IMG/VR virus record: IMGVR_UViG_3300009151_000035
Coordinates: 1 to 64,000 of that record
Origin: a virus
Strand: one strand, 5' to 3'
Length of the DNA stretch: 64,000 bases
Shown here: positions 1 through 64,000 of the stretch, in pieces
Numbering within the stretch: position 1 is the stretch's first letter
How the letters are laid out: every line of letters starts with the position of its first letter
Notes under the pieces: generated by a model
What the model saw: the letters and a program-made list of their open reading frames with translations, nothing else
What the model was told of the DNA's origin: nothing
Databases searched by the model: none
Made by a program: the position numbers and the translations under genes

Positions 1-510
1 ACTGCTGATAATTCCAACCAAGTCACCGGCTGCGAACAATCCTGTAACAACATAACCTGTTGATCCATCAGCAATGGTAAGTGGCACTGCACCCGATGTG
101 CCTTGAACACTAGAATATGCTGGCCCAACTACAATAAATGTGCTGGGGGGTACTGAGCAAACTTTTAGCTGCTGGTTTGTGGTGTCAAACCATAAATCTC
201 CTTGCACAGCAGGACTGGGTGCTGATGATGATGCGGTAGCACCTCCAACCACGGTCCAACCCACGCCCGAATAAACTTTTAAAAGTGTGTTGGTGCTATC
301 CCACCATAATTGTCCTGTGAGTGGAGCAGGGGGTGCTGTAGCGTTGGCACTATTTTCTAACATACGAATAAAATTGTCATCTAAAAACTGGCCGTATCCA
401 GCATAGTTTTTACCAACCAACGTTAATGTTGGTGCGAGCACAGTGTTTGTGGTACCATCTGCAATGGTAGCAAACACTGTGCCGTTTGTTAGAGCAATTG
501 TATATGCCAT
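1..510 (-). CDS. Virion structural / tail-fibre-like protein (partial, runs off the left edge)
   Basis: Not in the ORF track. ATG at 510 (minus) reads MAYTIALTNGTVFATIADGTTNTVLAPTLTLVGKNYAGYGQFLDDNFIRMLENSANATAPPAPLTGQLWWDS... The LVGKNYxGYG...P..GQLW.D pattern is typical of tail proteins of T4-like phages. TATAAATA lies just upstream. Confidence 0.8.
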   Translation of the reverse strand, partial: MAYTIALTNGTVFATIADGTTNTVLAPTLTLVGKNYAGYGQFLDDNFIRMLENSANATAPPAPLTGQLWWDSTNTLLKVYSGVGWTVVGGATASSSAPSPAVQGDLWFDTTNQQLKVCSVPPSTFIVVGPAYSSVQGTSGAVPLTIADGSTGYVVTGLFAAGDLVGIISS

Positions 511-539
511 GTTGGTTGCCTTATTCCTATATTTTGCTA

Positions 540-547
540 TATTTATA
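540..547 (-). promoter_or_regulatory. T4-type late promoter TATAAATA
   Basis: Exact match to the gp55 consensus on the minus strand, overlapping the stop of 543..1166 and about 30 nt upstream of the ATG at 510. Confidence 0.7.
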
Positions 548-1166
548 CAGCATTTATGTTGCTCAGCGTCTGTATGCGCAGGGTGTAATCAATTTGAATC
601 TGGCGGTTCAAGCTCTTTTGTACTGGATGGAAAATCACATGAGTGATCAATCGCAGATTGGTTGAGCTGCCATTCCAGGACTTCAATCCCAGTTCGTCAA
701 ATACATATTCACCGTTGAAATTGGTAGAATTATCAAACGCTTGTTGTGTGGGCGGTTCGCCATAATCTAATAAACAAGTCACAAGAATATCTGTATAAAC
801 AGTGCCTGCTGTATGAATCACAGACATGTAGTTGGTGTTAGGGTCGCTATCAGCTGCTGAATTATCATCAACTACTTTGGCATAAGTTTCATTATAAAGT
901 CCAGCATTTTGTCCCACTGTGTTTGGGGGCAAATACGTGATTACGCCTGTGGGGTCTACTGAACTGCCACCATTGCCAAATGCCATTGAATAGATAATTC
1001 CCAATCTAGATCCGTTTGAGTCCAATCTATTGCTTAAACTTTGAGCCATTGCAATTGATATATTTTCATAGTGAATTGCATTTTTCTTGTCTACTAGCAC
1101 TTCACCTGTGTTGGGATCATGTATCTTTACAAATCCTTGAATCTGAGCTAGTCCAGGAGTAATCAT
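543..1166 (-). CDS. Conserved phage structural protein (baseplate/tail-associated, hypothetical)
   Basis: 207-aa ORF within the tail operon. AFGNGG and FDELGL...LITHVIFHPVQKS motifs resemble tail-collar/baseplate proteins. Confidence 0.7.
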   Translation of the reverse strand: MITPGLAQIQGFVKIHDPNTGEVLVDKKNAIHYENISIAMAQSLSNRLDSNGSRLGIIYSMAFGNGGSSVDPTGVITYLPPNTVGQNAGLYNETYAKVVDDNSAADSDPNTNYMSVIHTAGTVYTDILVTCLLDYGEPPTQQAFDNSTNFNGEYVFDELGLKSWNGSSTNLRLITHVIFHPVQKSLNRQIQIDYTLRIQTLSNINAV

Positions 1167-1321
1167 GCTCTGCCCTCCAAGTAAACTTCGCGTGTTTTTG
1201 GGTCAAAAATACGCACATGAGCTTCAACGGAAAACGATCCTTGCTCGTTAGGGCGCTTGGGCTGAGGTTGTTTTTTCTCAGAATTTGCAGTTACTGGCTG
1301 TTTTGGCATAGTAGTTGACAT
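1163..1321 (-). CDS. Small hypothetical protein (52 aa)
   Basis: Below the track cutoff: MSTTMPKQPVTANSEKKQPQPKRPNEQGSFSVEAHVRIFDPKTREVYLEGRA*. ATGA overlap with the next gene; TAAATA 7 nt upstream. Confidence 0.7.
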   Translation of the reverse strand: MSTTMPKQPVTANSEKKQPQPKRPNEQGSFSVEAHVRIFDPKTREVYLEGRA

Positions 1322-1339
1322 GATCTTTTATTTACCTTG

Positions 1340-4300
1340 TTATAATCCACGTAAAAACCTTGCGGCAGTTGTTTCGGTCAGTTGCAGAGGTCGACCATTG
1401 CTGGGAGTGTTGACACCTGGCGCATACCATGTTACCCCTCTATGCTGTAGAATAACCACTTCAACACCTGCACCTGGTGCTGACAAATCATTGGCAGTGA
1501 GGAATTGCACAGCCAATGGATCATAATCAGTTTGTTGATAGTAGTTGCTGGCCAAACTTGTGCCTGCTACACCTGTGCCTGACCCAATGCCTGTAGCTGT
1601 GAATACCACACCCGGTAATGGATAAACATCGCTTGCTAATCCAATAGTATGCCAGTTGGTGTTGCCAACACTTGCAATAGTATAAGTTTGGCCAACTACA
1701 AACTGTCCAGCATAATAGCCTACTCTAGCGCGATTGCCGCCCACATAAACTTCAATACTGTTGATTTCAAACGAACTGTCAGCTAAATCAAACTGAATGG
1801 TCGGGGCATAGAATATTGTAGTAGACCCATCACCAACAGCAGTATCACTCACAATGTAGTTTTGAAACTGTTGCGGTTGTCTATTGCCGATGCCCATGTC
1901 ATACACTTGAGCAGCAACTGCGTGCGTGGTTGCAGCAGTGCCGGCAGTGCCACGTTGTAGGCCACTAATTGAATTTGTGCCAAGATCTCTCACACGGTAT
2001 AAGATACGCTCACCATCAATTGTGACCACACCAAAAATACCAGCGCTCAAGTTTGGTTGGCTGAGTGCCAAAGCACTTGTGACATATATGATGTCCGCAG
2101 TTGCAGAAACTTCTTGAGCCACTGTGGTTGTAGTGGCCGGGGTAATGCGGAATGTAGTTTGCACTTCCCGCATGTCTTGGAACAATCTAAATGCCATTGC
2201 AGCAGGCACAATGCTTTGAGTAAATTCATTTACCGCCAGAACTTGTGTTGGGCCAATAGTACCACTACCCAATATCAAATATTGTCCTTGAACTGCATAA
2301 TCTACTCCAGGGTACAGTCTCTCGCCATCTAACGTTGCCCACAATCTGTTGGCCGATAATCCTTCCCGGCCCAAATCAAAGTTATTGGCAGGGATAGAAA
2401 TACCAAGACTAAAATCAAAACTTCCGGCAGTGTTGTTGAAATTGCTGGTGGAAAGAGCTCTTGTTGTAATAGTTCCTGTTGCGGTACCATTTCCTTGAAC
2501 AGCAGTTCCTGTTCCTATACCAGTTCCTGTTGCATTTGCAGTAAATGTTGTATTAAAAGTATTACTTGCTGCTCCTAATAACGTCCAGTCGGTAGTGCCC
2601 AGGTACTTGATTGTATATGATCTTCCAGACACTAATCCGCTGGCAGCAACTGTGCCACTTCCGGTTGCAACAAATACAGTTCCTGGATTATTGTTGGCAG
2701 CTCCTAAAGCAACAAAGTTAGTGTTTCCAGCAGTTAAAATAGTGTAACTATTGCCTACTATAAATTGTCCAGATGGGTATTCTCCAGTATAAGTGCTGGT
2801 ATCGTCTACAAATAATGGATCATAATTAATAGTATCATACGGCTCAACAAGTGTGAGACCAGTAGTGACTGGACCCACAAACACCAAAGTCAATGGATCT
2901 TGCTGTGATGTATCGTTCCAACTGGTAATTGCAATTTGATCACCTAGATTTAATAACGGTGTTATTAACAATCGATTAGGTGATCCTAACACAACTGTGT
3001 ATTGTGCAATAAGGTTAACTGATATTAAAATTTGTGCACCATCTGCTGGCGGAGTAAAGAACACAACCTGACGGCCCGGAGTGTTGCTACCATTCCAATT
3101 GGTGACATAATAGTTGCCAATTGTGCTACCAAAATTTTGCACTTGTAAAACATTGTTTACCCAAACTTGAATATTGTTAAATGCATTAATAGATGATTGC
3201 GGATAGTTACCACGTTGCGGCAATCCAAAGCTGCTACTAGTCCCGTCACCAGTCCATTCAATACCTTCTGGTGGTTGTAGGCGTCTGCCATTGATAGTGA
3301 CCACTAGGTTGGCCACATTGGTACCTTGCATACTGTTTTCAAGGTTAATGCTGCTGGTCAATGTGTCAGACTGAGTGGCAGTATGATACTGTGTTACGGC
3401 TGTGCTCCAACTGTGTTGAGGATTTTCAAATCCCATGGCAGTAATAGAAATGCCATCACCTGCACTATATGGTGCATCATTGCCAATGAATCGATTCCAA
3501 TTAATGCTAGTGGTTCCAACAGAGATGTCTGGATTTGATGTACAAACCCATCTTGTTGCAGCATTGGTTGTGCCTGCTGTGACCAAGGTGATTGCACTGG
3601 GTATTTCTGCAGGAGCATCAAAATCAATTGCTCTGGTCAATATCCAATACACTGAATTGTTACCAACTCTGGTAACAGTATAGATGCCATTGAATGCTGC
3701 GCTTTGCGTGGTATTATTAACATACGTACCTGTTTCATTTTTAACAAGTACGCGGTCACCAACGGATAACGTAGCGCCATCAATGGTCAGTGCAGAATAG
3801 TCATCGTATGCATTGTAACCTGTTAACGTTGCGCCAACACCGTTAGATCCGTTGTTGTATACATAACCAAACGATCCAAACAAAGATGTTGTGGTTGCAT
3901 ACTTTACATTGGCCATTGGATATGGGAATGTAACTGTAGATTGTAATTTTGGAACAAATTCTACCCAGAATAGTGGATTATCTATTGCAGTTCCAACTGG
4001 CACTGTTTGCAGTGCTCGATAATACAAAGTATTGTTTTTAACTACAGTTTGGGCAGCATAAGAATTTTCGTAAGTCCAAGGCACACTGACCGCATACGAC
4101 GTCCAGGTTGCACCAGATACATTTACACCGTTTACAAACAATACCAATTCATATATTTCACTGGCATTTACAGGAATTATTACAGAATTTCCTGTGTCAG
4201 ATCCACCGTAGTTACCGCGGAACAACTGATTGCCTCCGCCCATTTCATAAGCAGTAATACTAATTATGTCACCAGTGTTAATACCGCCACCAGAAACTGC

Positions 4301-7300
4301 TGTTATTGTCTGCGCCTGCCAATCCACAACATAGTCTATATCTGGTGTGAGATCACTATTTGTATTTTCATTAGACACTTCAATGTTTACAGGATATTGT
4401 ACCAAATCCCCCCAGTATAGTGAACGATTGTCATACACATAATTATATGTGCCTATACCAAATCCATGGCCTTGTCCAGTCCAGTCTGCACCTGGTCGAG
4501 TGTAAACGCGGAAATCTAGTGTGTCATATTCTGATCCATTCACTAACTCTTCTGGTGCATGTCCTTCGTAAGGTCCAATGAATTCTCCACCGTCAACATT
4601 GATATCTGTAGGACGTACGCCAAGGTACTGATCAGTAAAACTGCTGGCGTAGGTGGCATCTATCAGTTCTGGCACATCTGCTACCATGGTACCAGTAGCA
4701 GTGGTCAAAGTGAATGGTAACCCGTCAGGTGCCAGAGTAATTGTAAAATGTGTGGTACTGACAATACTGCAAATGTAATAAACTGTGCCAGCCACAATAC
4801 CACCAAACACAGTTCCATAGAATCTGATTGGGTCATTCACTGTCAGTCGAGCTGTTTGCACACATGAGATTTCATTGGTTGTGGCATTGGTAGCTGTACA
4901 CACTAATGTAGGACTTGCTGGTGAACTACCCAAGAAATAATCACCCCAAACTTGCACACCTGGATAGCTGGTGCCATCAACCAGCAGATTTAGATCTAAT
5001 CCAAGTTCGTTGACTCCTGGAACATAAAATCCCATGGTACGGTTGACACCACCCAATGTAGCTGCATCTATCACTATCCAATCTTCAAGATTAAATGTCG
5101 GTCCGACCACGGCGCTGCTGCCGTCTGCGCTGCTGGCTTGCCATACACGATCATCATAACGAACCAGTGTGCCATTTTCGTATGTGCCATTTTCACTCCA
5201 GGTCAGCACAGATGTTTGGTACTGATAACGGTCATATTTGAGCACTGTACGGAAACTGCGCACGAGTCCATTGGCCATTTGAGGATACGCAAAAGCGCCA
5301 GTTCCGTTGCCACCATCAAATACTATGCTTGGTGTTACACGATAGCCTGAGCCTCCATTGATTAACGTTATAGATACAATATTACCCAATGAGTTGAGAA
5401 CTGCCACAGCTTCTGCCCCAGACCCAGTATCTCCTTCTGCAGGCACAATTAACACTGTGGGTGCAATAGTATATCCTGTGCCTTGATTGGTTACTGTGAT
5501 TGAATCTACATGTAACAGATAATTGTCAAACCATTGACTATATGGCCAAGTTGGCCACAAAGTGCTATTAGGTGCAGTATCACTAAGTGTGTTGAACTGC
5601 TGAGTGGTAGCATGTTGGTACGGCAATAGAATTGGACTTACAAACTGTGGCAAAGTTAGATTGGTATCGTAATAAGCTGGCACATCAAAGTCCGTCAAGC
5701 TGCCTTGATAGCTGTCAGCACCATCATAAGTCAGATTGAATTCACGAACTTGTACATGATAGGGCTTAACTTCTTGAATGTAATCGCTCACAAAGTCTTG
5801 ATTGTCACGAATGTAATTCTGATACGGTAACAAATTTCTAACTTTGTGTTGTACATCAATCAAGCTGGTTTTAATTAACCATTCTGGTGCTAACAATTCG
5901 CTAAGGATAAAATTAAACATTAGTGTGAGTGACCGATTTCTTTCAATCTTCAATTCATCAATGAATAATTCTTCATTTATAGCTTGTATAATCTTGCGAG
6001 TTTCGATCACTGGCTCTTGATCATAATATTGTGCATCAAACACCTCTACGTCAAATCCAAATCTGCCTAACGCATAATCGTAAATTACCGCAGAAATTTC
6101 AATAGTACCGTCCTCAAGACCCACACGGTCCCACCCAGTATCAGTGCGCAGGTAAATTTCAAATTTACCTTGTGCATTGGCAGTTACCTTAACGCTAGAA
6201 CCAATAGCTACTGAGAGTGTGCTCAAACTGGCATAATTTGGTACTTCTGCCACAATAGTTGAGCTGGAATTGTATCCTGGCTGGTACCAGTTTACATAAC
6301 TCCAGTATTGACGTGTATCGTAATTTTGCACGCGAGTCAATACTATTTCTCTTACTGCTGGATCATTGGTAACTTGTACTTCATTAATGGTCCATAATCC
6401 ACGATTCAAACTGTTGGTAACCACAAGATATTTGTAACCCAATGGTACAGCATAGATATCTTGGAATCCCAATATTTCAAGGTTGGCCACACGCAAGTTC
6501 CAATCACCACTGTTTGCACTTGGCTCTGGCTCTGCACTGTTTAATAATACAAAACTTCTAATTTCTGTTATGGGGTATAATGCAAACACATCATTGGCAC
6601 GTTGGATATAATTTTTTAATGCCAAGAAGCGGTCCACAAACATGCTCTGACGTGGTCGAAACTGCACGCCATACCGTTGAGCATAATTAAGATTTGGATC
6701 TGGAACTTTGTTTCCAAATGTGTCCACTCCGCAGAAACTATCTTGCAGTTTACGATACAAATTACCACTCAAAAAAGAATCAGCTTGCCCCTGTGCAATT
6801 AACTCGTATTCAGTGTGTACATTGGCATTTGTTATGGACTGATCAAACTCCACACTGATAATAGTGTCTGATGCCACAATGTATTCGAGTGCATTATAGA
6901 TTGCAATGGTGCTAGAATTAATTGGCGCAATATAACTGATTCCGCTGGCTCTAGGCTCTTGAATGTAAGAAGCAACTGTGGCCACACTTAGAGTTTTGCC
7001 CAACTGTGATGCAGTTTCTGTTATTCCACGAATCCAATAGTAATATTCAGTAACAAATGTTCCAGACTGATTTAACCTAGTGCTTACAACATAACTGATA
7101 GTGCTGTACGGAGTACCAACTCCATTGTAATTTGCAGGAGGCACTGAGCTGGATATCCATTGATACACATCAACTCTACTGCCCGGGAACACCTGTCCCC
7201 AGCGACGACTAGCATAAGTTGGATTGTCTTGATTGGGATCAATAAATCTAACTGTGCTGATATCCCACCAAACTTCACCAAGATGTGTGGTAGCCCATGT

Positions 7301-10300
7301 GTCACCACGATTGTTGATTGGACCAACATTATAAGCAGCAGGATCAACAGCACTGATGTAGTCAATATTTTCTTGCGCGGCGCCCAATACTTTTCCTTGT
7401 AGTGGATCAAAGAAATCAAAAAAGTGACTCTTGGCAGAGGTAATTCTGTCATACATGTACACACTAGATAACAATCGTATGTCAACAACTGGTGGTTGAA
7501 TGGCAATTGGTTCCCAGGCCAGGCGTCTTGTGGGATTTTCAAAAATATACGCTGCGCCAAATTCACTAAACGTGCTATCTTCAAAGTCTTCACCAGGTGC
7601 TGTGGCAACAAGTACTCCAGAATTGTAACTTACTGCATAGCCAAATTGATCCAAGTATGATACTGCATTGGTTTCAACCTGTTGTCCAAATATAAATTTA
7701 CCTGGGTTTGCCACGCTGAGACTGTTGCTAGGCAGATAGTCATAAGTGTAAACCACACCAGACTGCACCACTGGGCTGAAGAATGTGGTAGAATTGCCAT
7801 CAAATGTAGTACCTGCTACTTCTGTTACTATGTTGTAATCAAATACCATTGGCAAGTACAAACTGCCCCTAGGTGATCCAACCACAAGATTCAGCGCAGT
7901 GTCATTTACAGCTACCGAGTAACCAAATTGCGAAAACTCCAGTGGTCGTGGACTGGCAATAGTTTGGGTATATACAAACGTGGCAAATCCAAGTGCAGAA
8001 AACACTGTGCCGACTGAGCCTGGCGCAACTTGTAATTTATTACCTTCTGGTGCGGCATCTGTATTGGTGACAAAAATCGTCAAGTAGCCGGTTGAAGAAA
8101 CCACTGCTGTGGCATTAGGAGCACCTGAGTTGGTTCCTGCTTCGCCGCCATTGATGGCAGCAGCAAGTCCTGCGATGTTGTTGTTTGGGCTGGCTGGAAC
8201 TGCAATGTCAACATTGTTTACTCGTAATGTCTGTCCAGCAGTCAAACTAGGATTGGCGATAGTAGAAGTAATTGTGCCATAGCTTCTTGCTTTATTCACA
8301 CTGCGTTCAACCACGCCACCTTTCCAAACAATGCTAGAATCTTGTGGCGCGCCCACGTACAGGCTACAGTTATATGGACACAAGTCTAAACTTTGACCAT
8401 AGTTTGTGTATTCAGCCACGGTGTTTTCTGTGATCAATTGTTGTTGAACAAACTGATTGATTTCAATTTCAATCACGTCGCCCACATACAACTCTTTGTT
8501 GATGGTAATGTTGTTACCGCTTACTGAGAATGTGTTATCAGCACCAACAATGCTGTCTGTTTGATTGGTCAAAAATACATTGTTGACCAGCACGCTGACT
8601 GGAGCAGTAACTGTACCTAGCACAGTGTATGTGTTAGAGCTGTCATCCTGACGAATGAATTTTTGCACGTTTCTGTCAATTATATACACCGAGCCAGCTT
8701 CAAGCAGTCCATTTACTGTGGCACTAGAACAACCAATTATAACTTGACGTCCGTCAGTGCTGCACTGCACACTATTGCCAAATCTCGCACCGGCCACAAC
8801 TGCCACAGTTGGAGTAATAGTTCCAGCAAGCTCATAATAAAACTGAGATGTCACTACAATAGATGCACCAGCACTTGGAACATTATAAAATGTTATTGTG
8901 GTACCAGCGTATGTGTAATCAATATTTGGACGTTGTAACACATTGTCAACAGTAACTGAGAACGAGTAAATGTTATTTGATCTAGCTGTAAACAGCCATT
9001 GCGATAGTGCATATGAGGCACCACTTGCAGTGAATGTTTTGACGTATTTTCTTGAAATTGCAACCACATCACCAGCAGCTGGAGGTGTTGCAAATGTCAC
9101 TGTGCTGTAACTGCCATTCACAGTGTATTCTGAAATCGTACGAGATGCAACTGTTTGTGAGATATTTATAGTGTAAGTACCAGCACCACCAGACCCAGAT
9201 CCAAACGCAACAATATACGTTCCAGCAGCCACACCTGTACCAGTAATATAAGAGCCAACTACCAGGGCACCTGATGCTACACTGGAGACTGTCAGTTGAT
9301 ACCCGCTGATTGATCCAGTTGTTACTGCCAACACACGAAGATTATTTGTTACAACCAGTTGATTTAAATTGTTTATCTGTACAGTATTGCTAATGTCAGC
9401 GGTATTGCTGGTGCCATTTGCAATGTATTGTAAAACCTGGTCTTCCCATTGTACTTGACCGTATGCATAAACTCTGTTGAGTCCAGGAGCACCAACATAC
9501 AACCAGCGTTCGTCAAGACTCATGGCCACACTATAACCAAATTCTCCAGCACCCGGAGTAGTTGTTGTTGTTGTGCCTGGTAATGTCAACAATTGTGACT
9601 GATACCAAGGACTGGTATTGGCAGCTCCAGCCGAAGGATCGCGCCATAGCACCACAGCATATCCGTTGTTAGCTGGATACCCGGCTGCTGCCGGGCCAAG
9701 GCTTGCGCTTGCACCGCCAATAGCAAATGTTTGATTACCAGCATCCACAGCATTGCCATATCCACGTAGTCCTGTGGTAGTTAATGTGAGAACAGTGTCT
9801 TGCCCGGCAATAGGACTGATTGGTACATATTGGTCGCCTGCATTTCTTACATATAGATAGATACCACCTTTGGCAGTACCTGAACCAAATCCATAGCGCG
9901 GACTACCAACAAATAATGCAGATCGGTTTGTGGCTTGTGCTACCGATGCACCATACTGTTCTGTGGCATCAAGTAATACTGGAGCCAATATTGCTCGGTC
10001 AGTGAACGGATTTTGTTTTTGTAATACTTCCCATAAGCCACTACCATTGTCATCCACCCAAACTTTTGCACCTGGTAAAAATTGTTGAGCATATGGCAAA
10101 TTCAATACATCACTGGCTTGTGCCACTCGCATGGTTTTCAAAGTAAAACCAATGCCAACTCCATCAACCACTGTGCGATCACCCACAAGATCCAGTGCAA
10201 TGTTTACTGTGGTTAAGTTTGGCACACTTAATACTGTATAAACTCCATTGACTTCTGCGTCAAAAAATCGTATGATCAATCGGTCACCAGTTGTCAATCC

Positions 10301-13300
10301 ATGTTGGCCACTGAATATGACTCTGCTGGTACCATTGAGATTGTCACAAACGTGTTGAATCTGCCCTGGCACAGCTTCTGCTCGATAAATTCCCCAATCG
10401 TAATTGTTTACTTTTGCAACCCAAAAAGTTGTTCCAACTATGATAGAATTAATATTGGCATTAATACTTGCAGGATCGTCTAGATTGAATACTGTGATAT
10501 CAGCATCATCGATGTTGACGTATCCTGCACTAGGCAAAGAAATATCTGTTGGTAGTGTAGTTGTAGTTGGCAACAGTGCGGTGGTAGTTAATGGAAAACT
10601 ACTTTTCCACACATCTCCAAGAAAAATTTGTTGGTCAGCAGTGCTCGGCTCATTTGGCACCACAACTTGCACCAAACTGGGATTGCTTGACAGCAACGCA
10701 CGATTTAGCCGTAAATCAAAGAAACTGCGATTGGCATTGGCTCCATATACTCCATTTTGAATCGCCCAATTTTCATAAACTTGGTATTCAGCAACTTCTT
10801 TGTTGAATTTGGCTTGGCCAAATAAATCAACACTGTTTTTAGTTCCCTTGGTTCTTAGGAATTCTCGGTAGATGTTGAGCTGACTGACATCGTCAAGATT
10901 TAATGCAGCCATGTATTGTCTTGGTCTAAAACCAATCAGTCCATAACTTAACAAATCATTGTCTTGAATCAAGTTTGCTGAATTAATGTCATAGCTGTTG
11001 CTGAGTTGATCAGCTTTGTTTGCTAGGTTGGCCAACAATCCCTGTTCAATAAATGTGTAATCGCTTTGATTCCAATCATTATAATTGAACTTGGTGCTGG
11101 GTTGCACAATTGTGGCTGCACTCCAGTATGCACCTTTGTGAGTTACTATTTCGCCCTTGGCATAGGTTTTTAATCCAGTCCAAGCAGGGATGTTATTTTG
11201 ATTTAGGATAAAGCCCTGTGCATTTACACTTCCATCCCACTCTGTGGTAGTGGTTCCAGAAATATACAGTCGACTTTGTCTAGCACCTGTGATAGGTTCA
11301 AAGATCAAGTCACCAAATAAACTGGCGTTATCCAACACAATCATGCTTTCAAAGCTGGTGTAACGCATGTCAATGAAACTTAGACTTTGATTGTTCAAGG
11401 GTTGAACAGTAAAGTTGTTATCAACTCTAACAATGTTGAGATCTCGTACAGGAAAGTCTCTACGATTTTGATCTAAAATAACATGTTCAGCCGTTTGAGA
11501 TGTAATTGTATCTACCACCGCTTGTTCTTTAAAAACTGACAATCCAATGGCCAAAGGATTTAAATTTATTAGGGAGCCGTTGCCCCACCCTTGTTGGCTC
11601 CAGTATATGAACTCATAAACCATTTGTGACCAAGTCATCAAATAACCATTGGTTTGATTGGTAAATTGGAAGCCTTGTGATTCTAGGAATTTTCCGTAGC
11701 TTAACAAGAAGTTGGCCACAGCTGATTCAGTTGTGAATACAAATCCATAGGGAATCTGAGCAATAGTGTCTGTGTAGTTGGCAGGCACTTTGATAGTTTT
11801 ACCGGCCACACTGTATGTTTCAAATTGCCCAACTGGGATACTTGTAAATGTATTGAAGAATGGTCTTGCAGTGCTGTAACCAAACACAGCCCATCCACCA
11901 TCCGTCACTTGAATCACAACTGAACTGTAGATCAGTCTGTCAAATGGTTGATTTTTGTACACCAACAGTTGATAACTTTCTGGCGGAATCTGCAGGGAAG
12001 TGTTGGTGGATTTGGGACTGGATTTTTCAGTATAAATTTTCAAGTACTGTTTGTCTGAGAATGACGCCATTCTGTAGCACAGCCGCACATCTAGATTTTG
12101 CAGATCTTTTTCTAGCGCCACAGTACTATTGGTACCTGTTATGCGATTGTAATCCACAATCCAGTTTATGTAACTGGCTTTGCTTGTGCCATCACCATAC
12201 ACTTGCACGCCAGTGGCATCCAGTCTGTAACGATTGTTGTAAAGATACTGATCAAATTCTGTACTGTACTTGTACAAGTCTCTGTCAGCAAACAGCGCAA
12301 AGAATTTTGCTGGTCGAGTCAATGCCAGCAAGCGCATGGCAGCAAATGGATAGTCGCTTGAATTCCACCACGAAGCTTCTACTGGCCCTCCGTCGCCGGG
12401 TGCCCAACTTTTCTGGAATGTTTGTGTGTTGTAATTACCTACCACTGATTCTAATGGTGCTAGTAATATACCAGCAGAGTCAGTTGGGAGCACAGATGTC
12501 AGTTTGGGTCTAGCATAAGCTGATAATATGTATGCTCCCACTGGATCTCTCACAAGACCAAGTTCTAAATCGTCCCACAAGTTCATGTTGTCAGACGTGT
12601 ACGGTCCGGAACCGTAGGTTATGTCCCACCAGTCTGGTTTGACGGTGAAGCCAATCATTTCCCATGGAGTCAATTCTGGCTGCTGAGTGTCGTAAAAATA
12701 ACGATAGATACCACGCCAAGCACCCAATAAGTTACTGCCATTGAGTACATTGGTTGAAGTGCTATAGTTATAGGTAAATGGATTGCTGGCATTGTAATTT
12801 TGTGTGGTGTAATCCAACTTGTTCCATCCAACATAACTTAAAAAGTTTGTTTCTAAAATGCTATTGATTTCAGCAGAACTATAACCAGTGTTTCTAAACT
12901 GCCCTGGCAACACATCAACAATGTCAAGCGGCACAGGATTGCCATCCAGTTTGATGTTGTTGTAAATTCTAGTTTCAAATTCTAACAGCACTTCGTCACG
13001 TATGTCACCAAAGATAGGAGTTTGACTGCCATCATGTCCCAGTATGACCAATTGCTCACCTGAACTAGTTTTCACTGGCTCAATAACTGGACGCCACACA
13101 GGATACAATCCCATCTTGCTAGGAGTGTTAGGCACGTAGGTACCATAAGTGGCACTGTATTCTTGAATGGTAATAGTGTCGCCAATGACCAATTCAATTA
13201 GAATGTCAATACGCGGACCATTGGTGGCCACTGTATATTCTAAATCTCTGGTCAAAATTCTATCATTCACATACACATTCATGCCAAGGTAATTGGCCGA

Positions 13301-16300
13301 TGTGTAATTGTAAACTTGCACCGTGTCAAAAACCTGACTGGTAGTGTAACTTACTGTATATGTTGATGTAGTGAATACTGGAGTGGCCGGCAGCATGTCA
13401 CTCCAATAGAATGGATTGCTTGCTGTGCGGCCTAGTGTGATTTCAGCTATCACCAAATCAAGAACTTGCGATGCAGTTTGATACTGTATGGTTTGTCTGG
13501 TCACAGCTTCCAGCATTTGATTTTTGTACTTTTGGTATTCTCTGCTGTTGTATTCCAGCGCACCAAAAATGTTGTACTGCTGAGACCGCATGAAGTATCC
13601 AGCAAGAGTCAGTGGCGAGCTTTGTTGTAAAATCACTTGTCCGTAAGGTATAATGTCACCAAGGTCTCTAGTGTTATTTGCACCATTTATCGAGCCAGAA
13701 AATGTGGTTAAATTTTGACAGATGCTGTTGTAGTGAGTGCGCAATGTGCCCAATGTAAAATTTGGGCTGTCAGCATTAAGTGCATTGTTATTGAGATTTA
13801 AAGGGACTTGATAAAACGCCACCTGGCTCACTTGGTCGCTGAGTACTTCAACTTCAATTACATCCCCTACCACATGTACAGTGCTGAATGTAATGGTTGT
13901 AGTATTAGCAGTGATTGCAACTGTGTATGTGCCTGGATCTTGAAATATTGATCCCACAAATACTTTTACACTGGGCACAGTAGTTACTGCGTTTGATTGC
14001 ACAGCAACATCCAGTTGCAACGGTTGCAAATTATACACAAATTTAAACTGCTGGCGCATCAACGTTGGTACTGCCGCAGTTTGCCAGCCAATCAATCTTT
14101 CATATGCAGTTCTTGACGCATACTCATAAACAAATCCCAAACTGATTGGTGCTGTGGTGCTGGTATTGTTGATCACATACACAAATGTATCAGAATACAA
14201 ATTGTTATCAAACACAATATCACCAACGTTGGTCAAATTGAGATACTTGAGCGCCAACTGCAACACTGGGTCCGCAGTGCCTGTACCAGTTGCGTAACTA
14301 AACAATTTTGTACCCACAAATGTGGAACTTGGATATGTTATACGGTCAGCCAAACTTATACCATTGGCATCATATATGTCAAACAATGGCGCTTGTTGCA
14401 CTGAGGTTTTTTGCTGTGCTTCTAACCAGTTTGTCCCATCATACCAATAGGTAATACCAACTTGTGATTCACTCAAACATGTGACAGTTTGATCAACAAA
14501 TATTTCACCGTCTGTTGCTTCAACCAAATTTATAATTGGCTGCGCAATCAGTGGTGGCACAGTATCTGGCGTAACAAAATTCACCACATACAGTTTTCTG
14601 CGCACAGCAAGATCGGCATCTGCTGCAAATATCACACGACTGCCATTGACAAATGTATAACCGTTAACCGAGTACCCAGTGCTGCCTTCAACATTGCTGA
14701 ACGCATCAGTTTCAGTGAAGTCAATTGTATCTACTGGTTGTTTGGCTTCTGTCCCCATGTTATACAATCTAATACCACCACGGAATTGTATAATTGGTCG
14801 CTTGCCTTTAAAATTGTTGTCTATTGTGACTGGAGTATCGTTGTATACACCTGTGGCATTGAGTACATCAATGTGGAACCAACAATTGCTACGACTCCAT
14901 GCATTCAAATCAGGACTGTCGCGATTGATTGTGAGATAATCAATATCGTGATTGTATTGTTCTGGGGTGATATAATTTGCTACAGGCAATAGTTCAATTG
15001 CTGTGCCAACACCGCTTACATAATACTGTGGATTTTGACTGGTGGTAGCAGTCATGGTTCCATTTGCAGAAGTCAATGTCACTGCTGGACCATTTATAGT
15101 TACACTTACTTTAAATTGGCTACTGCTAAACACAGTGTGAACATAGTAGGTAACGCCAGTGGTCACTCCACCAAATGTATTGCCAGTGAAAACAATCTGT
15201 TGCCCTACAGTCATTCCCACTGTGGATTCAGTTGTGATAAGGTTGATACCAGCCGCAGTGTTTATACAAACAAATGCATTGGATCTAGTGGCATAGCTGG
15301 CAGGTGATACGTCACCTAGAAACTGAACCTTCAATCCGTTAGTAAACGTCACACCATTTGGACTGGTGTAGTTTTTCTTGCCCAGTATATCCTGAATGTA
15401 TAATGTACTGATGCTGGCTTGTTCAATCAATCGTATGGTGCCAAAAATTTCAGGGTCAGTACCATCTTGGTAATACAAAGTATCTAGCTTGGCTGTAAGC
15501 TGAGGCATCTCAACAATGTATCCAGATTGATTTTTGTACCATTGTGTGCTAGAATATTCAGTACCATAACGTATGGTCCATCTTTCTAAGTTGGCTATGT
15601 TTAGAATGCTGCCCAATGATAGATAGGTATAAGCACCAACAACAACATAACTTATACGCCATACGCTGTAGTAATTGGTGGCAGGATTGCCTGCGCTGTT
15701 GGCAAACACTAATGTTCTTGTGTTGAGGTCAGTAATGCCATCAATGCCACCATAGGTAGCTATGAATTGATCCAATCTTGCACCGTCAATGTTTTCAAAA
15801 AACAAATCAGTAACAAGATCAACAGCTCCAATACTGGTAAGACCGTAGAAAAAATCTTGTGCTGTTTTTTGTGGCACATTAAAATTAATTACACCAAGAT
15901 CAATGCCATTGTCTGTAACACCATAAATGGATCTGGAAGAGATGTTTGGCGTTGTGGGGGTTCTTCCATTGACTCCTGGAGCAGTTTGAATCCAAAATCC
16001 TGGACCATCCCCAGGTTCAGCATTGACTATACTGATAGTTCCACGCATGAGACTTTGATTCTCACACGAGTAATACAGTGTGTCTGGTGCGTCTTGTGGC
16101 ACAGTAAACGTCACTGTACCTGTGATTGATCCATTGCGAGAGACACCTGAATTGTACTGATCACCTGTGCCTGTGGTCGGAGCAGTTTTGATCCAGAATG
16201 GAAAATCGCCTTGCACAAACAAATTAAATGTATATGTGTTGCCCCGAATCAAGGTGATGGTGGCATTGGGTTCGTTGTCAATATTGAAACTGGTAACGTT

Positions 16301-16915
16301 GGTACGTGTTACTCGATAGTTGACTGTTTCTTTATTGTTTTGTGCTACCTGGAATGTGTAGTTTCCGCCTCGCACCAAATTCAATGTAGGATTGTTTCCG
16401 GTCACGCCCGAAAATGTATAAACACCATTTTCTCTGTTTACAATAAAATTTTGACTCAGCGCAGCTCCTGGCGATTGCACAGTGACTACATCAGGACCGT
16501 TTGGAACCCAATAGTACTGGCTGAAGTTTACAAATGTGTCAAAGTCAATGAAAGGATCAAGACAATAGTAGTCGCTGGTGTACAATCGGCTAGGTTGTGT
16601 TGATGGGCTACCTTGATACACCAACGTATCAGTTATACCTGGATAGGTAATGGCATCTACTATTTTGCTATTGTCAGTGGGACTGATGCTGATAACTCCA
16701 GGTTCAAGCTGGTAGTCAGCACGAGTTTTTGTTGGCTCGATCACATACTTGTCATTGGGATTTACACCAGGGCCAACAGTACGGCCAATATAACCTTGAG
16801 TCTTTTTAAACTTTGGTTCTTGAATCAGCTGATCCAATGTAGCAGCCAGAAACTGCTTGTTGGCGTCAGTCTGAAAAATCTCAGGAAGAAAATCTACACT
16901 GCGTACTCGTGCCAT
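1340..16915 (-). CDS. Giant (~5,190 aa) multidomain virion protein, baseplate wedge / tail-appendage type
   Basis: Uninterrupted ORF. ATG at 16915 overlaps the upstream stop (TGATG). Contains FG-GAP-like repeats, beta-rich Thr/Gly/Asn modules and tail-fibre modules; directly downstream of the gp6-like gene. Confidence 0.85.
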
Positions 16916-19900
16916 CAAATTACTCCGCTACCTGGTGCAGTACGCAAGTTGGTACTGGTCAATGCATCAATTACAATAATGTTGTCAATGGTAGCGCCGT
17001 TAACAAATATTTCATTGGGTTCTGCTCTTACTTCGTACATGTCGCCAAAGTATTTTTGTGTGTCTAGTGGCACTAGTACCACCGAACTAATTATGGTTCC
17101 AAGATATCTGTGCAAGTATGCTGCCAGTTCTGAAAAATAGAATGTGTCTCCAAAATTCCATTTATCAATACTGAAGTATTCATTCATAGCTGCCAATACA
17201 GAACTTTGGATTTCACTCACACTGGCTGTGGAATTTTGCGCACGGATAACTTTGATTGTGGCTTGTAATGTTTTGGCTGCTTTGGGACCAAACAGTGGTT
17301 TGAACACTACAGAATTTAACACAATGTTGTCGCTGATCATTTTGTATTCATTTAGACCTTGATACTGTGTACTAAGTTCATCAATGGTTGGCATATCAGG
17401 TTCAGACACTGTGCCAGTGGTATCTGTAATCCAATTCTGATAGGCAGTATAATATGATTGCGTAACCACGTACAAGTCAATGATGTTGGTAGTACCTGGA
17501 TCGATTCTGTTGGTAAGTGGTGAGTTGTGGCGATATTGGAAAAACAACGCCTGGCGACCTGTTCTAGCAATCCATTCACCTTGGGCTGCAGGTGTTATAA
17601 CTCTCACACCTGCGGTATTAATTGTCAATGTATAGAACAATTCATCACTGTAAGCATAAAAAACCTGACCGGGAGAATATTGAAATTTTATCAATTCAAG
17701 ACTATCATATGTGGGGTAATCTGAATTTACTACACCTGGTTCTACCAGCAAATATCTTTGCAGATTGTCAAAGTCAACAGTGCGTTGCAAAAACACCAAT
17801 TTGAGGTTAGGAGTAACTGTTGGGGCAACAATCTCATCAAAAAAGTCTGGATTGTCTGGCACACCATCGCTGTCACTATCTCTATAGCTGATCAATACTT
17901 GAAAGTCATCAACATATCCGTCTGACTCTACTGGTTGGCCAATAATTGTGGTATAGATATCGCCAGGCAAGGGTGACGAGCTGTCGGGTTTGGTGTTTAC
18001 TGCCAACACATTGATAAAATCTCTAATTGTAGTACCTGTGCGACTGTCATAAATCTTTTGATTGCCATAAAAGAAAAATCTTGTTTGCAACACCGATCCA
18101 AAGTAATAGGCAAGTCCACGGAATGTAATGGTGTACCGATTGTTCACTACTACAAACTGCACCAACCAACTGGCATCTAAATTGTTTCCTGATGTGTTGC
18201 CTGCATAAGTTTGACTCCAAGTTGCATCAGCATTTAGATTGGTGCTTGTAATCAAATACCAAGTGCCAGCGGTGCCAGTAATAGAACCAGTATTGTCATA
18301 TCCAAGACCAAAATTTCTATACAACACAATTTGTTGTGTCATTTGTTCTCTTAGAGACAATACTAAATCGGTCAAAAATACAGGGATAATAGTGTCAACA
18401 ACTGCACCAGTGGGCACAAAATTATTGAGTGCCACTGGACCCTCGCCACTGGTTAAATTACCAGTGCCGTTGTTGCTGCCATCGCCCACTATAGCAATGG
18501 GGCTTGCCCAAATTTCCAAATGATCTTCTGGTCTAGTTGGTAGTCCTTGTTTTAATCTATTGTTTGCATCAAAATAATACGGCTGACCATTAATCACTGG
18601 AGGAATAAATCTAATCAAACTTTTTTGCACCACATACTTGAACGCAGTGCTGCTAAATGTGGGACCAACCAAAATTGGTGCGCCTAATGCATTTACAAAA
18701 TATCCTGTGGTTTCGTTGGCTATTGTTGTGCTTTGATTCCAAGTGCTTAGTGCTGTTTCGCCAGTGTTTACAGTTATTCTCGGAAAGTTAGCATAGTAAA
18801 ATTGATTGAAGGTGGCACCAACAATAGCAGGCTGCACTTGATTGATAATAAGATCAGAAATTTCATTGCGATTGATCCAACTGAACAGAATGGTAGGAAG
18901 AATATTATTTTTCCAAATTCCTCCATCGCTGGAAAATGTATTGGTGGATGAGTACTTGCCTGTGTTGTCCACAAGATCAAGATATCGACTGGTACCAATT
19001 GAAGCACGATTCAATGCCTTGCTCTTGATGATTGAATTGTAAAGAGTAAACGGGAACAAGTTATAATCTTCGCCGTTGACCATGCGATTCTGTGTGTAGT
19101 ATCTAGCAGGAGCACGTTGTTTGATAGCATCGATGCTTTCACGACTTTGAGCATTGCTAACAGGCTGTGTAATACCACAGGTGAATGTGATGGTTTGCAA
19201 ATTGCCATTGCGATCAACATAGCTGATTGGCAGCACCACATTTTGCATTTCGGCAGGATTGATAATGTATTGCAAGCCGTTTGAAGCACGAACATACGCA
19301 CGGAAAATGCCCACTGGAATCTCTGAAAACACTCCATCACCAAATACCATGGTGATCTGATCATTGGTTCTGCTGGTTACAGAAAAAATTGGTCTTAGCA
19401 TTGCAGTTTGTTCTGCAGCCGCTGAATAAATGTTTTCAGTATAAGTCCACTCTCGATTGATACTGCCCACATTGTCCAACTGGAACAACCAACGGTCTTC
19501 GTTGTTGACGCCATCAATGTTTATGTTTACTGTGCGATTGGCAATGCGTTCGGCCAAATTGAAGTCTTGGTTTTGCAAGGTGCCTTGTTTGAAAAAGAAA
19601 AAGAAACCGTTATTGGCCGATTGGTAACCTAGCTGGTCATTGCGATACAACACATTGAATGTGGCATTGGGTCTGGGACTGGGTTCATAAATATAGTCTC
19701 GGCCGGCTGTGGTCGAAGTGGTGGCTTCAAACGGCATGTTCACACCATCCACTGTGGCAGTGTAAGGAATCACCGGCAAGAATCCAGGCACTAGATTGAT
19801 ACCATATTCACTGGTATCTACGCCCAAAATGGTTTGACGGTTTGACGGACGGCCAATTTTTTGGCTGCTGACCAGTGATGAGTTAACAATAGCATTCCAT

Positions 19901-20364
19901 TGTTCTAACCAGTCAAAGTTTGTGGGATCAGCCCAATTAACTGTGACATTGGCCAGATTCACACCGTTATAATCCACAACATTTTCTGTTGTGGTCACGC
20001 TAAATGCTTTGAGCAAGCCCTGTGCGGCTGTGTTGCGTTTGGCTGTATAGCTCACAAGATTGGCCAGACGTGTGACTGAATCTCTGCGTTCTGCTGTGTC
20101 TAAATAGTTTTCTCTTGTGTTTAAATCTGTACGGAATGCCAATGCTTGGCCCATGAACGCAATCACATCCAGCAAGGCAATGTATTCAGATGACTCAATG
20201 TAGTCATTGAATGTTTCTGGATAGTACAAACGCAGATAATCAGTAAAACTCTTACGTAGAGTTTCAAAGTCGTAGCTTTGGAAGTCTGCTTCGCGATAAG
20301 TTTGATAGATCTGTTTCCAGTCTTCTACACCAAATATCGCAGTTTGTCTAGTGGTTTTTGCCAT
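16915..20364 (-). CDS. Baseplate wedge subunit, T4 gp6-like
   Basis: [14 protein letters not shown]...[18 protein letters not shown]...[20 protein letters not shown] and [21 protein letters not shown] match gp6/baseplate-J hallmarks; adjacent to the gp25-like gene. Confidence 0.85.
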
Positions 20365-20393
20365 TGTGTCTGGGCCTTGTATTCTTTATCTGT

Positions 20394-20422
20394 TATTTAT
20401 GTAGATAAAAAACGGCGTAGTT
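20394..20422 (-). promoter_or_regulatory. Late promoter TAAATA with upstream AACTACGCCGTTTTT element
   Basis: Minus strand reads AACTACGCCGTTTTTTATCTACATAAATA upstream of the gp6-like gene; a near-identical arrangement occurs at 29141-29169. Confidence 0.55.
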
Positions 20423-20795
20423 ATACGTAACTGGCTGCACGGCTGACTTGATTGAAGAACACATTCAGTATTTCGGCATTAACGCCGCCTACAGTTTGTA
20501 TCTGCAATTCAATCAACATGCCATTTTCTTGAGGATATACATTGATGTTGCTGATGAATACTCTAGGATCACCACCAGCCACTCGTTGCACTTCATTGAT
20601 AATACCTTGTTGAACTGCCTCAACTTGATTTTCAAACAAGTAACTCCATAATATGGTACCATATCCAGGACGTCCAGGCAATTGACCTTGGCGAATATTA
20701 AATGCATTCAATAGATCACGTTTGATCAATTCAAAATCTACAAGTGTAAATTTTTTGTATTGATTCTGTGTGTTAAAGCCAACAAAGGTAGTCAT
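20421..20795 (-). CDS. Baseplate protein, gp25/GPW-like
   Basis: 124 aa; LIKRDLLNAFNIRQGQLPGRPGYGTILWSYLFE...DPRV fits the GPW_gp25 pattern. Confidence 0.85.
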   Translation of the reverse strand: MTTFVGFNTQNQYKKFTLVDFELIKRDLLNAFNIRQGQLPGRPGYGTILWSYLFENQVEAVQQGIINEVQRVAGGDPRVFISNINVYPQENGMLIELQIQTVGGVNAEILNVFFNQVSRAASYV

Positions 20796-20803
20796 AATAA
20801 TAT

Positions 20804-22207
20804 TTATCCGCCCATATTCTGGTTATTATTAGGAGACGGATCAGGTCTTGGATAGCCTATTGCAGTCAAACTTGGAAGACCACGGCGCAGTCTTTCTGCA
20901 TTGATATTGTCCCATACTACTTGGTCACTACCAGTGTAAATTAACTTGTCGTCGGGAGTCTTAGAATACAAACTGCTTGCAAAATTTGCTGGCAAAATAC
21001 TAGGTACTTTGTCATTGCCCACAATTCGCTTGGCGGCAGCGTCAAGCGTGTCTGTGTTCACAGTATCAACAGCAGCCACAGGCGTGTATTCTTGAAGCAT
21101 TGAAGGATCTATTTTGGTTTGAGTTAGATTTACAGCAAATGCACCATTTACGGCAGCGGCATCAAATTTAGATTTGACATCAGCCGGAAGCCCTGGAGTG
21201 TTTTTTGCCCAATTTAGTGTGTCGGGCACACTCTTGGCAGCATTGGTAGCCAGGCCACTCAGTGCTTGAGGTGTTAGTTTGTCTGTGGGCACACCCAGTG
21301 ATTTTAAGTCTGCCACTCCGGAAGTCATCAAGCCTTGCTGAATTTTGTTTTGCAATCCTTCATTGCCCAACAAGCCATCAAGACTTTTTACACCATCTCT
21401 GCCGGTCCATACTGTGGGACTTTTTAACACGCTGGTAAGATCACTGTTGCCTTGTGCCAAGAATGTGGCAGCAGTTCCTGGTTTGACCAGTCCCCATCGT
21501 TCAAGCTGGCTGGCATCAAGTCCAAATTTGCCTGCGCCTGCTGCGTTGCTGATTGTGTCTGCGTTCTGGCCCACCAACTTGCTGGCTTGCGCCAGCGTTC
21601 CAGTTACGTCAGGTAAATTCATACTGCCAAGCGCAGCCAGTGCAGGTCCTTGTTTGGCAAAGTCTGCTGCATTGATTCCCTCAGTAGGAGTTCCTTTGAT
21701 CAGGCCAGATATTGTACCAACTGCGGTGCTGGCCAGGCTGCCCACTCTTGATGCAGCACCGGTCAATGCACCCGATATAGCTGATGACGAAGGCAATGAA
21801 AATCCAGTGCTAGCACCTGACAATGCTGCGCTGATAGACGCAGTAGCACCACTAGCACCAGTGGTCAATGAATTAAATGCAGCCGCACCACCTTGCAGTG
21901 CGCTGGCTACTTGTGTACCTGCACCTTGGCCAAGTGTGCCTATGCTGGCTGTGAGACTGTTTAAATTTGTTCCAGCAGGTAACCTACTAGATAATGATGC
22001 TAATCCTTGTGTTAATTGACTTTGTGCAGAGGCCAAGCCGGCAGCAGCTTGTGTAGCAGGACTTAATACATCACCAACTCTGAATCCTGTGAGTCCACCG
22101 CTGGCTGTTTGTTGATCAAACACTGCCTTGGCTTGTTCAAATGTAGCACCGGTAGGTGCGTTGATTTCAAACTTTTGCCCGTTGAATTCAAAATTAAATG
22201 TACTCAT
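20804..22207 (-). CDS. Hypothetical baseplate-associated protein, possibly with a degenerate lysozyme-like domain
   Basis: 467 aa, Ala/Gly/Ser-rich, between the gp5-like and gp25-like genes; contains GKFGL...LERWGLVKPG...WTGRDGVKSLDGLL.N..LQ. Confidence 0.6.
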   Translation of the reverse strand: MSTFNFEFNGQKFEINAPTGATFEQAKAVFDQQTASGGLTGFRVGDVLSPATQAAAGLASAQSQLTQGLASLSSRLPAGTNLNSLTASIGTLGQGAGTQVASALQGGAAAFNSLTTGASGATASISAALSGASTGFSLPSSSAISGALTGAASRVGSLASTAVGTISGLIKGTPTEGINAADFAKQGPALAALGSMNLPDVTGTLAQASKLVGQNADTISNAAGAGKFGLDASQLERWGLVKPGTAATFLAQGNSDLTSVLKSPTVWTGRDGVKSLDGLLGNEGLQNKIQQGLMTSGVADLKSLGVPTDKLTPQALSGLATNAAKSVPDTLNWAKNTPGLPADVKSKFDAAAVNGAFAVNLTQTKIDPSMLQEYTPVAAVDTVNTDTLDAAAKRIVGNDKVPSILPANFASSLYSKTPDDKLIYTGSDQVVWDNINAERLRRGLPSLTAIGYPRPDPSPNNNQNMGG

Positions 22208-23718
22208 GCTTTTCTCGTAAATTCAAATCCAGCTGGCACCGGCACAGCGCCTGGGTTAGGTGGCGGCTGTCCTGCTTCTAATGGAATTTCAATGTCTACA
22301 CCTTTATTGTGGTAAGGATATGGTTCGTGTGTGGGCGCTCGAGTAACAATACTTTCAAGACCGTCTGTTTCAACTGCCCAACCGGTGGCACTACTGAACG
22401 TAGTGTCGTCTAATTTGGTCACAGTCAAGTTGTTAGGAGCAGATACCGCACTGGCAGCAGGACCGTTGAGATCAATACCGCCAGCTTCAAATACCAATGC
22501 GCTGCCTCCTGCCCAACTGCCAGTGGCACTTTGTAAAGCCAAACTGCCATCTGCTTTTATGCCAATATAACTTTTGCTATACAGTTTTAAATTTTCTTGT
22601 GTTATCACAGTAAAATCTGCACCAGCTTGCAACGTAATATCTTCTACAGCTTTGGCTTTGATACTGCCGCCAGCATACATGTTGATGTCTCTATCAGCAT
22701 GTAAATTAATATCACCGCGTGTGCGCAAGTTGATACTGTTTGTGGCATACACATCTAGTGTGCCTTGAGCGCCAAGTTCAAACCAAGCTAGGCCGTTAGC
22801 ATGAGTGATGTAGAAAAAGTCTCCGCTATCACTCATTGTAATTTGATGTCCAGCTGTGGTTCTAAATCGTATCAATCTAGTATTGCCGTCAGTGTCGCCA
22901 TCGTCCATCACAATACTGTGTCCGCCCACACGACCAATTACGTTAAGGTCCTGCGGTTTTAGTTCTCCAGCTTGAACTTTTTTCTGTATTTCTCCAAACT
23001 TCATGCCACCTTGATACACCGCAGGGCCAGGTGTGCTAACACCAAACACAGCACTGGGACTTTCTCTTTGGCTTGAACTTGATATGGGTCCGCGTTGAGG
23101 ATCATTTATCAAGCCTTGACGGAACATGGCTTCCGCTACCACACTCTGCACAGGCTTGGGTGCATCAAAAAATCTAGCGTTTTCTTCAAGTGCAAGATTG
23201 TTGGTGTTGATTTCAACCACTGGCAATTGTGATGCTAATCGAAAGTATGCCGCTTGATTTGCATTTTGTGCTATGACTTGAGTGGCAACTGGCGCAGCAC
23301 CAATGGCAGGAACCATGTGTCCAATGCTTTGATCCGGTGCTGTACCAATGTAAAACCCTTGACTGCGATCTCCATTCACAAACACACACAACACTGTTAT
23401 GCCTACATCTGGTGGGGTAAACCACATGCCGTAACTGTTGGAGTTGCCGTCTATGTAGGATCCAACACCAGTCTTGGCAGGATTGTGTGGAGTTGATCCA
23501 AAGAACTGTGGCATGTAGCTGACTGTGATCCATTTTGATGGTTCATTTTCACCACCATTAGAAAATGCATCAATGTAAACTTGTATGCGACCCGAACGTA
23601 TTGAATCTGTTGTGTTTTTTACAATGCCGTAGAATGGGCCAAACTCCGCAGGCACACCGCCACGATCAAACTTGTAGTTTGTGGGACGACCTCTACTGCG
23701 TTGTACATCTGTTGCCAT
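22204..23718 (-). CDS. Baseplate hub / tail spike, gp5/VgrG-like (OB-fold plus beta-helix)
   Basis: GIVKNTTD..RSGRIQVYI...W..V..M...YGMWFTPPDVG..VLC.FVNGD...GFYIG is an OB-fold signature, followed by GH...MDD, RT..GHQI.M.D and beta-helix repeats. Confidence 0.8.
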   Translation of the reverse strand: MATDVQRSRGRPTNYKFDRGGVPAEFGPFYGIVKNTTDSIRSGRIQVYIDAFSNGGENEPSKWITVSYMPQFFGSTPHNPAKTGVGSYIDGNSNSYGMWFTPPDVGITVLCVFVNGDRSQGFYIGTAPDQSIGHMVPAIGAAPVATQVIAQNANQAAYFRLASQLPVVEINTNNLALEENARFFDAPKPVQSVVAEAMFRQGLINDPQRGPISSSSQRESPSAVFGVSTPGPAVYQGGMKFGEIQKKVQAGELKPQDLNVIGRVGGHSIVMDDGDTDGNTRLIRFRTTAGHQITMSDSGDFFYITHANGLAWFELGAQGTLDVYATNSINLRTRGDINLHADRDINMYAGGSIKAKAVEDITLQAGADFTVITQENLKLYSKSYIGIKADGSLALQSATGSWAGGSALVFEAGGIDLNGPAASAVSAPNNLTVTKLDDTTFSSATGWAVETDGLESIVTRAPTHEPYPYHNKGVDIEIPLEAGQPPPNPGAVPVPAGFEFTRKA

Positions 23719-23727
23719 GTGTTATCC

Positions 23728-26616
23728 TTAAAAGTCTCTTACCATGTCTTGTGGTACACTTGGAGAATTGCCAAGGCCATCTGCTGTGATTCTGCCAGAC
23801 AGCGTGCCAGGTGGCACAAACGGATCTCCTACATCTAACGGTTGTCCTGAGCCGGATGTTGGCGGCTGTGGTGGTGGTGCAGGAACCACTGTGTCTTTTG
23901 GTCCTGGTGGCGCTGAATTTATTACATTTGGAGTGCCACTACCTGGTCCAACACTTACTGCTGGTACAGCTAGTGCTGTGGGCCTGCCACTGGCCCCAGC
24001 TTCAGCTGCTGATGCATTTGAGTGACTGGGGTTGTCTGCGGTTGTTGCATTATCTATTCTTCTCACATCAGCTTGAGTCGCAGGTGGCGGTGCCGTGGCT
24101 GCTTTGTTAGAAGTATTGGGTTTCATAAAGAAATACAACTTGCCTTGAAGATTTTGATAAAACCCGCCATTACGAAATTCACTAGTACACTGCATGGCAG
24201 TATACACACGACTTTGCACTGGTTGACGCGAACTTGATTTAGCATAAGGGTCAGCTAGACCAGTATTAAGATCATAATCTTGTGGGCGTTGCCAAGCTAT
24301 TTCAAACATGACTTCTCTAGCATCAAAATTAATTGTTCCATCAGGCAAGAATGCATTGAAGTCAAATTCTTTTGCGCTAACTCCACCAGCAAAACTGCCT
24401 TGCTGTATCCAAGCAGGATCGCCTACAATTTTGACGTTGCAGTTGGCCAATCCCACAGGATCATACAAGCTCTCAGCCATATTGGCCTGCGGTTCGTTTT
24501 GTTTGCCATTGTCACCGGCACTGTTTTCCGTACTGGCAGTTTGAAAAGCCAAAAATGGTTGATCTCTCACGCTGCTGGTAAAGGCCTTGCGTTGCTGAAA
24601 TCCAAGATTACCTTTGGTTTGATCTCCACTGATGGTTAGATTGTAGAGATTGTTCATGGTTTCTTTATATTCAATTACCGAAGTATTTTTACCAGTAAAC
24701 CAATAGTTATATTGTTTATGCAACCCATGGAATGTGTTCACAGGATAATAACTACTATTGAAATTTAGAGGAGTGTATGTGTTGATTATAAACGTTATCT
24801 TGTGTGCAAAATCATTGCGTTTGTTATCGTAATCTAATTGCACTGCCTGGAACGTGATGTTAAACCACACAACATCTTTTTTGTTGGCAGCATTTTTAAC
24901 TTGTAGCGCATCATTTTCGTCAAAAAACAAAACGTTTTGGTCAGTAACAAATGTGCTGTTTCGTATAGCAAGCTCAATAGCTTGAACCAATTGCATGCCA
25001 GCAGTGATAGAATAATTTCTGCTTTTGATGTCTTTGTAAATTTTTTCCATGTCAGCTGATTCTGGATTGGTATTAGCAGGCTGTACCATCCCAGTCTGGC
25101 TTGCGTTTGTTTTTTTCCCTGGAGGAATTAATCTAGCATTTTTAATTGCATTTCCGCCGCCGCCAGGTCCTGGATTGGCAAATATAATTTCATACTGATC
25201 TGCTTTTTCATACACACCTTCTCTGACCAAATCTTGTTGAAATTGATTCATTGCACCCATAAGTCCCTGAGTGATGCTGCTCTTTTTTGTTTTAGGAGCT
25301 GCATCAGCTTTTGGTGGTGGTGCTGTGGATGGAGTAATTGGTATACCAAGTTCGTCAACAGGCGGATAAACTCTTTCCTCGCCAAATTCTCCTTGTAATA
25401 CAGGATTGACAAAAGTAGTATTTGAGCCTGGGGCTGCGGCCGCTGCTTGAGATGTAGAATATCGTACATCTTGACCGAGTAAATCTTCAATAGTGGTTGC
25501 AGTCAATTCAATGTTGTAAGGTATGGTTCCTCTGCGAGTTCCAGCGCCGGACCCTTCGCCTGGTGAAAGTCCTTGAAAACTGTATGTGACCAGTTTGTTT
25601 TCTATAGTCCAATCACATTGGGTAATTTTAAATGGTATAAACTTTTCAATCACTGAATTGGGGTCTGATTTGTTGCCGCCAATTTTTTGAACCAAATTGC
25701 CTTGCTCATCGTAACCATAAAATCGTATCACCATGAGATAAACTACAGATGCATAATTGATACCATTTTTTTGTCCGCTGGCTGGCATGAAGTCTTGCAC
25801 TGCTTCATACAGACGATCCAACAAAGTAATACCGTTATTTTCTACCACAGTAAATCTGATGCCTTTAGATGCATGCGGTGCTCTAGTGCCACCTCCTGTA
25901 AGAAAATTTTCAATAGTAATACTGTCAATATAAAAATCCAAAGGAAATGCAGGATTACGTCCAGCATCAGCATCAGTCGCACCAGGTATTGATGCAGTAG
26001 TGCTAGTGGCTCCATTGCTTTCAGAAAATGTTTGTGCCGTAGGACTTAACGCTCCTTTAAAGCCACCTGAGTTTTGCGGTGCGCCGCCACTTTGCACCAG
26101 CAACATATAACCGTTTACTGTTTTTTTCTTACTGTATACCAGTTGCTTGTACTGCGCAGGAGTCATGAGATACCAACTGGCTCGATAGGTATAGCTGGAA
26201 AAACGATCTAATACGTTGTCTTGAGGAATTATTTTTTGATTGCTGCCATCTGTTGAAATAACTCCAGTTTGTATTCGAGCAGCCCCCTCTCCATCACTTA
26301 CATATCCGCCAATGTTAGGTGATCCAGCATCATCATTTGGTGCAATAGTGTCACCCATGGCAGTGCCATCATCATACTGTCCAACACCAGCACTGGTAGG
26401 AGCATAGATATTTTCACTTTCATACAACTCACCTGTTTCAGGATTGCGGCGTATGGTACCCACAGCACCTGTTTCGTCGGGCAATGGTATGCCTATGTTG
26501 TATCCATCAGCATTGCTTGTGCTTTGTGTTTGTATGAATGATCGTGTGGGAGCATTGGTGCCTTGATCACCATCACCAGCATTGGTGGTAGGAGGAGTTT
26601 CTGGAAGGGTAGCCAT
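23728..26616 (-). CDS. Putative baseplate hub protein (gp27-like by position)
   Basis: 962 aa between the gp53-like and gp5-like genes, with NVLDRFSSYTY and IVGDPAWI motifs and Pro-rich termini. Call rests mainly on synteny. Confidence 0.55.
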   Translation of the reverse strand: MATLPETPPTTNAGDGDQGTNAPTRSFIQTQSTSNADGYNIGIPLPDETGAVGTIRRNPETGELYESENIYAPTSAGVGQYDDGTAMGDTIAPNDDAGSPNIGGYVSDGEGAARIQTGVISTDGSNQKIIPQDNVLDRFSSYTYRASWYLMTPAQYKQLVYSKKKTVNGYMLLVQSGGAPQNSGGFKGALSPTAQTFSESNGATSTTASIPGATDADAGRNPAFPLDFYIDSITIENFLTGGGTRAPHASKGIRFTVVENNGITLLDRLYEAVQDFMPASGQKNGINYASVVYLMVIRFYGYDEQGNLVQKIGGNKSDPNSVIEKFIPFKITQCDWTIENKLVTYSFQGLSPGEGSGAGTRRGTIPYNIELTATTIEDLLGQDVRYSTSQAAAAAPGSNTTFVNPVLQGEFGEERVYPPVDELGIPITPSTAPPPKADAAPKTKKSSITQGLMGAMNQFQQDLVREGVYEKADQYEIIFANPGPGGGGNAIKNARLIPPGKKTNASQTGMVQPANTNPESADMEKIYKDIKSRNYSITAGMQLVQAIELAIRNSTFVTDQNVLFFDENDALQVKNAANKKDVVWFNITFQAVQLDYDNKRNDFAHKITFIINTYTPLNFNSSYYPVNTFHGLHKQYNYWFTGKNTSVIEYKETMNNLYNLTISGDQTKGNLGFQQRKAFTSSVRDQPFLAFQTASTENSAGDNGKQNEPQANMAESLYDPVGLANCNVKIVGDPAWIQQGSFAGGVSAKEFDFNAFLPDGTINFDAREVMFEIAWQRPQDYDLNTGLADPYAKSSSRQPVQSRVYTAMQCTSEFRNGGFYQNLQGKLYFFMKPNTSNKAATAPPPATQADVRRIDNATTADNPSHSNASAAEAGASGRPTALAVPAVSVGPGSGTPNVINSAPPGPKDTVVPAPPPQPPTSGSGQPLDVGDPFVPPGTLSGRITADGLGNSPSVPQDMVRDF

Positions 26617-26619
26617 AGA

Positions 26620-26922
26620 TTAGAACCCCAGGGTTGATCGCAATGTGGTAATCTTTGGAAGATATATTCTAGTGTCTGCTTTGAAGTCCAGGGGCGGCGC
26701 AGTGAGTGTGTTGGGATTGCGTTGATAAAACACCCACCACAAGCCAGCATCGCTATACAAGTCGTATGCCAGCAAGTCTGGACGATACTGATAGGTGACA
26801 TTTATGATCCACAGCTTGTCGTCACTTTCTTTAGGAATGGGTCTGTTGACCATGACATCCAAATAAAACTGATTGTAGCCAGTTTGAAAGTATGGGCTGG
26901 TACTGGTATAAGTTGCAGCCAT
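26620..26922 (-). CDS. Baseplate wedge protein, gp53/LysM-like
   Basis: YQYRPDLLAYDLYSDAGLWWVF..RN...PLDF...IYLP is the gp53-type motif. Confidence 0.8.
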   Translation of the reverse strand: MAATYTSTSPYFQTGYNQFYLDVMVNRPIPKESDDKLWIINVTYQYRPDLLAYDLYSDAGLWWVFYQRNPNTLTAPPLDFKADTRIYLPKITTLRSTLGF

Positions 26923-29123
26923 TACCAGAATCCTCCACCTGCCAATAGCTGACCATTGGCAAACGATTTCAAACTAAATTGTTTGCTGACTTGATTGCGT
27001 GTTTGCATGGGCAATAGTGTGATTGAAATTTCCATCTTGGTCGGAACGTAGGTGCTGTTGATAGCATTTTGATTGGTGACATTTTGTACTACTTGCCCTG
27101 GGACAGGGCGATTGACCAACCCACCAATGTTTAATCCTGCATTGCTCAATCTATCCATGATGGCCACAACTGTGCCTAAAGTACCACCTATAGAAGGACC
27201 AGATGATTGATTTCTGCGATTTTCCATGTTCAACCCAATATTATTAAATCCATTAGCACGTATGTAATCTACATCAGTAGGCAAACTATATCCAAAGTTT
27301 GAAACCACACAAGGACTTTCGTTAAACTGATATTTTCCAAATCCACTGAGGTATACCAGTGGGGGCGGTGTGCCGGCCTGTGCATCTTGGCCATAAAACA
27401 TTTTTGTCACTGATTTAAAAAAGTGTATTACTGCCAGCAAATATGCAGCTTCGTAAGTGTCCTGTGCAGTAAATGTACCTTTAATGGTGACGTTTTCCAC
27501 TGAGCTATTTTGATAAAAATATCCACGATAGTTAGAGTGTGTTAAATCGTAAGGGTTATACTTGGCTTGATAACTGGTATCAATACTAGGTGTGTAAGGA
27601 AATATCACACCGTCAGTGGCAGCCAGCGGCGCAAGTATTCCTGGACCGCCATTGGTTTCGCTTACTTTGTAGAGATAATCAGCATTTGGTGCCAATCTCA
27701 GTCGCACACGCCAGTCAGCCGCAGCTGGAGTATTTTGACGTGTTTGTAGTGTGCTTTGATTTTGTGCAGTGTTTATCAAGCCACGAGTGACACCTGCGCC
27801 GGCATTTGCACCCTCTGAGTTCTGTGGTTCTGGCGCACTGAATTCACTTTCATTTAAAGCAGACAACGAAACTGGAGCAGGTGATGTAGTCGGTGGCGGC
27901 GTAAAGAGATCGGCAACACCATTTGTGTTGTCAACTGGCAGAGGAGTGGCTGACTCGGCAGCTATTTGCAAATCAGCGGCTTCTCGTGCTCTGTCAGCAG
28001 CTTCGAGGGCCGCATCACCTGAATTGGCTAGATCTACTTCAGCAGCACGATCCAGTCTGGTATTAAAGGCAGCATCTGCATTTGCTTGTGCAATCTGTTC
28101 AGCATCACTTACATAGCCAGTATCTAAAGGAGATACCGGATTGGCCGATTCAGATGCTATACGCAAGTCAATAACTTCTTGAGCAGCTTGAGCAGCAGCC
28201 AGTGCTTCATCACCATCGGCCGGCAACGGACTGGTGGCAGTTGCACGTATTGGGTTTGGTGTTGTTCCAAGTTGAATTTCAGTTTGTCGATTCACTACTG
28301 GATCTGGGCCGCCAGGTGTTGCTACCGGATTGTTCACTGCGGTTGTACCAGTGGTTACAGTTTGTGTGGTAGTGGTAGTGTTTGGTGTTGTTATAATTGT
28401 CGGCGGAGTAGAAGCATAGGCTGCAAACTTTTGACTTTCTAATGCATTTTGTTGATCTGTAAGTGCTTGTAGTTTTGCATCACGTGCTTCTTCTTGTTCA
28501 ATCGAATTGAGTGGTAAGCCCTGCTTTTCTCGGATATAGTTGCTGGGATTGTCTTTTTCAAACTGATCAATTTCAGCTTGCTTTGCTGCGGCTGCCGCAG
28601 CAAATTGTTGACTTTGTGCTGTAGGAACTCTTGCCCCAGCAATAATTGTAGTGGATCCGCCACCACTCACAGTTTCGGTACTGGTTGTGGTATAGTTGAT
28701 TGGTGTTACACTGCTGACTGGCGCACTGGCTTTTTGCGGATAAGGCACTTGTTTAATGGTATCATTTTCAAAGTCTGGACTTGGGTCGTATTTCTGAAAG
28801 TTCGGATCGCCTTGAGGGACAAAAGTGCCATTGACTAATGCGCCCATTTGGCCGTTTGACCCGACTGCATAATTGCCGGCCTCGGCGTCAGTTATTCCTG
28901 CTGCCTCTCTAGCCTGCTGCTGTCTTTCTTCTCTTTGGGTTGCCTTTAGCGCCGTATATTGTGCATAGCCGTAACGGCCTTCCGGAATACCGGCTGCTGC
29001 CTTTTCTGCTGATACTCGGGCAGATTGTTGAGCTAGGGTTTCGCCTACAGGTTGGCCTGGATTGTTTTGCAACCATTGGTTATATGCTTGTGCTTTATGT
29101 GGATCGTAACCTTGAGTGGCCAT
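26922..29123 (-). CDS. Tail-tube initiator/baseplate protein (gp48/gp54-like C-terminal domain) with long low-complexity N-terminal extension
   Basis: C-terminal ~270 aa: GVIFPYTPSI...HSNY...FTAQ...PPPLVYLSGFG.YQF...PCVVSNF.YSLP.DVDY, a tube-fold-like pattern. N-terminal ~460 aa are Ala/Gln/Thr/Pro-rich. Confidence 0.6.
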   Translation of the reverse strand: MATQGYDPHKAQAYNQWLQNNPGQPVGETLAQQSARVSAEKAAAGIPEGRYGYAQYTALKATQREERQQQAREAAGITDAEAGNYAVGSNGQMGALVNGTFVPQGDPNFQKYDPSPDFENDTIKQVPYPQKASAPVSSVTPINYTTTSTETVSGGGSTTIIAGARVPTAQSQQFAAAAAAKQAEIDQFEKDNPSNYIREKQGLPLNSIEQEEARDAKLQALTDQQNALESQKFAAYASTPPTIITTPNTTTTTQTVTTGTTAVNNPVATPGGPDPVVNRQTEIQLGTTPNPIRATATSPLPADGDEALAAAQAAQEVIDLRIASESANPVSPLDTGYVSDAEQIAQANADAAFNTRLDRAAEVDLANSGDAALEAADRAREAADLQIAAESATPLPVDNTNGVADLFTPPPTTSPAPVSLSALNESEFSAPEPQNSEGANAGAGVTRGLINTAQNQSTLQTRQNTPAAADWRVRLRLAPNADYLYKVSETNGGPGILAPLAATDGVIFPYTPSIDTSYQAKYNPYDLTHSNYRGYFYQNSSVENVTIKGTFTAQDTYEAAYLLAVIHFFKSVTKMFYGQDAQAGTPPPLVYLSGFGKYQFNESPCVVSNFGYSLPTDVDYIRANGFNNIGLNMENRRNQSSGPSIGGTLGTVVAIMDRLSNAGLNIGGLVNRPVPGQVVQNVTNQNAINSTYVPTKMEISITLLPMQTRNQVSKQFSLKSFANGQLLAGGGFW

Positions 29124-29140
29124 GTCTGTTTCCTATAGCT

Positions 29141-29169
29141 TATTTACCGCTGACAAAAACGGCGCAGTT
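29141..29169 (-). promoter_or_regulatory. Late promoter TAAATA with upstream AACTGCGCCGTTTTT element, heading the baseplate operon
   Basis: Minus strand reads AACTGCGCCGTTTTTGTCAGCGGTAAATA, followed by an AGGA SD-like sequence and the ATG at 29123. Confidence 0.55.
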
Positions 29170-29179
29170 TAACAAGAGG

Positions 29180-29207
29180 TTGACAATTGTTGTAAATATG
29201 CTACAAT
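29180..29207 (+). promoter_or_regulatory. Host sigma70-type promoter for the gp55-gp47-gp46 operon
   Basis: TTGACA (29180-29185), 16-nt spacer ending in TGc, TACAAT (29202-29207); SD AAGGAG at 29214-29219. Confidence 0.7.
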
Positions 29208-29232
29208 CCTAACAAGGAGACTTTGTCATACT

Positions 29233-30129
29233 ATGACCTTATTACCAAAAGCGGCACCTCGTGTCAATTATCTAAACAACCGTGATATTTTGAAAGAAAT
29301 TCACTTCAGCAAGAACACCTATTGCTGGTATCGAGATTCTGTACTGGATCACCAATTTGATTTGATACTGCCCAGTCTAGACAAAATCAATCAACGCACA
29401 GTGGTGGAAGCAAGAAAAAATCGTGCTGATCGTATCAAACGCGAAACAGGAGAAGTGACTGACCAAAAGAAAATCCCCAATACTGATCTAGTGTTCCGCA
29501 TCACTTGCTGGGATCATATTCCTAAAGCACCTAAAAAAATTACCAAAGCCGAAGCCAAGCGCAAAAAGCTAGAGGATATTTTTGAATTAGACGATGTAGC
29601 AGAAGATCCATTGGCAGATATCGTAGATGTGCCAGTACTGGATCTAAATCATGTGCGTGTGAACTTTCCTCCGTTTGAACAGTATAGGCTAGACGAGGAC
29701 AAAAAGCCTTTCATTGTGGGCCGTAGCCACTGGAAGGGCGATTTAGTCACAGGAGAGTTTTCCAAAGATCACGGCACCATGACCAAAAAACTTGCACTGA
29801 TGTTTATGAAACTGTGCGAACGCTATGCCACACGTTCTAACTGGCGTGGCTACACTTACAACGAGGAAATGCGTGGACAAGCTCTTTTACAACTTTCTCA
29901 AATTGGTCTTCAATTTGACGAATCTAAATCGCAAAACCCCTTTGCTTACTATACTGCTGCTATCACTAATAGCTTTACACGGATTCTTAACATCGAAAAG
30001 AAAAATCAGAATATCAGAGATGACATCCTGGAGATGAACGGCCTGAACCCATCATGGACTAGACAGAACTCCGGCAAAGCTGGCATGGCTGCCATGTCCG
30101 GTCCGGTTGTATCTAGCTTGGATGAGTAG
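29233..30129 (+). CDS. gp55: Late-transcription sigma factor, T4 gp55-like
   Basis: NYLNNRDILKEI N-terminus and NWRGYTYNEEM...FDESKSQNPFAYYT.AITNSF.RIL..EKK are gp55 hallmarks; upstream of gp47/gp46 as in T4. Confidence 0.9.
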   Translation: MTLLPKAAPRVNYLNNRDILKEIHFSKNTYCWYRDSVLDHQFDLILPSLDKINQRTVVEARKNRADRIKRETGEVTDQKKIPNTDLVFRITCWDHIPKAPKKITKAEAKRKKLEDIFELDDVAEDPLADIVDVPVLDLNHVRVNFPPFEQYRLDEDKKPFIVGRSHWKGDLVTGEFSKDHGTMTKKLALMFMKLCERYATRSNWRGYTYNEEMRGQALLQLSQIGLQFDESKSQNPFAYYTAAITNSFTRILNIEKKNQNIRDDILEMNGLNPSWTRQNSGKAGMAAMSGPVVSSLDE

Positions 30130-30141
30130 TATACTAGCAGG

Positions 30142-31158
30142 ATGACTAATCTATTTCGCAAAGCCGCAATCTTCACTGACATACACTTTGGACTCAAATC
30201 CAATTCAACCTTGCACAATGAAGATTGTTTGGCTTTTGTAAAATGGGCCACAGCCAAGGCCAAGGCGGAAGGTTGCGAAACTGCCATGTTCCTGGGCGAC
30301 TGGCACAACAATCGAGCCAGTCTTAACATTGTTACACTCAACTACAGCCTTCGATCACTGGAGCACCTGAATGCTAATTTTGAACATGTGTATTTTATTC
30401 CTGGTAATCACGATTTGTATTATCGGGATAAACGTGATATACAGAGCGTGGAATGGGCACGACATCTCCCGAATGTTACTATATGTAACGATTGGTTCCA
30501 TAGTGGTGATGTTGTTATTGCCCCTTGGCTGTGCGGTGACGATCACAAGAGAATACCCAAACTAAACGGCAAGTACATGTTTGGGCACTTTGAACTGCCG
30601 GGCTACTTGATGAACGCCATGGTAGAGATGCCGGATCATGGCGAAGTGCGTAGAGAAGACTTTGAAAATTTTGAACATGTATTCACCGGACACTTCCACA
30701 AACGACAGACTAAGAAAAATATTACCTATATCGGTAATGCGTTCCCTCACAATTATGCAGATGCTGGTGACGACGAAAGAGGACTTACTATACTGGAATG
30801 GGGAGCAGCGCCTGCGTTTCATGCTTGGCCTGCTCAACCGACGTATAGAGTATACGGTCTCGCCAACCTTATTGATAACGCTCCAACTCTTCTTAAGCCC
30901 AAGATGCATGTGCGTGTTGGACTAGACATTGAGATTTCATACGAAGAAGCCAACTTCATCAAAGAAACTTTTGTAAAAGATTACGACTTACGTGAGATGA
31001 GTTTGATTCCAAACAAGAATTCAGATGTGGACACAGACATGGCGCCAGGCGAAATCAAATTTGAGTCAGTAGATCAAATTGTTACAGACCAACTCACAAA
31101 TATTGAGTCAGAATTTTACGACAATAAGCTACTATTGAAGATTTATCAGAACCTATGA
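30142..31158 (+). CDS. gp47: Recombination endonuclease subunit (Mre11/SbcD-like), T4 gp47
   Basis: Metallophosphoesterase motifs DIHFG, LGDW, GNHD, GHFE and GHFH. Confidence 0.93.
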   Translation: MTNLFRKAAIFTDIHFGLKSNSTLHNEDCLAFVKWATAKAKAEGCETAMFLGDWHNNRASLNIVTLNYSLRSLEHLNANFEHVYFIPGNHDLYYRDKRDIQSVEWARHLPNVTICNDWFHSGDVVIAPWLCGDDHKRIPKLNGKYMFGHFELPGYLMNAMVEMPDHGEVRREDFENFEHVFTGHFHKRQTKKNITYIGNAFPHNYADAGDDERGLTILEWGAAPAFHAWPAQPTYRVYGLANLIDNAPTLLKPKMHVRVGLDIEISYEEANFIKETFVKDYDLREMSLIPNKNSDVDTDMAPGEIKFESVDQIVTDQLTNIESEFYDNKLLLKIYQNL

Positions 31159-31961
31159 TCTATTGTGTTTGGTATCCCAGTGGTGGATTTGGGCACTTTA
31201 TCAATGCGGTATTAACCTTGCATGGTGATAATTTTGTAAGACCATCAAAGTCTTTAGAATTTTCCAAAAACGGCAATAGCCATAATCTTGATTTGGTTGT
31301 TCCCAAGTACTTGTACGAATGCTGGCCAGGCGGAATTGAGTTCCTCAATGGTAAAAATTATTGTGTGCTAGTAGACAACGGGATCAACAACGAGTCAACT
31401 CAGTTTAAATCTATATTTCCCAATTCAATTGTTATCAAAATTTGTTATACAGATCGTACTTGGCCTATTGTTGCTCGAACTATGATTGATAAAGCCATGG
31501 AAAGCAGTCTTGAAGAACAATTGTCAACTGATGTTTGGAACACAGATGCTCCTTGGGCACGGCGTGAAAAGTATTTTTTGTTTTTGCGTGATCATGAATT
31601 TAGGCATGCATGGAAATCTCAAGAAGATAGTGCAATATACATAGACGAGTTATACAATGACTATGATGAGTTTTTTTACACCGTAAATTCTATTGTAAAA
31701 CTAAACTGGTGCAAAGATTTATGGTCCGAATGGCGCACTGCAAATGCCACGTACATTGATCCAATCAAAGATGCAAAAAGTGTTTTGAACTATGTAAAAA
31801 TGCAATGTTCATCTGACTTGACACATGTTACAGACATATGGACTCAGGCTGTGATTTACTATTACATTTGGCTGGAGTTTGGCATTGAAGTTCCTCACAA
31901 CGATTTTGCTGACTTTTTTACTAATACCGATCAAATTATAAAGCTAACATGCGAGTATTAA
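31155..31961 (+). CDS. Hypothetical protein (possible sulfotransferase-like/P-loop fold)
   Basis: 268 aa with ATGA coupling to gp47; N-terminal beta-strand then YPSGGFGHF glycine loop. Function uncertain. Confidence 0.6.
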   Translation: MIYCVWYPSGGFGHFINAVLTLHGDNFVRPSKSLEFSKNGNSHNLDLVVPKYLYECWPGGIEFLNGKNYCVLVDNGINNESTQFKSIFPNSIVIKICYTDRTWPIVARTMIDKAMESSLEEQLSTDVWNTDAPWARREKYFLFLRDHEFRHAWKSQEDSAIYIDELYNDYDEFFYTVNSIVKLNWCKDLWSEWRTANATYIDPIKDAKSVLNYVKMQCSSDLTHVTDIWTQAVIYYYIWLEFGIEVPHNDFADFFTNTDQIIKLTCEY

Positions 31962-32692
31962 CATTATCAGACGGGTTTGGCGATCCTTACCCTCCAAATT
32001 CTTGGTATCTAAAATATTACAAGTGGCCAGAAATAATTGGTCTGATGACCAAAGACACAACAATCAACAATCGAAGTAGATATGGTGCCGGTAATGAATT
32101 TATGATCAACATGCTAAAACATCACATTGATCAAACAGATATGGTATTAGTGCAATGGTCAATACCAAGAAGATTAGATTTGATATTGACAGATCAGAAT
32201 GTAAAATTTTGGGAACCTGCAATAGCCAGTGATACTGCTTATCATGACAATATTGTAAATTGCGGCCAAGATCGTTTTTGGATCAGTAGTGCATCCGTTA
32301 TAAAACCTGTGAGAGACTATCACGAACACTATGTATCAATGAGACAGCATCAATTAAGGTCGCAAATTTACATAGACTATGCTAAACTGTTGCTTGATAA
32401 ACACAAGATACCTTATCAATTTATGTTGGTGTATGATAGTAATTATCTTGATGTTGATGCCAATTGGATTTGGCATCAACCAAAAAAAGGATTAGATTCG
32501 TTTAGACATCAGAGCAAGTATAAAGATTTGGATTTAAAATTTGTGCAACCTATACCATTGGTTGCATTTGATTTTGTCAAACAGTATATAATGCCTACAG
32601 TTGATCTTCACTGGCGTGGTGATCACGAAATTGATGCAGTTGAAAACATGCTATACAGACATTATCAAGAAGCCGTAAAAAATAAACCATGA
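31949..32692 (+). CDS. Hypothetical protein (possible SGNH/GDSL-like fold)
   Basis: 247 aa; LTLSDGFG...W...N.SRYGAGNEFM...VLVQWS...R.D resembles SGNH-like blocks with non-canonical catalytic residues. Confidence 0.6.
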   Translation: MRVLTLSDGFGDPYPPNSWYLKYYKWPEIIGLMTKDTTINNRSRYGAGNEFMINMLKHHIDQTDMVLVQWSIPRRLDLILTDQNVKFWEPAIASDTAYHDNIVNCGQDRFWISSASVIKPVRDYHEHYVSMRQHQLRSQIYIDYAKLLLDKHKIPYQFMLVYDSNYLDVDANWIWHQPKKGLDSFRHQSKYKDLDLKFVQPIPLVAFDFVKQYIMPTVDLHWRGDHEIDAVENMLYRHYQEAVKNKP

Positions 32693-34452
32693 TCCAAATT
32701 CGTAATCTCACTGTTAAAAACTTTATGAGTGTAGGCGCAGCCACACAGGCTATTGACTTTGACCGTAATGACCTTACACTGGTGCTGGGGGAGAACTTGG
32801 ACTTAGGCGGTGATGGATCAAGAAACGGCACAGGCAAGACCACAATTATCAATGCGCTGAGTTATGCCTTGTACGGTCAAGCATTATCAAACATACGCAA
32901 AGACAACCTAGTAAACAAGACCAATGCCAAACACATGTTGGTCAGCCTAGATTTTCACATCAACGGCACAGACTATAAAATTGAGCGAGGACGCAAGCCC
33001 AATGTGCTCCGGTTCTATGTGAACAACGAACACAAGGCCGCAGAAGATGAGGCACAAGGGGATTCGAGAGAGACACAAGACGCCATAGAGCGTATTATCG
33101 GCATGAGCCATGACATGTTCAAACATGTGCTGGCGCTGAATACCTACACAGAACCGTTCCTAAGTTTGAAAGCCAACGACCAACGCACTATCATTGAACA
33201 GTTGTTGGGCATTACTCTGTTGAGCGAACGTGCTGACCGTATCAAAGAACTCAACCGGCAGACCAAAGATGCCATCCAGTCTGAAGAGTTCAGAATTCGT
33301 GCCGTACAAGAAGCCAACAAGCGTATTGAAGAACAAATACAGAGTTTGGAAAAGCGCCGGACCATGTGGCTGAAAAAGCAACAGGAAGATTGTGCAGGGT
33401 TTGCGCGGGCCATTGGCGATCTCGAACACATTGATATTGATGCCGAGGTGCAAGCACATAGAGACTTGGAAGCATTTCATATCAAGAAGAAAACCATAGA
33501 CGAAGCCAACCGGTACATTCGTCAAATTGCCGCAGATGATGCTAAACAACAAAAACTGTTGGACAAACTCAAGACAGAGATTGCAGCCTTAGACGATCAC
33601 AAGTGTCACTCATGTGGCCAGGACTTGCATGACAACAAACAAGATGAACTCAAGCAGGCCAAAGAAGAACTTTTACGTGATACTGCATTGCAATTGCTGG
33701 CCAATAACACTCAAACTCAAGAACATCAAGACACACTGGTCAGTTTTGGAGAATTGGGGATTGCGCCTACTGTGTTTTATGACACGCTAGAAGATGCCCT
33801 GAACCATCGCAACACTCTCAGCACACTTCGGACCAGTTTGGACACACGACAAACAGAATCAGATCCTTACACAGAACAAATCGCAGACATGCAGGGACAG
33901 GCCCTGCAGGTTGTAAGTTATGATCACTTGAACGAACTCACTAGAGTGCAAGACCATCAAGACTTCTTGCTCAAACTACTGACCTCAAAAGATTCGTTTG
34001 TGCGCAAGAAAATCATTGACCAGAACTTGAGCTATCTCAATAGCCGGCTCACACACTACTTGGATCGTATTGGACTGCCACACACGGTGAAGTTCATGAA
34101 CGACTTGAGTGTGAGTATCGAAGAACTAGGCCGTGAGCTGGACTTTGACAATTTGAGTCGCGGTGAACGCAATCGACTGATCCTTAGCATGAGTTGGGCA
34201 TTTCGTGATGTATGGGAAAGTTTATACTCACCCATCAACTTGTTGTTTATTGACGAGATGATTGACAACGGCTTGGACACACAAGGTGTTGAGAATGCAT
34301 TAGGTTTGTTGAAGAAGATGAGTCGTGAACGCCACAAGTCAATCTGGTTGGTCAGTCACAGAGATGAACTCACAAGTAGGGTAGAAAACATTCTCAAGGT
34401 CATCAAAGAAAACGGCTTTACCAGCTACAACACGGATGTAGAAATTGCGTAA
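32689..34452 (+). CDS. gp46: Recombination ATPase subunit (Rad50/SbcC-like), T4 gp46
   Basis: KNFMSVG, Walker A NGTGKTT, zinc hook CHSCGQ, signature LSRGE, Walker B LFIDE and H-loop SH. Confidence 0.95.
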   Translation: MIQIRNLTVKNFMSVGAATQAIDFDRNDLTLVLGENLDLGGDGSRNGTGKTTIINALSYALYGQALSNIRKDNLVNKTNAKHMLVSLDFHINGTDYKIERGRKPNVLRFYVNNEHKAAEDEAQGDSRETQDAIERIIGMSHDMFKHVLALNTYTEPFLSLKANDQRTIIEQLLGITLLSERADRIKELNRQTKDAIQSEEFRIRAVQEANKRIEEQIQSLEKRRTMWLKKQQEDCAGFARAIGDLEHIDIDAEVQAHRDLEAFHIKKKTIDEANRYIRQIAADDAKQQKLLDKLKTEIAALDDHKCHSCGQDLHDNKQDELKQAKEELLRDTALQLLANNTQTQEHQDTLVSFGELGIAPTVFYDTLEDALNHRNTLSTLRTSLDTRQTESDPYTEQIADMQGQALQVVSYDHLNELTRVQDHQDFLLKLLTSKDSFVRKKIIDQNLSYLNSRLTHYLDRIGLPHTVKFMNDLSVSIEELGRELDFDNLSRGERNRLILSMSWAFRDVWESLYSPINLLFIDEMIDNGLDTQGVENALGLLKKMSRERHKSIWLVSHRDELTSRVENILKVIKENGFTSYNTDVEIA

Positions 34453-35296
34453 GATCAAAGTATTACACCTTGAACCTACTGATGTGTGTCAGGCCGCATG
34501 CCCGGCATGTGCTAGAGAAACTGACCCAAAGTTCCGCAAGGATCAAAAACATAACTTGACCATTGGGCACATACAACGACATTTCAGTGATCGCAGGATC
34601 AAAAGTCTAGACAAAGTGTTCATGTGCGGCAACTATGGCGATCCAGCAGCAGGTGCTTACACTGGCGACATTTATAAATGGGTTAGGCAGCTGAACCCTA
34701 CCGTCACACTTGGTATGAATACCAACGGTGCTATACAAAACACTTTCTGGTGGCATGAAATTGGACGCTTGTTTAATCAGCCCCGGGACTATGTGGTGTT
34801 CAGTATTGATGGCTTGGAAGATACTAACAGTGTGTATAGAAAAGGTGTAAACTGGATCAAACTCATGCAGAATGCACAGGCATTTATCGAAGCAGGTGGT
34901 TCGGCACACTGGGATATGTTGATCTATCAACACAACGAACATCAAGTTGATAAGTGCGAGCAGCTGGCTCGAAACATGGGATTCCGTTGGTTCCGTGCCA
35001 AAGTCAGCAAACGACCACTCATTGGCAGACTGGAGTGGCCACGCAACTATCAGGCACAATCTTTTGACGGTGCAATCAAGTGTCATGCTCAACAAGAAAA
35101 AAGTGCTTATATAGATGCTAGAGGTAATCTCAGTCCTTGTTGCTGGATAGGTGCCACACAAACAGATTTTGTTCGCAGTGACTCAGTTGTGGACTTTTAC
35201 AAAAAGAAACATGGCATTTGTGTCGAAACATGCTCAACAGATCAATCACAAACAGCATTTTCAAATCAATGGCGTAAAGAGATAGAGTTATGTTAG
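34445..35296 (+). CDS. Radical SAM protein with C-terminal Cys cluster (SPASM/twitch-like)
   Basis: CQAACPAC (CxxxCxxC), GNYGDP, TNG, FSIDG and C...YIDARG.LSPCC...C..TC; TTG start overlaps the gp46 stop. Confidence 0.88.
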   Translation: MRKIKVLHLEPTDVCQAACPACARETDPKFRKDQKHNLTIGHIQRHFSDRRIKSLDKVFMCGNYGDPAAGAYTGDIYKWVRQLNPTVTLGMNTNGAIQNTFWWHEIGRLFNQPRDYVVFSIDGLEDTNSVYRKGVNWIKLMQNAQAFIEAGGSAHWDMLIYQHNEHQVDKCEQLARNMGFRWFRAKVSKRPLIGRLEWPRNYQAQSFDGAIKCHAQQEKSAYIDARGNLSPCCWIGATQTDFVRSDSVVDFYKKKHGICVETCSTDQSQTAFSNQWRKEIELC

Positions 35297-36300
35297 CAAC
35301 TTGGCATTTTCACATTGAGATATCCAGCAAGTGTACCTTGCGATGTCCTCGGTGCGCCCGCCAAGAAGTGCCCGATAGTCTTGTTAACACTGAACTAGAT
35401 TTAAAATTTTTCAAACGCAACTTCACTCCAGAGTTTGTGCGAGCCAATGTAGAGAAGATTACATTCTGTGGCGACGACGGTGATCCAATCTATGCACATG
35501 ATTTGGTACATGTGATTAGCTATCTCAAAAGTATACGACCTGTGGAGATTGTGATTGTCACCAACGGCTCGCACAAGAAGTTGACCTGGTGGACTCAGTT
35601 GGGCACTTTGTTGGACCATAACGACAGTGTGCATTTCAGCATAGACGGTTATGACAATGCCAGCAACAATCAGTATCGCGTGAACAGTGATTACGACAGC
35701 ATTATTGATGGACTACAAACATTGCGCAGAATGAGTGCCTGCCAGATCGTGTGGGCCGCTATTGCATTCAAGTTCAACGAACATCATATTGATACAATGA
35801 AAAAACATGCTCAACAACTTGGTGTAGATAGATTTCAGTTGACCAAGAGCACAAAATTTGGTAGTGTGTATCCATCTTACGGTGTAAACGATCCACTTGA
35901 ACCCAGCGTAAAATTTGTAAGCAGTAGCCACAGATTTGAACGCGAAGTTACACCTTTTTCAGAAACAGGCGAATGGACCGCAATTCCTCTTACAAATTTA
36001 AAACTATTCAATCAAACCAAAAGTCGCAACGGCGTAATTCCGTTATGCGAGATAGGCAACAAAGGATTGTACATTGATGCTCGTGGCAGGTTATTTCCCT
36101 GCTGTTGGGTGGCCAATAGATACAATCACAACTCAGACTGGCAACAACTAGCAAACACATTTGATCTAAACATAAAAACACTAACAAACGTATTGGCAGA
36201 TAACTTTTGGATTGAACAGTTCCAAACTTTTAAGTGGCAAGAATGTCAAACCAAATGCTCTAGTGCATTGGTTGACAAAAAATACGCTACTTCTTGGTAA
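35290..36300 (+). CDS. Radical SAM protein with SPASM/twitch-like domain
   Basis: CTLRCPRC, GDDGDP, TNGS, FSIDG, YIDARGRLFPCCW and C..KC. Confidence 0.9.
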   Translation: MLATWHFHIEISSKCTLRCPRCARQEVPDSLVNTELDLKFFKRNFTPEFVRANVEKITFCGDDGDPIYAHDLVHVISYLKSIRPVEIVIVTNGSHKKLTWWTQLGTLLDHNDSVHFSIDGYDNASNNQYRVNSDYDSIIDGLQTLRRMSACQIVWAAIAFKFNEHHIDTMKKHAQQLGVDRFQLTKSTKFGSVYPSYGVNDPLEPSVKFVSSSHRFEREVTPFSETGEWTAIPLTNLKLFNQTKSRNGVIPLCEIGNKGLYIDARGRLFPCCWVANRYNHNSDWQQLANTFDLNIKTLTNVLADNFWIEQFQTFKWQECQTKCSSALVDKKYATSW

Positions 36301-36334
36301 AAGGACTAACTATAGCACATAATCAAAATCACAC

Positions 36335-36763
36335 ATGACATGGCTTTATCAAGATACCCCAATTGAGACACTGCCCGAAGAATGTGTAGGTTTTGTTTAT
36401 CTAATCACAAATAATCTATCTGGACGCAAGTACATAGGCAAGAAACTCGCAAAATTTTCAAAAACAACATACAAAATAGTCAAACAAAAGAACGGCACAA
36501 AGAAGCGGAAGAAGATACGCTCAAAGATCGACTCAGATTGGAGAGAGTACTACGGGTCAAGCCCAGAATTAACCGCAGACGTAATCACCCTAGGCACCGA
36601 AAACTTTACCAGAGAAATACTTTACTATTGTAAATCAAAATCAGAATGTTCGTACATTGAAGCAAGAGAACAGTTCACAAGAAAAGTATTAGAATCAACA
36701 GATTATTATAACGGCCATATTCAAGTTCGTGTGCATGGCTCACACATCATAAACAAACTTTAA
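36335..36763 (+). CDS. GIY-YIG family endonuclease (free-standing, Seg-like)
   Basis: GFVYLITN..SGRKYIGKK...W..YYGSS...FTREIL...E...YYN matches the GIY-YIG catalytic domain; no extra DNA-binding domain. Confidence 0.85.
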   Translation: MTWLYQDTPIETLPEECVGFVYLITNNLSGRKYIGKKLAKFSKTTYKIVKQKNGTKKRKKIRSKIDSDWREYYGSSPELTADVITLGTENFTREILYYCKSKSECSYIEAREQFTRKVLESTDYYNGHIQVRVHGSHIINKL

Positions 36764-37135
36764 TCACGACTCTGTGCTGAGTGTTTGACTCAGCCCCATT
36801 GAGGAACGGTGCGATACCCGGTCCAGACTTGGGCGTCAAAGGCAACTGTTAACTTAAGGCAGCAAATGGTTTGGGCTCTGTGAAAAAGCAACCCATGCTC
36901 GTAGGACTTGGATCTATTTCGGGTTACTAGGGTTCCGTTGATATGTGAAGCTAGAGTAGGGGGTACCGGTCAACCGCCTCCGTGTTGGAAACAACAATCT
37001 CTTTAGAATAGATGACTGGGCTACTCGGATGATGCTCTCTCATGTTCACCGTGCATACGGTGAATTATGACCAGTTAATCTGGATGATACTAAGTCAAGA
37101 AAACAGTTCGTTGTTGAGCGATAGCGAAAAACAAC
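36764..37135 (+). ncRNA. Candidate structured non-coding RNA (or structured origin-like element); orientation inferred
   Basis: Longest intergenic stretch in the window, without a track ORF, holding at least 8 stems, a GAAA tetraloop and G-U pairs that favour the plus strand, and closed by a terminator-like hairpin. Confidence 0.55.
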
Positions 37136-37158
37136 AGACTTGCGTAGCAAGTCTTTTA
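37136..37158 (+). terminator. Intrinsic terminator-like hairpin at a convergent junction
   Basis: AGACTTGC-GTA-GCAAGTCT (8-bp perfect stem) followed by TTT, abutting the stop codon of the convergent minus-strand gene. Confidence 0.6.
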
Positions 37159-37500
37159 ATCATCTAAGTTAGTATCTGGCCAATCTCTAAACAGTGCATG
37201 TTGAATTGTACCTGAAACAAACTGATTGAATGACTTGTGTTTGTCTTCCAGTTCGCCTTTGAGTGGTGCTACTCGACGGAATGCTGAGTCCATTTGCCCC
37301 ATGTCCCGGAACTCCATGAGTATCATCCATTCAGGCATGTCTGCGATTGAACGGAATCCCATCTTGCATCTAGTGATTCTGTATGACTCCATCTTGCCTT
37401 CTGAGATCAAATGATCAAAGAAACTTTTCATTCCATTCACCCAGTCAAGGTCAGTGATGTCGCCTTCTTTGTCTGCCCAAATTGTATATAAGTCTGCCAT
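37156..37500 (-). CDS. Hypothetical protein, dimeric alpha/beta-barrel-like (DUF6614-like)
   Basis: 114 aa; YTIWAD...FFDHL..EGKMESYRITRCKMGF.....EW.I.MEF.DM.Q.DSAF. Family call from memory of the motif. Confidence 0.6.
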   Translation of the reverse strand: MADLYTIWADKEGDITDLDWVNGMKSFFDHLISEGKMESYRITRCKMGFRSIADMPEWMILMEFRDMGQMDSAFRRVAPLKGELEDKHKSFNQFVSGTIQHALFRDWPDTNLDD

Positions 37501-37502
37501 GT

Positions 37503-37937
37503 TTACTCCAGTGGTCCTAGTATTTCAAATCCCGCCATGCTAGATTTGTATAAGTGTGCTTGCTCAAGGTACAGGTATTGGAATCCTCGTTCCTTGTAGA
37601 TAGCACACTCTGCTTTCATTGTTTCAATGCCCAAGCGTAGCTTTGGATTGTTGTAGTTCCATGCAAACTGATCGCATAGTGCATTGTGGTTATCGTAGCG
37701 TTTGATTAAACTAAACGCCACTAATTTATCTCGGTCGTAGTAACCAATAACATCAGTCATTGAATCTGTGTAACGACTGTCAAATATAGGCATTACACTT
37801 GCAAAATGTTTGTATTTGCAGTAGTCCCTGTAGATTGTGTTTAGTTGCTTGATATCAGGTTCAAACAAGTACTCCCACTTCACAGTTGGCGTATAGTTTG
37901 TTTTTGCTAGATCAATTCTGGCAAACTGATAGCTCAT
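37503..37937 (-). CDS. Arginyl/leucyl-tRNA-protein transferase C-terminal-domain-like protein (ATE/Bpt, GNAT fold)
   Basis: IYRDYCKYKH...YYDRDKLVAFS...FAWNYNNPKLRLG...ECAIYKERGFQYLYL parallels the ATE_C pattern LY.RY...H...Y..GKLVAV...F.DPD....SLG....I..A...G..Y.YLG. Confidence 0.6.
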   Translation of the reverse strand: MSYQFARIDLAKTNYTPTVKWEYLFEPDIKQLNTIYRDYCKYKHFASVMPIFDSRYTDSMTDVIGYYDRDKLVAFSLIKRYDNHNALCDQFAWNYNNPKLRLGIETMKAECAIYKERGFQYLYLEQAHLYKSSMAGFEILGPLE

Positions 37938-38434
37938 CTCGGATCCTGTCGATGTTCAAATAAACCAACAAGATATTCTTCTGGCCAGTTGTGATAGAAT
38001 CCCTTGTCAGCCATCAGTTTGGCTTTGGCATCAAGGTCGCTTAGGCTTTGCACTAGAGCCAGTGCATATGTGCCTTGGTTCATGCAAACACCGTTCACCA
38101 TTTCCACATCTGAGGGATGATCCTCTAGTGCAAGGAGATTGTTGCACAACAAATGTTCTTTGTTGGCATTTTTCAAACTGTCACTGAACAACTCATATGG
38201 CCATTCTACTGGATCGTATGCATAGATTACAACTTCCCAGCTGCCCATGCCCCACCGAGCTTGATTTTGCAAATCAAAGTAAGGATCAACTCCCACTCGA
38301 ACGTCATAGCTTTTTTTCATTCGTGCTGAGCGTGCATATGGACAGGGTGCCCAACCACCCAGAGCAGGATGCGGAACTTCCACAAAGTTCACGATCCACT
38401 GTTCTATATCTTGAGTGACTGTATCTAAGTCCAT
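37934..38434 (-). CDS. Hypothetical protein with PCPYA motif (DUF1415/DUF6875-like)
   Basis: 166 aa; DIEQWIVNFVEVPHPALGGWAPCPYA and DHP...LVQ.LS.L motifs; overlaps both neighbours. Confidence 0.6.
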   Translation of the reverse strand: MDLDTVTQDIEQWIVNFVEVPHPALGGWAPCPYARSARMKKSYDVRVGVDPYFDLQNQARWGMGSWEVVIYAYDPVEWPYELFSDSLKNANKEHLLCNNLLALEDHPSDVEMVNGVCMNQGTYALALVQSLSDLDAKAKLMADKGFYHNWPEEYLVGLFEHRQDPR

Positions 38435-38610
38435 TAGAAGAAAGGCAATCCAGATTTTTTAGTTGTTTCCATGTTGTCTTTGGCCAGTTCTGAAATCATT
38501 GATCTTTCACTACTGCTGAGCAACAACACTTGATCGTAGGTTATACCGCCACGCATGTACCAAGCCAATTTGAAGCTTTCTTCGCGAATTGACTTGGCCT
38601 CCTGCTCCAT
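38434..38610 (-). CDS. Small tail/baseplate assembly chaperone C-terminal part (gp51/gpT-like), probably expressed via -1 frameshift
   Basis: Below the track cutoff: MEQEAKSIREESFKLAWYMRGGITYDQVLLLSSSERSMISELAKDNMETTKKSGLPFF*. The frame stays open upstream to the slippery site at 38664-38670; TAATG overlap with the next gene. Confidence 0.75.
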   Translation of the reverse strand: MEQEAKSIREESFKLAWYMRGGITYDQVLLLSSSERSMISELAKDNMETTKKSGLPFF

Positions 38611-38648
38611 ACTTTCGGTTATGTCAGTTATTTGCTCGGAGGTAGCGG

Positions 38649-39491
38649 TCAGGAGGCGTTGTCGAAAAAAGTCGCTGTATCCAATGTGAACTGCTGTTGA
38701 TATTCATGCTGGCACTCGGGACACTGCATGTCAATAGGTTTGAAATCATCATTCATGCGTAGTTTGATAGCATGATCTCTTATTTGCACATATAGATTTC
38801 TATCACAATTCAATAGAAATTCATGAATATGCCCCGGCTCAGTGACCAAGGCTTGCGGAGTCCGTATGCCTTTGATGCTGTTTTTGATTGCTTTTACTGT
38901 GATCTCTGTTATGGCCAGGATGGCTTGATTCATGCGTTTGGATTTTTCTTCGTCAGACATGTCAGCAGTGGGTAATTGGTTTAGCACTCGCTGTTGTTCA
39001 AACTGCAATAAATTCACATCTGTTTGACTTTGATAATTCATTGGATTAAAGAAAATTTCAAGATCACCGTGACGCACAGTTTCGGCATAGTCTGACATGC
39101 CCAACTGAGCCATAACAGCTTGTAAATCAATATCAAATTCATGTGTTTCGTTACAGGCCGGACAATCGGACGTCAACGGCATGGCTTTGCCAAAACTAGC
39201 AATACGTATGGCAGTGAGTATGGCATTTAAATCGCAGTTGGGCATGTGCCAGGCATTTTTAATGTTTGGCATACAACTTTGTACCACAGTCACAACTGCG
39301 GCTCCATTGAATAGCGCATCTGGAGTGCGATAAGATATTTCGTCCATGGCAGTCATGGGCAACACTGGCAGTTCACGATTGACTGGAATATCTATGCTGC
39401 CTTCTGGCCAAAACTGGCCATCGCTGGGCAGTCGAATGTAGATAGCAGGTTGTCGGAAGAAAGCCTTTAGTGGGTTCGCATTTTGGGTCAT
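38649..39491 (-). CDS. Baseplate hub assembly / tail chaperone protein, T4 gp26-like
   Basis: IRLPS.G..., PMTAMDEI, D..AIL.AIRIASFG, two CxxC pairs (CPAC, CPEC) and a C-terminal FF; divergent from the tape-measure-like gene. Confidence 0.75.
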   Translation of the reverse strand: MTQNANPLKAFFRQPAIYIRLPSDGQFWPEGSIDIPVNRELPVLPMTAMDEISYRTPDALFNGAAVVTVVQSCMPNIKNAWHMPNCDLNAILTAIRIASFGKAMPLTSDCPACNETHEFDIDLQAVMAQLGMSDYAETVRHGDLEIFFNPMNYQSQTDVNLLQFEQQRVLNQLPTADMSDEEKSKRMNQAILAITEITVKAIKNSIKGIRTPQALVTEPGHIHEFLLNCDRNLYVQIRDHAIKLRMNDDFKPIDMQCPECQHEYQQQFTLDTATFFDNAS

Positions 39492-39497
39492 ATTTGT

Positions 39498-39525
39498 ACC
39501 TATAAATATACTTCTACTTATAGGT
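39498..39525. promoter_or_regulatory. Overlapping divergent late promoters (inverted repeat ACCTATAAATA / ACCTATAAGTA)
   Basis: TATAAATA at 39501-39508 (plus) and TATAAGTA at 39515-39522 (minus) sit in the ~40-nt gap between the divergent chaperone and tape-measure genes. Confidence 0.6.
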
Positions 39526-39533
39526 GATTGACC

Positions 39534-42500
39534 ATGGCCATGACAGAAGAAGAATTAGCAAGAATGAGTGCTCAAATTGAGCTGACTACCGAAGCCTTGT
39601 CAAAATTTACTGGAGCCATGTATGGCGCAACTCCAGAACAACTTGCGGCGTCCAAAGCAGACAAAGACGCTGCAAAAGCTGCGGCTCAATTTCAAGCCAG
39701 ACTGGATACAGCCACTGCTGCTGTTGGTGCACTAGCAGGTGTTTTTGTAAACTACAATAAAGAAGTTTACAAAAGTGGTAATGCTAATAAAGCTGCGGCT
39801 GCTTCTATTGAAAGCATGGGCGAAGCAGCCAAGTATGCAGGTGCATTTTTAGCACTGTTAGTGCCTGGCGGGCCGTTGGTCAAAGCAGCCGTTGCCGGAT
39901 TGGGACTGTTAGCCAGTGAGTTGATCAAGTCTGGCAAGTTGATTGCTGAACAAACTGACGAGATATACAAAGCCTATCAGGACATGGCCAAAGCAGGTGC
40001 TGCTGGCGCTGGTGGAATGCAGGATGTGTTTGACAGCTTGCAAAAAGTGGGCATGGGCACAGAAAAATTTGGCGCCTATATCAAACTGGTCAACGAAAAT
40101 GCCAACGATCTTGCAGTATTTGGAGGTTCGGTAAACAAAGGTCGCAAGATCTTTGAAAACACCATGTCATCGTTGAGTACAGAACAACGAGTTCAAATGG
40201 AACAAATGGGCCTGGATAGAGAAGCTCAAGCCACAGCCACAATGGCTTACATCAAACAACAACGCTTGTTGACTCAAGGCACCAAATCTCAAATGGATAC
40301 CAGCAGTGCTGCTGTGATGAAATACATTCAAGAAACGGACACACTCACACGTCTTACCGGTCTCAACAGACAAGAACAAGAAAAACTTCATGACGATGCC
40401 ATGCGTAACGAGGCATACAATGCTACCATGCAAGAAATACGTGAGACACAAGGCGAAGAAGGTGTGCGTCGAGTGCAAGAAGCTGCGGCCATGGCTCAGA
40501 AAGCTGGTCCAGAAACATTCAAACAATTCCAAGCCAGCTTGTCGGGTTTTGTGGGATCTAGCAATGAAGCACAGCAGGCGTTTATGGCCACTGGTGGGAA
40601 AATAGCCGAAGTGACAGATGCATTGCGCAGTGGACAGGTAAAGAACACCAAAGAAACTGCTGTTGCCATGAATGGCTTGTTCAAGGCATATGGTGAAACT
40701 GCTCAACAGTTTAGAGGACAAGCCAAGATGATGAACTACGGTCCAACTTTTGGCAGTTACTACGAAGCAGTCAAAGCCGGATCAATGAGTCTTGAATCTT
40801 TGGCAGAAGTTGTTGCACAAGTTGACAATGCTGAAGAAGAACGCAGAAAACAACTAGCTGATCCTAAGACCAAAGCAATGGCAGAAGCCATGAATGCCAC
40901 TGTTGATCAACAACTCAAACTACAACGTGGAGTAAACATGGGCATGGATGCTTACATCACAGGATTGGGTAAAGTGACCAATGCTAATGCAACAGCACTT
41001 GATATACTAGGCAACGCCGCTAGATCAGCCGCCGAAGCATTGGGATTAATTGGTGGTGGTAAAAAAGTTCAACAATCAGCAGCAGTTCAAGATGCCACAA
41101 AAGCCACTGCTGCCACAAGAGACACAGCTAAACCTTTACAAGACCGTGTTGATGCACTGAACAAACAAATAGACGAAGATGAAAAAACCCTCAAAGAAGC
41201 CAAGCGTGCTGGTAAGAGTGTGGCAGAAATGGCGGCCCTTGAAGAAAAAATTAAAAAAACTAAAGACGAAGAACTTATTGCAGCAAAAGAGTTAGATGCT
41301 CAAGATCAAATAATCAAGCAAGCACAAAATAAGGAAACAGCGATTCGAAAAACACAAGTGGCCGAACAAGGCAAGATGAATCGTCTTGAACGAGCAATTA
41401 ATCAAGAAAAAGAGCAACTGGCCGAACTCAACGAAGCAAAGTACAATCTTGAAAAATATTTAGCACAGTCAGGAACTGATGCAAAAACACTTGCAGCTGG
41501 TCGCAAGCGAGTGGCATCATTACAAGAGTCTATTGACAAAAAACAAAAATCACTGACAGAACAACAATCAGAATTAACTAATCTACAGAAAAAACTTGCG
41601 CCACCAGGTGCCGCGCCTGCGGCAGCACCGGCAGGAGGAGCACCGGCAGGAGGAGCACCTGCAGCAGCACCAGCAGCACCGGCAGGAGGAGCACCTGCAG
41701 CAGCACCAGCAGCACCGGCAGGAGGAGCACCGGCAGGAGGAGCACCACCAGCACCGGCAGGAGGAGCACCTGCAACTCGAGGAGCAATGCCACCTGCTCA
41801 AGGTCGTAAAGAAGTAAGTTTAGAAGAACTACAAGCAAAAAAACAAAGACTAGTAAGGGCTGGACCAAGAACCAAAAATCAACAATCAATTGAGTCTCAC
41901 GAAGAAGAACTGAAAACATTAGACATGGCTATTGCTGAAAAGTCCAAACAAGTAAAAGATATTAAAGATTACTTGCAGTTTGGTGGAGAAAGCGGTAGCG
42001 AGACTTCTTTCAAAGGTCTCTCTCCAGACTTGCAACAAGGTATTCTTACAGCAGCCAAACAATATAAGGAATCAACTGGAAAACCGCTGACCATAAACAG
42101 TGCCGCTAGAACTCCGGAGAAACAAAAAGAACTTTATGATAAATGGGTTGCTGGCGGGAAAAAAGGAATGCCAGTGGCTCCTCCGGGCTCTAGTTTGCAT
42201 GAACAAGGTAAAGCTGTTGATATTCAAGAAGGCATATCTTCGTCAGTTGCTATAGCAGCATTGAATTCCCAAGGGCTATTTCAAACTGTACCTAACGATC
42301 CAGTACATTTTCAACCAAAAGCATTTGGTGATGGCGGCGTTGTAAACAAACCAACACTTGCGCAGATTGGTGAAAAAGGTCCAGAGGCAGTGATTCCGCT
42401 CAAAGGTGGGCAAGTTCCAGTACATATAAACAGTGATAGTATGAGCGCCCTAGGTGGCGGTGGCTGGAGCGAGCTTCAAGGCTACAACATGGGTGCAATC

Positions 42501-42947
42501 ACTACCGACATAGCGGTACTACAAAAAATTGCTGGCAAGTTGGGAGCATATGACAAATCAACCGAGATGATCACTGATCCAAAACTCTGGAAAGAAATCT
42601 TACAGTCGGGCATGTTGATGAACTATGATGTAGGCGCAGCTAGAATTGGAACCAAAGGGCTGTCTGAGATAGCAGGTTCAGAAGCTGTGGCTGATGCACT
42701 TGCTGGTCGAATCAAAGAACTGATTGACACCAAGAAAGACAGTGGCGAAGCAATTGCTCAAACTAGAACTGAATTTGCGGACATGATGAAAACATTCTAT
42801 ACAGATTTCTTTGCCAAGATGCAGGAGGAAATGCGAAAAGAAAGTCCATTGGATTCAGAGATGCTGGCTGTACTAAAAGACATTAGCAAAACAAACGCTG
42901 CCGCAGCAGGATCTAGCGAAAAGATGTTGCGTTACTCACAAAACTAA
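39534..42947 (+). CDS. Tape-measure-like protein with C-terminal peptidase M15 (VanY/D-Ala-D-Ala carboxypeptidase-like) domain
   Basis: Long Ala/Gln/Lys-rich helical protein; SAARTPEKQKELY...SLHEQGKAVDI...NDPVHFQ is the M15 zinc motif; FGDGGVV..PTLA.IGEKGPEAVIPL is common in tape-measure proteins. ATG at 39534 preferred over TTG at 39528. Confidence 0.78.
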   Translation: MAMTEEELARMSAQIELTTEALSKFTGAMYGATPEQLAASKADKDAAKAAAQFQARLDTATAAVGALAGVFVNYNKEVYKSGNANKAAAASIESMGEAAKYAGAFLALLVPGGPLVKAAVAGLGLLASELIKSGKLIAEQTDEIYKAYQDMAKAGAAGAGGMQDVFDSLQKVGMGTEKFGAYIKLVNENANDLAVFGGSVNKGRKIFENTMSSLSTEQRVQMEQMGLDREAQATATMAYIKQQRLLTQGTKSQMDTSSAAVMKYIQETDTLTRLTGLNRQEQEKLHDDAMRNEAYNATMQEIRETQGEEGVRRVQEAAAMAQKAGPETFKQFQASLSGFVGSSNEAQQAFMATGGKIAEVTDALRSGQVKNTKETAVAMNGLFKAYGETAQQFRGQAKMMNYGPTFGSYYEAVKAGSMSLESLAEVVAQVDNAEEERRKQLADPKTKAMAEAMNATVDQQLKLQRGVNMGMDAYITGLGKVTNANATALDILGNAARSAAEALGLIGGGKKVQQSAAVQDATKATAATRDTAKPLQDRVDALNKQIDEDEKTLKEAKRAGKSVAEMAALEEKIKKTKDEELIAAKELDAQDQIIKQAQNKETAIRKTQVAEQGKMNRLERAINQEKEQLAELNEAKYNLEKYLAQSGTDAKTLAAGRKRVASLQESIDKKQKSLTEQQSELTNLQKKLAPPGAAPAAAPAGGAPAGGAPAAAPAAPAGGAPAAAPAAPAGGAPAGGAPPAPAGGAPATRGAMPPAQGRKEVSLEELQAKKQRLVRAGPRTKNQQSIESHEEELKTLDMAIAEKSKQVKDIKDYLQFGGESGSETSFKGLSPDLQQGILTAAKQYKESTGKPLTINSAARTPEKQKELYDKWVAGGKKGMPVAPPGSSLHEQGKAVDIQEGISSSVAIAALNSQGLFQTVPNDPVHFQPKAFGDGGVVNKPTLAQIGEKGPEAVIPLKGGQVPVHINSDSMSALGGGGWSELQGYNMGAITTDIAVLQKIAGKLGAYDKSTEMITDPKLWKEILQSGMLMNYDVGAARIGTKGLSEIAGSEAVADALAGRIKELIDTKKDSGEAIAQTRTEFADMMKTFYTDFFAKMQEEMRKESPLDSEMLAVLKDISKTNAAAAGSSEKMLRYSQN
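41625..41774 (+). repeat. In-frame tandem repeat encoding an APAGG/APAAAP linker
   Basis: GCACCGGCAGGAGGA occurs 6 times (41625, 41640, 41676, 41712, 41727, 41751); a 36-nt unit is perfectly duplicated at 41640-41711. Confidence 0.9.
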
Positions 42948-42963
42948 CGGTAAATAAACAATC

Positions 42964-44733
42964 ATGGCAGAACAAAACAAACCCGGCTGGAAAAAATATT
43001 TTAAGGTAGCAGACACCACTGGAGTGATGAGTCCAATTTCGGGTACCAATCAGTTTGGGTTTCCGGGATACGGCAAGAACGATGGCGGTACAGGCAACAC
43101 CAATGAATTTGGATTCCGCAACTATGCCAGCAGACTGCCCGAAGTTTACTCTGGCCACCCCAACAGAATTGAGCGTTACAACCAATATGAGAACATGGAC
43201 ATGGACTCAGAAATCAACGCCTGCTTGGATATCATTGCAGAGTTCTCCACACAGCTAAACGAACAAAACGGCACGCCGTTTGACATTGACTATCAAGACA
43301 AACCCACCGACCACGAAATCGAAATCATCCGCAAGCAGATGAAGCAGTGGGTCAAGCTGAACAAACTGGACCAGCGCATATTCAAGCTGTTCCGCAACAC
43401 CATCAAGTACGGCGATCAAATCTTTGTGCGTGATCCAGAAACATTTGAAATGATGTGGGTGGACATGAGCAAGTTGGCCCGTGTGATTGTGAACGAGTCA
43501 GAAGGCAAGCGTCCTGAACAGTATGTGATCCGTGACATCAATCCCAACTTCCAAAACATGACTGTGGCAGCAAAAACCACCACAGACTACATGACCAACC
43601 CAGTTACAGGATCAATCTCTGGCAGCTCTAACTATACCATGCCCAACGGCGGCACAGGTGGTGGTGTGGGTAATTCAAGATTCATGACAGCCATGAACGA
43701 AGTTTGTTTAGATGCCAAGCACGTGGTGCATATGAGCTTGAACGAAGGCCTGGACACATTCTGGCCGTTTGGCAAAAGCATACTAGAAAACATCTACATG
43801 GTGTTCAAACAAAAGCAACTGCTGGAAGATGCCATCTTGATCTATCGTGTACAACGTGCGCCAGAGCGCAGAATCTTCAAGATTGACGTGGGCAACATGC
43901 CATCGCACTTGGCCATGCAGTTTGTGGAACGAGTGAAAAATGAAATGCACCAGCGCAGAATTCCCACTGTAACTGGCGGCGGCAACAACATGATGGACAG
44001 CAGTTATAACCCGCTATCCATCAACGAAGATTACTTCTTTCCACAAGGACAAGACGGGCGTGGCTCATCAGTTGAAGTGCTACCTGGCGGTCAGAACCTG
44101 GGCGAAATTGACGATTTAAAGTATTTCAACAACAAAATGGCCCGTGGTTTGCGTGTGCCATCCAGCTATTTGCCCACTGGTCCAGACGACTCAGATCGTG
44201 TGACCAGTGACGGAAAAGTCGGCACAGCCCTTATACAAGAGTATAGATTCAACCAGTATTGTGAGCGTTTGCAAGCACTAATTGTGCAAAAGTTGGACGA
44301 TGAATTCAAGATGTTCTTGAAGTGGCGCGGGTTTAATATCGACTCTAGCTTGTTCAACATCAAGTTCAATGCACCACAAAACTTTGCAAGTTATCGTCAA
44401 AGCGAACTGGACAACACCAGGATCACAGCGTTTTCACAGCTGGAACAGTTACCTTACATGAGCAAGCGTTTTATGCTAGAACGTTTCTTGGGCTTGACTG
44501 AAGATGAAATTCAACAGAACGAAGAAATGTGGCGTGAAGAACACGATGACGTTGATGCACCCCCTGTGGCCGGCAGCGACTTGCGAGCTGTGGGTGTAAC
44601 ACCAAGCGGCATGGAAGCTGACATTGCTACTGGTGAAGAAATGGCTGGTATGGATCAACCAGGCGCAGAAGGAATGGCAGGTCCGGGTGCAGCACCTCCG
44701 GCAGCTGGACCGGGTGCACCAGGAACGTTATAA
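42964..44733 (+). CDS. gp20: Portal protein, T4 gp20-like
   Basis: QLLEDAILIYRVQRAPERRIFKIDVGNMP, EDYFFP...GRGSSVEVLPGGQNLGEIDDLKYF..K..RGLRVPSS. Confidence 0.95.
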   Translation: MAEQNKPGWKKYFKVADTTGVMSPISGTNQFGFPGYGKNDGGTGNTNEFGFRNYASRLPEVYSGHPNRIERYNQYENMDMDSEINACLDIIAEFSTQLNEQNGTPFDIDYQDKPTDHEIEIIRKQMKQWVKLNKLDQRIFKLFRNTIKYGDQIFVRDPETFEMMWVDMSKLARVIVNESEGKRPEQYVIRDINPNFQNMTVAAKTTTDYMTNPVTGSISGSSNYTMPNGGTGGGVGNSRFMTAMNEVCLDAKHVVHMSLNEGLDTFWPFGKSILENIYMVFKQKQLLEDAILIYRVQRAPERRIFKIDVGNMPSHLAMQFVERVKNEMHQRRIPTVTGGGNNMMDSSYNPLSINEDYFFPQGQDGRGSSVEVLPGGQNLGEIDDLKYFNNKMARGLRVPSSYLPTGPDDSDRVTSDGKVGTALIQEYRFNQYCERLQALIVQKLDDEFKMFLKWRGFNIDSSLFNIKFNAPQNFASYRQSELDNTRITAFSQLEQLPYMSKRFMLERFLGLTEDEIQQNEEMWREEHDDVDAPPVAGSDLRAVGVTPSGMEADIATGEEMAGMDQPGAEGMAGPGAAPPAAGPGAPGTL

Positions 44734-44736
44734 ATA
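44729..44736 (+). promoter_or_regulatory. T4-type late promoter TATAAATA
   Basis: Exact consensus overlapping the portal stop codon, 5 nt before the next ATG. Confidence 0.65.
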
Positions 44737-44741
44737 ACAAC

Positions 44742-44960
44742 ATGCTACTGACAGAAATCTATAATCAACAGCCTCAAGCCTATCAAGACTTGAGTCAAGA
44801 CAACAGTCAACTGCAACTCAGCGACTTGCGTAAGACTCGCTTGACCTTGCGTCAGCTAAACAAACTGCGCAAAATGAATGACATTCGTTCTGTAGAATTC
44901 AAAGACAAACTCAAATTGATACGCAAACAGTATCAACCTCCAGCACAACCTATAGCCTGA
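44742..44960 (+). CDS. Small head-module hypothetical protein
   Basis: 72 aa, RKTRLTLRQLNKLRKM; lies between the portal and the acidic core protein. Confidence 0.7.
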   Translation: MLLTEIYNQQPQAYQDLSQDNSQLQLSDLRKTRLTLRQLNKLRKMNDIRSVEFKDKLKLIRKQYQPPAQPIA

Positions 44961-45061
44961 TCAGTCGGCGAGAAAAAACAGCCGTTTTGAGGGTTAAACA
45001 CTATAGTTTTTGACTGTTATATTAAATAACAGCACACTTTACCTATAGGAGTTTACCCAAT

Positions 45062-45931
45062 ATGAACCGTTTCGAACAATTAATCGAATACGTCATTAAT
45101 GACGAAGAACAAAAAGCCCGCGAACTTTTCCATGACATCGTTGTGGAAAAAAGCCGTAAGATCTATGAAAACTTAATGGCCGAAGAAGCCGAAGAAGACC
45201 TAGACGAAGCAGCTGAAGAAGAGCTCGACGAAGCTGAAGAAGACCTTGACGAAGGCATGATGGGCGGAGACGCTAGTGATGACCTAATTGACAATGTCGA
45301 AACAGAAGAAGAAATGAGCATGGAAGGCGAAGATGACGCCGATGCTGAATTTGACGACGAAGCTGAAGAAGCCGGCGACGACTTAACTGGTGATTTAGAA
45401 GCTGATCACGATGAGTTTGGCGGCAGCGAAGGCGGCAGCGGTGACGCTGCTACTAAAGACGACATCATGAATTTAGAAGACAAACTGGACCAGTTGATGG
45501 CCGAGTTTGAAGCTGCTATGGGCGGTGACGAAATGGGCATGGGCGACGGCGACGGGTTTGGTCCTGAAGAAGGCGGCGACGCTATTGAAATGGACGACAC
45601 CGGCGAAATGGAACCAGGCATGATGGAAGCCATCAGCTTGAAAGCAGCCCCAAAGCCAGTTACAGCTGAACAAGGTAACGGCAAAGCAGGTCCTGTAGCA
45701 TTTAACTCAGGTGCAGCTGGTATGGCCAGCAAGCCAGTACACACTGGTGCTAGCCAAGGTGGTCATCATGACACATCTGCTTATCGCAACACAACAAAAG
45801 ACTTGATTGGCAAAGTAGGTAATACACCTGCTCAATCCACACAAGATCTCAAGCCTGCTACCAAGCCACATTTGGGCCAAGCATCAGGCGTGAACAACAA
45901 GAGCCCACTGCCAAGCGGTCGTAAGGGTTAA
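45062..45931 (+). CDS. Acidic prohead core-like protein (gp67/gp68-type position)
   Basis: Very Glu/Asp-rich with EEDLDE repeats; SD AGGAG and TAAATA (45023-45028) upstream; between portal and protease. Confidence 0.65.
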   Translation: MNRFEQLIEYVINDEEQKARELFHDIVVEKSRKIYENLMAEEAEEDLDEAAEEELDEAEEDLDEGMMGGDASDDLIDNVETEEEMSMEGEDDADAEFDDEAEEAGDDLTGDLEADHDEFGGSEGGSGDAATKDDIMNLEDKLDQLMAEFEAAMGGDEMGMGDGDGFGPEEGGDAIEMDDTGEMEPGMMEAISLKAAPKPVTAEQGNGKAGPVAFNSGAAGMASKPVHTGASQGGHHDTSAYRNTTKDLIGKVGNTPAQSTQDLKPATKPHLGQASGVNNKSPLPSGRKG

Positions 45932-45935
45932 TTAG

Positions 45936-46574
45936 ATGTCATCTAGATACCTAAGAGAAGATCTTACTTTTAGCCAAGCCAACATCCAAGTTTTGGAAGA
46001 AGCTGATATTGGCGGCAAGAAGCACCTCTATCTCAAAGGCATTTGCATTGAAGGCGACAAGAAAAATGCAAATGAGCGTATCTATCCTCGACACGAAATT
46101 ATCAAGGCAGTAGAAACCATCAACGAACAGATCCGTAACGGTAACTCCGTTTTAGGTGAAGTGGACCATCCAGATGATCTCAAGATTAACTTGGATCGTG
46201 TGTGCCACACAGTTGACGGCATGTGGATGGACGGACATGCAGGTTGCGGTAAGTTGAAAATTCTGCCAACCCCGATGGGTGAATTGATAAAGACTCTGTT
46301 GACATCTGGCGTGAAGCTGGGTGTTAGCAGTCGTGGATCAGGTAATGTTGATGACAGAACCGGACATGTAAGTGACTTTGAAATCGTCACTATAGATGTG
46401 GTTGCCCAACCCAGTGCTCCTAATGCGTATCCTACAGCAATCTATGAAGGCCTCATGAATATGAAGCACGGTCATAAGATCTTAGAGATGGCTAGAGAGT
46501 CTGGTCAGGACGACAAAGTAAAGAAGTATCTCGCAAGTGAGGTTAAACGCCTCATTCGAGAACTTAAAATCTAA
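45936..46574 (+). CDS. gp21: Prohead protease, T4 gp21-like
   Basis: N.N.RIYP, LGEVDHP, ILPTPMG, GVSSRGSG and DVVAQPSAPNAY. Confidence 0.95.
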   Translation: MSSRYLREDLTFSQANIQVLEEADIGGKKHLYLKGICIEGDKKNANERIYPRHEIIKAVETINEQIRNGNSVLGEVDHPDDLKINLDRVCHTVDGMWMDGHAGCGKLKILPTPMGELIKTLLTSGVKLGVSSRGSGNVDDRTGHVSDFEIVTIDVVAQPSAPNAYPTAIYEGLMNMKHGHKILEMARESGQDDKVKKYLASEVKRLIRELKI

Positions 46575-46586
46575 GGAGAATGAGGC

Positions 46587-47681
46587 ATGTTTGATGCTAT
46601 TAAACCATTGCTAGATAGCGGATTAATCAACGAAGATGTCAGTAAGGAACTCAACGAAGCTTGGGAATCTAAACTGACAGAAGCTCGTGAATTGGTTCGT
46701 GCTGAACTTCGTGAGGAGTTTGCACAACGCTATGAGCACGACAAGTCAGTGATGGTAGAAGCCCTAGATAAGATGGTAACAGAAGGTCTCGCAGGAGAAC
46801 TGGCCAACATTGCAGCTGAAAAGCGCAATTTGGCCGAAGACCGTGTGAAGTTTCAACACAAGATGAAAGAGTCAGCCACTAAGTTTAACAGCTTTATGGT
46901 TACAAAACTTTCTGAAGAAATTTCCGAACTGCGTAAAGACCGTAAGATGCACGCCGAAGGTGTCAATAAACTTGAAAACTTCGTTGTGCAGGCTCTAGCT
47001 AAAGAAATTACAGAGTTCGCTAAAGACAAACGTGATGTTGTAGAAACAAAAGTTCGTTTAGTACGCGAAGCTCGTAGTCAGCTAGAAGGACTCAAGTCAC
47101 GATTCATCAAAGAATCTGCACAAAAAATGAGTTCTGCTGTTAGCCGTCACTTGAAGGCTGAACTGAACCAATTGCAAGAAGACATCCAGGTTGCTCGCGA
47201 GAACAATTTTGGTCGTCGTATCTTCGAAGCGTATGCTACTGAATTTGGCGCTACTCACTTGAATGAGAAAGCGGAAGTTCGTAAGTTGCATGACAAAATT
47301 GCGCACAAGGATAAGAAATTGTCCGAGGCAATTCGTCTCACCGAGAAAGCCAAAGTCTTGGTTGAGAACAAAGAACGCGAACTGCGTATGATCAAAGAGT
47401 CCAATGAGCGTCAAAGCACAATGGATGAATTGCTGCGTCCCTTGAATAAGGAAAAGCAAGAAGTCATGCGTAATTTGCTCGAAAGTGTCCAAACTACCCG
47501 TTTGAAAAATGCTTTTGAAAAGTATCTACCAGCAGTGTTGGAAGACCGATCAGCTAAAGCCCGCAAGGTGATTGCTGAGCAGGTGTCCGCAGTTACCGGT
47601 GATAAGACAGCTCCACAAAAGTCAGAGTCTGATGAAGATCGCAGCAATGTGATTGACCTCAAGAGACTGGCTGGACTGTAA
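46587..47681 (+). CDS. gp22: Prohead core scaffold protein, T4 gp22-like
   Basis: Charged coiled-coil protein between protease and major capsid; SD AAGGAG. Confidence 0.8.
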   Translation: MFDAIKPLLDSGLINEDVSKELNEAWESKLTEARELVRAELREEFAQRYEHDKSVMVEALDKMVTEGLAGELANIAAEKRNLAEDRVKFQHKMKESATKFNSFMVTKLSEEISELRKDRKMHAEGVNKLENFVVQALAKEITEFAKDKRDVVETKVRLVREARSQLEGLKSRFIKESAQKMSSAVSRHLKAELNQLQEDIQVARENNFGRRIFEAYATEFGATHLNEKAEVRKLHDKIAHKDKKLSEAIRLTEKAKVLVENKERELRMIKESNERQSTMDELLRPLNKEKQEVMRNLLESVQTTRLKNAFEKYLPAVLEDRSAKARKVIAEQVSAVTGDKTAPQKSESDEDRSNVIDLKRLAGL

Positions 47682-47705
47682 TAAAAACAATTTTAGGAGA
47701 CTTAA

Positions 47706-48902
47706 ATGTCAATGGAATTACTTGAAAGTCGCTGGGGCGAGACCAAAGAAGCTCTGCTTGAAGGTCTAAACGGAACCAAGCGCAATTCGATGAGTGTTAT
47801 CCTGGAAAACACCAAGCGTTACTTGAAAGAGAACGCAAGTGCTGGTAGCACCGCTTCTGGCAACATTGCCACACTTAACCGTGTGATTCTGCCAGTTATC
47901 CGCCGTGTGATGCCAACTGTTATTGCTAACGAGTTGGTTGGTGTTCAGCCAATGACCGGCCCTGTTGGTCAGATCCACACTCTGCGTGTGCGTTATGCAC
48001 AAAGTTTGACTGATACTTCTGCTGCTGCAACTTCTGTTACAGCTGGCCAAGAAGCATTGTCACCCTTTACAATCGCAACTGCCTACTCTACAGTTCCTCA
48101 AGGTACTACTAGCACCAATGCTTACACTGGTGCCAATACAGCTACCATGGAAGGTACTGGCGGTAAACAAATCAGCGTTCAAATCTTGAAACAAGCTGTT
48201 GAAGCCAAGACCCGCAAGCTGCAGGCTCGCTGGACTTTTGAATCTGCACAAGACGCACAAGCCATGCATGGTATTGACGTTGAAGCAGAAATCATGGCTG
48301 CTCTGGCTCAAGAGATTACCGCTGAGATTGACCAAGAGATTCTACTGAGCTTGCGCTCATTGGCTTCTACTGAGTTCACATACAACCAAGCTACCGTTTC
48401 AGGTACAGCTACATTCGTTGGTGACGAACACGCCGCATTGGCTGTTTTGATCAACCGTGTTGCTAACTTGATCGCCCAACGTACACGTCGTGGCGCTGGT
48501 AACTACGCTGTTGTTTCTTCAGCTGCATTGACAGTGTTGCAAAGTGCAACAACTTCAGCTTTTGCTCGTACCACAGAAGGCACCTTCGAAGCACCTACAA
48601 ACACCAAGTTTGTTGGTACCCTGAACGGTTCTATGCGTGTGTTCGTTGACAGCTATGCTGCTGACACCACACCAGTTCTAGTTGGCTACAAAGGCTCTTC
48701 AGAAGCTGACGCTCCTGCATTCTACTGCCCATACATTCCTTTGATGAGCAGTGGTGTTGTGTTGGATCCAACAACCTTTGAACCAGTGGTGTCATTCATG
48801 ACACGTTATGGTTACATTGAGTTGACCAACACTGCAAGTTCGTTTGGTAACGCCGGCGACTATGTTGGAGAAATTGCAGTATCTAACTTGTCATTCTCCT
48901 AA
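47706..48902 (+). CDS. gp23: Major capsid protein, T4 gp23-like
   Basis: LVGVQPMTGPVGQI, AKTRKLQARWTFE.AQD..AMHGID.EAE, EI..EID.EI, AFYCPYIPL and FMTRYG. Confidence 0.97.
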   Translation: MSMELLESRWGETKEALLEGLNGTKRNSMSVILENTKRYLKENASAGSTASGNIATLNRVILPVIRRVMPTVIANELVGVQPMTGPVGQIHTLRVRYAQSLTDTSAAATSVTAGQEALSPFTIATAYSTVPQGTTSTNAYTGANTATMEGTGGKQISVQILKQAVEAKTRKLQARWTFESAQDAQAMHGIDVEAEIMAALAQEITAEIDQEILLSLRSLASTEFTYNQATVSGTATFVGDEHAALAVLINRVANLIAQRTRRGAGNYAVVSSAALTVLQSATTSAFARTTEGTFEAPTNTKFVGTLNGSMRVFVDSYAADTTPVLVGYKGSSEADAPAFYCPYIPLMSSGVVLDPTTFEPVVSFMTRYGYIELTNTASSFGNAGDYVGEIAVSNLSFS

Positions 48903-48935
48903 TCAGAGAAACAACCCAGGGATGGGAAGGCAAAG

Positions 48936-48957
48936 AACCTGCTTCGGCAGGTTTTTT
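48936..48957 (+). terminator. Rho-independent terminator after the major capsid gene
   Basis: AACCTGC-TTCG-GCAGGTT followed by a T-run (cUUCGg tetraloop, as in T4 terminators). Confidence 0.9.
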
Positions 48958-48974
48958 GTTGGCTATATAGTTTG

Positions 48975-49859
48975 ATGATTCATTATCTCAATCCAGATAT
49001 TCACTACACTCCACGAACCTATCTCAATCAATGGTTCAAAGAAGATGTGGTGCTAATCACAGACAACGATTACGATGTGTCAGCTACCGATCAATTATTA
49101 AATCAATGGCCAATACAGCAACGAATAACTGATTTCACACATAATGCAATGTCAGATCACAAGGTAACGATACCTTCAAGATTGGTATTGTCAGCAGACT
49201 ACACCAACTGGTATACACCAAAAACAAATTTTGTGTTTTTTCCTCTTTACATGTGGGCATTTGGTTTGCGAAATCAATTGTGGTTTGATGCAAAGTTTGA
49301 TGCAACCAGTGATAAAACCAAAACCATAATGTGTTTGAACAATAATCAACCACCTCATAGAATTTGGTTGTACGAAGAATTTAAAAAATTACAAATTATT
49401 GATCAAATGGTATACACTTGGAAAGGTGAAAGAACATTAACAGACGATAATTTTGGTGCTTATAGAATTGGAGTCAATCATCCAGTTTATAGTGAGTGTG
49501 CTGTAAATTTGGTTACAGAAACAGAAATGACCACTTGCTCATTGAGTGAAAAAAGTTGTAAACCATTCATGGCACTTCAAATTCCAGTGATTGTTGGCCC
49601 GCCTGGCTGCAACAAATTTTTACAAGATATAGGATTTGACATGTTCTCAGATCTAGTGCCTTGGCATACATGGGACACTGATCTATCAATTCGATCAAGA
49701 TTACACAAGATATCACAGTTTGTTAACCAATGGATTCAGCAAGGAACAATACTGTCTAATTACTATCAAGTGCTACCTAGAGTAGAATACAACAAGCAAT
49801 ATTTTCACAGTGAAACATTGAGAAGTCGTATCATGTGTCAGATGTCACAACTTGCTTGA
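48975..49859 (+). CDS. Hypothetical glycosyltransferase-like protein
   Basis: MCLNN...HRIWL...AVNLVTET....LSEKSCKPF....P...G......L...GFDMF; paralogue of the next gene. The SEK/TEK motif recalls GT10-like nucleotide-sugar binding. Confidence 0.55.
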   Translation: MIHYLNPDIHYTPRTYLNQWFKEDVVLITDNDYDVSATDQLLNQWPIQQRITDFTHNAMSDHKVTIPSRLVLSADYTNWYTPKTNFVFFPLYMWAFGLRNQLWFDAKFDATSDKTKTIMCLNNNQPPHRIWLYEEFKKLQIIDQMVYTWKGERTLTDDNFGAYRIGVNHPVYSECAVNLVTETEMTTCSLSEKSCKPFMALQIPVIVGPPGCNKFLQDIGFDMFSDLVPWHTWDTDLSIRSRLHKISQFVNQWIQQGTILSNYYQVLPRVEYNKQYFHSETLRSRIMCQMSQLA

Positions 49860-49890
49860 GCAAATTTTTTGTTGACTAAGTATGTAAATA

Positions 49891-50931
49891 ATGGATCCTA
49901 TATTTGTAACAGAAAAAATTGATACAACCAACAGCAGAGCTTACCTTTGGCCGCTGATTCCAAAAGATTCAGTAGTAATCACTCAGAATATCATATACAC
50001 TATCAATGATATACCCAATCTAAAAGCACATTTGCCCGATGTAGGAGATCAACCAATTTACTATGATTTATCTTACAGTCCTGAAGTATTAGATACTGAA
50101 CACATAACTGGTATTTTTGATAAGTTGAAAGAAATTGCCCCACTCAAAATTATAGTCAACGAATACAAAAAATTTTACAATCCACACAAAGATTTTATAT
50201 TTTTTCCACTGGTTTTTTATTCATACTCATATGGTGCTTATCAGATTCCGATAAATCGTGTTGACTTGCCAAAGTTTGAGAAAAAAATAAAACCATTTAT
50301 GAGTCTAAACAATCGTCCAATATGGCACAGAATTTGGTTGTTTACTGAATTGGCCAGCAACAATTTGCTTGACAAATTTGACTACTCATTTGTATGGAAT
50401 CCAAAAGTAAATTGTCCCGGCATGGAACACCAACTTGATCTGCTGCCTGATCAAAAACGTATACAAGCAGAATCCATGCTGGATTTACTTCCCATTAGAT
50501 TTGAACATGAAAAACACAAAGACTTCAATGCAGATCAATACACCAGTCTTAAAATCCACAATGAATGCGCTGTAAACATTGTAACTGAAAGTTGTCCAAA
50601 TTTGGGTTTTTTAACTGAAAAAATATGCAAGCCATTGGTGTGTTATCAAATTCCCATACTGTTAAGTCATGCCGGTGCCACACAATTTTGTCAGGATGCA
50701 GGATTTGATATGTTTGAGGACATCATACCTTGGCGCACGTGGGATCAAATTGAAGACGAACAAGAACGATGCATGGTTGCTTGCAAGTTTATTGTGGAGT
50801 ATATCAAACATGGTGATGCGTTGGCAGACTGGAACCGTTGTCAAGATAGAGTGATTGCCAATCGTGAACGCTTGGTCAGTGATGACTTTAAAAAATTTTG
50901 CACTGCACAATTCTATTTAGGCACACCATGA
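49891..50931 (+). CDS. Hypothetical glycosyltransferase-like protein
   Basis: FMSLNNRP.WHRIWL...AVNIVTES....FLTEKICKPL....GFDMF.DIIPW.TWD, shared with 48975..49859. Confidence 0.55.
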   Translation: MDPIFVTEKIDTTNSRAYLWPLIPKDSVVITQNIIYTINDIPNLKAHLPDVGDQPIYYDLSYSPEVLDTEHITGIFDKLKEIAPLKIIVNEYKKFYNPHKDFIFFPLVFYSYSYGAYQIPINRVDLPKFEKKIKPFMSLNNRPIWHRIWLFTELASNNLLDKFDYSFVWNPKVNCPGMEHQLDLLPDQKRIQAESMLDLLPIRFEHEKHKDFNADQYTSLKIHNECAVNIVTESCPNLGFLTEKICKPLVCYQIPILLSHAGATQFCQDAGFDMFEDIIPWRTWDQIEDEQERCMVACKFIVEYIKHGDALADWNRCQDRVIANRERLVSDDFKKFCTAQFYLGTP

Positions 50932-51626
50932 AAATATCAGAATCTAATACCTGCCCAGGGGCAGCAACTTTTCATCCTGGATCAATTTGCAATCTTGCCT
51001 GTGTGACATGTGGTCCTGAGGCCAGCACAAGATGGCAAAAAGAACTTGGTATTCCAATTGTTCCTGGCAACCCTCGTGACATTGATCCAGAGACTATCAT
51101 GAGAGCCAAACAAATGACTGGAGTGGTAATTTGTGGCGGCGAACCAATACTGAATCACAGTTCAGAAGTTATACTAGAACATCTAAATGTTGATCAAAAT
51201 ATAAGAATTCACTTCAATGGAACAGTAATGCCCAAACAAAGTTTCTTGGACAAATCTGCCAGATTTCAATACATTCAATATTGTTTCAGTATTGATGGAG
51301 TAGGTGAAAGATTTGAATACTTGCGCTGGCCTGCCAAATGGAATCAAGTGGTTGATAACATTTTGTGGTTGGTTAGTGCTGCACCTGACAATGTGGGGTT
51401 TGCTGTCAATATCACAGTTTCGCAATTGAACAAACCATATTATACCGAAGTGATTGATTGGATTGATCAAACTATACCCCAAAACAAGCAAGGCACGAAA
51501 ACAGTTGTAACTTTCAATCAAGCTGGTGATAATTTGCTGTCGCTAGATTACTTAGAGAGCATTGATAAAAAAAGAAATTTAGACTGGAGAGTATTGTTTC
51601 CAAAAGCAACAGAATATATTTTATGA
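50928..51626 (+). CDS. Radical SAM protein (short)
   Basis: CNLACVTC...S..W, GGEP, FSIDGVGERFEYLRWP..W; ATG at 50928 overlaps the upstream TGA. Confidence 0.85.
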   Translation: MKISESNTCPGAATFHPGSICNLACVTCGPEASTRWQKELGIPIVPGNPRDIDPETIMRAKQMTGVVICGGEPILNHSSEVILEHLNVDQNIRIHFNGTVMPKQSFLDKSARFQYIQYCFSIDGVGERFEYLRWPAKWNQVVDNILWLVSAAPDNVGFAVNITVSQLNKPYYTEVIDWIDQTIPQNKQGTKTVVTFNQAGDNLLSLDYLESIDKKRNLDWRVLFPKATEYIL

Positions 51627-52480
51627 AAATATTCCGACATTCCATTCAAGATGCATTTTTGGTAGTGCAAGCTCTAACTACTGTAATTGTGGCGTTGGCG
51701 TTTGCTATCATTGACCCAGACTATGTTTGGTGGCTGGTGTTTCTGCCTGTGCATGTGATGTTGATGCTGTGTTGCAACAACACATCATTGCATCATCATA
51801 GCCATTGGGAAACATTCCATAGTAAAACACTAAATCGTGTGTATGAGTGCATGTTGTCAGTTGCCGGAGCAACACCTGTGCAAGTTTATAGAAATGCTCA
51901 TTTGATTCATCACAAGTTTGTAAACGATCCTCCTGTGAGCAAAGATACAATCAGTGTGTTAGCTAAAGGAACTAAAGGGCAAGCAGAAAACGCATGGAAA
52001 TTTTGTCTAGGGTGGAGTGTAAAAACTAACTTTTTATATAGTTGGATAACTGGCCGGGTAAAATCAATGCCCTTGGTCAAACATGCACACTGGCAGAGAG
52101 AAGCAGTAGCATTGGCAGCTTTTACATTGCTTTTGTTGTTGCTGAATTTTGAATACGGACTTTGGTGGTTCTGTGTGGTGTGCCCAGTCATGCAGTTTTT
52201 GAATGCTGCCTGGCACTATGGAGAACACTGGGGCGCACATGATCGCAGAGGTGATACCACACAAGACTCTGTGGGCGTTTACAACTGGTGGTACAACACT
52301 TTTTGTTTCAATTCTGGACTGCATCAAGAGCATCATCACAAGCCTGGTGTGCACTGGACTCGATTACCGTCAATAACACCATTGTTGCCCACCAATAGAG
52401 TCATGGCCACGGGCATGCATGTTTTTAATGTACCTTGGTCACAAGATTTTAAAAAGTTAGTTAAACTTTCATCCAACTGA
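51623..52480 (+). CDS. Membrane fatty-acid desaturase family protein
   Basis: Three His boxes (HHHSH, HLIHH, HQEHH) with hydrophobic segments and N.GLH.EHH.KP..HW..LP. Confidence 0.88.
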   Translation: MKIFRHSIQDAFLVVQALTTVIVALAFAIIDPDYVWWLVFLPVHVMLMLCCNNTSLHHHSHWETFHSKTLNRVYECMLSVAGATPVQVYRNAHLIHHKFVNDPPVSKDTISVLAKGTKGQAENAWKFCLGWSVKTNFLYSWITGRVKSMPLVKHAHWQREAVALAAFTLLLLLLNFEYGLWWFCVVCPVMQFLNAAWHYGEHWGAHDRRGDTTQDSVGVYNWWYNTFCFNSGLHQEHHHKPGVHWTRLPSITPLLPTNRVMATGMHVFNVPWSQDFKKLVKLSSN

Positions 52481-53609
52481 GATATTGAGCTATTTTCTTT
52501 GTGACTGATGCCCAGTCATCCTGTACAGGTTGTCTAAAAAGTCGTGCAGTAGAATACCAAGGTGAGTCATCACGATTCAGCAAGTAACGCCAATCTGTTC
52601 CAAACCAGTTGAGCATGATCCAAGTGGGTCTACCCAGTGCGCCTGACAGATGTGACACAGCAGTGTCAACTCCAATCACCACATCCATGGCCATGACTAG
52701 TGCCGCAGTGTCGGCAAAACTTTGTATTGAGCCCGGAAATCTACTCACACCAGCTGCGGCCAATTCAGATTCTTCAGCTTCACTGGCATCAATCTGCAAG
52801 TTAACCCACTCATATTGAGGATTGGCTTTGATCAACTCTAACATCACAGGGAACGGCATGCCTTTATGCTCGTTCAGCCAGTTGTCTTTTCTACCACTCC
52901 AGCAGAATCCCACTCGCATGCGATTCTTTGGACCCAGGCGTTGCAACCACTCTTGTTGTTTGTCCATGTCAGCATTGAGATAGTTTACTGGCTTTGGCAA
53001 GTTTTCTAGTGTGACACCCAATATACCTGGAATACTCATGATAGGAGTCCAGTAGTCAAAGTCGCCTACATCATCAGTATATCTACCAATGGCTTCCAGC
53101 AGAGGACTTCCGTACAATAGTGGAATAAGTGAGTCTGTGACTTTGAGTTTGATCTTAGCACCCATTGTGTGCAGGTTGTAGATAAATCTCACAAACTGAA
53201 TGTTGTCTCCGTGGCCTTGTTCGCCTTCTACAAGTATAGTTTTGTCTTTAAGGTCTTGCCCAGTCCAGCGTGGCTGTGTGTACTTGGGCAGTTGTCCTGC
53301 CAAGTGTTCGTAGTTCCAGCGAGTTTCATACTGGCGCCAGCCATCTCGATAGTTGCCTAACTGTAACAGTGCAACAGCAAGATTAAATTGTGCTGTGGCT
53401 GATGTGGGTTCTAGTACGATGGCATGTTGTAAAAATGGTATGGCTCTAGCAGGCTGTCCGCACTCTCTCATGACATTGCCATAGTTGTTCCAAGCCGCTG
53501 ACGAATCTGGATCTTCAACAAATGCCTGAGCATAACATTTGAGAGCTTCTAAGGGGCGATGTTGTGCTCTAAGGTCGTTGCCTTGAGCAATAAGAGTGTT
53601 TGTGTCCAT
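52461..53609 (-). CDS. TPR-repeat glycosyltransferase family 9-like protein
   Basis: N-terminal TPRs (AWNNYG, AQFNLA), YETRW, W.G..L..KTILV.GEQG.GD.IQFVRF, and DTAAL...MD.VI.VDTAV.HL.GALG.PTW. Confidence 0.88.
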   Translation of the reverse strand: MDTNTLIAQGNDLRAQHRPLEALKCYAQAFVEDPDSSAAWNNYGNVMRECGQPARAIPFLQHAIVLEPTSATAQFNLAVALLQLGNYRDGWRQYETRWNYEHLAGQLPKYTQPRWTGQDLKDKTILVEGEQGHGDNIQFVRFIYNLHTMGAKIKLKVTDSLIPLLYGSPLLEAIGRYTDDVGDFDYWTPIMSIPGILGVTLENLPKPVNYLNADMDKQQEWLQRLGPKNRMRVGFCWSGRKDNWLNEHKGMPFPVMLELIKANPQYEWVNLQIDASEAEESELAAAGVSRFPGSIQSFADTAALVMAMDVVIGVDTAVSHLSGALGRPTWIMLNWFGTDWRYLLNRDDSPWYSTARLFRQPVQDDWASVTKKIAQYLSWMKV

Positions 53610-53651
53610 GGCTATATTTAAGGTGTAGTTGGTTCCATTTTACATTTTCGC

Positions 53652-53742
53652 TAAATACTTGTCAACGCAATTTGGCGTTTTATGCAGCTCACCACTGCGT
53701 AGCGGCTAGAACCCGCATTGGGCTTCTATAAGGAGAAATCAA
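53652..53742 (+). promoter_or_regulatory. Late promoter plus structured 5' leader (three hairpins, possible pseudoknot) before the SD
   Basis: TAAATA 53652-53657; stems AACGC/GCGTT, TATGCAG/CTGCGTA and GCGG/CCGC; loop TAGAA is complementary to TTCTA next to SD AAGGAG. Confidence 0.5.
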
Positions 53743-54567
53743 ATGGGAAGAGCTCTAAAAATTCAAAAGTACGGTACCGCACAAGGTATCACAATCAATA
53801 CAAATGGCACAGTAAATCAACCCGCCGCCGCTGTAATAATTGACGTTGGCTATCCAAATTTTAACAGTTTGACTGATCCAGTGTTTAACGCACCTGTTCA
53901 GACTCTGTCTGGCACCGAATATCTAGGTGTGGTTGGCGGTTTAAGCACCACAGCAACCACATCAACCAATCCTATCATTCTTCCACAAGTTAATATCTTG
54001 TTGTCAAACAACAGTTCTACTGGTGCAGGTGCAGGTCGTTTGATCCGTCAGAAAGGTGCGCACAAGTTTTTGGTAGCTTATGTTGCTGCTACCACTGCTG
54101 ATGAAGATTTTATTGTTGGTCAAGCATATAGTATTGCTGTGGTAGGCTCAACCAATTGGGCCGCAGTTGGTGCAGGTTCAAGCAATGTGGCAGTAGGCGA
54201 CATTTTCACTGCTACTGCTGTTGGATCTGGTACAGGTGAAGCATATCCAGTTGGTCAATGTGTGTTGTCCAACACTGGTACACCCACAGCTGGCAACATG
54301 TGTATTGAGTATTCAGTAGGCGACAGTTCTGCTGTGTATGCTTCTTACATTACCAACAAGTGGATCCGCGATTGGAACGGTATGACTTATGATACCTATA
54401 GTAACAGCAATCTTGGACCAAACACCTACACTAATGAAAACTTCTATCCTGTGAACTTCTTCACAGACGAAGGCACAGTTACATGGTCTGGCGCTGAAAT
54501 TATCAACAGCATTGCGGCTCAAAATGGTTCTTTACAATTGGCGCAAGTGGTCAAAACCACAAGCTAA
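53743..54567 (+). CDS. Virion structural protein (hypothetical, possibly head decoration)
   Basis: 274 aa, MGRALK start, IRQKG..KFLV motif, strong SD and late promoter; carries a module shared with the giant protein. Confidence 0.65.
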   Translation: MGRALKIQKYGTAQGITINTNGTVNQPAAAVIIDVGYPNFNSLTDPVFNAPVQTLSGTEYLGVVGGLSTTATTSTNPIILPQVNILLSNNSSTGAGAGRLIRQKGAHKFLVAYVAATTADEDFIVGQAYSIAVVGSTNWAAVGAGSSNVAVGDIFTATAVGSGTGEAYPVGQCVLSNTGTPTAGNMCIEYSVGDSSAVYASYITNKWIRDWNGMTYDTYSNSNLGPNTYTNENFYPVNFFTDEGTVTWSGAEIINSIAAQNGSLQLAQVVKTTS

Positions 54568-54585
54568 TTAGATTTGATCCTACCG

Positions 54586-54616
54586 TCCTCCTTGCTAACT
54601 ACAAGGAGGATTTTTT
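54586..54616 (+). terminator. Terminator-like hairpin that also sequesters the SD of the next gene
   Basis: TCCTCCTTG-CTAACTA-CAAGGAGGA followed by TTTTTT and the ATG at 54617. Confidence 0.7.
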
Positions 54617-55189
54617 ATGAGCATGGCATTTGTATTAGGCAATGGGGTCAGCAGACAAGGTGTTAATTTAGAAAATTTACGCACCCACGGCACAATCTAT
54701 GGGTGTAATGCTTTGTACAGAGACTTTGTACCAGATGTTTTGATTGCCACAGATCGTCCAATAAGCGAGCAAATACAGCATAGCGGCTACCCACTCAAAC
54801 ACAAATTCTACACCAGAAGACCACTTGATGGACTTGGTGCGCATCGTGTGCCTGAACAATACTGGGGCTATAGTTCTGGACCACTAGCAGCAGCCATTGC
54901 AGCCCAAGATAAACACTTGAACATCTATTTGCTAGGATTTGACATGGCTGGCATTAACAATAGATTTAACAATGTGTATGCAGACTCTGAATTCTACAAA
55001 CCCAGTGCTGCAAATCCAACGTTTACTGGCAATTGGGAACGACAATTGCTTAAAGTCATGCAAGACTATCCCAACACAAACTTCATTAGAGTGCATGGTG
55101 CAGTCACAGCAGATGTGCCAGAATTCCAAAAACACCCCCGATACTCGCGTCAAACCATAGCTGAATTTCAAACTCAATTTGGCGTTTGA
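54617..55189 (+). CDS. Hypothetical protein, Maf/DUF115/sialyltransferase-like fold
   Basis: AFVLGNGVSR...IYGCNALYRDF.PD.LIATD...SSG..A...A......IYLLGFD matches this Rossmann-like family. Confidence 0.6.
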   Translation: MSMAFVLGNGVSRQGVNLENLRTHGTIYGCNALYRDFVPDVLIATDRPISEQIQHSGYPLKHKFYTRRPLDGLGAHRVPEQYWGYSSGPLAAAIAAQDKHLNIYLLGFDMAGINNRFNNVYADSEFYKPSAANPTFTGNWERQLLKVMQDYPNTNFIRVHGAVTADVPEFQKHPRYSRQTIAEFQTQFGV

Positions 55190-55245
55190 CCCAAAAATAG
55201 CATACGCTGGGTTCTGGTAAATACACCATAGGACCCAGATTCAGC

Positions 55246-57675
55246 ATGAGTGAACCACAACAATATATCAATGTAGGCCAAGTTGCCAACGATGGCACCG
55301 GGGAATCTCTGCGCGATGCGTTTAACGCAGTAAACAACAATTTTGCCAATGTGTGGGCTGCTGGCCCTGTAAACTCGCAAGTTGTTATTTCCTACAACCG
55401 TGTCAGTACAAACGAAACCAATCTTGATCTAATCTTGGCTGGCAATGGCATAGGCAATGTCACAGTGGCCAGCACTACTGTGCCTAGCATTGATGCAGTA
55501 TATGATTTGGGCAGGGCCAATCGAAGATGGGACGAAATTCATGCTGTTTACTACTATGGTAATGGTGCTTATTTAACAGGTATCACAGGCAACGGTGGTG
55601 GTGGTCCAAATGTGTATTTCAGCCAAGGCGCACCTGGCAATGCCAGCATAGGCGACATCTGGATTGAGTCAGACACTGGTGTTCAGTATATTTACTTTAA
55701 TGACGACACTTCAAATCAGTGGGCTGAGATGGAAGCCTATCAAAGTTTCAGTTCAGGTGGCAATGGAACAGCCAACACTGGCAATTGGGCATTTAGTGGC
55801 AATAACTTTTACAATCTCAATGGCGGAAATATAACTAACGGTGACCTCACTCATGGTTACACAGCAGGAATAAACATCCCTACCAATGGCGATGCCAATG
55901 CTATTTTGTTAAACAATACCTACGGTAATATTATATTGCAGGCAGGAGCCAATTCTGATCCTACTGCTACCTGGATATTTGGCAATGATGGCAATTTAAC
56001 CATCCCAGGCAATGCCACCATTCAGCCACTCGGCGATGATCTCACAATTGACGCTTCGACTGGCAATGTGTATGTCAAGAGCAAAGGGCATACATTCTTA
56101 TTTGATGCCAATGGTGTTGGACGCTTTGTCATGCCCGACAATGGTAAGATTGCCGCAGACTCAAACTTATCAATCAATGTGGGTGACTGGGCCAACAGTG
56201 CCGGTAGCCTTTGGACCTTTCATGCAGATGGCAATACAACATTGCCTGGAAATTCAACAATAACCACATCTGAAGGTGCATTCTTAACCACACGAACATT
56301 CAGTGGCAATGCCTACACTCAACAAAATCAGGACACAAATACTTGGGAAATTTATCCTGAAGATGATGTCACAGGACCAAACTCTGCGTGGGCTTGGATC
56401 AAAGCATCTTTATACACAGCGGATACACCTGAAGTGTTTATTGAAAATCAAAAGGGCAGTGACGGTGTTCCACATCGTTGGACATTTGATGCCAATGGCA
56501 ACTTAACGCTACCAGCCAACACATTTGCTGTAAATTATGCCAACGGCGATCCAGTATCATTGGGTGGCGGGGCAACCAATCTCATTGCCAACGGTAACAG
56601 CTATGCCAACATAGCCACAGCAGACGGCAATTTGGTGGTTAATGTGGGCACGGATGGCTACGGAACTTGGACATTTGAAACAGGCACGGGCAATTTAATT
56701 GGCCCAGGTAATGCCAGTCAAGGTGCTGGCATTGTGTTCAGCACAGAACAAAGTGTTTACATCCGTGAGGACATGGGGCAACTAAACATCGATGCTTTCC
56801 ACACAGTAATCACAAGCAATTCTGGCAACATTGGCAACATCCAATCTTGGAACTTTGACAACGATGGTAACTTGACTGTGCCGGGCAACATAATCGGCAA
56901 CAATCTTGGCAATCCAATGTATATCACCGGCGCAACTGCTAATGTTGACGGTCTGGCAGGGTCATTGGTATTAAGTGGTGGTAGCACAATTAACGGGTTC
57001 AGCGGAATTCCTTCTGCTGGTGGAACATTGGAATTAAATGGTGGTAATGCAACTGGGTGTGCAACTGTGGGCGGCAGTGTTCTAATTAATGCAGGACAAG
57101 GAGACGGTGGCTGGGGGGATATAACTCTAACAGTCAACTCAAAATCCACAGTGTTCAACTACGCTGGTCAAGCGATACTGCCTGCGGTCAAGATCGGCAC
57201 AGAAAATAGTTACGATCCAGGTAATCCTTACGAAGGTGAGCAGTTGGGCCTATACGGCACACGCAGAATCATATCACCTAACTCGGGCGGCACCAATCAA
57301 GTTACGGTGTCGACTATTATACAAAGTCCACAGTTTGGATCTCCACAGGTGGTCTACACTGCATACAACGCAAATGTCTGGGCATTTAAAATGACCATGC
57401 GTATTCAACACGGTGCCGGCACATCACCAACACCACAAAATATGCAGATGGCTGATATTTTTGCCGCAAGAAATGATTCGGGCGACATAACTTACAGCAT
57501 AACCAATCGACTCAAAACAGATCCAACCGAAGATGATGTGGTGATTGTTCCTGCCTATGATCCCATCTACGGCACCATGTTCATCAATGCCACTGCTACT
57601 GGTAACGGAACAGCCAGCAATGGATCATACTACTTTACATTCGATGTTGTAGAATTTAACCAGACATACGACTAA
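55246..57675 (+). CDS. Tail-fibre-like protein with gp9/gp10-type N-terminal attachment motif
   Basis: INVGQVANDGTGESLRDAFNAVNNNF N-terminus; repeated W.F...GNL..P units; TAAATA at 55218-55223. Confidence 0.75.
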   Translation: MSEPQQYINVGQVANDGTGESLRDAFNAVNNNFANVWAAGPVNSQVVISYNRVSTNETNLDLILAGNGIGNVTVASTTVPSIDAVYDLGRANRRWDEIHAVYYYGNGAYLTGITGNGGGGPNVYFSQGAPGNASIGDIWIESDTGVQYIYFNDDTSNQWAEMEAYQSFSSGGNGTANTGNWAFSGNNFYNLNGGNITNGDLTHGYTAGINIPTNGDANAILLNNTYGNIILQAGANSDPTATWIFGNDGNLTIPGNATIQPLGDDLTIDASTGNVYVKSKGHTFLFDANGVGRFVMPDNGKIAADSNLSINVGDWANSAGSLWTFHADGNTTLPGNSTITTSEGAFLTTRTFSGNAYTQQNQDTNTWEIYPEDDVTGPNSAWAWIKASLYTADTPEVFIENQKGSDGVPHRWTFDANGNLTLPANTFAVNYANGDPVSLGGGATNLIANGNSYANIATADGNLVVNVGTDGYGTWTFETGTGNLIGPGNASQGAGIVFSTEQSVYIREDMGQLNIDAFHTVITSNSGNIGNIQSWNFDNDGNLTVPGNIIGNNLGNPMYITGATANVDGLAGSLVLSGGSTINGFSGIPSAGGTLELNGGNATGCATVGGSVLINAGQGDGGWGDITLTVNSKSTVFNYAGQAILPAVKIGTENSYDPGNPYEGEQLGLYGTRRIISPNSGGTNQVTVSTIIQSPQFGSPQVVYTAYNANVWAFKMTMRIQHGAGTSPTPQNMQMADIFAARNDSGDITYSITNRLKTDPTEDDVVIVPAYDPIYGTMFINATATGNGTASNGSYYFTFDVVEFNQTYD

Positions 57676-57685
57676 GGAATAATAA

Positions 57686-59914
57686 ATGTCAGCAAACATA
57701 ACACCATTTAACTCGGACGGCGGGTTTACTACAGCAGGCAATATTACTGGCGGCACTGCAAATCTTGTTGCTATCAATGGACCATCTGATGCTTTCTTTG
57801 ATATCAAAGTAACAGATTCTGGCCCGGGTGCTTCTTTACAATTAGGCGATTGGGACATAGCAGGCTTCCCTAAATCATTGGTTCAAGTTAGCGATAATGT
57901 GCATATTGTCACTGGCGTTACCACTGGTGGCGGCGATTGGAACTTTGATACTAATGGCGATGTAACAGTTCCAGGAGATATTCTTGCCCAGGAAGGCAAT
58001 GATTTAGCTGTTCAAGTTTTTAATCCTACTGCCGAAGGCGGTGTAACTTATGTTGTTCAAAATCGTCAAGTTGATCTTGACTACGACAGAACCACACAGT
58101 TTGAAGTAGCTCCGGCCAACATTATATTGTCTACCGATGTTAGTGGCAATAGATACCAATGGATTTTTGACAACACTGGTAATTTAACTCTACCAACCGA
58201 TTCGTTCCGAGTCAACTATGCCAACGGCGATCCAGTAAGTATAAGTGGCACCTATGGTGATTCAAATGTTGTATCATTGATGGGGGCATTTGATAACAAT
58301 CCTATTGGTAATATATCATCAATCAGTAATATAGGGTCAATCAATAATGTAGGGTCAATAGAAGTCAACGGCGATGGCAGCTATTATATCTATCAAAATC
58401 CCACTGGAGCAGGTGCCAGCATCGGCATGTATTATAACGAACAACAAAACGGATTTAATATTGATGCTAATGGGGTTGGCATTTATACTTCTGATGGCTC
58501 CTATCACAATTGGCTGTTTGGCACAGATGCCGTCACTACATTCCCTGGCAGTATACAAGGGTCCGAAGGGCAAACCTGGACAATTCAAGGTGGCAATAGT
58601 GTGCCTTATCAAGATAGTCCACTTAATATCAGAGGCAGTCAGGGCAATGCCTCTATAGACGGTCGTGATGTTAATATTGAAGGTGGATTTGGTAACAATG
58701 GCGGCAATGTCAATATTACCGGGGGTAGTGCAATTGGTAATATACTTGGCAATGTTAACATCAACTCCGGTGCCAGCATCTGGACATTTGGCAACACAGG
58801 TAATACCACGTTCCCAAATGGTGCAGTATTCACTGGTTACGATCTTTATGCCGCTGCCAACAGTTACATAGAACTTGCTGGATCTAATGACAATACCTAT
58901 GTGGGCCTTGATAACAACAGTGTGTTTATCCAAACAGATTGGAATAATTCGCAAAAGCAATGGACATTTGATTCTGCTGGTAATTTAACATTACCTGGTA
59001 ATTTAACATTATCAAATGGTGCAGTGATTCGAGACACCGCAGGTAACGCAGTAGCATTTGGGCTCGCTGCCGGGGCAAACACACAAGGTGCAAGTGCAGT
59101 GGCCATTGGTCTTGATGCTGGTCAAAACAACCAGGGTTTTATTTCAATAGCAATTGGAGCAGGCGCTGGTGCTAATGGTCAAGGCCAAGCTGCGGTGGCC
59201 ATTGGCACAGATACTGGAGCTAATATACAAGGTATTGAAGCAATAGCTATCGGCTTTAAGGCCGCTAATCAAAACCAAGGTCAGCAATCTATAGCAATTG
59301 GTAAACGAGCTGGTTACAATAATCAAGGCAACAATTCAATCATATTGAACGCTACCGGTGATGCGTTGGATCAAACCACTGCCAACACATTCACAGTGGC
59401 CCCTGTTAGAAATGATAATTCAAATGTTGCTGAAGTTATGTTCTACAATACCGCCAGCAAAGAAATCACTTATGGCAATACTATAAGTGTTGCTGGAAAT
59501 GTTACTGGCAACTACTTTGTTGGCAACGGAAGTCAATTGTCTGGTGTTGCTACTCAGGTAACAGGATCGTGGGACGTGCCTGTGGGCAACAGCACCCAGA
59601 GTTTCACTGTGAATAGCGGCACATATAGCATGTGGGTTGATTGCAGTATCCCCAATGGTATCTTGGTTTGGAATGCCACTGCCACTGTGACCAATACCAA
59701 CGTGCCTGTAATAGGACAACAGTTTGCCTGGGTCTACAACGGTGGCGGAACGCCCATTGACTTTACCAGCATACCCAATCAGTTCGTAGGCACTGCCAAT
59801 GCCATAGTTCGTAGCAATACGGCCCCTAGTTCAACTACCAATAGATTTGACTTTGGTATCCGCAACACCAGCGGCGGTAATGTCACTGTGCGTTACGGTT
59901 ACACTGAACTTTAA
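57686..59914 (+). CDS. Tail-fibre/adhesin-like protein with YadA-head-like repeats
   Basis: W.FD..GNLTLP repeats plus six ~16-aa A(V/I)A(I/F)G..AG...QG repeats typical of trimeric beta-roll heads. Confidence 0.72.
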   Translation: MSANITPFNSDGGFTTAGNITGGTANLVAINGPSDAFFDIKVTDSGPGASLQLGDWDIAGFPKSLVQVSDNVHIVTGVTTGGGDWNFDTNGDVTVPGDILAQEGNDLAVQVFNPTAEGGVTYVVQNRQVDLDYDRTTQFEVAPANIILSTDVSGNRYQWIFDNTGNLTLPTDSFRVNYANGDPVSISGTYGDSNVVSLMGAFDNNPIGNISSISNIGSINNVGSIEVNGDGSYYIYQNPTGAGASIGMYYNEQQNGFNIDANGVGIYTSDGSYHNWLFGTDAVTTFPGSIQGSEGQTWTIQGGNSVPYQDSPLNIRGSQGNASIDGRDVNIEGGFGNNGGNVNITGGSAIGNILGNVNINSGASIWTFGNTGNTTFPNGAVFTGYDLYAAANSYIELAGSNDNTYVGLDNNSVFIQTDWNNSQKQWTFDSAGNLTLPGNLTLSNGAVIRDTAGNAVAFGLAAGANTQGASAVAIGLDAGQNNQGFISIAIGAGAGANGQGQAAVAIGTDTGANIQGIEAIAIGFKAANQNQGQQSIAIGKRAGYNNQGNNSIILNATGDALDQTTANTFTVAPVRNDNSNVAEVMFYNTASKEITYGNTISVAGNVTGNYFVGNGSQLSGVATQVTGSWDVPVGNSTQSFTVNSGTYSMWVDCSIPNGILVWNATATVTNTNVPVIGQQFAWVYNGGGTPIDFTSIPNQFVGTANAIVRSNTAPSSTTNRFDFGIRNTSGGNVTVRYGYTEL

Positions 59915-59941
59915 GGGTTAGCCCACGGTAAATACTAAGAT

Positions 59942-61060
59942 ATGGCAACCACACTGAATTTTCCCACCAATCCCACGCTGAATCAGCTGTATACCTTCGG
60001 CGGCAAAACTTGGATTTGGACCGGCCAAGCCTGGCGACTGAATCCACAAGGTGCTATCAACAGCATCATAATTGGCAACACTGATCCAGCTGCTGGTACT
60101 TTTACTACTCTTACAGCCGACACTTTAAATGTAACCAATGAAGTAGTTTATGCCAACTTGATCGCTGGAAATCTTACAGTTAGCAATGTCAGTGTGTCGG
60201 GCAATGTAAATTCAGCATTGAACGTGCGCGGAAATGTCACAGGTACTAATGTCATTACAGGTGGTGATGTTATTGCATCTGGCAATATCAGCACACTTGC
60301 TGAGATCAGCGCACTAGGCAATATAACAACTGATGCATATTTTGTTGGTGACGGCAGTCAACTTTCAAATGTCACTGCTGGCTCGCAGATCGTGTCAGGT
60401 AACAGCAATGTAGCTATACAAGGCACAGGTGGCAATGTTGCTGTGGGTGTTCACGGTGTATCAAATGTAGCAGTTTTTACTCCTACTGGGCTGCAAACAT
60501 CAAACATCAACGCAACAGCTAATATTTCTGCACAGTATTTTGTTGGTAATGGCAGCCAACTTACTGGTATTTTAGCTACTGCTGGCAGCCAAATTGACAA
60601 CGGTACCAGTAATGTTAAAATTCCTGGCGCCAATGCCAATGTCTCAGTCAGTGTCAACGGCACCGCAAATGTGGCAGTTTTTAGTCCCACCCAGCTGAGT
60701 GTAGCAGGCAATGTTGTGGCTAATAACTTTGTAGGCAGCGGGCAAGCACTAACAGGTGTGCTGGCTGATCGCGGTGGTGATTCAAACAATTGGAACACGC
60801 TGACTGAAATGGGTGTGTACACGGTAAATAGAACAAGTTGGTCAGGAACCAGTGGCACTCCGTTGGACAGCCAGGTTTTTGTAGGGTTATTAGAAGTGGT
60901 AAACAGCACAGATACTGCTATTACACAGGTATTTTATCCAGGCACAACAGAGCCAGGAGACCAAAAAATACAGTGGGATCGCAGTAAATGGGGCGGAACA
61001 TGGACTAGTTGGATCAAGATTGTGAATGATTTCCAAATAGTCACAGGCGGTGATTTTTAA
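59942..61060 (+). CDS. Short tail-fibre-like protein with C-terminal knob-like domain
   Basis: LNFPTNPTLNQ.Y......W.W.G..W start, YFVG(D/N)GSQL repeats, and C-terminal WNTLTEMGVY...GLLEV...ITQVFY...W..WI. Confidence 0.7.
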   Translation: MATTLNFPTNPTLNQLYTFGGKTWIWTGQAWRLNPQGAINSIIIGNTDPAAGTFTTLTADTLNVTNEVVYANLIAGNLTVSNVSVSGNVNSALNVRGNVTGTNVITGGDVIASGNISTLAEISALGNITTDAYFVGDGSQLSNVTAGSQIVSGNSNVAIQGTGGNVAVGVHGVSNVAVFTPTGLQTSNINATANISAQYFVGNGSQLTGILATAGSQIDNGTSNVKIPGANANVSVSVNGTANVAVFSPTQLSVAGNVVANNFVGSGQALTGVLADRGGDSNNWNTLTEMGVYTVNRTSWSGTSGTPLDSQVFVGLLEVVNSTDTAITQVFYPGTTEPGDQKIQWDRSKWGGTWTSWIKIVNDFQIVTGGDF

Positions 61061-61081
61061 GGCAAAAATAGGAAAAATAAA

Positions 61082-64000
61082 ATGTCGAATACAATTTTAA
61101 TCAAACGCTCAGGTACAGCAAATGCTGTTCCTGCTAGTGGCAATTTAGCACTAGGCGAGCTGGCAATCAATTACACAGACGGCAATTTATTTTACAAAGA
61201 TGGCGCCGGAACGGTCCAAACCATTGCCAGCAAACAGTTTGTATCTGTATCAGGCAATATTACAGGTGCCAATGTCAACGCTGCAGGATTGAGTCTTAGT
61301 GGCAATGTGCTCAGCCCAATCAACAGCACATCAAATATCACCACTACAGGCAATGTTGCTGGCAATTATATATTAGGTAATGGTTATTTCTTGACTGGTG
61401 TGATCACATCAGTTGCAAATATCAACCTTGGAAATTCAAATGTCACAGTTGTAAGCTCAGGTGGTAACATCACAGTTGGTGTAGGTGGAACATCAAATGT
61501 GGTTGTGTTTGCCACAACTGGGCAGTATACAACTGGTGAAATCAGTGCAACTGGTAACATAACCGGCAATTACTTCATTGGTAATGGTAGTCAGTTGACA
61601 GGTGTTGCGGCCAGCAGTGTTGATGCCAACAATCTAATTGGCAACACACTTAGCTCAAATGTAATTTACTCAAGTTTGACTTCAGTTGGCACACTCAGCA
61701 GTTTGTCAGTAAGTGGTACTGTTACTGGCGGCAATTTGTCAACAGGCGGTAACATCAGTGCAGGCGGTAATATCACTGGTGGCAATATTACTACTTCTGG
61801 CTCTAGCGGCAATATTTTTGGTGCTAATGTAATCAGCGGTACCACACTCAGTGCTACATCAGCTGTGGTCACATCTAGCATCAGTGCAACAGGCACTGTA
61901 AATTTTGCGAGCTCGGGCAATATTAGCTTAGGCAATGTGGGCAATGTTCATATTGACGGCGGATCAAATGGATATTTGTTGACCACTGATGGCTCAGGTA
62001 ACTTGACCTGGACACAAACAGCATCTACCAGTTTGATTTTCAATGGCTTCAGTAATGTAACAATTCCCGCAGCCAATGGTAATGTGTTGATCAATGCCAA
62101 TGCTGCTGTAGATCAGCAATGGAACTTTGATACCACTGGCAATTTGGCATTCCCAGGTGGCGGTATTATCTATGGTAACCCATACACACCAAGCGGTTCT
62201 CCAGGCAATACAATTACTCTTCAACCAGCAGGTTCAGGAGTTACAACTACTCAGCAGTTGTTAATCTACCCAACAGCAATGGATGGCGACCACATACACT
62301 TGACCAGTGGCAATCTGTTACAGACAGAACTATTCTTGGGTAGTGATGATTTTTATGTGAAGTTGGCCAACACTGGCAATATTGTACTCAACAGTAGTGG
62401 CAATACTGGTCAATGGGTATTTGATACAACTGGCAATTTGTCAGCATCAGGCAATATCATAACCACAGCCAATGTTAATGGTGCCAATTTCAACGGTAAT
62501 GTGTTTGGTACCACTGTAAGTGCAAGTGGCAATATAACAGGCGGTAATTTAAATGCTGCAGGATTGAGTCTAAGTGGCAATGTGCTCAGTGACTTAAACT
62601 CAACCAGCAACATCACTACATCGGCTAATGTCACTGCTGCAAACTTTGCTACCTCAGGAGCAAGTGGAAACATCACTGGGGCTAATGTTATTGAAGCAGT
62701 AACTTTGTCAGCCACTTCAGGTGTGCTCACAGCCAACTTGAGTTTGAGTGGCAATGTATTGAGCGATCTAAACTCAACCAGCAACATCACTACATCAGCT
62801 AATATCACAGGTGGTAACATACTGTTTGGATCTGGTGTTGTTAGTGGCACAGGCAACATCATCAGTGGTAATTTGAATGCGGCCGGACTGAGTTTGAGTT
62901 CAAATGTTTTGTCAGAACTGAATTCCACCTCAAACATCACTACAACTGCCAACATTACAGGCGGTAATATACTAGGCGGTTCTGGTATAATTTCTACTTC
63001 TGGCAATATAACAGGTGGAAATCTAAACGCTGCTGGATTGAGTCTAAGTTCCAATGTTGTTTCAGACTTAAACTCTACTAGTAACATTACCACAAGCGCC
63101 AATATTTCAGGCGGCAATGTGCTGTCAACTTATTTGTCAGCCAGTGGCAACGTTGATGGGTCAAATGTAAATGTTAGCACAATACTATACACTTCAAATA
63201 TCATTGGCAGAGTTGATTCTCTAACATTTGAAACTGCTAGCAATGGTAATGTTAACCTATACCCAAATGGAACTGGTAATATTGTTCTTGCTAACACCAT
63301 TATCAATAACCTAGCAGAACCGCTACAGAATCAAGACGCGGCGACCAAGTACTATGTTGATAATTTGGCATCAACTGGATTGACATTCCATGCACCAGTA
63401 TTTGCTACTACTAACACAGACTTGGCCACAGCCACAGGTGGCTCAATCACATACGCACAACCAAATGGCGCGGCAAACGGCATTGGTGCAACACTAACCA
63501 CTACTGGGTCATTTGACTTAATTGACACCGCTAACATTCAAATAGTCGGCACTAGAGTGTTGGTCAAGAACGAAGGCAATGGCGTATATAACGGTGTTTA
63601 CACCTGGTCCAATGCCACAGTTATTGTGCGTTCAACTGATACTGACCAATACGGTTCGGACAGTACAGAATCATTCAGCATCAATGATTACTTCTTCACA
63701 CAGAGTGGTAATGTGAATGCTGGTGCTGCTTTTGTTGTTAGCGCCCCACCGGGTGTTATTACATTTGGCACCTCAAATATTGAATTCAGCCAATTCAGTA
63801 GCACTCAAGTTTATTCAGCCAACACTCAAGCTGGTTTGAGTTTGATTGGCACAGTATTCAGTGCCAAAACTGATAATGTTACCACAGCATTTGATGGTGG
63901 TGGTAATATTGTTGTTAAAGCCAGTGCTCAACTCACAACACCAAATATTGGCAATGCAACTGGCACAACATTAAGTCTAACCAGCACTGTTACTGCTGGC
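61082..64000 (+). CDS. Long tail-fibre-like protein (partial, runs off the right edge)
   Basis: Not in the track because it has no stop in the window. MSNTILIKRSGTANAVPASGNLALGELAINYTDGNLFYK is an Mtd-N-like start; G/N/T/S-rich repeats, L.EP...QDAATKYYVD and RVLVKNE...NGVY modules follow. Confidence 0.82.
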   Translation, partial: MSNTILIKRSGTANAVPASGNLALGELAINYTDGNLFYKDGAGTVQTIASKQFVSVSGNITGANVNAAGLSLSGNVLSPINSTSNITTTGNVAGNYILGNGYFLTGVITSVANINLGNSNVTVVSSGGNITVGVGGTSNVVVFATTGQYTTGEISATGNITGNYFIGNGSQLTGVAASSVDANNLIGNTLSSNVIYSSLTSVGTLSSLSVSGTVTGGNLSTGGNISAGGNITGGNITTSGSSGNIFGANVISGTTLSATSAVVTSSISATGTVNFASSGNISLGNVGNVHIDGGSNGYLLTTDGSGNLTWTQTASTSLIFNGFSNVTIPAANGNVLINANAAVDQQWNFDTTGNLAFPGGGIIYGNPYTPSGSPGNTITLQPAGSGVTTTQQLLIYPTAMDGDHIHLTSGNLLQTELFLGSDDFYVKLANTGNIVLNSSGNTGQWVFDTTGNLSASGNIITTANVNGANFNGNVFGTTVSASGNITGGNLNAAGLSLSGNVLSDLNSTSNITTSANVTAANFATSGASGNITGANVIEAVTLSATSGVLTANLSLSGNVLSDLNSTSNITTSANITGGNILFGSGVVSGTGNIISGNLNAAGLSLSSNVLSELNSTSNITTTANITGGNILGGSGIISTSGNITGGNLNAAGLSLSSNVVSDLNSTSNITTSANISGGNVLSTYLSASGNVDGSNVNVSTILYTSNIIGRVDSLTFETASNGNVNLYPNGTGNIVLANTIINNLAEPLQNQDAATKYYVDNLASTGLTFHAPVFATTNTDLATATGGSITYAQPNGAANGIGATLTTTGSFDLIDTANIQIVGTRVLVKNEGNGVYNGVYTWSNATVIVRSTDTDQYGSDSTESFSINDYFFTQSGNVNAGAAFVVSAPPGVITFGTSNIEFSQFSSTQVYSANTQAGLSLIGTVFSAKTDNVTTAFDGGGNIVVKASAQLTTPNIGNATGTTLSLTSTVTAG
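62530..63120 (+). repeat. Degenerate internal repeats in the tail-fibre gene (NL.AAGLSLS.NVLS.LNSTSNITT.ANI.GGN)
   Basis: About four copies near 62540, 62735, 62865 and 63010, plus a related copy near 61270; e.g. AAACTCAACCAGCAACATCACTACATC is repeated exactly. Confidence 0.75.

What the first reader, a model, noticed from the sequence alone, without database searches (positions are those of the whole stretch)
36764..37135. Unannotated ~370-nt highly structured non-coding element directly downstream of a stand-alone GIY-YIG nuclease
Seen: the only large intergenic gap in an otherwise tightly packed window is full of stems. These are GCTGAGT/ACTCAGC (36776-36794), TGGG/CCCA (36872-36895), a G-U-rich GACTTGGA/TTCGGGTT stem (36905-36925), and a multibranch domain closed by GAGTAG/CTACTC (36954-37026) containing GGGGG/CCTCC, TGTTG-GAAA-CAACA (GNRA tetraloop) and an alternative or pseudoknot pairing CCGGTCA/TGACTGG. 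Further on are a long TCATG-TTCACCGT/ACGGTGAA-TATGA hairpin (37040-37070), CCAG/CTGG, and a repeated GGATGAT (37027, 37082). It starts right after the GIY-YIG stop and ends at a terminator-like hairpin. Known: G-U pairs and GNRA loops indicate RNA-level structure, and several nuclease-associated large ncRNAs exist (HEARO, OMEGA RNAs). Inference: a new phage ncRNA class, possibly acting as an RNP with this GIY-YIG protein, which has only a catalytic domain plus a basic insert (KQKNGTKKRKKIRSK) and no obvious DNA-recognition domain.
Basis: partly seen in the sequence, partly recalled or inferred. Interest (0 to 1): 0.82.

Follow-up and report, generated by a model that had tools for sequence, protein, structure and literature searches.

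The report
Large structured RNA of jumbo phages
The gap after the small nuclease gene encodes a real, strongly conserved, roughly 330-base folded RNA of unknown function, found in hundreds of uncultivated giant aquatic phages; it is an unrecorded sibling of the orphan 'Polynucleobacter-1' RNA motif and carries two short sequence boxes that always change together.

Summary
Window 36767-37095 (+ strand), plus two terminator hairpins ending at 37154, is a genuine structured RNA. On 65 diverse copies, 98.5% of the cells in 68 proposed pairs are paired. 32 pairs show compensatory double changes, and 0 of 500 shuffles reach this.

At least 119 IMG/VR contigs hold a 28-base core exactly. These are T4-like jumbo phages of 331-347 kb.

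No Rfam family matches the window. At the same locus, however, relatives carry three interchangeable RNA types: 37 A, 29 B and 10 C among 80 loci. The 5' part of type B is Rfam RF01718, Polynucleobacter-1 (114 bits), an orphan motif from 2010. Types A and B share an unmodelled 3' module, and type C shares its last part.

That module holds two 7-nt boxes about 55 nt apart. They are identical in 117 of 120 distinct copies yet take at least 9 sequence forms. This points to one shared trans partner.

A nuclease-RNA particle is not supported. The GIY-YIG protein does not co-vary with the boxes, other genes can lie between gene and RNA, and cultured phages with the nuclease lack the RNA. The link is not excluded either. 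The function remains unknown.

The parts
36335..36763 (+). Upstream neighbour: a 142-aa stand-alone GIY-YIG nuclease (Pfam SegE_GIY-YIG). It is probably co-transcribed with the RNA.
   Evidence: Pfam PF19835, E 8.6e-33, covering the full profile. At least 599 relatives in IMG/VR. Homologues in 393 cultured phage records.
36767..36952 (+). Type-A 5' domain, helices P1-P6: P1 36776-81/36789-94; P2 36795-98/36830-33, which encloses P2a/P2b; P3 36846-50/36858-62; P4 36872-75/36892-95; P5 36902-11/36919-29; P6 36930-37/36944-52.
   Evidence: RNAalifold and pair counts on 65 sequences. Helices 1-8 (P1-P5 with their sub-helices) each contain pairs with double changes. Helix 9 (P6) has no double change: 4 of its 7 pairs never vary and 3 vary on one side only. 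Coordinates.
36953..37002 (+). Start of the shared 3' module: a three-way junction. P7 is AGAG/CTCT (36953-56/36999-37002). P8 is GGGGG/CCTCC with loop TACCGGTCAACCG (36959-81). P9 is GTTG-GAAA-CAAC (36984-95).
   Evidence: P7 pair types are UA 43, AU 21, GC 1. P9 covaries as AU/GC/UA/CG. The 28-mer 36954-36981 is exact in at least 119 viral contigs. The junction is shared with type B.
37012..37033 (+). Repeat unit 1: ATGAC (37012-16), a spacer, ACTC, then box 1, GGATGAT (37027-33).
37040..37070 (+). Hairpin P10 (37044-52/37057-65). It probably extends through TCAT (37040-43) pairing with ATGA (37067-70).
   Evidence: Compensatory changes in P10 within type A and between types A, B and C. The extension is supported by three compensated variants: L114 ACAU/AUGU, L111 UCGU/ACGA and L169 UCAC/GUGG, read from the alignments.
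37067..37088 (+). Repeat unit 2: ATGAC (37067-71), a spacer, ATCT, then box 2, GGATGAT (37082-88).
   Evidence: Box 2 is identical to box 1 in 117 of 120 distinct modules aligned without requiring identity.
37110..37154 (+). Two terminal hairpins, T1 (37110-35) and T2 (37136-54, followed by a T-run). They end the + strand operon and abut the stop codon of the convergent DUF6614 gene.
   Evidence: Both stems are among the highest-MI Watson-Crick pairs. Coordinates.
37156..37500 (-). Convergent downstream neighbour, DUF6614. It is not part of the RNA; it marks the junction.
   Evidence: Pfam PF20319, E 8.3e-21. In relatives, accessory genes are inserted between it and the RNA.

Best explanation
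Shown: this is a gene for a large structured non-coding RNA. The core is about 330 nt (36767-37095) and two terminator hairpins follow. It lies on the + strand as the last element of the recombination/nuclease operon, at a convergent junction of uncultivated T4-like jumbo phages of 331-347 kb. The RNA belongs to a modular family. One of three alternative 5' domains (A here; B = Rfam Polynucleobacter-1; C) is joined to a common 3' part. That part has a hairpin (P10) flanked by two direct repeat units, each ending in the same 7-nt box.

Inferred: the RNA is made by read-through from the upstream gene and is kept as a stable folded species. Its 3' module presents two identical single-stranded boxes to one trans-acting partner present twice, such as a dimeric protein or two copies of one nucleic acid. 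That partner's specificity differs between phage lineages. The exchangeable 5' domain gives the RNA a second, separable activity or scaffold.

On this reading the neighbouring GIY-YIG nuclease is a syntenic, co-transcribed neighbour and not the specificity partner.
For: RNA reality:
- 98.5% of 4396 cells are paired, 32 of 68 pairs show double changes, and 0 of 500 shuffles reach this. Slid controls give 33-48% paired.
- Many invariant G-U pairs fix the + strand.
- All + frames are full of stop codons.
- The core is exact in at least 119 contigs.
- Among 65 diverse type-A copies, most of a roughly 52-nt stretch is invariant, while GIY protein identity in type-A loci falls to 74%.
- Contigs from three RNA libraries of three studies (X2, X3, X4) cover the RNA. 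One bridges the GIY stop codon into the RNA with 4 differences in 263 nt.

Family:
- RF01718 hits the 5' part of type B at 114 bits.
- The shared 3' module is aligned.
- Census of 80 loci: 37 A, 29 B, 10 C.
- The RNA is single-copy in the complete genomes.

Boxes:
- They are identical in 117 of 120 distinct modules, in at least 9 sequence forms. The three bases just before them are fixed and different (CUC versus UCU, 123 of 123), which argues for selection and against gene conversion.
- They are the only non-Watson-Crick pairs among the top 15 MI pairs.
- No complementary partner was found inside the RNA, within about 3 kb, or at any orthologous site in six genomes.

Position:
- Genes inserted upstream are on the + strand and end just before the RNA.
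- Genes inserted downstream are mostly on the minus strand.
Against: - No partner has been identified, so the two-copy partner idea rests only on the concerted variation of the boxes.
- Transcription is shown only by contigs from RNA libraries. These cannot give ends, strand or abundance and could include DNA carry-over.
- The near-universal adjacency to a small nuclease gene, including replacement by a different nuclease family in two loci, could mean a functional link that this reading denies.
- The upstream ATGAC elements of the two units also vary in concert, and both can pair with the same linker. This fits a conformational switch at least as well as it fits a double binding site.
Confidence: 0.45

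Rival explanations
1. Nuclease-RNA particle. The RNA binds the upstream minimal GIY-YIG nuclease, which has no DNA-binding domain. The RNA supplies target recognition or a scaffold, and the two boxes act as short guide-like elements for a dimeric enzyme.
For: The GIY gene lies directly upstream in 87 of 119 RNA-seeded loci and within 2.5 kb in 16 more. Essentially every GIY-seeded locus of this clade has an RNA with the 3' part. The protein is a catalytic domain only. In L101 and L124 a different small nuclease (PF24608, PD-(D/E)XK) takes the GIY position upstream of the RNA, directly adjacent in L124. RNA types and boxes are swapped between phages whose GIY is 97% identical, as a specificity module would be.
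Against: Identical GIY proteins and identical basic inserts go with different boxes, so there is no co-variation. Unrelated + strand genes can lie between GIY and the RNA. The GIY family occurs at similar size in 393 cultured phage records, and none of the three RNA types is detectable there by blastn. In Melnitz only a 148-nt gap with a late-promoter-like TATAAATA follows the gene. A 7-nt guide is too short for genome-scale specificity. No site complementary to the box tracks the box type in six genomes.
Confidence: 0.15
2. Cis-acting operon-end element. The RNA is a 3' UTR structure that protects the upstream mRNA from 3' exonucleases. It may also control termination or read-through at the convergent early/late junction by switching between alternative pairings: the linker with ATGAC of unit 1 or of unit 2, and an optional UCGCUUCGCUC element with the loop of T1.
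For: It is the last element of the + strand unit in most loci examined, whichever gene precedes it, and two hairpins with covariation follow it. The two ATGAC elements change in the same way, and both stay complementary to the linker in L114, L111 and L169 (alignments). An optional element complementary to the T1 loop is seen.
Against: About 330 nt of near-invariant, multi-helix core is far more than stabilisers or terminators need. The three exchangeable 5' domains and the concerted 7-nt boxes have no role in this model. In a few loci a + strand gene follows the RNA (L018, L019).
Confidence: 0.2
3. Catalytic or templating RNA. The two identical boxes are equivalent reaction sites. They could be cleavage/ligation sites that release or circularise the roughly 55-nt hairpin unit. 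They could instead be donor and acceptor sites for template switching by a polymerase, as the repeated ends of reverse-transcriptase or telomerase templates are.
For: Identical short direct repeats bound a fixed-length unit of 47-59 nt, mode 55. Their concerted change is what a copy or realignment mechanism demands. The large invariant core is typical of ribozymes.
Against: No joint between the boxes appears in RNA-library contigs (table 5). No one-unit or three-unit variants occur among about 200 loci. No reverse-transcriptase gene was found in the flanks examined. There is no match to any ribozyme family in Rfam.
Confidence: 0.1
4. Not an RNA at all: a decayed C-terminal DNA-binding domain of a Seg-type homing endonuclease, or DNA-level protein-binding sites.
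For: Seg endonucleases normally carry a C-terminal domain. Some relatives have an extra stretch of about 85 aa on the GIY protein. The bipartite repeat units could be DNA operators.
Against: Compensatory base-pair changes run throughout, with invariant G-U pairs, and the indels are not in multiples of three. Nucleotide conservation in the core is higher than in the neighbouring gene.
Confidence: 0.02

Closest known systems
Polynucleobacter-1 RNA motif (Rfam RF01718; Weinberg et al. 2010, PMC2864571)
   Same: It has the same genomic slot, just downstream of one conserved phage gene family, in the same freshwater and estuary phage clade. Type-B elements at this locus contain RF01718 as their first ~140 nt (114 bits). 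They then continue into the same 3' module as the window's RNA: P7/P8 with the loop UACCGGNCAACCG, two boxes, P10 and the terminators. Its function is also unknown.
   Different: The window's 5' domain (36767-36952) gives no RF01718 hit even at E <= 10 and folds into different helices. The shared 3' module is not part of the 141-position Rfam model. The 2010 description noted only that 'the 3' half is not always detected'.
HEARO / OMEGA RNAs of IscB and TnpB
   Same: A structured RNA of a few hundred nt encoded next to a small nuclease gene in a mobile or variable locus.
   Different: There is no RuvC/HNH IscB or TnpB protein, no Rfam HEARO match, and no long variable guide segment. The nuclease here is GIY-YIG and does not co-vary with the RNA.
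GOLLD and ROOL, large ornate RNAs of phages and bacteria
   Same: Large, highly conserved, multi-helix RNAs carried by phages, found by comparative genomics, with no assigned function.
   Different: No sequence or structure match in Rfam. This RNA is smaller and has a modular 5' domain and a tandem repeat-unit 3' module, which are not described for those RNAs (the last point is from my own knowledge).
Lambdoid nut sites (boxA/boxB recognised by N protein): analogy for the boxes only
   Same: Two copies of a short RNA site in one phage are kept identical because the same protein reads both, and the site differs between related phages (from my own knowledge).
   Different: There the two sites lie in two separate operons and act in antitermination. 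Here both lie about 55 nt apart in a single RNA, and no cognate protein is known.

Membership tests
Polynucleobacter-1 RNA (RF01718) | Match to the Rfam covariance model at or above the gathering score (37 bits) | tested here: not met
   No hit in window 36200-37400 at E <= 10 and none at gathering score in the whole window. Sibling type-B loci score 113-114 bits.
Polynucleobacter-1 RNA (RF01718) | Location downstream of the conserved gene family noted in 2010 (GOS11034, possible homology to PSSM2_218 of cyanophage P-SSM2) | tested here: inconclusive
   The RNA lies directly downstream of a GIY-YIG gene whose homologues are widespread in T4-like cyanophages. I did not verify that this gene is GOS11034/PSSM2_218.
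Composite family proposed here (types A, B and C sharing a 3' part) | 3' module: a P7/P8 junction with loop UACCGGNCAACCG, then two repeat units ending in identical 7-nt boxes around hairpin P10, then two terminal hairpins | tested here: met
   Window 36953-37154 aligns with 49 modules of types A and B. A profile HMM hits 182 of 199 loci. The boxes are identical in 117 of 120 modules. Type C shares only the box-P10-box part and is not found by the profile.
HEARO / OMEGA RNA | Rfam match, plus an adjacent IscB or TnpB nuclease | tested here: not met
   No Rfam hit. The neighbour is a GIY-YIG domain protein.
Group I intron carrying a GIY-YIG homing endonuclease | Intron core (P3-P9) matching the Rfam model and interrupting a host gene, with exons on both sides | tested here: not met
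   No Rfam hit at E <= 10. The upstream radical SAM and GIY genes end at their own stop codons, and the next gene is on the other strand.
tmRNA / tRNA-like RNA | Detection by ARAGORN or by Rfam tmRNA/tRNA models | tested here: not met
   ARAGORN finds nothing in the window. In four of five related complete genomes it finds a permuted tmRNA elsewhere, and all five have tRNA clusters elsewhere.

The most novel reading that the evidence does not exclude
The RNA is the exchangeable specificity subunit of a minimal nuclease. The co-transcribed GIY-YIG (or, in some phages, PD-(D/E)XK) catalytic domain would assemble as a dimer on the two repeat units. The boxes or the swappable 5' domain would decide what is cut. 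That would make it the first RNA-directed GIY-YIG system, used in competition between phages or against the host.
Probability: 0.08. Interest if true: 0.92.

Novelty: new variant of a known kind. Interest (0 to 1): 0.66.

Why it matters
Few large phage RNAs have this degree of comparative support, and this one is present in every close relative examined in a widespread clade of aquatic jumbo phages.

The analysis does three things:
- It turns an orphan 141-nt Rfam motif into part of a longer, modular RNA of 380-500 nt.
- It adds two new 5' domain types.
- It exposes a rare signal: two short boxes that change in concert while staying identical. This predicts a specific, testable partner.

If that partner is a host factor or a defence protein, the RNA would be a new kind of phage-encoded decoy. 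If it is the neighbouring nuclease, this would be a new class of RNA-dependent nuclease.

At the least, the family deserves an Rfam entry and annotation in jumbo-phage genomes.

Tried and rejected
1. Thermodynamic test on the single sequence: not significant on either strand.
2. Rfam, at gathering score and at E <= 10: nothing in the region. ARAGORN: nothing.
3. Cultured phages: blastn with types A, B and C found nothing in 50,697 records. The loci of Melnitz and P-HM2 have no two-box module.
4. Bacterial genomes: a 19-mer scan gave 15 hits where about 9 are expected by chance. Only three are real, and they lie on probable phage contigs binned into MAGs.
5. A cis partner for the boxes: no column within -40 to +140 is complementary, and no consistent site lies within about 3 kb.
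6. The 11-mer TGGATGATACT in the DUF6614 mRNA (37322): it is conserved whatever the box type, so it is a coding coincidence.
7. A trans partner in the phage genome: no orthologous site in six genomes tracks the box or its complement. No enrichment of the box in the 147-kb record.
8. Co-variation of the boxes with the GIY protein or its basic insert: none.
9. Pairing between the two spacers: cognate duplexes are no better than non-cognate ones, p = 0.25.
10. Column-wise counts for the P10 extension were uninformative because the register varies.
11. Mini-ORF or ribosomal-bypass readings of the boxes (NNA-UGA/UAA): rejected. The spacer length varies by single bases, and some variants have no stop or no start (alignments).
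12. CsrA-type GGA sites: rejected, because the commonest boxes begin with AGA.
13. A sigma-70 promoter reading of TGAC...GATAAT: the spacer is only about 10 nt.
14. Excision or duplication between the boxes: no three-unit variants in the DNA loci and no joint between the boxes in RNA-library contigs.
15. RNA-library contigs cannot give ends or levels of the RNA.
16. Literature: no description of this RNA was found. A 2023 catalogue of 8495 anonymous IMG/VR candidates (PMC10690425) may contain it; I could not check this.

Full report
**What is there**

The finding sits between a 142-aa GIY-YIG gene (36335-36763, +; Pfam SegE_GIY-YIG, E 8.6e-33) and a convergent DUF6614 gene (37156-37500, -). 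Upstream lie two radical SAM genes and a Rad50-like ATPase. The window is the first 64 kb of a 147.5-kb IMG/VR record that CheckV rates 42% complete. Related complete genomes measure 331-347 kb.

All three + frames of the gap are full of stop codons. Rfam gives nothing for the gap, even at E <= 10, and ARAGORN finds nothing. Folding the single sequence is not significant: z = -1.37 on the + strand and -1.82 on the - strand.

**Comparative evidence**

A 28-base piece of the core (36954-36981) occurs exactly in at least 119 IMG/VR contigs. The GIY protein has at least 599 relatives there. A profile of the gap finds 134 full-length copies, 98 of them distinct.

On 65 diverse copies (alignment A1) RNAalifold predicts 71 pairs, 30 of them with compensatory changes. 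I corrected one helix and removed an unsupported long-range one. After that:
- 98.5% of 4396 cells are paired.
- 32 of 68 pairs show changes on both sides.
- No shuffle out of 500 reaches any of the five measures.
- Sliding the 3' partners drops pairing to 33-48%.

Many invariant G-U pairs fix the strand as +. An APC-corrected mutual-information scan independently recovers helices P1, P2b, P3, P4, P5, P7, P9 and both terminal hairpins as its top pairs.

Most of a stretch of about 52 bases in the core is invariant across the 65 copies. In type-A loci the GIY protein falls to 74% identity. This is a real structured RNA.

The junction is closed by (A/U)GAG 36953-56 pairing with CUC(U/A) 36999-37002 (UA 43, AU 21, GC 1). 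It is not closed by GAGTAG/CTACTC. CCAG/CTGG is not supported. The CCGGTCA/TGACTGG pseudoknot is invariant and is broken in three variants without compensation, so it stays open.

**A modular family, and a link to a known motif**

In about half of the GIY-seeded loci the gap did not match the window's RNA. Those gaps hold other RNAs. Among the 80 best GIY loci there are 37 of type A (as here), 29 of type B and 10 of type C. Of the other 4, 2 are cut short and 2 carry variants.

Rfam RF01718, Polynucleobacter-1, hits the first ~140 nt of type B at 113-114 bits. Weinberg et al. (2010) described that motif from environmental DNA and one Polynucleobacter genome. They noted that its 3' half is not always detected and that most copies lie downstream of one gene family with possible homology to a cyanophage P-SSM2 gene. 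They assigned no function (PMC2864571, Additional file 1).

Types A and B share a 3' module that the Rfam model does not cover. It comprises a P7/P8 junction with loop UACCGGNCAACCG, two repeat units around hairpin P10, and two terminal hairpins. Type C shares only the box-P10-box part and the terminators. The window's RNA is therefore a new sibling, not a member, of RF01718.

**The two boxes**

Each repeat unit reads ATGAC, spacer, A(C/T)(T/C)(C/T), then a 7-nt box. I aligned 123 distinct modules to a profile without requiring the boxes to match. In 120 of them both boxes could be read, and in 117 of those the two boxes are identical. The boxes still take at least nine forms:

| Box | Distinct modules |
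|---|---|
| GGATAAT | 32 |
| AGATGAT | 32 |
| GGATGAT | 21 |
| AGATAAT | 20 |
| GGATGAA | 5 |
| AGATGAA | 3 |
| AGATCAA | 2 |
| GGATGAG | 1 |
| GCATAAT | 1 |

ACATGAA, AGATGAG and AGACGAA appear in the regex-based survey; ACATGAA is the box of all type C copies seen.

The three bases just before the boxes are fixed and different (CUC versus UCU, 123 of 123). Gene conversion is therefore unlikely, and selection for identity is the better reading. The two box pairs are the only non-Watson-Crick pairs among the 15 strongest MI pairs. The spacing between boxes is 47-59 nt, mode 55, and no three-unit variants exist.

I found no complementary partner inside the RNA or within about 3 kb. None turned up in the 147-kb record either. 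No orthologous site in six genomes, covering four box types, tracks the box or its complement.

The ATGAC elements of the two units also change alike (L169, L114, L111). In each case the linker 5' of P10 changes so as to stay complementary (ACAU/AUGU, UCGU/ACGA, UCAC/GUGG). This extends P10 and leaves room for alternative pairing with unit 1. A direct pairing of the two spacers is not supported (p = 0.25).

**Relation to the nuclease**

Linkage is strong. The GIY gene lies directly upstream in 87 of 119 RNA-seeded loci and 0.5-2.5 kb upstream in 16 more. The link looks like synteny, not partnership, for these reasons:
- The inserts between GIY and the RNA are + strand genes of roughly 300-335 aa that end just before the RNA. 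The RNA therefore follows whichever gene is last.
- Inserts on the other side are mostly minus-strand accessory genes.
- Identical GIY proteins and identical basic inserts occur with different boxes and RNA types.
- GIY homologues occur in 393 cultured phage records, and 391 of them cover at least 80% of the query. Most are cyanophages; the nearest are the Methylophilales phages Melnitz at 50% identity. None shows the RNA by blastn.

In two loci a PD-(D/E)XK nuclease (PF24608) replaces GIY upstream of the RNA, directly abutting it in L124. This keeps a nuclease link alive as a minority reading.

**Expression**

Contigs from four RNA libraries of four studies were laid on the region. Records of three of them (X2, X3, X4; marine and salt marsh) cover the RNA itself. 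The freshwater run X8 mainly covers the GIY gene. One marine contig bridges the GIY stop codon into the RNA (36591-36853, 4 differences). Others cover 36826-37062 and 36954-37093. These are contigs, so they show presence in RNA libraries only. They do not show ends, strand or level.

**Reading**

I am about 90% sure that this is a functional structured RNA and a new sibling of Polynucleobacter-1. The mechanism is inferred. The concerted boxes point to one partner read twice. I rank that first, followed by:
- a cis-acting operon-end switch (0.2)
- an RNP with the nuclease (0.15)
- a catalytic or templating RNA (0.1)

Overall confidence in the full statement is 0.45.

Noticed in passing
window 53663-53745 (+): Rfam RF02980, freshwater-2 RNA: 75.5 bits, full-length. 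It is the only Rfam family that reaches its gathering score in the window.
   Followed up: no
L006, L007, L023, L049 (about 255 nt just downstream of the GIY match): In some relatives the GIY-YIG reading frame runs on for about 85 more residues. The extension has a Cys/His-rich, zinc-ribbon-like end (…GPHAGKIVCNTCGGKFVNW…) before a type-C RNA. Other type-C loci (L009, L014, L019) lack it.
   Followed up: partly
L124:2293-2805 (-) and L101:9422-9925 (-): A 167-170-aa PD-(D/E)XK endonuclease (Pfam PF24608, E about 1e-24) occupies the place of the GIY-YIG gene upstream of a type-A RNA. It directly abuts the RNA in L124. In L101 a possible 326-aa ORF on the other strand lies between them.
   Followed up: partly
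Between the RNA and DUF6614 in relatives (e.g. L004 3818-4600, L009 957-2010, L037 3839-4898, L018 3968-4528): The junction is a hot spot for accessory genes. These include an SGNH/GDSL-like protein, a pair that looks like a nucleoside phosphorylase plus adenine phosphoribosyltransferase, and a second GIY-YIG homing endonuclease with a NUMOD3 motif.
   Followed up: partly
Cultured-phage hits (e.g. NC_041997, KR052482, MT408532): Homologues of this GIY-YIG protein are annotated as 'NAD synthetase' in many cultured T4-like phage records. That looks like a propagated misannotation.
   Followed up: no
G001-G005 (complete relatives, 331-347 kb), e.g. G001 101006-111767: Four of the five related genomes carry 24-30 tRNA genes (G004 has five). 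Four of the five carry a permuted (two-piece) tmRNA with proteobacterial-type tags such as ANDEQFALAA. This hints at a proteobacterial host, as does the 2010 Polynucleobacter report.
   Followed up: partly
L205 and L209 (MAG 'Haliscomenobacter sp. EUL_031', contigs of 148 and 183 kb) and L202 (Flavobacteriales MAG, 1.7 kb): Full type-A RNAs lie on two large contigs of one bacterial MAG. These are probably jumbo-phage contigs binned with the MAG and not host DNA.
   Followed up: no
Between box 2 and T1 in many relatives (e.g. L015, L030, L009); absent in the window: An optional element UCGCUUCGCUC (or small GC-UUC-GC-type hairpins with compensatory changes) is complementary to the conserved T1 loop GAGCGAnAGCGA. 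It may offer an alternative pairing at the terminator.
   Followed up: partly

Follow-up and report, generated by a model that had tools for sequence, protein, structure and literature searches.

The window analysed here, a stretch of 64,000 nucleotides from a large aquatic T4-like phage (positions 1 to 64,000 of the 147-kb IMG/VR record IMGVR_UViG_3300009151_000035), carries on its minus strand a cassette of three small genes, P1, P2 and P3, which on our best reading would constitute a small tailoring or biosynthetic module for arginine and guanidino chemistry and is probably not a tagger of proteins for degradation. To this reading, in which the cassette encodes a tRNA-dependent pathway to a compound of arginine or guanidino type, we assign a probability of about 0.45. 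The features of the region, taken from the ORF listing and the sequence, are as follows.

34445..36300, plus strand: two paralogous radical-SAM/SPASM-like genes, convergent to the cassette (PHROG 21308, radical SAM).
37136..37154, no strand assigned: terminator hairpin and T-run that close the cassette (8-bp stem, followed on the minus strand by GTTGTTTTTC).
37500..37156, minus strand: P3, 114 aa, DUF6614 protein.
37937..37503, minus strand: P2, 144 aa, candidate aminoacyl-tRNA-dependent transferase, a minimal ATE_C-only GNAT domain.
38434..37934, minus strand: P1, 166 aa, with the motif A-P-C-P-Y-A at residues 29-34.
38610..38434, minus strand: conserved 58-aa ORF between the gp26-like gene and P1, its stop overlapping the P1 start.
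38649..39491, minus strand: gp26-like baseplate hub gene, 280 aa (PF12322 T4_baseplate, E 9.5e-14; PHROG 150 'baseplate hub').

The tight linkage of the three genes, described in the original prediction from the sequence alone, is real, and the junctions are those it gave: TAATG where the stop of the 58-aa ORF meets the P1 start, ATGA between P1 and P2, and a gap of 2 nt between P2 and P3. Shine-Dalgarno-like AGGA and GGAG can be read in the sequence ahead of P2 and P3. The terminator hairpin is common to the cassette and the convergent GIY-YIG gene region, and the plus strand also has TTTT after the stem. The upstream gene, formerly taken for a tail chaperone, is instead the gp26-like T4_baseplate hub homologue; it is mentioned for context only, as the gene that opens the transcription unit in this lineage, with a late-promoter-like motif, TATAAGTA, directly upstream of it. 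Family searches with the 58-aa ORF gave no match, and a 62-aa gene is called at its position in four relatives (L001-L004). No tRNA genes were found in the 147-kb record, nor was a remnant found here of the PNP_UDP_1 gene that lies 3' of the DUF6614 gene in some relatives.

P2 is by sequence a stand-alone homologue of ATE_C, as had been proposed, and begins past the position of the Ate1 Cys cluster. The window protein scores 18.0 bits against ATE_C (PF04377), below the Pfam cut-off of 25, which is exceeded by its homologues P0221 (49.2 bits, the best score among them), P0123 (33.5), P0122 (28.8) and P0161 (26.2); the cut-off is reached or approached by 4 of 10 short-form representatives (P0122, P0123, P0161 and, more weakly, P0147) and by most long forms. 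The top five matches of the P2 family profile in the PDB are all Ate1 arginyltransferases, at marginal E values of 0.03-0.1, and none of the three cassette proteins had a meaningful match when its sequence was searched directly against the PDB. No GNAT family besides ATE_C matched P2 at E<=1, and relatives of P2 match both ATE_C and PF13480. ATE_N (PF04376) was found neither in short-form P2 at E<=1 nor in the long forms at E<=10, and the N-terminal extension of the latter is not recognisable as ATE_N. Because ATE_N is missing, P2 lacks both the Cys4 metal site and the pocket for an acidic N-terminus. It further differs from Ate1 and Bpt in a 6-residue deletion before the Tyr-Lys pair, in its size (about 1/4 of Ate1) and in its coupling to P1.

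The likeness to Ate1/Bpt lies in the Tyr-Lys pair and in the equivalents of Trp260, Ser273 (Thr in P2) and Glu277, all at the same spacing: residues Y130-K131, E110, T106 and W93 of P2 align with Y303-K304, E277, S273 and W260 of klAte1, and the spacing of W93-G103-E110-G118-L124 equals that of W260...L291 (PMC9351520). In klAte1 Y303-K304 is catalytic, and Glu277 is an arginine-pocket residue that is replaced by Gln in the Leu-specific Bpt (PMC9351520). Among 24 diverse P2 homologues Y130, which with K131 is the counterpart of the catalytic klAte1 Y303-K304 and of FemX K305, is invariant and K131 is kept in at least 90%; at the position of E110, Glu is found in 21 of the 24 short forms and in each of four long forms that were read. 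P2 is a candidate transferase using aminoacyl-tRNA, and Arg-tRNA would be the likeliest donor because P2 retains the Glu and the Ser/Thr that belong to the arginine pocket of Ate1. The basic tRNA-binding helix of Ate1 and of the aa-PG synthases is not evident in short-form P2.

The AlphaFold model of P2 has a pLDDT of 94, and its top Foldseek and VIA-align matches include MprF/aa-PG synthases, FemX, Ate1 and Sbb17. FemX, the MprF/aa-PG synthases, the L/F-transferase Aat and Sbb17/Sba18 share the GNAT fold with it over its whole length (Z 12.5-14.3), but have no detectable sequence similarity to P2, and most of them are tandem-GNAT or membrane-anchored proteins. The acceptors of transferases of this type are small molecules or lipids, and one GNAT domain can be enough, as the L/F-transferase shows.

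P1 carries the motif PCP[YF]A ... E-D-H-P. Its residues Cys31, His106, Gln129 and Tyr147 are invariant or nearly so across phage and bacterial homologues, Cys31 being invariant in 18 diverse ones. The AlphaFold model (pLDDT 93) was compared with 48,161 chains, among which the best structural match was AglA (9ub3_A; Z 6.5, rmsd 4.0, 152 of 166 residues aligned) and the next reached Z 4.2, so that AglA, at a middling Z, is the sole standout match of the predicted structure. Foldseek against the PDB gave TM values of only 0.45-0.50 and nothing at E<=0.001. AglA hydroxylates AMPn-Arg and carries a heme ligated by Cys (PMC12866846). The YqcI/YcgG family (PF08892) gave no match in the genome of the window at E<=10 and a weak one to the P1 homologue in L114 (11.7 bits against a cut-off of 27, E 0.28), the alignment beginning at the PCPFA motif of the latter; hhalign of P1 with five Bdellovibrionota members of the family was not significant (probability 0.15%). 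Both weak alignments place the P1 Cys onto the Cys of the YqcI/YcgG family. A member of that family used as a sequence query against the PDB did not retrieve AglA. Among other families, DUF6875 scored 17.6 bits with P1, and the best scores of its homologues were 22.8 bits for DUF6875 and 21.4 bits for DUF1415, all below threshold. In PHROGs P1 was the only one of the three cassette proteins to match, to unnamed families, and NCBIfam had no match for P1, P2 or P3.

Judged mainly by its predicted structure, P1 is a candidate for a heme-thiolate oxygenase whose sandwich fold would resemble that of AglA (YqcI/YcgG), and the earlier suggestion that this Cys-containing protein may supply a redox or heme step would fit its match to the heme-thiolate enzyme AglA. 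Like P1, the YqcI/YcgG enzymes DcsA, GntA, Mhr24 and ChmN have an invariant N-terminal Cys after the first helix; they act on arginine or guanidine substrates and belong to biosynthetic clusters (PMC12866846; PMC2922099). P1 differs from them in being a shorter protein of a separate sequence family, nearest to DUF6875 and DUF1415 below threshold, and in that its heme binding is putative.

P3 is a clear member of DUF6614 (PF20319; E 8.3e-21; 74.6 bits, cut-off 25; alignment over 107 of the 116 profile positions) and a frequent third gene of the cassette; about 25 positions of its family are invariant, many of them charged. The Pfam families that had been expected for the three proteins thus all appeared, with ATE_C and DUF6875 (cut-off 24.5) below and DUF6614 above their cut-offs.

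The genes are genuine: P2 homologues number 2,983 in 90% clusters, with 141 clusters at 50% identity, and come from 306 IMG/VR stretches. In 50,697 deposited phage genome records, neither nucleotide nor protein searches found a match for the region, for P2, for two divergent P2 homologues or for P3; only P1 has distant relatives there (~25% identity). Of 112 P2 loci, 100 have P1 directly upstream on the strand of P2, and in 84 of these the two genes share 4 nt; four further cases are ORF-start artefacts, and L139 has P1 and P2 on opposite strands. The coupling persists at identities as low as 28% and where the neighbourhoods are unrelated. P3 was seen in the window, in 89 of the 104 loci fetched first and in the divergent clades L096, L097, L098, L104, L110 and L143. 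The neighbourhood survey called for in the original prediction hence showed that the three genes co-occur widely. The tail-assembly operon in which they had been placed applies to this lineage only, since in other clades the P1-P2 pair stands amid RNR, ThyX, MazG and glutaredoxin genes. Homologues of P1 lacking P2 occur on Bdellovibrionales chromosomal contigs (up to 710 kb), where they adjoin an amidinotransferase, radical-SAM/SPASM genes and a probable PLP enzyme, and in the phages HMO-2011, CRP-345, CRP-810 and S-SCSM2R. Because such homologues are common, the P1 family has an independent function.

Next in conservation among the partners of the cassette is an arginine-dependent amidinotransferase. 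Of 12 representative P2 loci, 8 have an adjacent gene of this L-arginine type, in three gene orders, one of them on divergent strands, and the profile of this neighbour family matches HsvA, SxtG, AGAT and StrB1 at E 3e-38 to 6e-33. The profile search found no amidinotransferase beside the cassette in this lineage and none in the 147-kb record; complete relatives of this phage have 2-6 matches to the profile elsewhere in the genome. The two radical-SAM genes of the window are homologous (E 2e-38 and 4e-18) to a radical-SAM gene of a Bdellovibrio-MAG cluster that also holds a P1 homologue and an amidinotransferase, and are tentatively considered possible pathway partners of the cassette.

A precedent for the pairing of P1 and P2 is found in the argolaphos cluster of Streptomyces monomycini, since there AglA N-hydroxylates the guanidine of the product of the Arg-tRNA-dependent AglC. 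AMPn-Arg is made by AglC from Arg, ArgRS and tRNA (PMC12866846), and in the cluster AlpD (= AglA, YqcI/YcgG) lies two genes from AlpF, a PF13480 GNAT 'aminoacyl-tRNA ligase' (PMC8976061; PMC11705231); from gene order and accession numbers we infer that AglC is AlpF. The pair thus combines an Arg-tRNA-dependent, GNAT-type amide former with a Cys-ligated heme N-hydroxylase of sandwich fold (PMC12866846; PMC8976061), to which the cassette pair is likened: relatives of P2 match PF13480, the AlpF family, and AglA itself is the best structural match of P1. The phage proteins are smaller, P2 having 144 aa and one GNAT domain as compared with 342 aa and two, and P1 having 166 aa as compared with about 243-274 aa (about 80 residues fewer than AglA) and scoring below the PF08892 threshold. 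The cassette also differs in having no phosphonate genes; its partners are the amidinotransferase and the DUF6614 protein.

In the pathway that we infer for the cassette, P2 would transfer the aminoacyl group of an aminoacyl-tRNA, presumably arginine, to a small molecule or short peptide, with whose amine it would form an amide bond. P1, with heme bound through Cys31, would oxidise the substrate or the product, for example by N-hydroxylation of a guanidine, the amidinotransferase would make or remodel the guanidino group, and the DUF6614 protein may have an accessory part. Of the three roles listed in the original prediction, the making of a small metabolite is the best supported, while tagging through the N-degron pathway is not indicated by the conserved neighbours, namely the amidinotransferase and the occurrence of P1 without P2 in biosynthetic-looking bacterial clusters. 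That the ATE_C-only arginyl transferase, the small heme-thiolate oxygenase, the amidinotransferase and the DUF6614 protein together yield an N-oxygenated arginine or guanidino metabolite during infection, for example an antibiotic-like, signalling or NO-releasing compound, is possible but on the doubtful side; such phage-encoded secondary metabolism would be of an undescribed kind.

Other readings of the same proteins were weighed against this pathway. By fold alone, the P2 model lies as near to acetyltransferases as to tRNA-dependent enzymes: its top VIA-align match is the acetyltransferase VipF (Z 14.4, with FemX at 14.3), and dozens of acetyltransferases at Z 11-12 outscore human ATE1 (11.1). 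That P2 is nevertheless an ordinary acyl-CoA GNAT which merely resembles ATE_C, the cassette acylating a phage or host target, is very unlikely, as the sequence signal is specific to ATE_C, the Fem/Ate-typical Tyr-Lys pair is conserved, and most top Foldseek matches are aminoacyl-tRNA-dependent enzymes. Moreover, the pyrophosphate-binding acetyl-CoA loop Q/RxxGxG/A between strand 4 and helix 3 is missing, the segment reading N-P-K-L-R-L-G-I-E with a single Gly like the 'SLG' of Ate1. The translational coupling of P1 and P2, with its 4-nt overlap in 84 loci, might instead reflect a split enzyme in which P1 replaces the ATE_N half and completes the acceptor site in a heterodimer with P2, its Cys binding a metal or cluster like the Cys4 of Ate1 instead of serving a heme oxygenase. 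The active site of Ate1 does lie between ATE_N and ATE_C (PMC9351520), and P1 has an invariant Cys and His; yet the invariant Cys is one and not four, the fold of P1 is unlike that of ATE_N, to which it has no sequence similarity, P1 homologues often lack P2 (in Bdellovibrionales and in the four phages named above), and the genes are on opposite strands in L139. We consider this arrangement quite unlikely.

Protein tagging keeps its standing as a rival because every complete relative encodes ClpS. Here P2 would add an amino acid, as a primary or secondary destabilising residue, to the N-termini of host or phage proteins for delivery by the phage ClpS to the host ClpAP, P1 and P3 being accessory. 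The only sequence-level relatives of P2 with known function are Ate1 and Bpt, and all 7 relatives with a completeness of 63-100%, together with one 72-kb fragment, encode a ClpS that scores above the Pfam cut-off; the distance between ClpS and a long-form P2 in L010 is 3.5 kb. By eye, the phage ClpS keeps N-D-D..T.M and the His, which we take to be the N-degron pocket residues, as in E. coli ClpS. Phage ClpS is also a feature known from jumbo phages (PMC7824862). It is, however, widespread in them generally and never lies within the cassette, being 58-125 kb away in complete genomes, and 11 other ClpS-bearing fragments lack P2, though these are just 16-62% complete. P2 has no ATE_N, the domain whose pocket receives the acidic N-terminal residue of the acceptor, and neither the strict P1-P2 coupling nor the adjacent amidinotransferase has a role in any known N-degron pathway. 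The donor pocket looks Arg-like, and bacterial ClpS does not directly bind N-terminal Arg. N-degron manipulation is judged unlikely. A single remote, prediction-level link further raises the idea that the DUF6614 protein, perhaps with the whole cassette, neutralises a host immune system; this is very unlikely, the conserved enzymatic partners suggesting chemistry and not a stoichiometric inhibitor.

If active, P2 would be the smallest known aminoacyl-tRNA-dependent transferase and an ATE_C half able to work without ATE_N. Heme binding by P1 would establish a viral family of thiolate-ligated heme enzymes that is new, very abundant and related to the AglA fold, which was solved recently. Should the phage ClpS and the trimmed transferase instead act together in protein tagging, the latter would be the first viral N-degron writer. 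The preferred pathway of P2, P1 and the amidinotransferase, if true, would mean that widespread jumbo phages channel charged tRNA and arginine into making a small molecule during infection.

The cassette comprises P1 (a Cys-motif protein carrying PCPYA), P2 (a GNAT protein resembling ATE_C, the C-terminal half of the Ate1/Bpt aminoacyl-tRNA transferases) and P3 (a DUF6614 protein), and is part of a unit with the following order:

39491..38649, minus strand, gp26-like hub gene, first in order
38610..38434, minus strand, conserved 58-aa ORF
38434..37934, minus strand, P1, 166 aa
37937..37503, minus strand, P2, 144 aa
37500..37156, minus strand, P3, 114 aa
37154..37136, hairpin and T-run, 3' of P3

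The tight linkage of the three genes claimed in the original prediction was borne out by the ORFs and the sequence, the junctions being, in order, TAATG (58-aa ORF/P1), ATGA (P1/P2) and a 2-nt gap (P2/P3). Shine-Dalgarno-like AGGA and GGAG precede P2 and P3, and no promoter- or terminator-like sites were found inside the unit. The 58-aa ORF that lies behind the gp26-like gene (window 38434-38700) is conserved in relatives, where a 62-aa gene is called separately. The cassette genes are real, because P2 homologues are numerous (2,983 in 90% clusters, 141 clusters at 50% identity, 306 IMG/VR stretches) and the AlphaFold models of P2 and P1 reach pLDDT values of 94 and 93.

The 64-kb window forms the start of a 147.5-kb IMG/VR record estimated to be 42% complete, in which ARAGORN called 0 tRNA and 0 tmRNA genes. 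The virus is identified as a T4-like myovirus, since Portal_T4, a gp23-like major head protein and a T4_baseplate gene are present and relatives carry a gp21-type prohead protease. Complete genomes of close relatives span 329-364 kb with terminal repeats, and the lineage is thus one of jumbo phages, with metagenomes as its sole known source. A search of 50,697 phage genome records from deposited genomes returned nothing similar. The window also holds a single ORF of 5,192 aa (1340-16918, minus strand) and a tape-measure-like protein of 1,139 aa (39528-42947, plus strand) with an internal endolysin/peptidase-like segment (PHROG 13118, 2649), a long Ala/Pro/Gly repeat (about 41.55-41.85 kb) and the late-promoter motif TATAAATA 20 nt 5' of its gene start (39528).

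Pfam reports ATE_C alone for P2, below threshold (18 bits versus 25). Homologues at 35-53% identity exceed the cut-off (P0123, 33.5 bits; P0122, 28.8 bits; P0161, 26.2 bits), and longer relatives (225-265 aa) score up to 49 bits. The top five hits of a PDB profile search with 24 diverse short forms were distinct Ate1 arginyltransferase sequences (E 0.03-0.1), and the spacing of the conserved positions W93, G103, E110, G118 and L124 is identical in K. lactis Ate1 (klAte1). In an alignment read against the published enzyme (PMC9351520), W93 corresponds to Trp260, T106 (Ser in most homologues) to Ser273, Y130-K131 to the Tyr303-Lys304 pair, of which the catalytic Lys304 equals Lys305 of FemX, and E110 to Glu277, the sole charged residue of the arginine pocket, which arginylation requires and which the Leu-specific Bpt replaces with Gln. 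Glu occupies this position in 21 of the 24 short forms and likewise in the long forms that were read. P2 has the fold of a GNAT domain, from which the acetyl-CoA pyrophosphate loop is missing; its best Foldseek matches are mostly aminoacyl-tRNA-dependent enzymes (MprF/aa-PG synthases, Ate1, Sbb17). Because VipF, FemX and L-PGS are level in VIA-align (Z 14.4, 14.3 and 14.2) and many acetyltransferases reach Z 11-12, the fold alone does not decide between a tRNA-dependent enzyme and an acetyltransferase; the sequence does. P2 starts just past the end of the Ate1 Cys cluster and therefore lacks ATE_N, the N-terminal half of these enzymes, which is also unrecognisable in the N-terminal extension of the long forms. 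An ATE_C pattern without the N-terminal Cys domain, as first proposed, is supported. A basic tRNA-binding helix is seemingly present in the long form P0221 (a Lys run after 'FTPN') but cannot be made out in the short form, which is a real weakness for tRNA dependence of P2.

Sequence searches with P1 gave DUF6875/DUF1415 matches, all below threshold. Constant across homologues from phages and bacteria, even at about 25% identity, are a Trp in helix 1, PC(P)[YF]A, (D)HP, a Gln and GYY..W. The PCP (residues 30-32) and E-D-H-P (104-107) of P1 may resemble the PCP and EHD motifs found in chloroperoxidase and unspecific peroxygenases, which are heme-thiolate peroxidases of a different fold. Foldseek with the P1 model gave no significant match. 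Among 48,161 chains compared by VIA-align, the lone match above Z 5 was AglA of Streptomyces monomycini (Z 6.5, 152 residues aligned; runner-up Z 4.2). AglA, the YqcI/YcgG family prototype, N-hydroxylates AMPn-Arg at the guanidine; its helices sandwich a four-stranded sheet, and the heme ligand Cys44 follows the first helix (PMC12866846). The 'absolutely conserved N-terminal cysteine' of the family has long been noted (PMC2922099). PF08892 on a Bdellovibrionales P1 homologue starts exactly at PCPFA, placing the Cys on the family Cys, as does hhalign for P1; the two alignments are independent but weak, and neither is significant. Together with the fold match, these alignments make heme-thiolate binding by P1 plausible. 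One divergent clade has, 1 kb upstream of P1, a small gene recognised by eye as ferredoxin-like (CxxCxxxC...CP; L104:3226-3552); in this single case its product could serve a heme enzyme as redox partner. Distant P1-like genes in cultured marine phages adjoin 2OG-Fe(II) oxygenases.

P3 belongs clearly to DUF6614 (74.6 bits) and has about 25 invariant positions, many of them charged; searches found no informative relatives. In 24 of 80 close-relative loci a PNP_UDP_1 gene (nucleoside phosphorylase/nucleosidase family) overlaps the DUF6614 3' end (e.g., L001:8770-9303), and neither gene nor remnant was found in the window. Here the region 36335-37135 holds a SegE-type GIY-YIG homing endonuclease (PF19835, E 9e-33) and then about 370 nt free of ORFs, of which the final ~145 nt (37013-37156) share 73% identity with the stretch 3' of the PNP gene in L001 and hence are conserved intergenic sequence.

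In 100 of 112 loci the gene immediately upstream of P2 is P1; the remainder include four ORF-calling artefacts and two cases without room, the exceptions being the long-form clade L010-L012 and one short contig. The pair occurs behind gp26 in this lineage and L096, beside RNR, MazG and glutaredoxin (L009, L110), and beside ThyX (L141). The association with tail genes is thus a matter of position. The second most conserved partner is a 360-400-aa amidinotransferase-like gene with GHxD and C-terminal HC motifs, the profile of which matches HsvA, SxtG, AGAT and StrB1 (E 3e-38 to 6e-33). Of 12 representative P2 loci, 8 have it as a neighbour, lying between P2 and P3 (L098, L104, L110), after P3 in two copies (L097), after P2 (L009, L103, L108) or divergent from a long-form P2 with P1 convergent (L139). 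The profile found none in the 147.5-kb record, and 2-6 matches away from the cassette in five complete cassette-bearing jumbo-phage genomes, four of them close relatives. P1 homologues without P2 occur in Bdellovibrionales, on chromosomal contigs as long as 710 kb, with an amidinotransferase immediately 3' and flanking radical-SAM/SPASM genes and a probable PLP enzyme (SxSK motif). Three radical-SAM/SPASM-like genes of the window are homologous to genes of these clusters (E 2e-38, 4e-18 and 2e-19) and may share the pathway of the cassette:

34445-36300, plus strand, two radical-SAM paralogues just across the cassette terminator
50898-51626, plus strand, third radical-SAM/SPASM-like gene

The main rival reading, that P2 writes N-degrons feeding ClpS, is unlikely. 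ClpS, already known from jumbo phages (PMC7824862), is above the Pfam threshold in 7 of 7 relatives at least 63% complete and in one 72-kb fragment (E 1e-23 to 1e-26 in G001-G005, G161, G163 and G164; e.g., L144:1453-1761), its N-degron pocket residues are retained by eye, and in L010 a long-form P2 lies 3.5 kb away. However, ClpS is never within the cassette (58-125 kb distant in the three complete genomes where this was worked out). As a control, 11 other ClpS-bearing fragments showed no P2, but their incompleteness keeps this from counting either way. An N-degron role would also leave P1 and the amidinotransferase unexplained, and the domain that recognises the acceptor's N-terminal residue is missing from P2.

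We tentatively favor (probability about 0.45) a pathway in which P2 would form an amide bond in a tRNA-dependent manner and a guanidino compound would be oxidized in a further step, because the recurring set, made up of an ATE_C-like transferase whose donor pocket is of Arg type, a Cys protein resembling AglA and an amidinotransferase that depends on arginine, mirrors argolaphos biosynthesis, and ESM Atlas clusters near P2 carry ATE_C and PF13480 together. By analogy, the set matches small-molecule pathway logic, argolaphos in particular: AglC builds AMPn-Arg from Arg, ArgRS and tRNA, and AglA then hydroxylates it (PMC12866846). In the argolaphos cluster AlpD (YqcI/YcgG), the same protein as AglA, lies two genes away from AlpF, a PF13480 GNAT annotated as aminoacyl-tRNA ligase (PMC8976061; PMC11705231); gene order suggests that AglC is AlpF. 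Of the original prediction, the gene unit, the ATE_C-like P2 and, tentatively, a small-metabolite type of pathway were retained, while N-degron tagging became improbable and the tail link proved positional; the prediction is thus partly supported. The cassette is predicted to be a minimal phage-borne version of a known combination, in which a tRNA-dependent GNAT enzyme is paired with a protein of YqcI/YcgG type, as in argolaphos biosynthesis.
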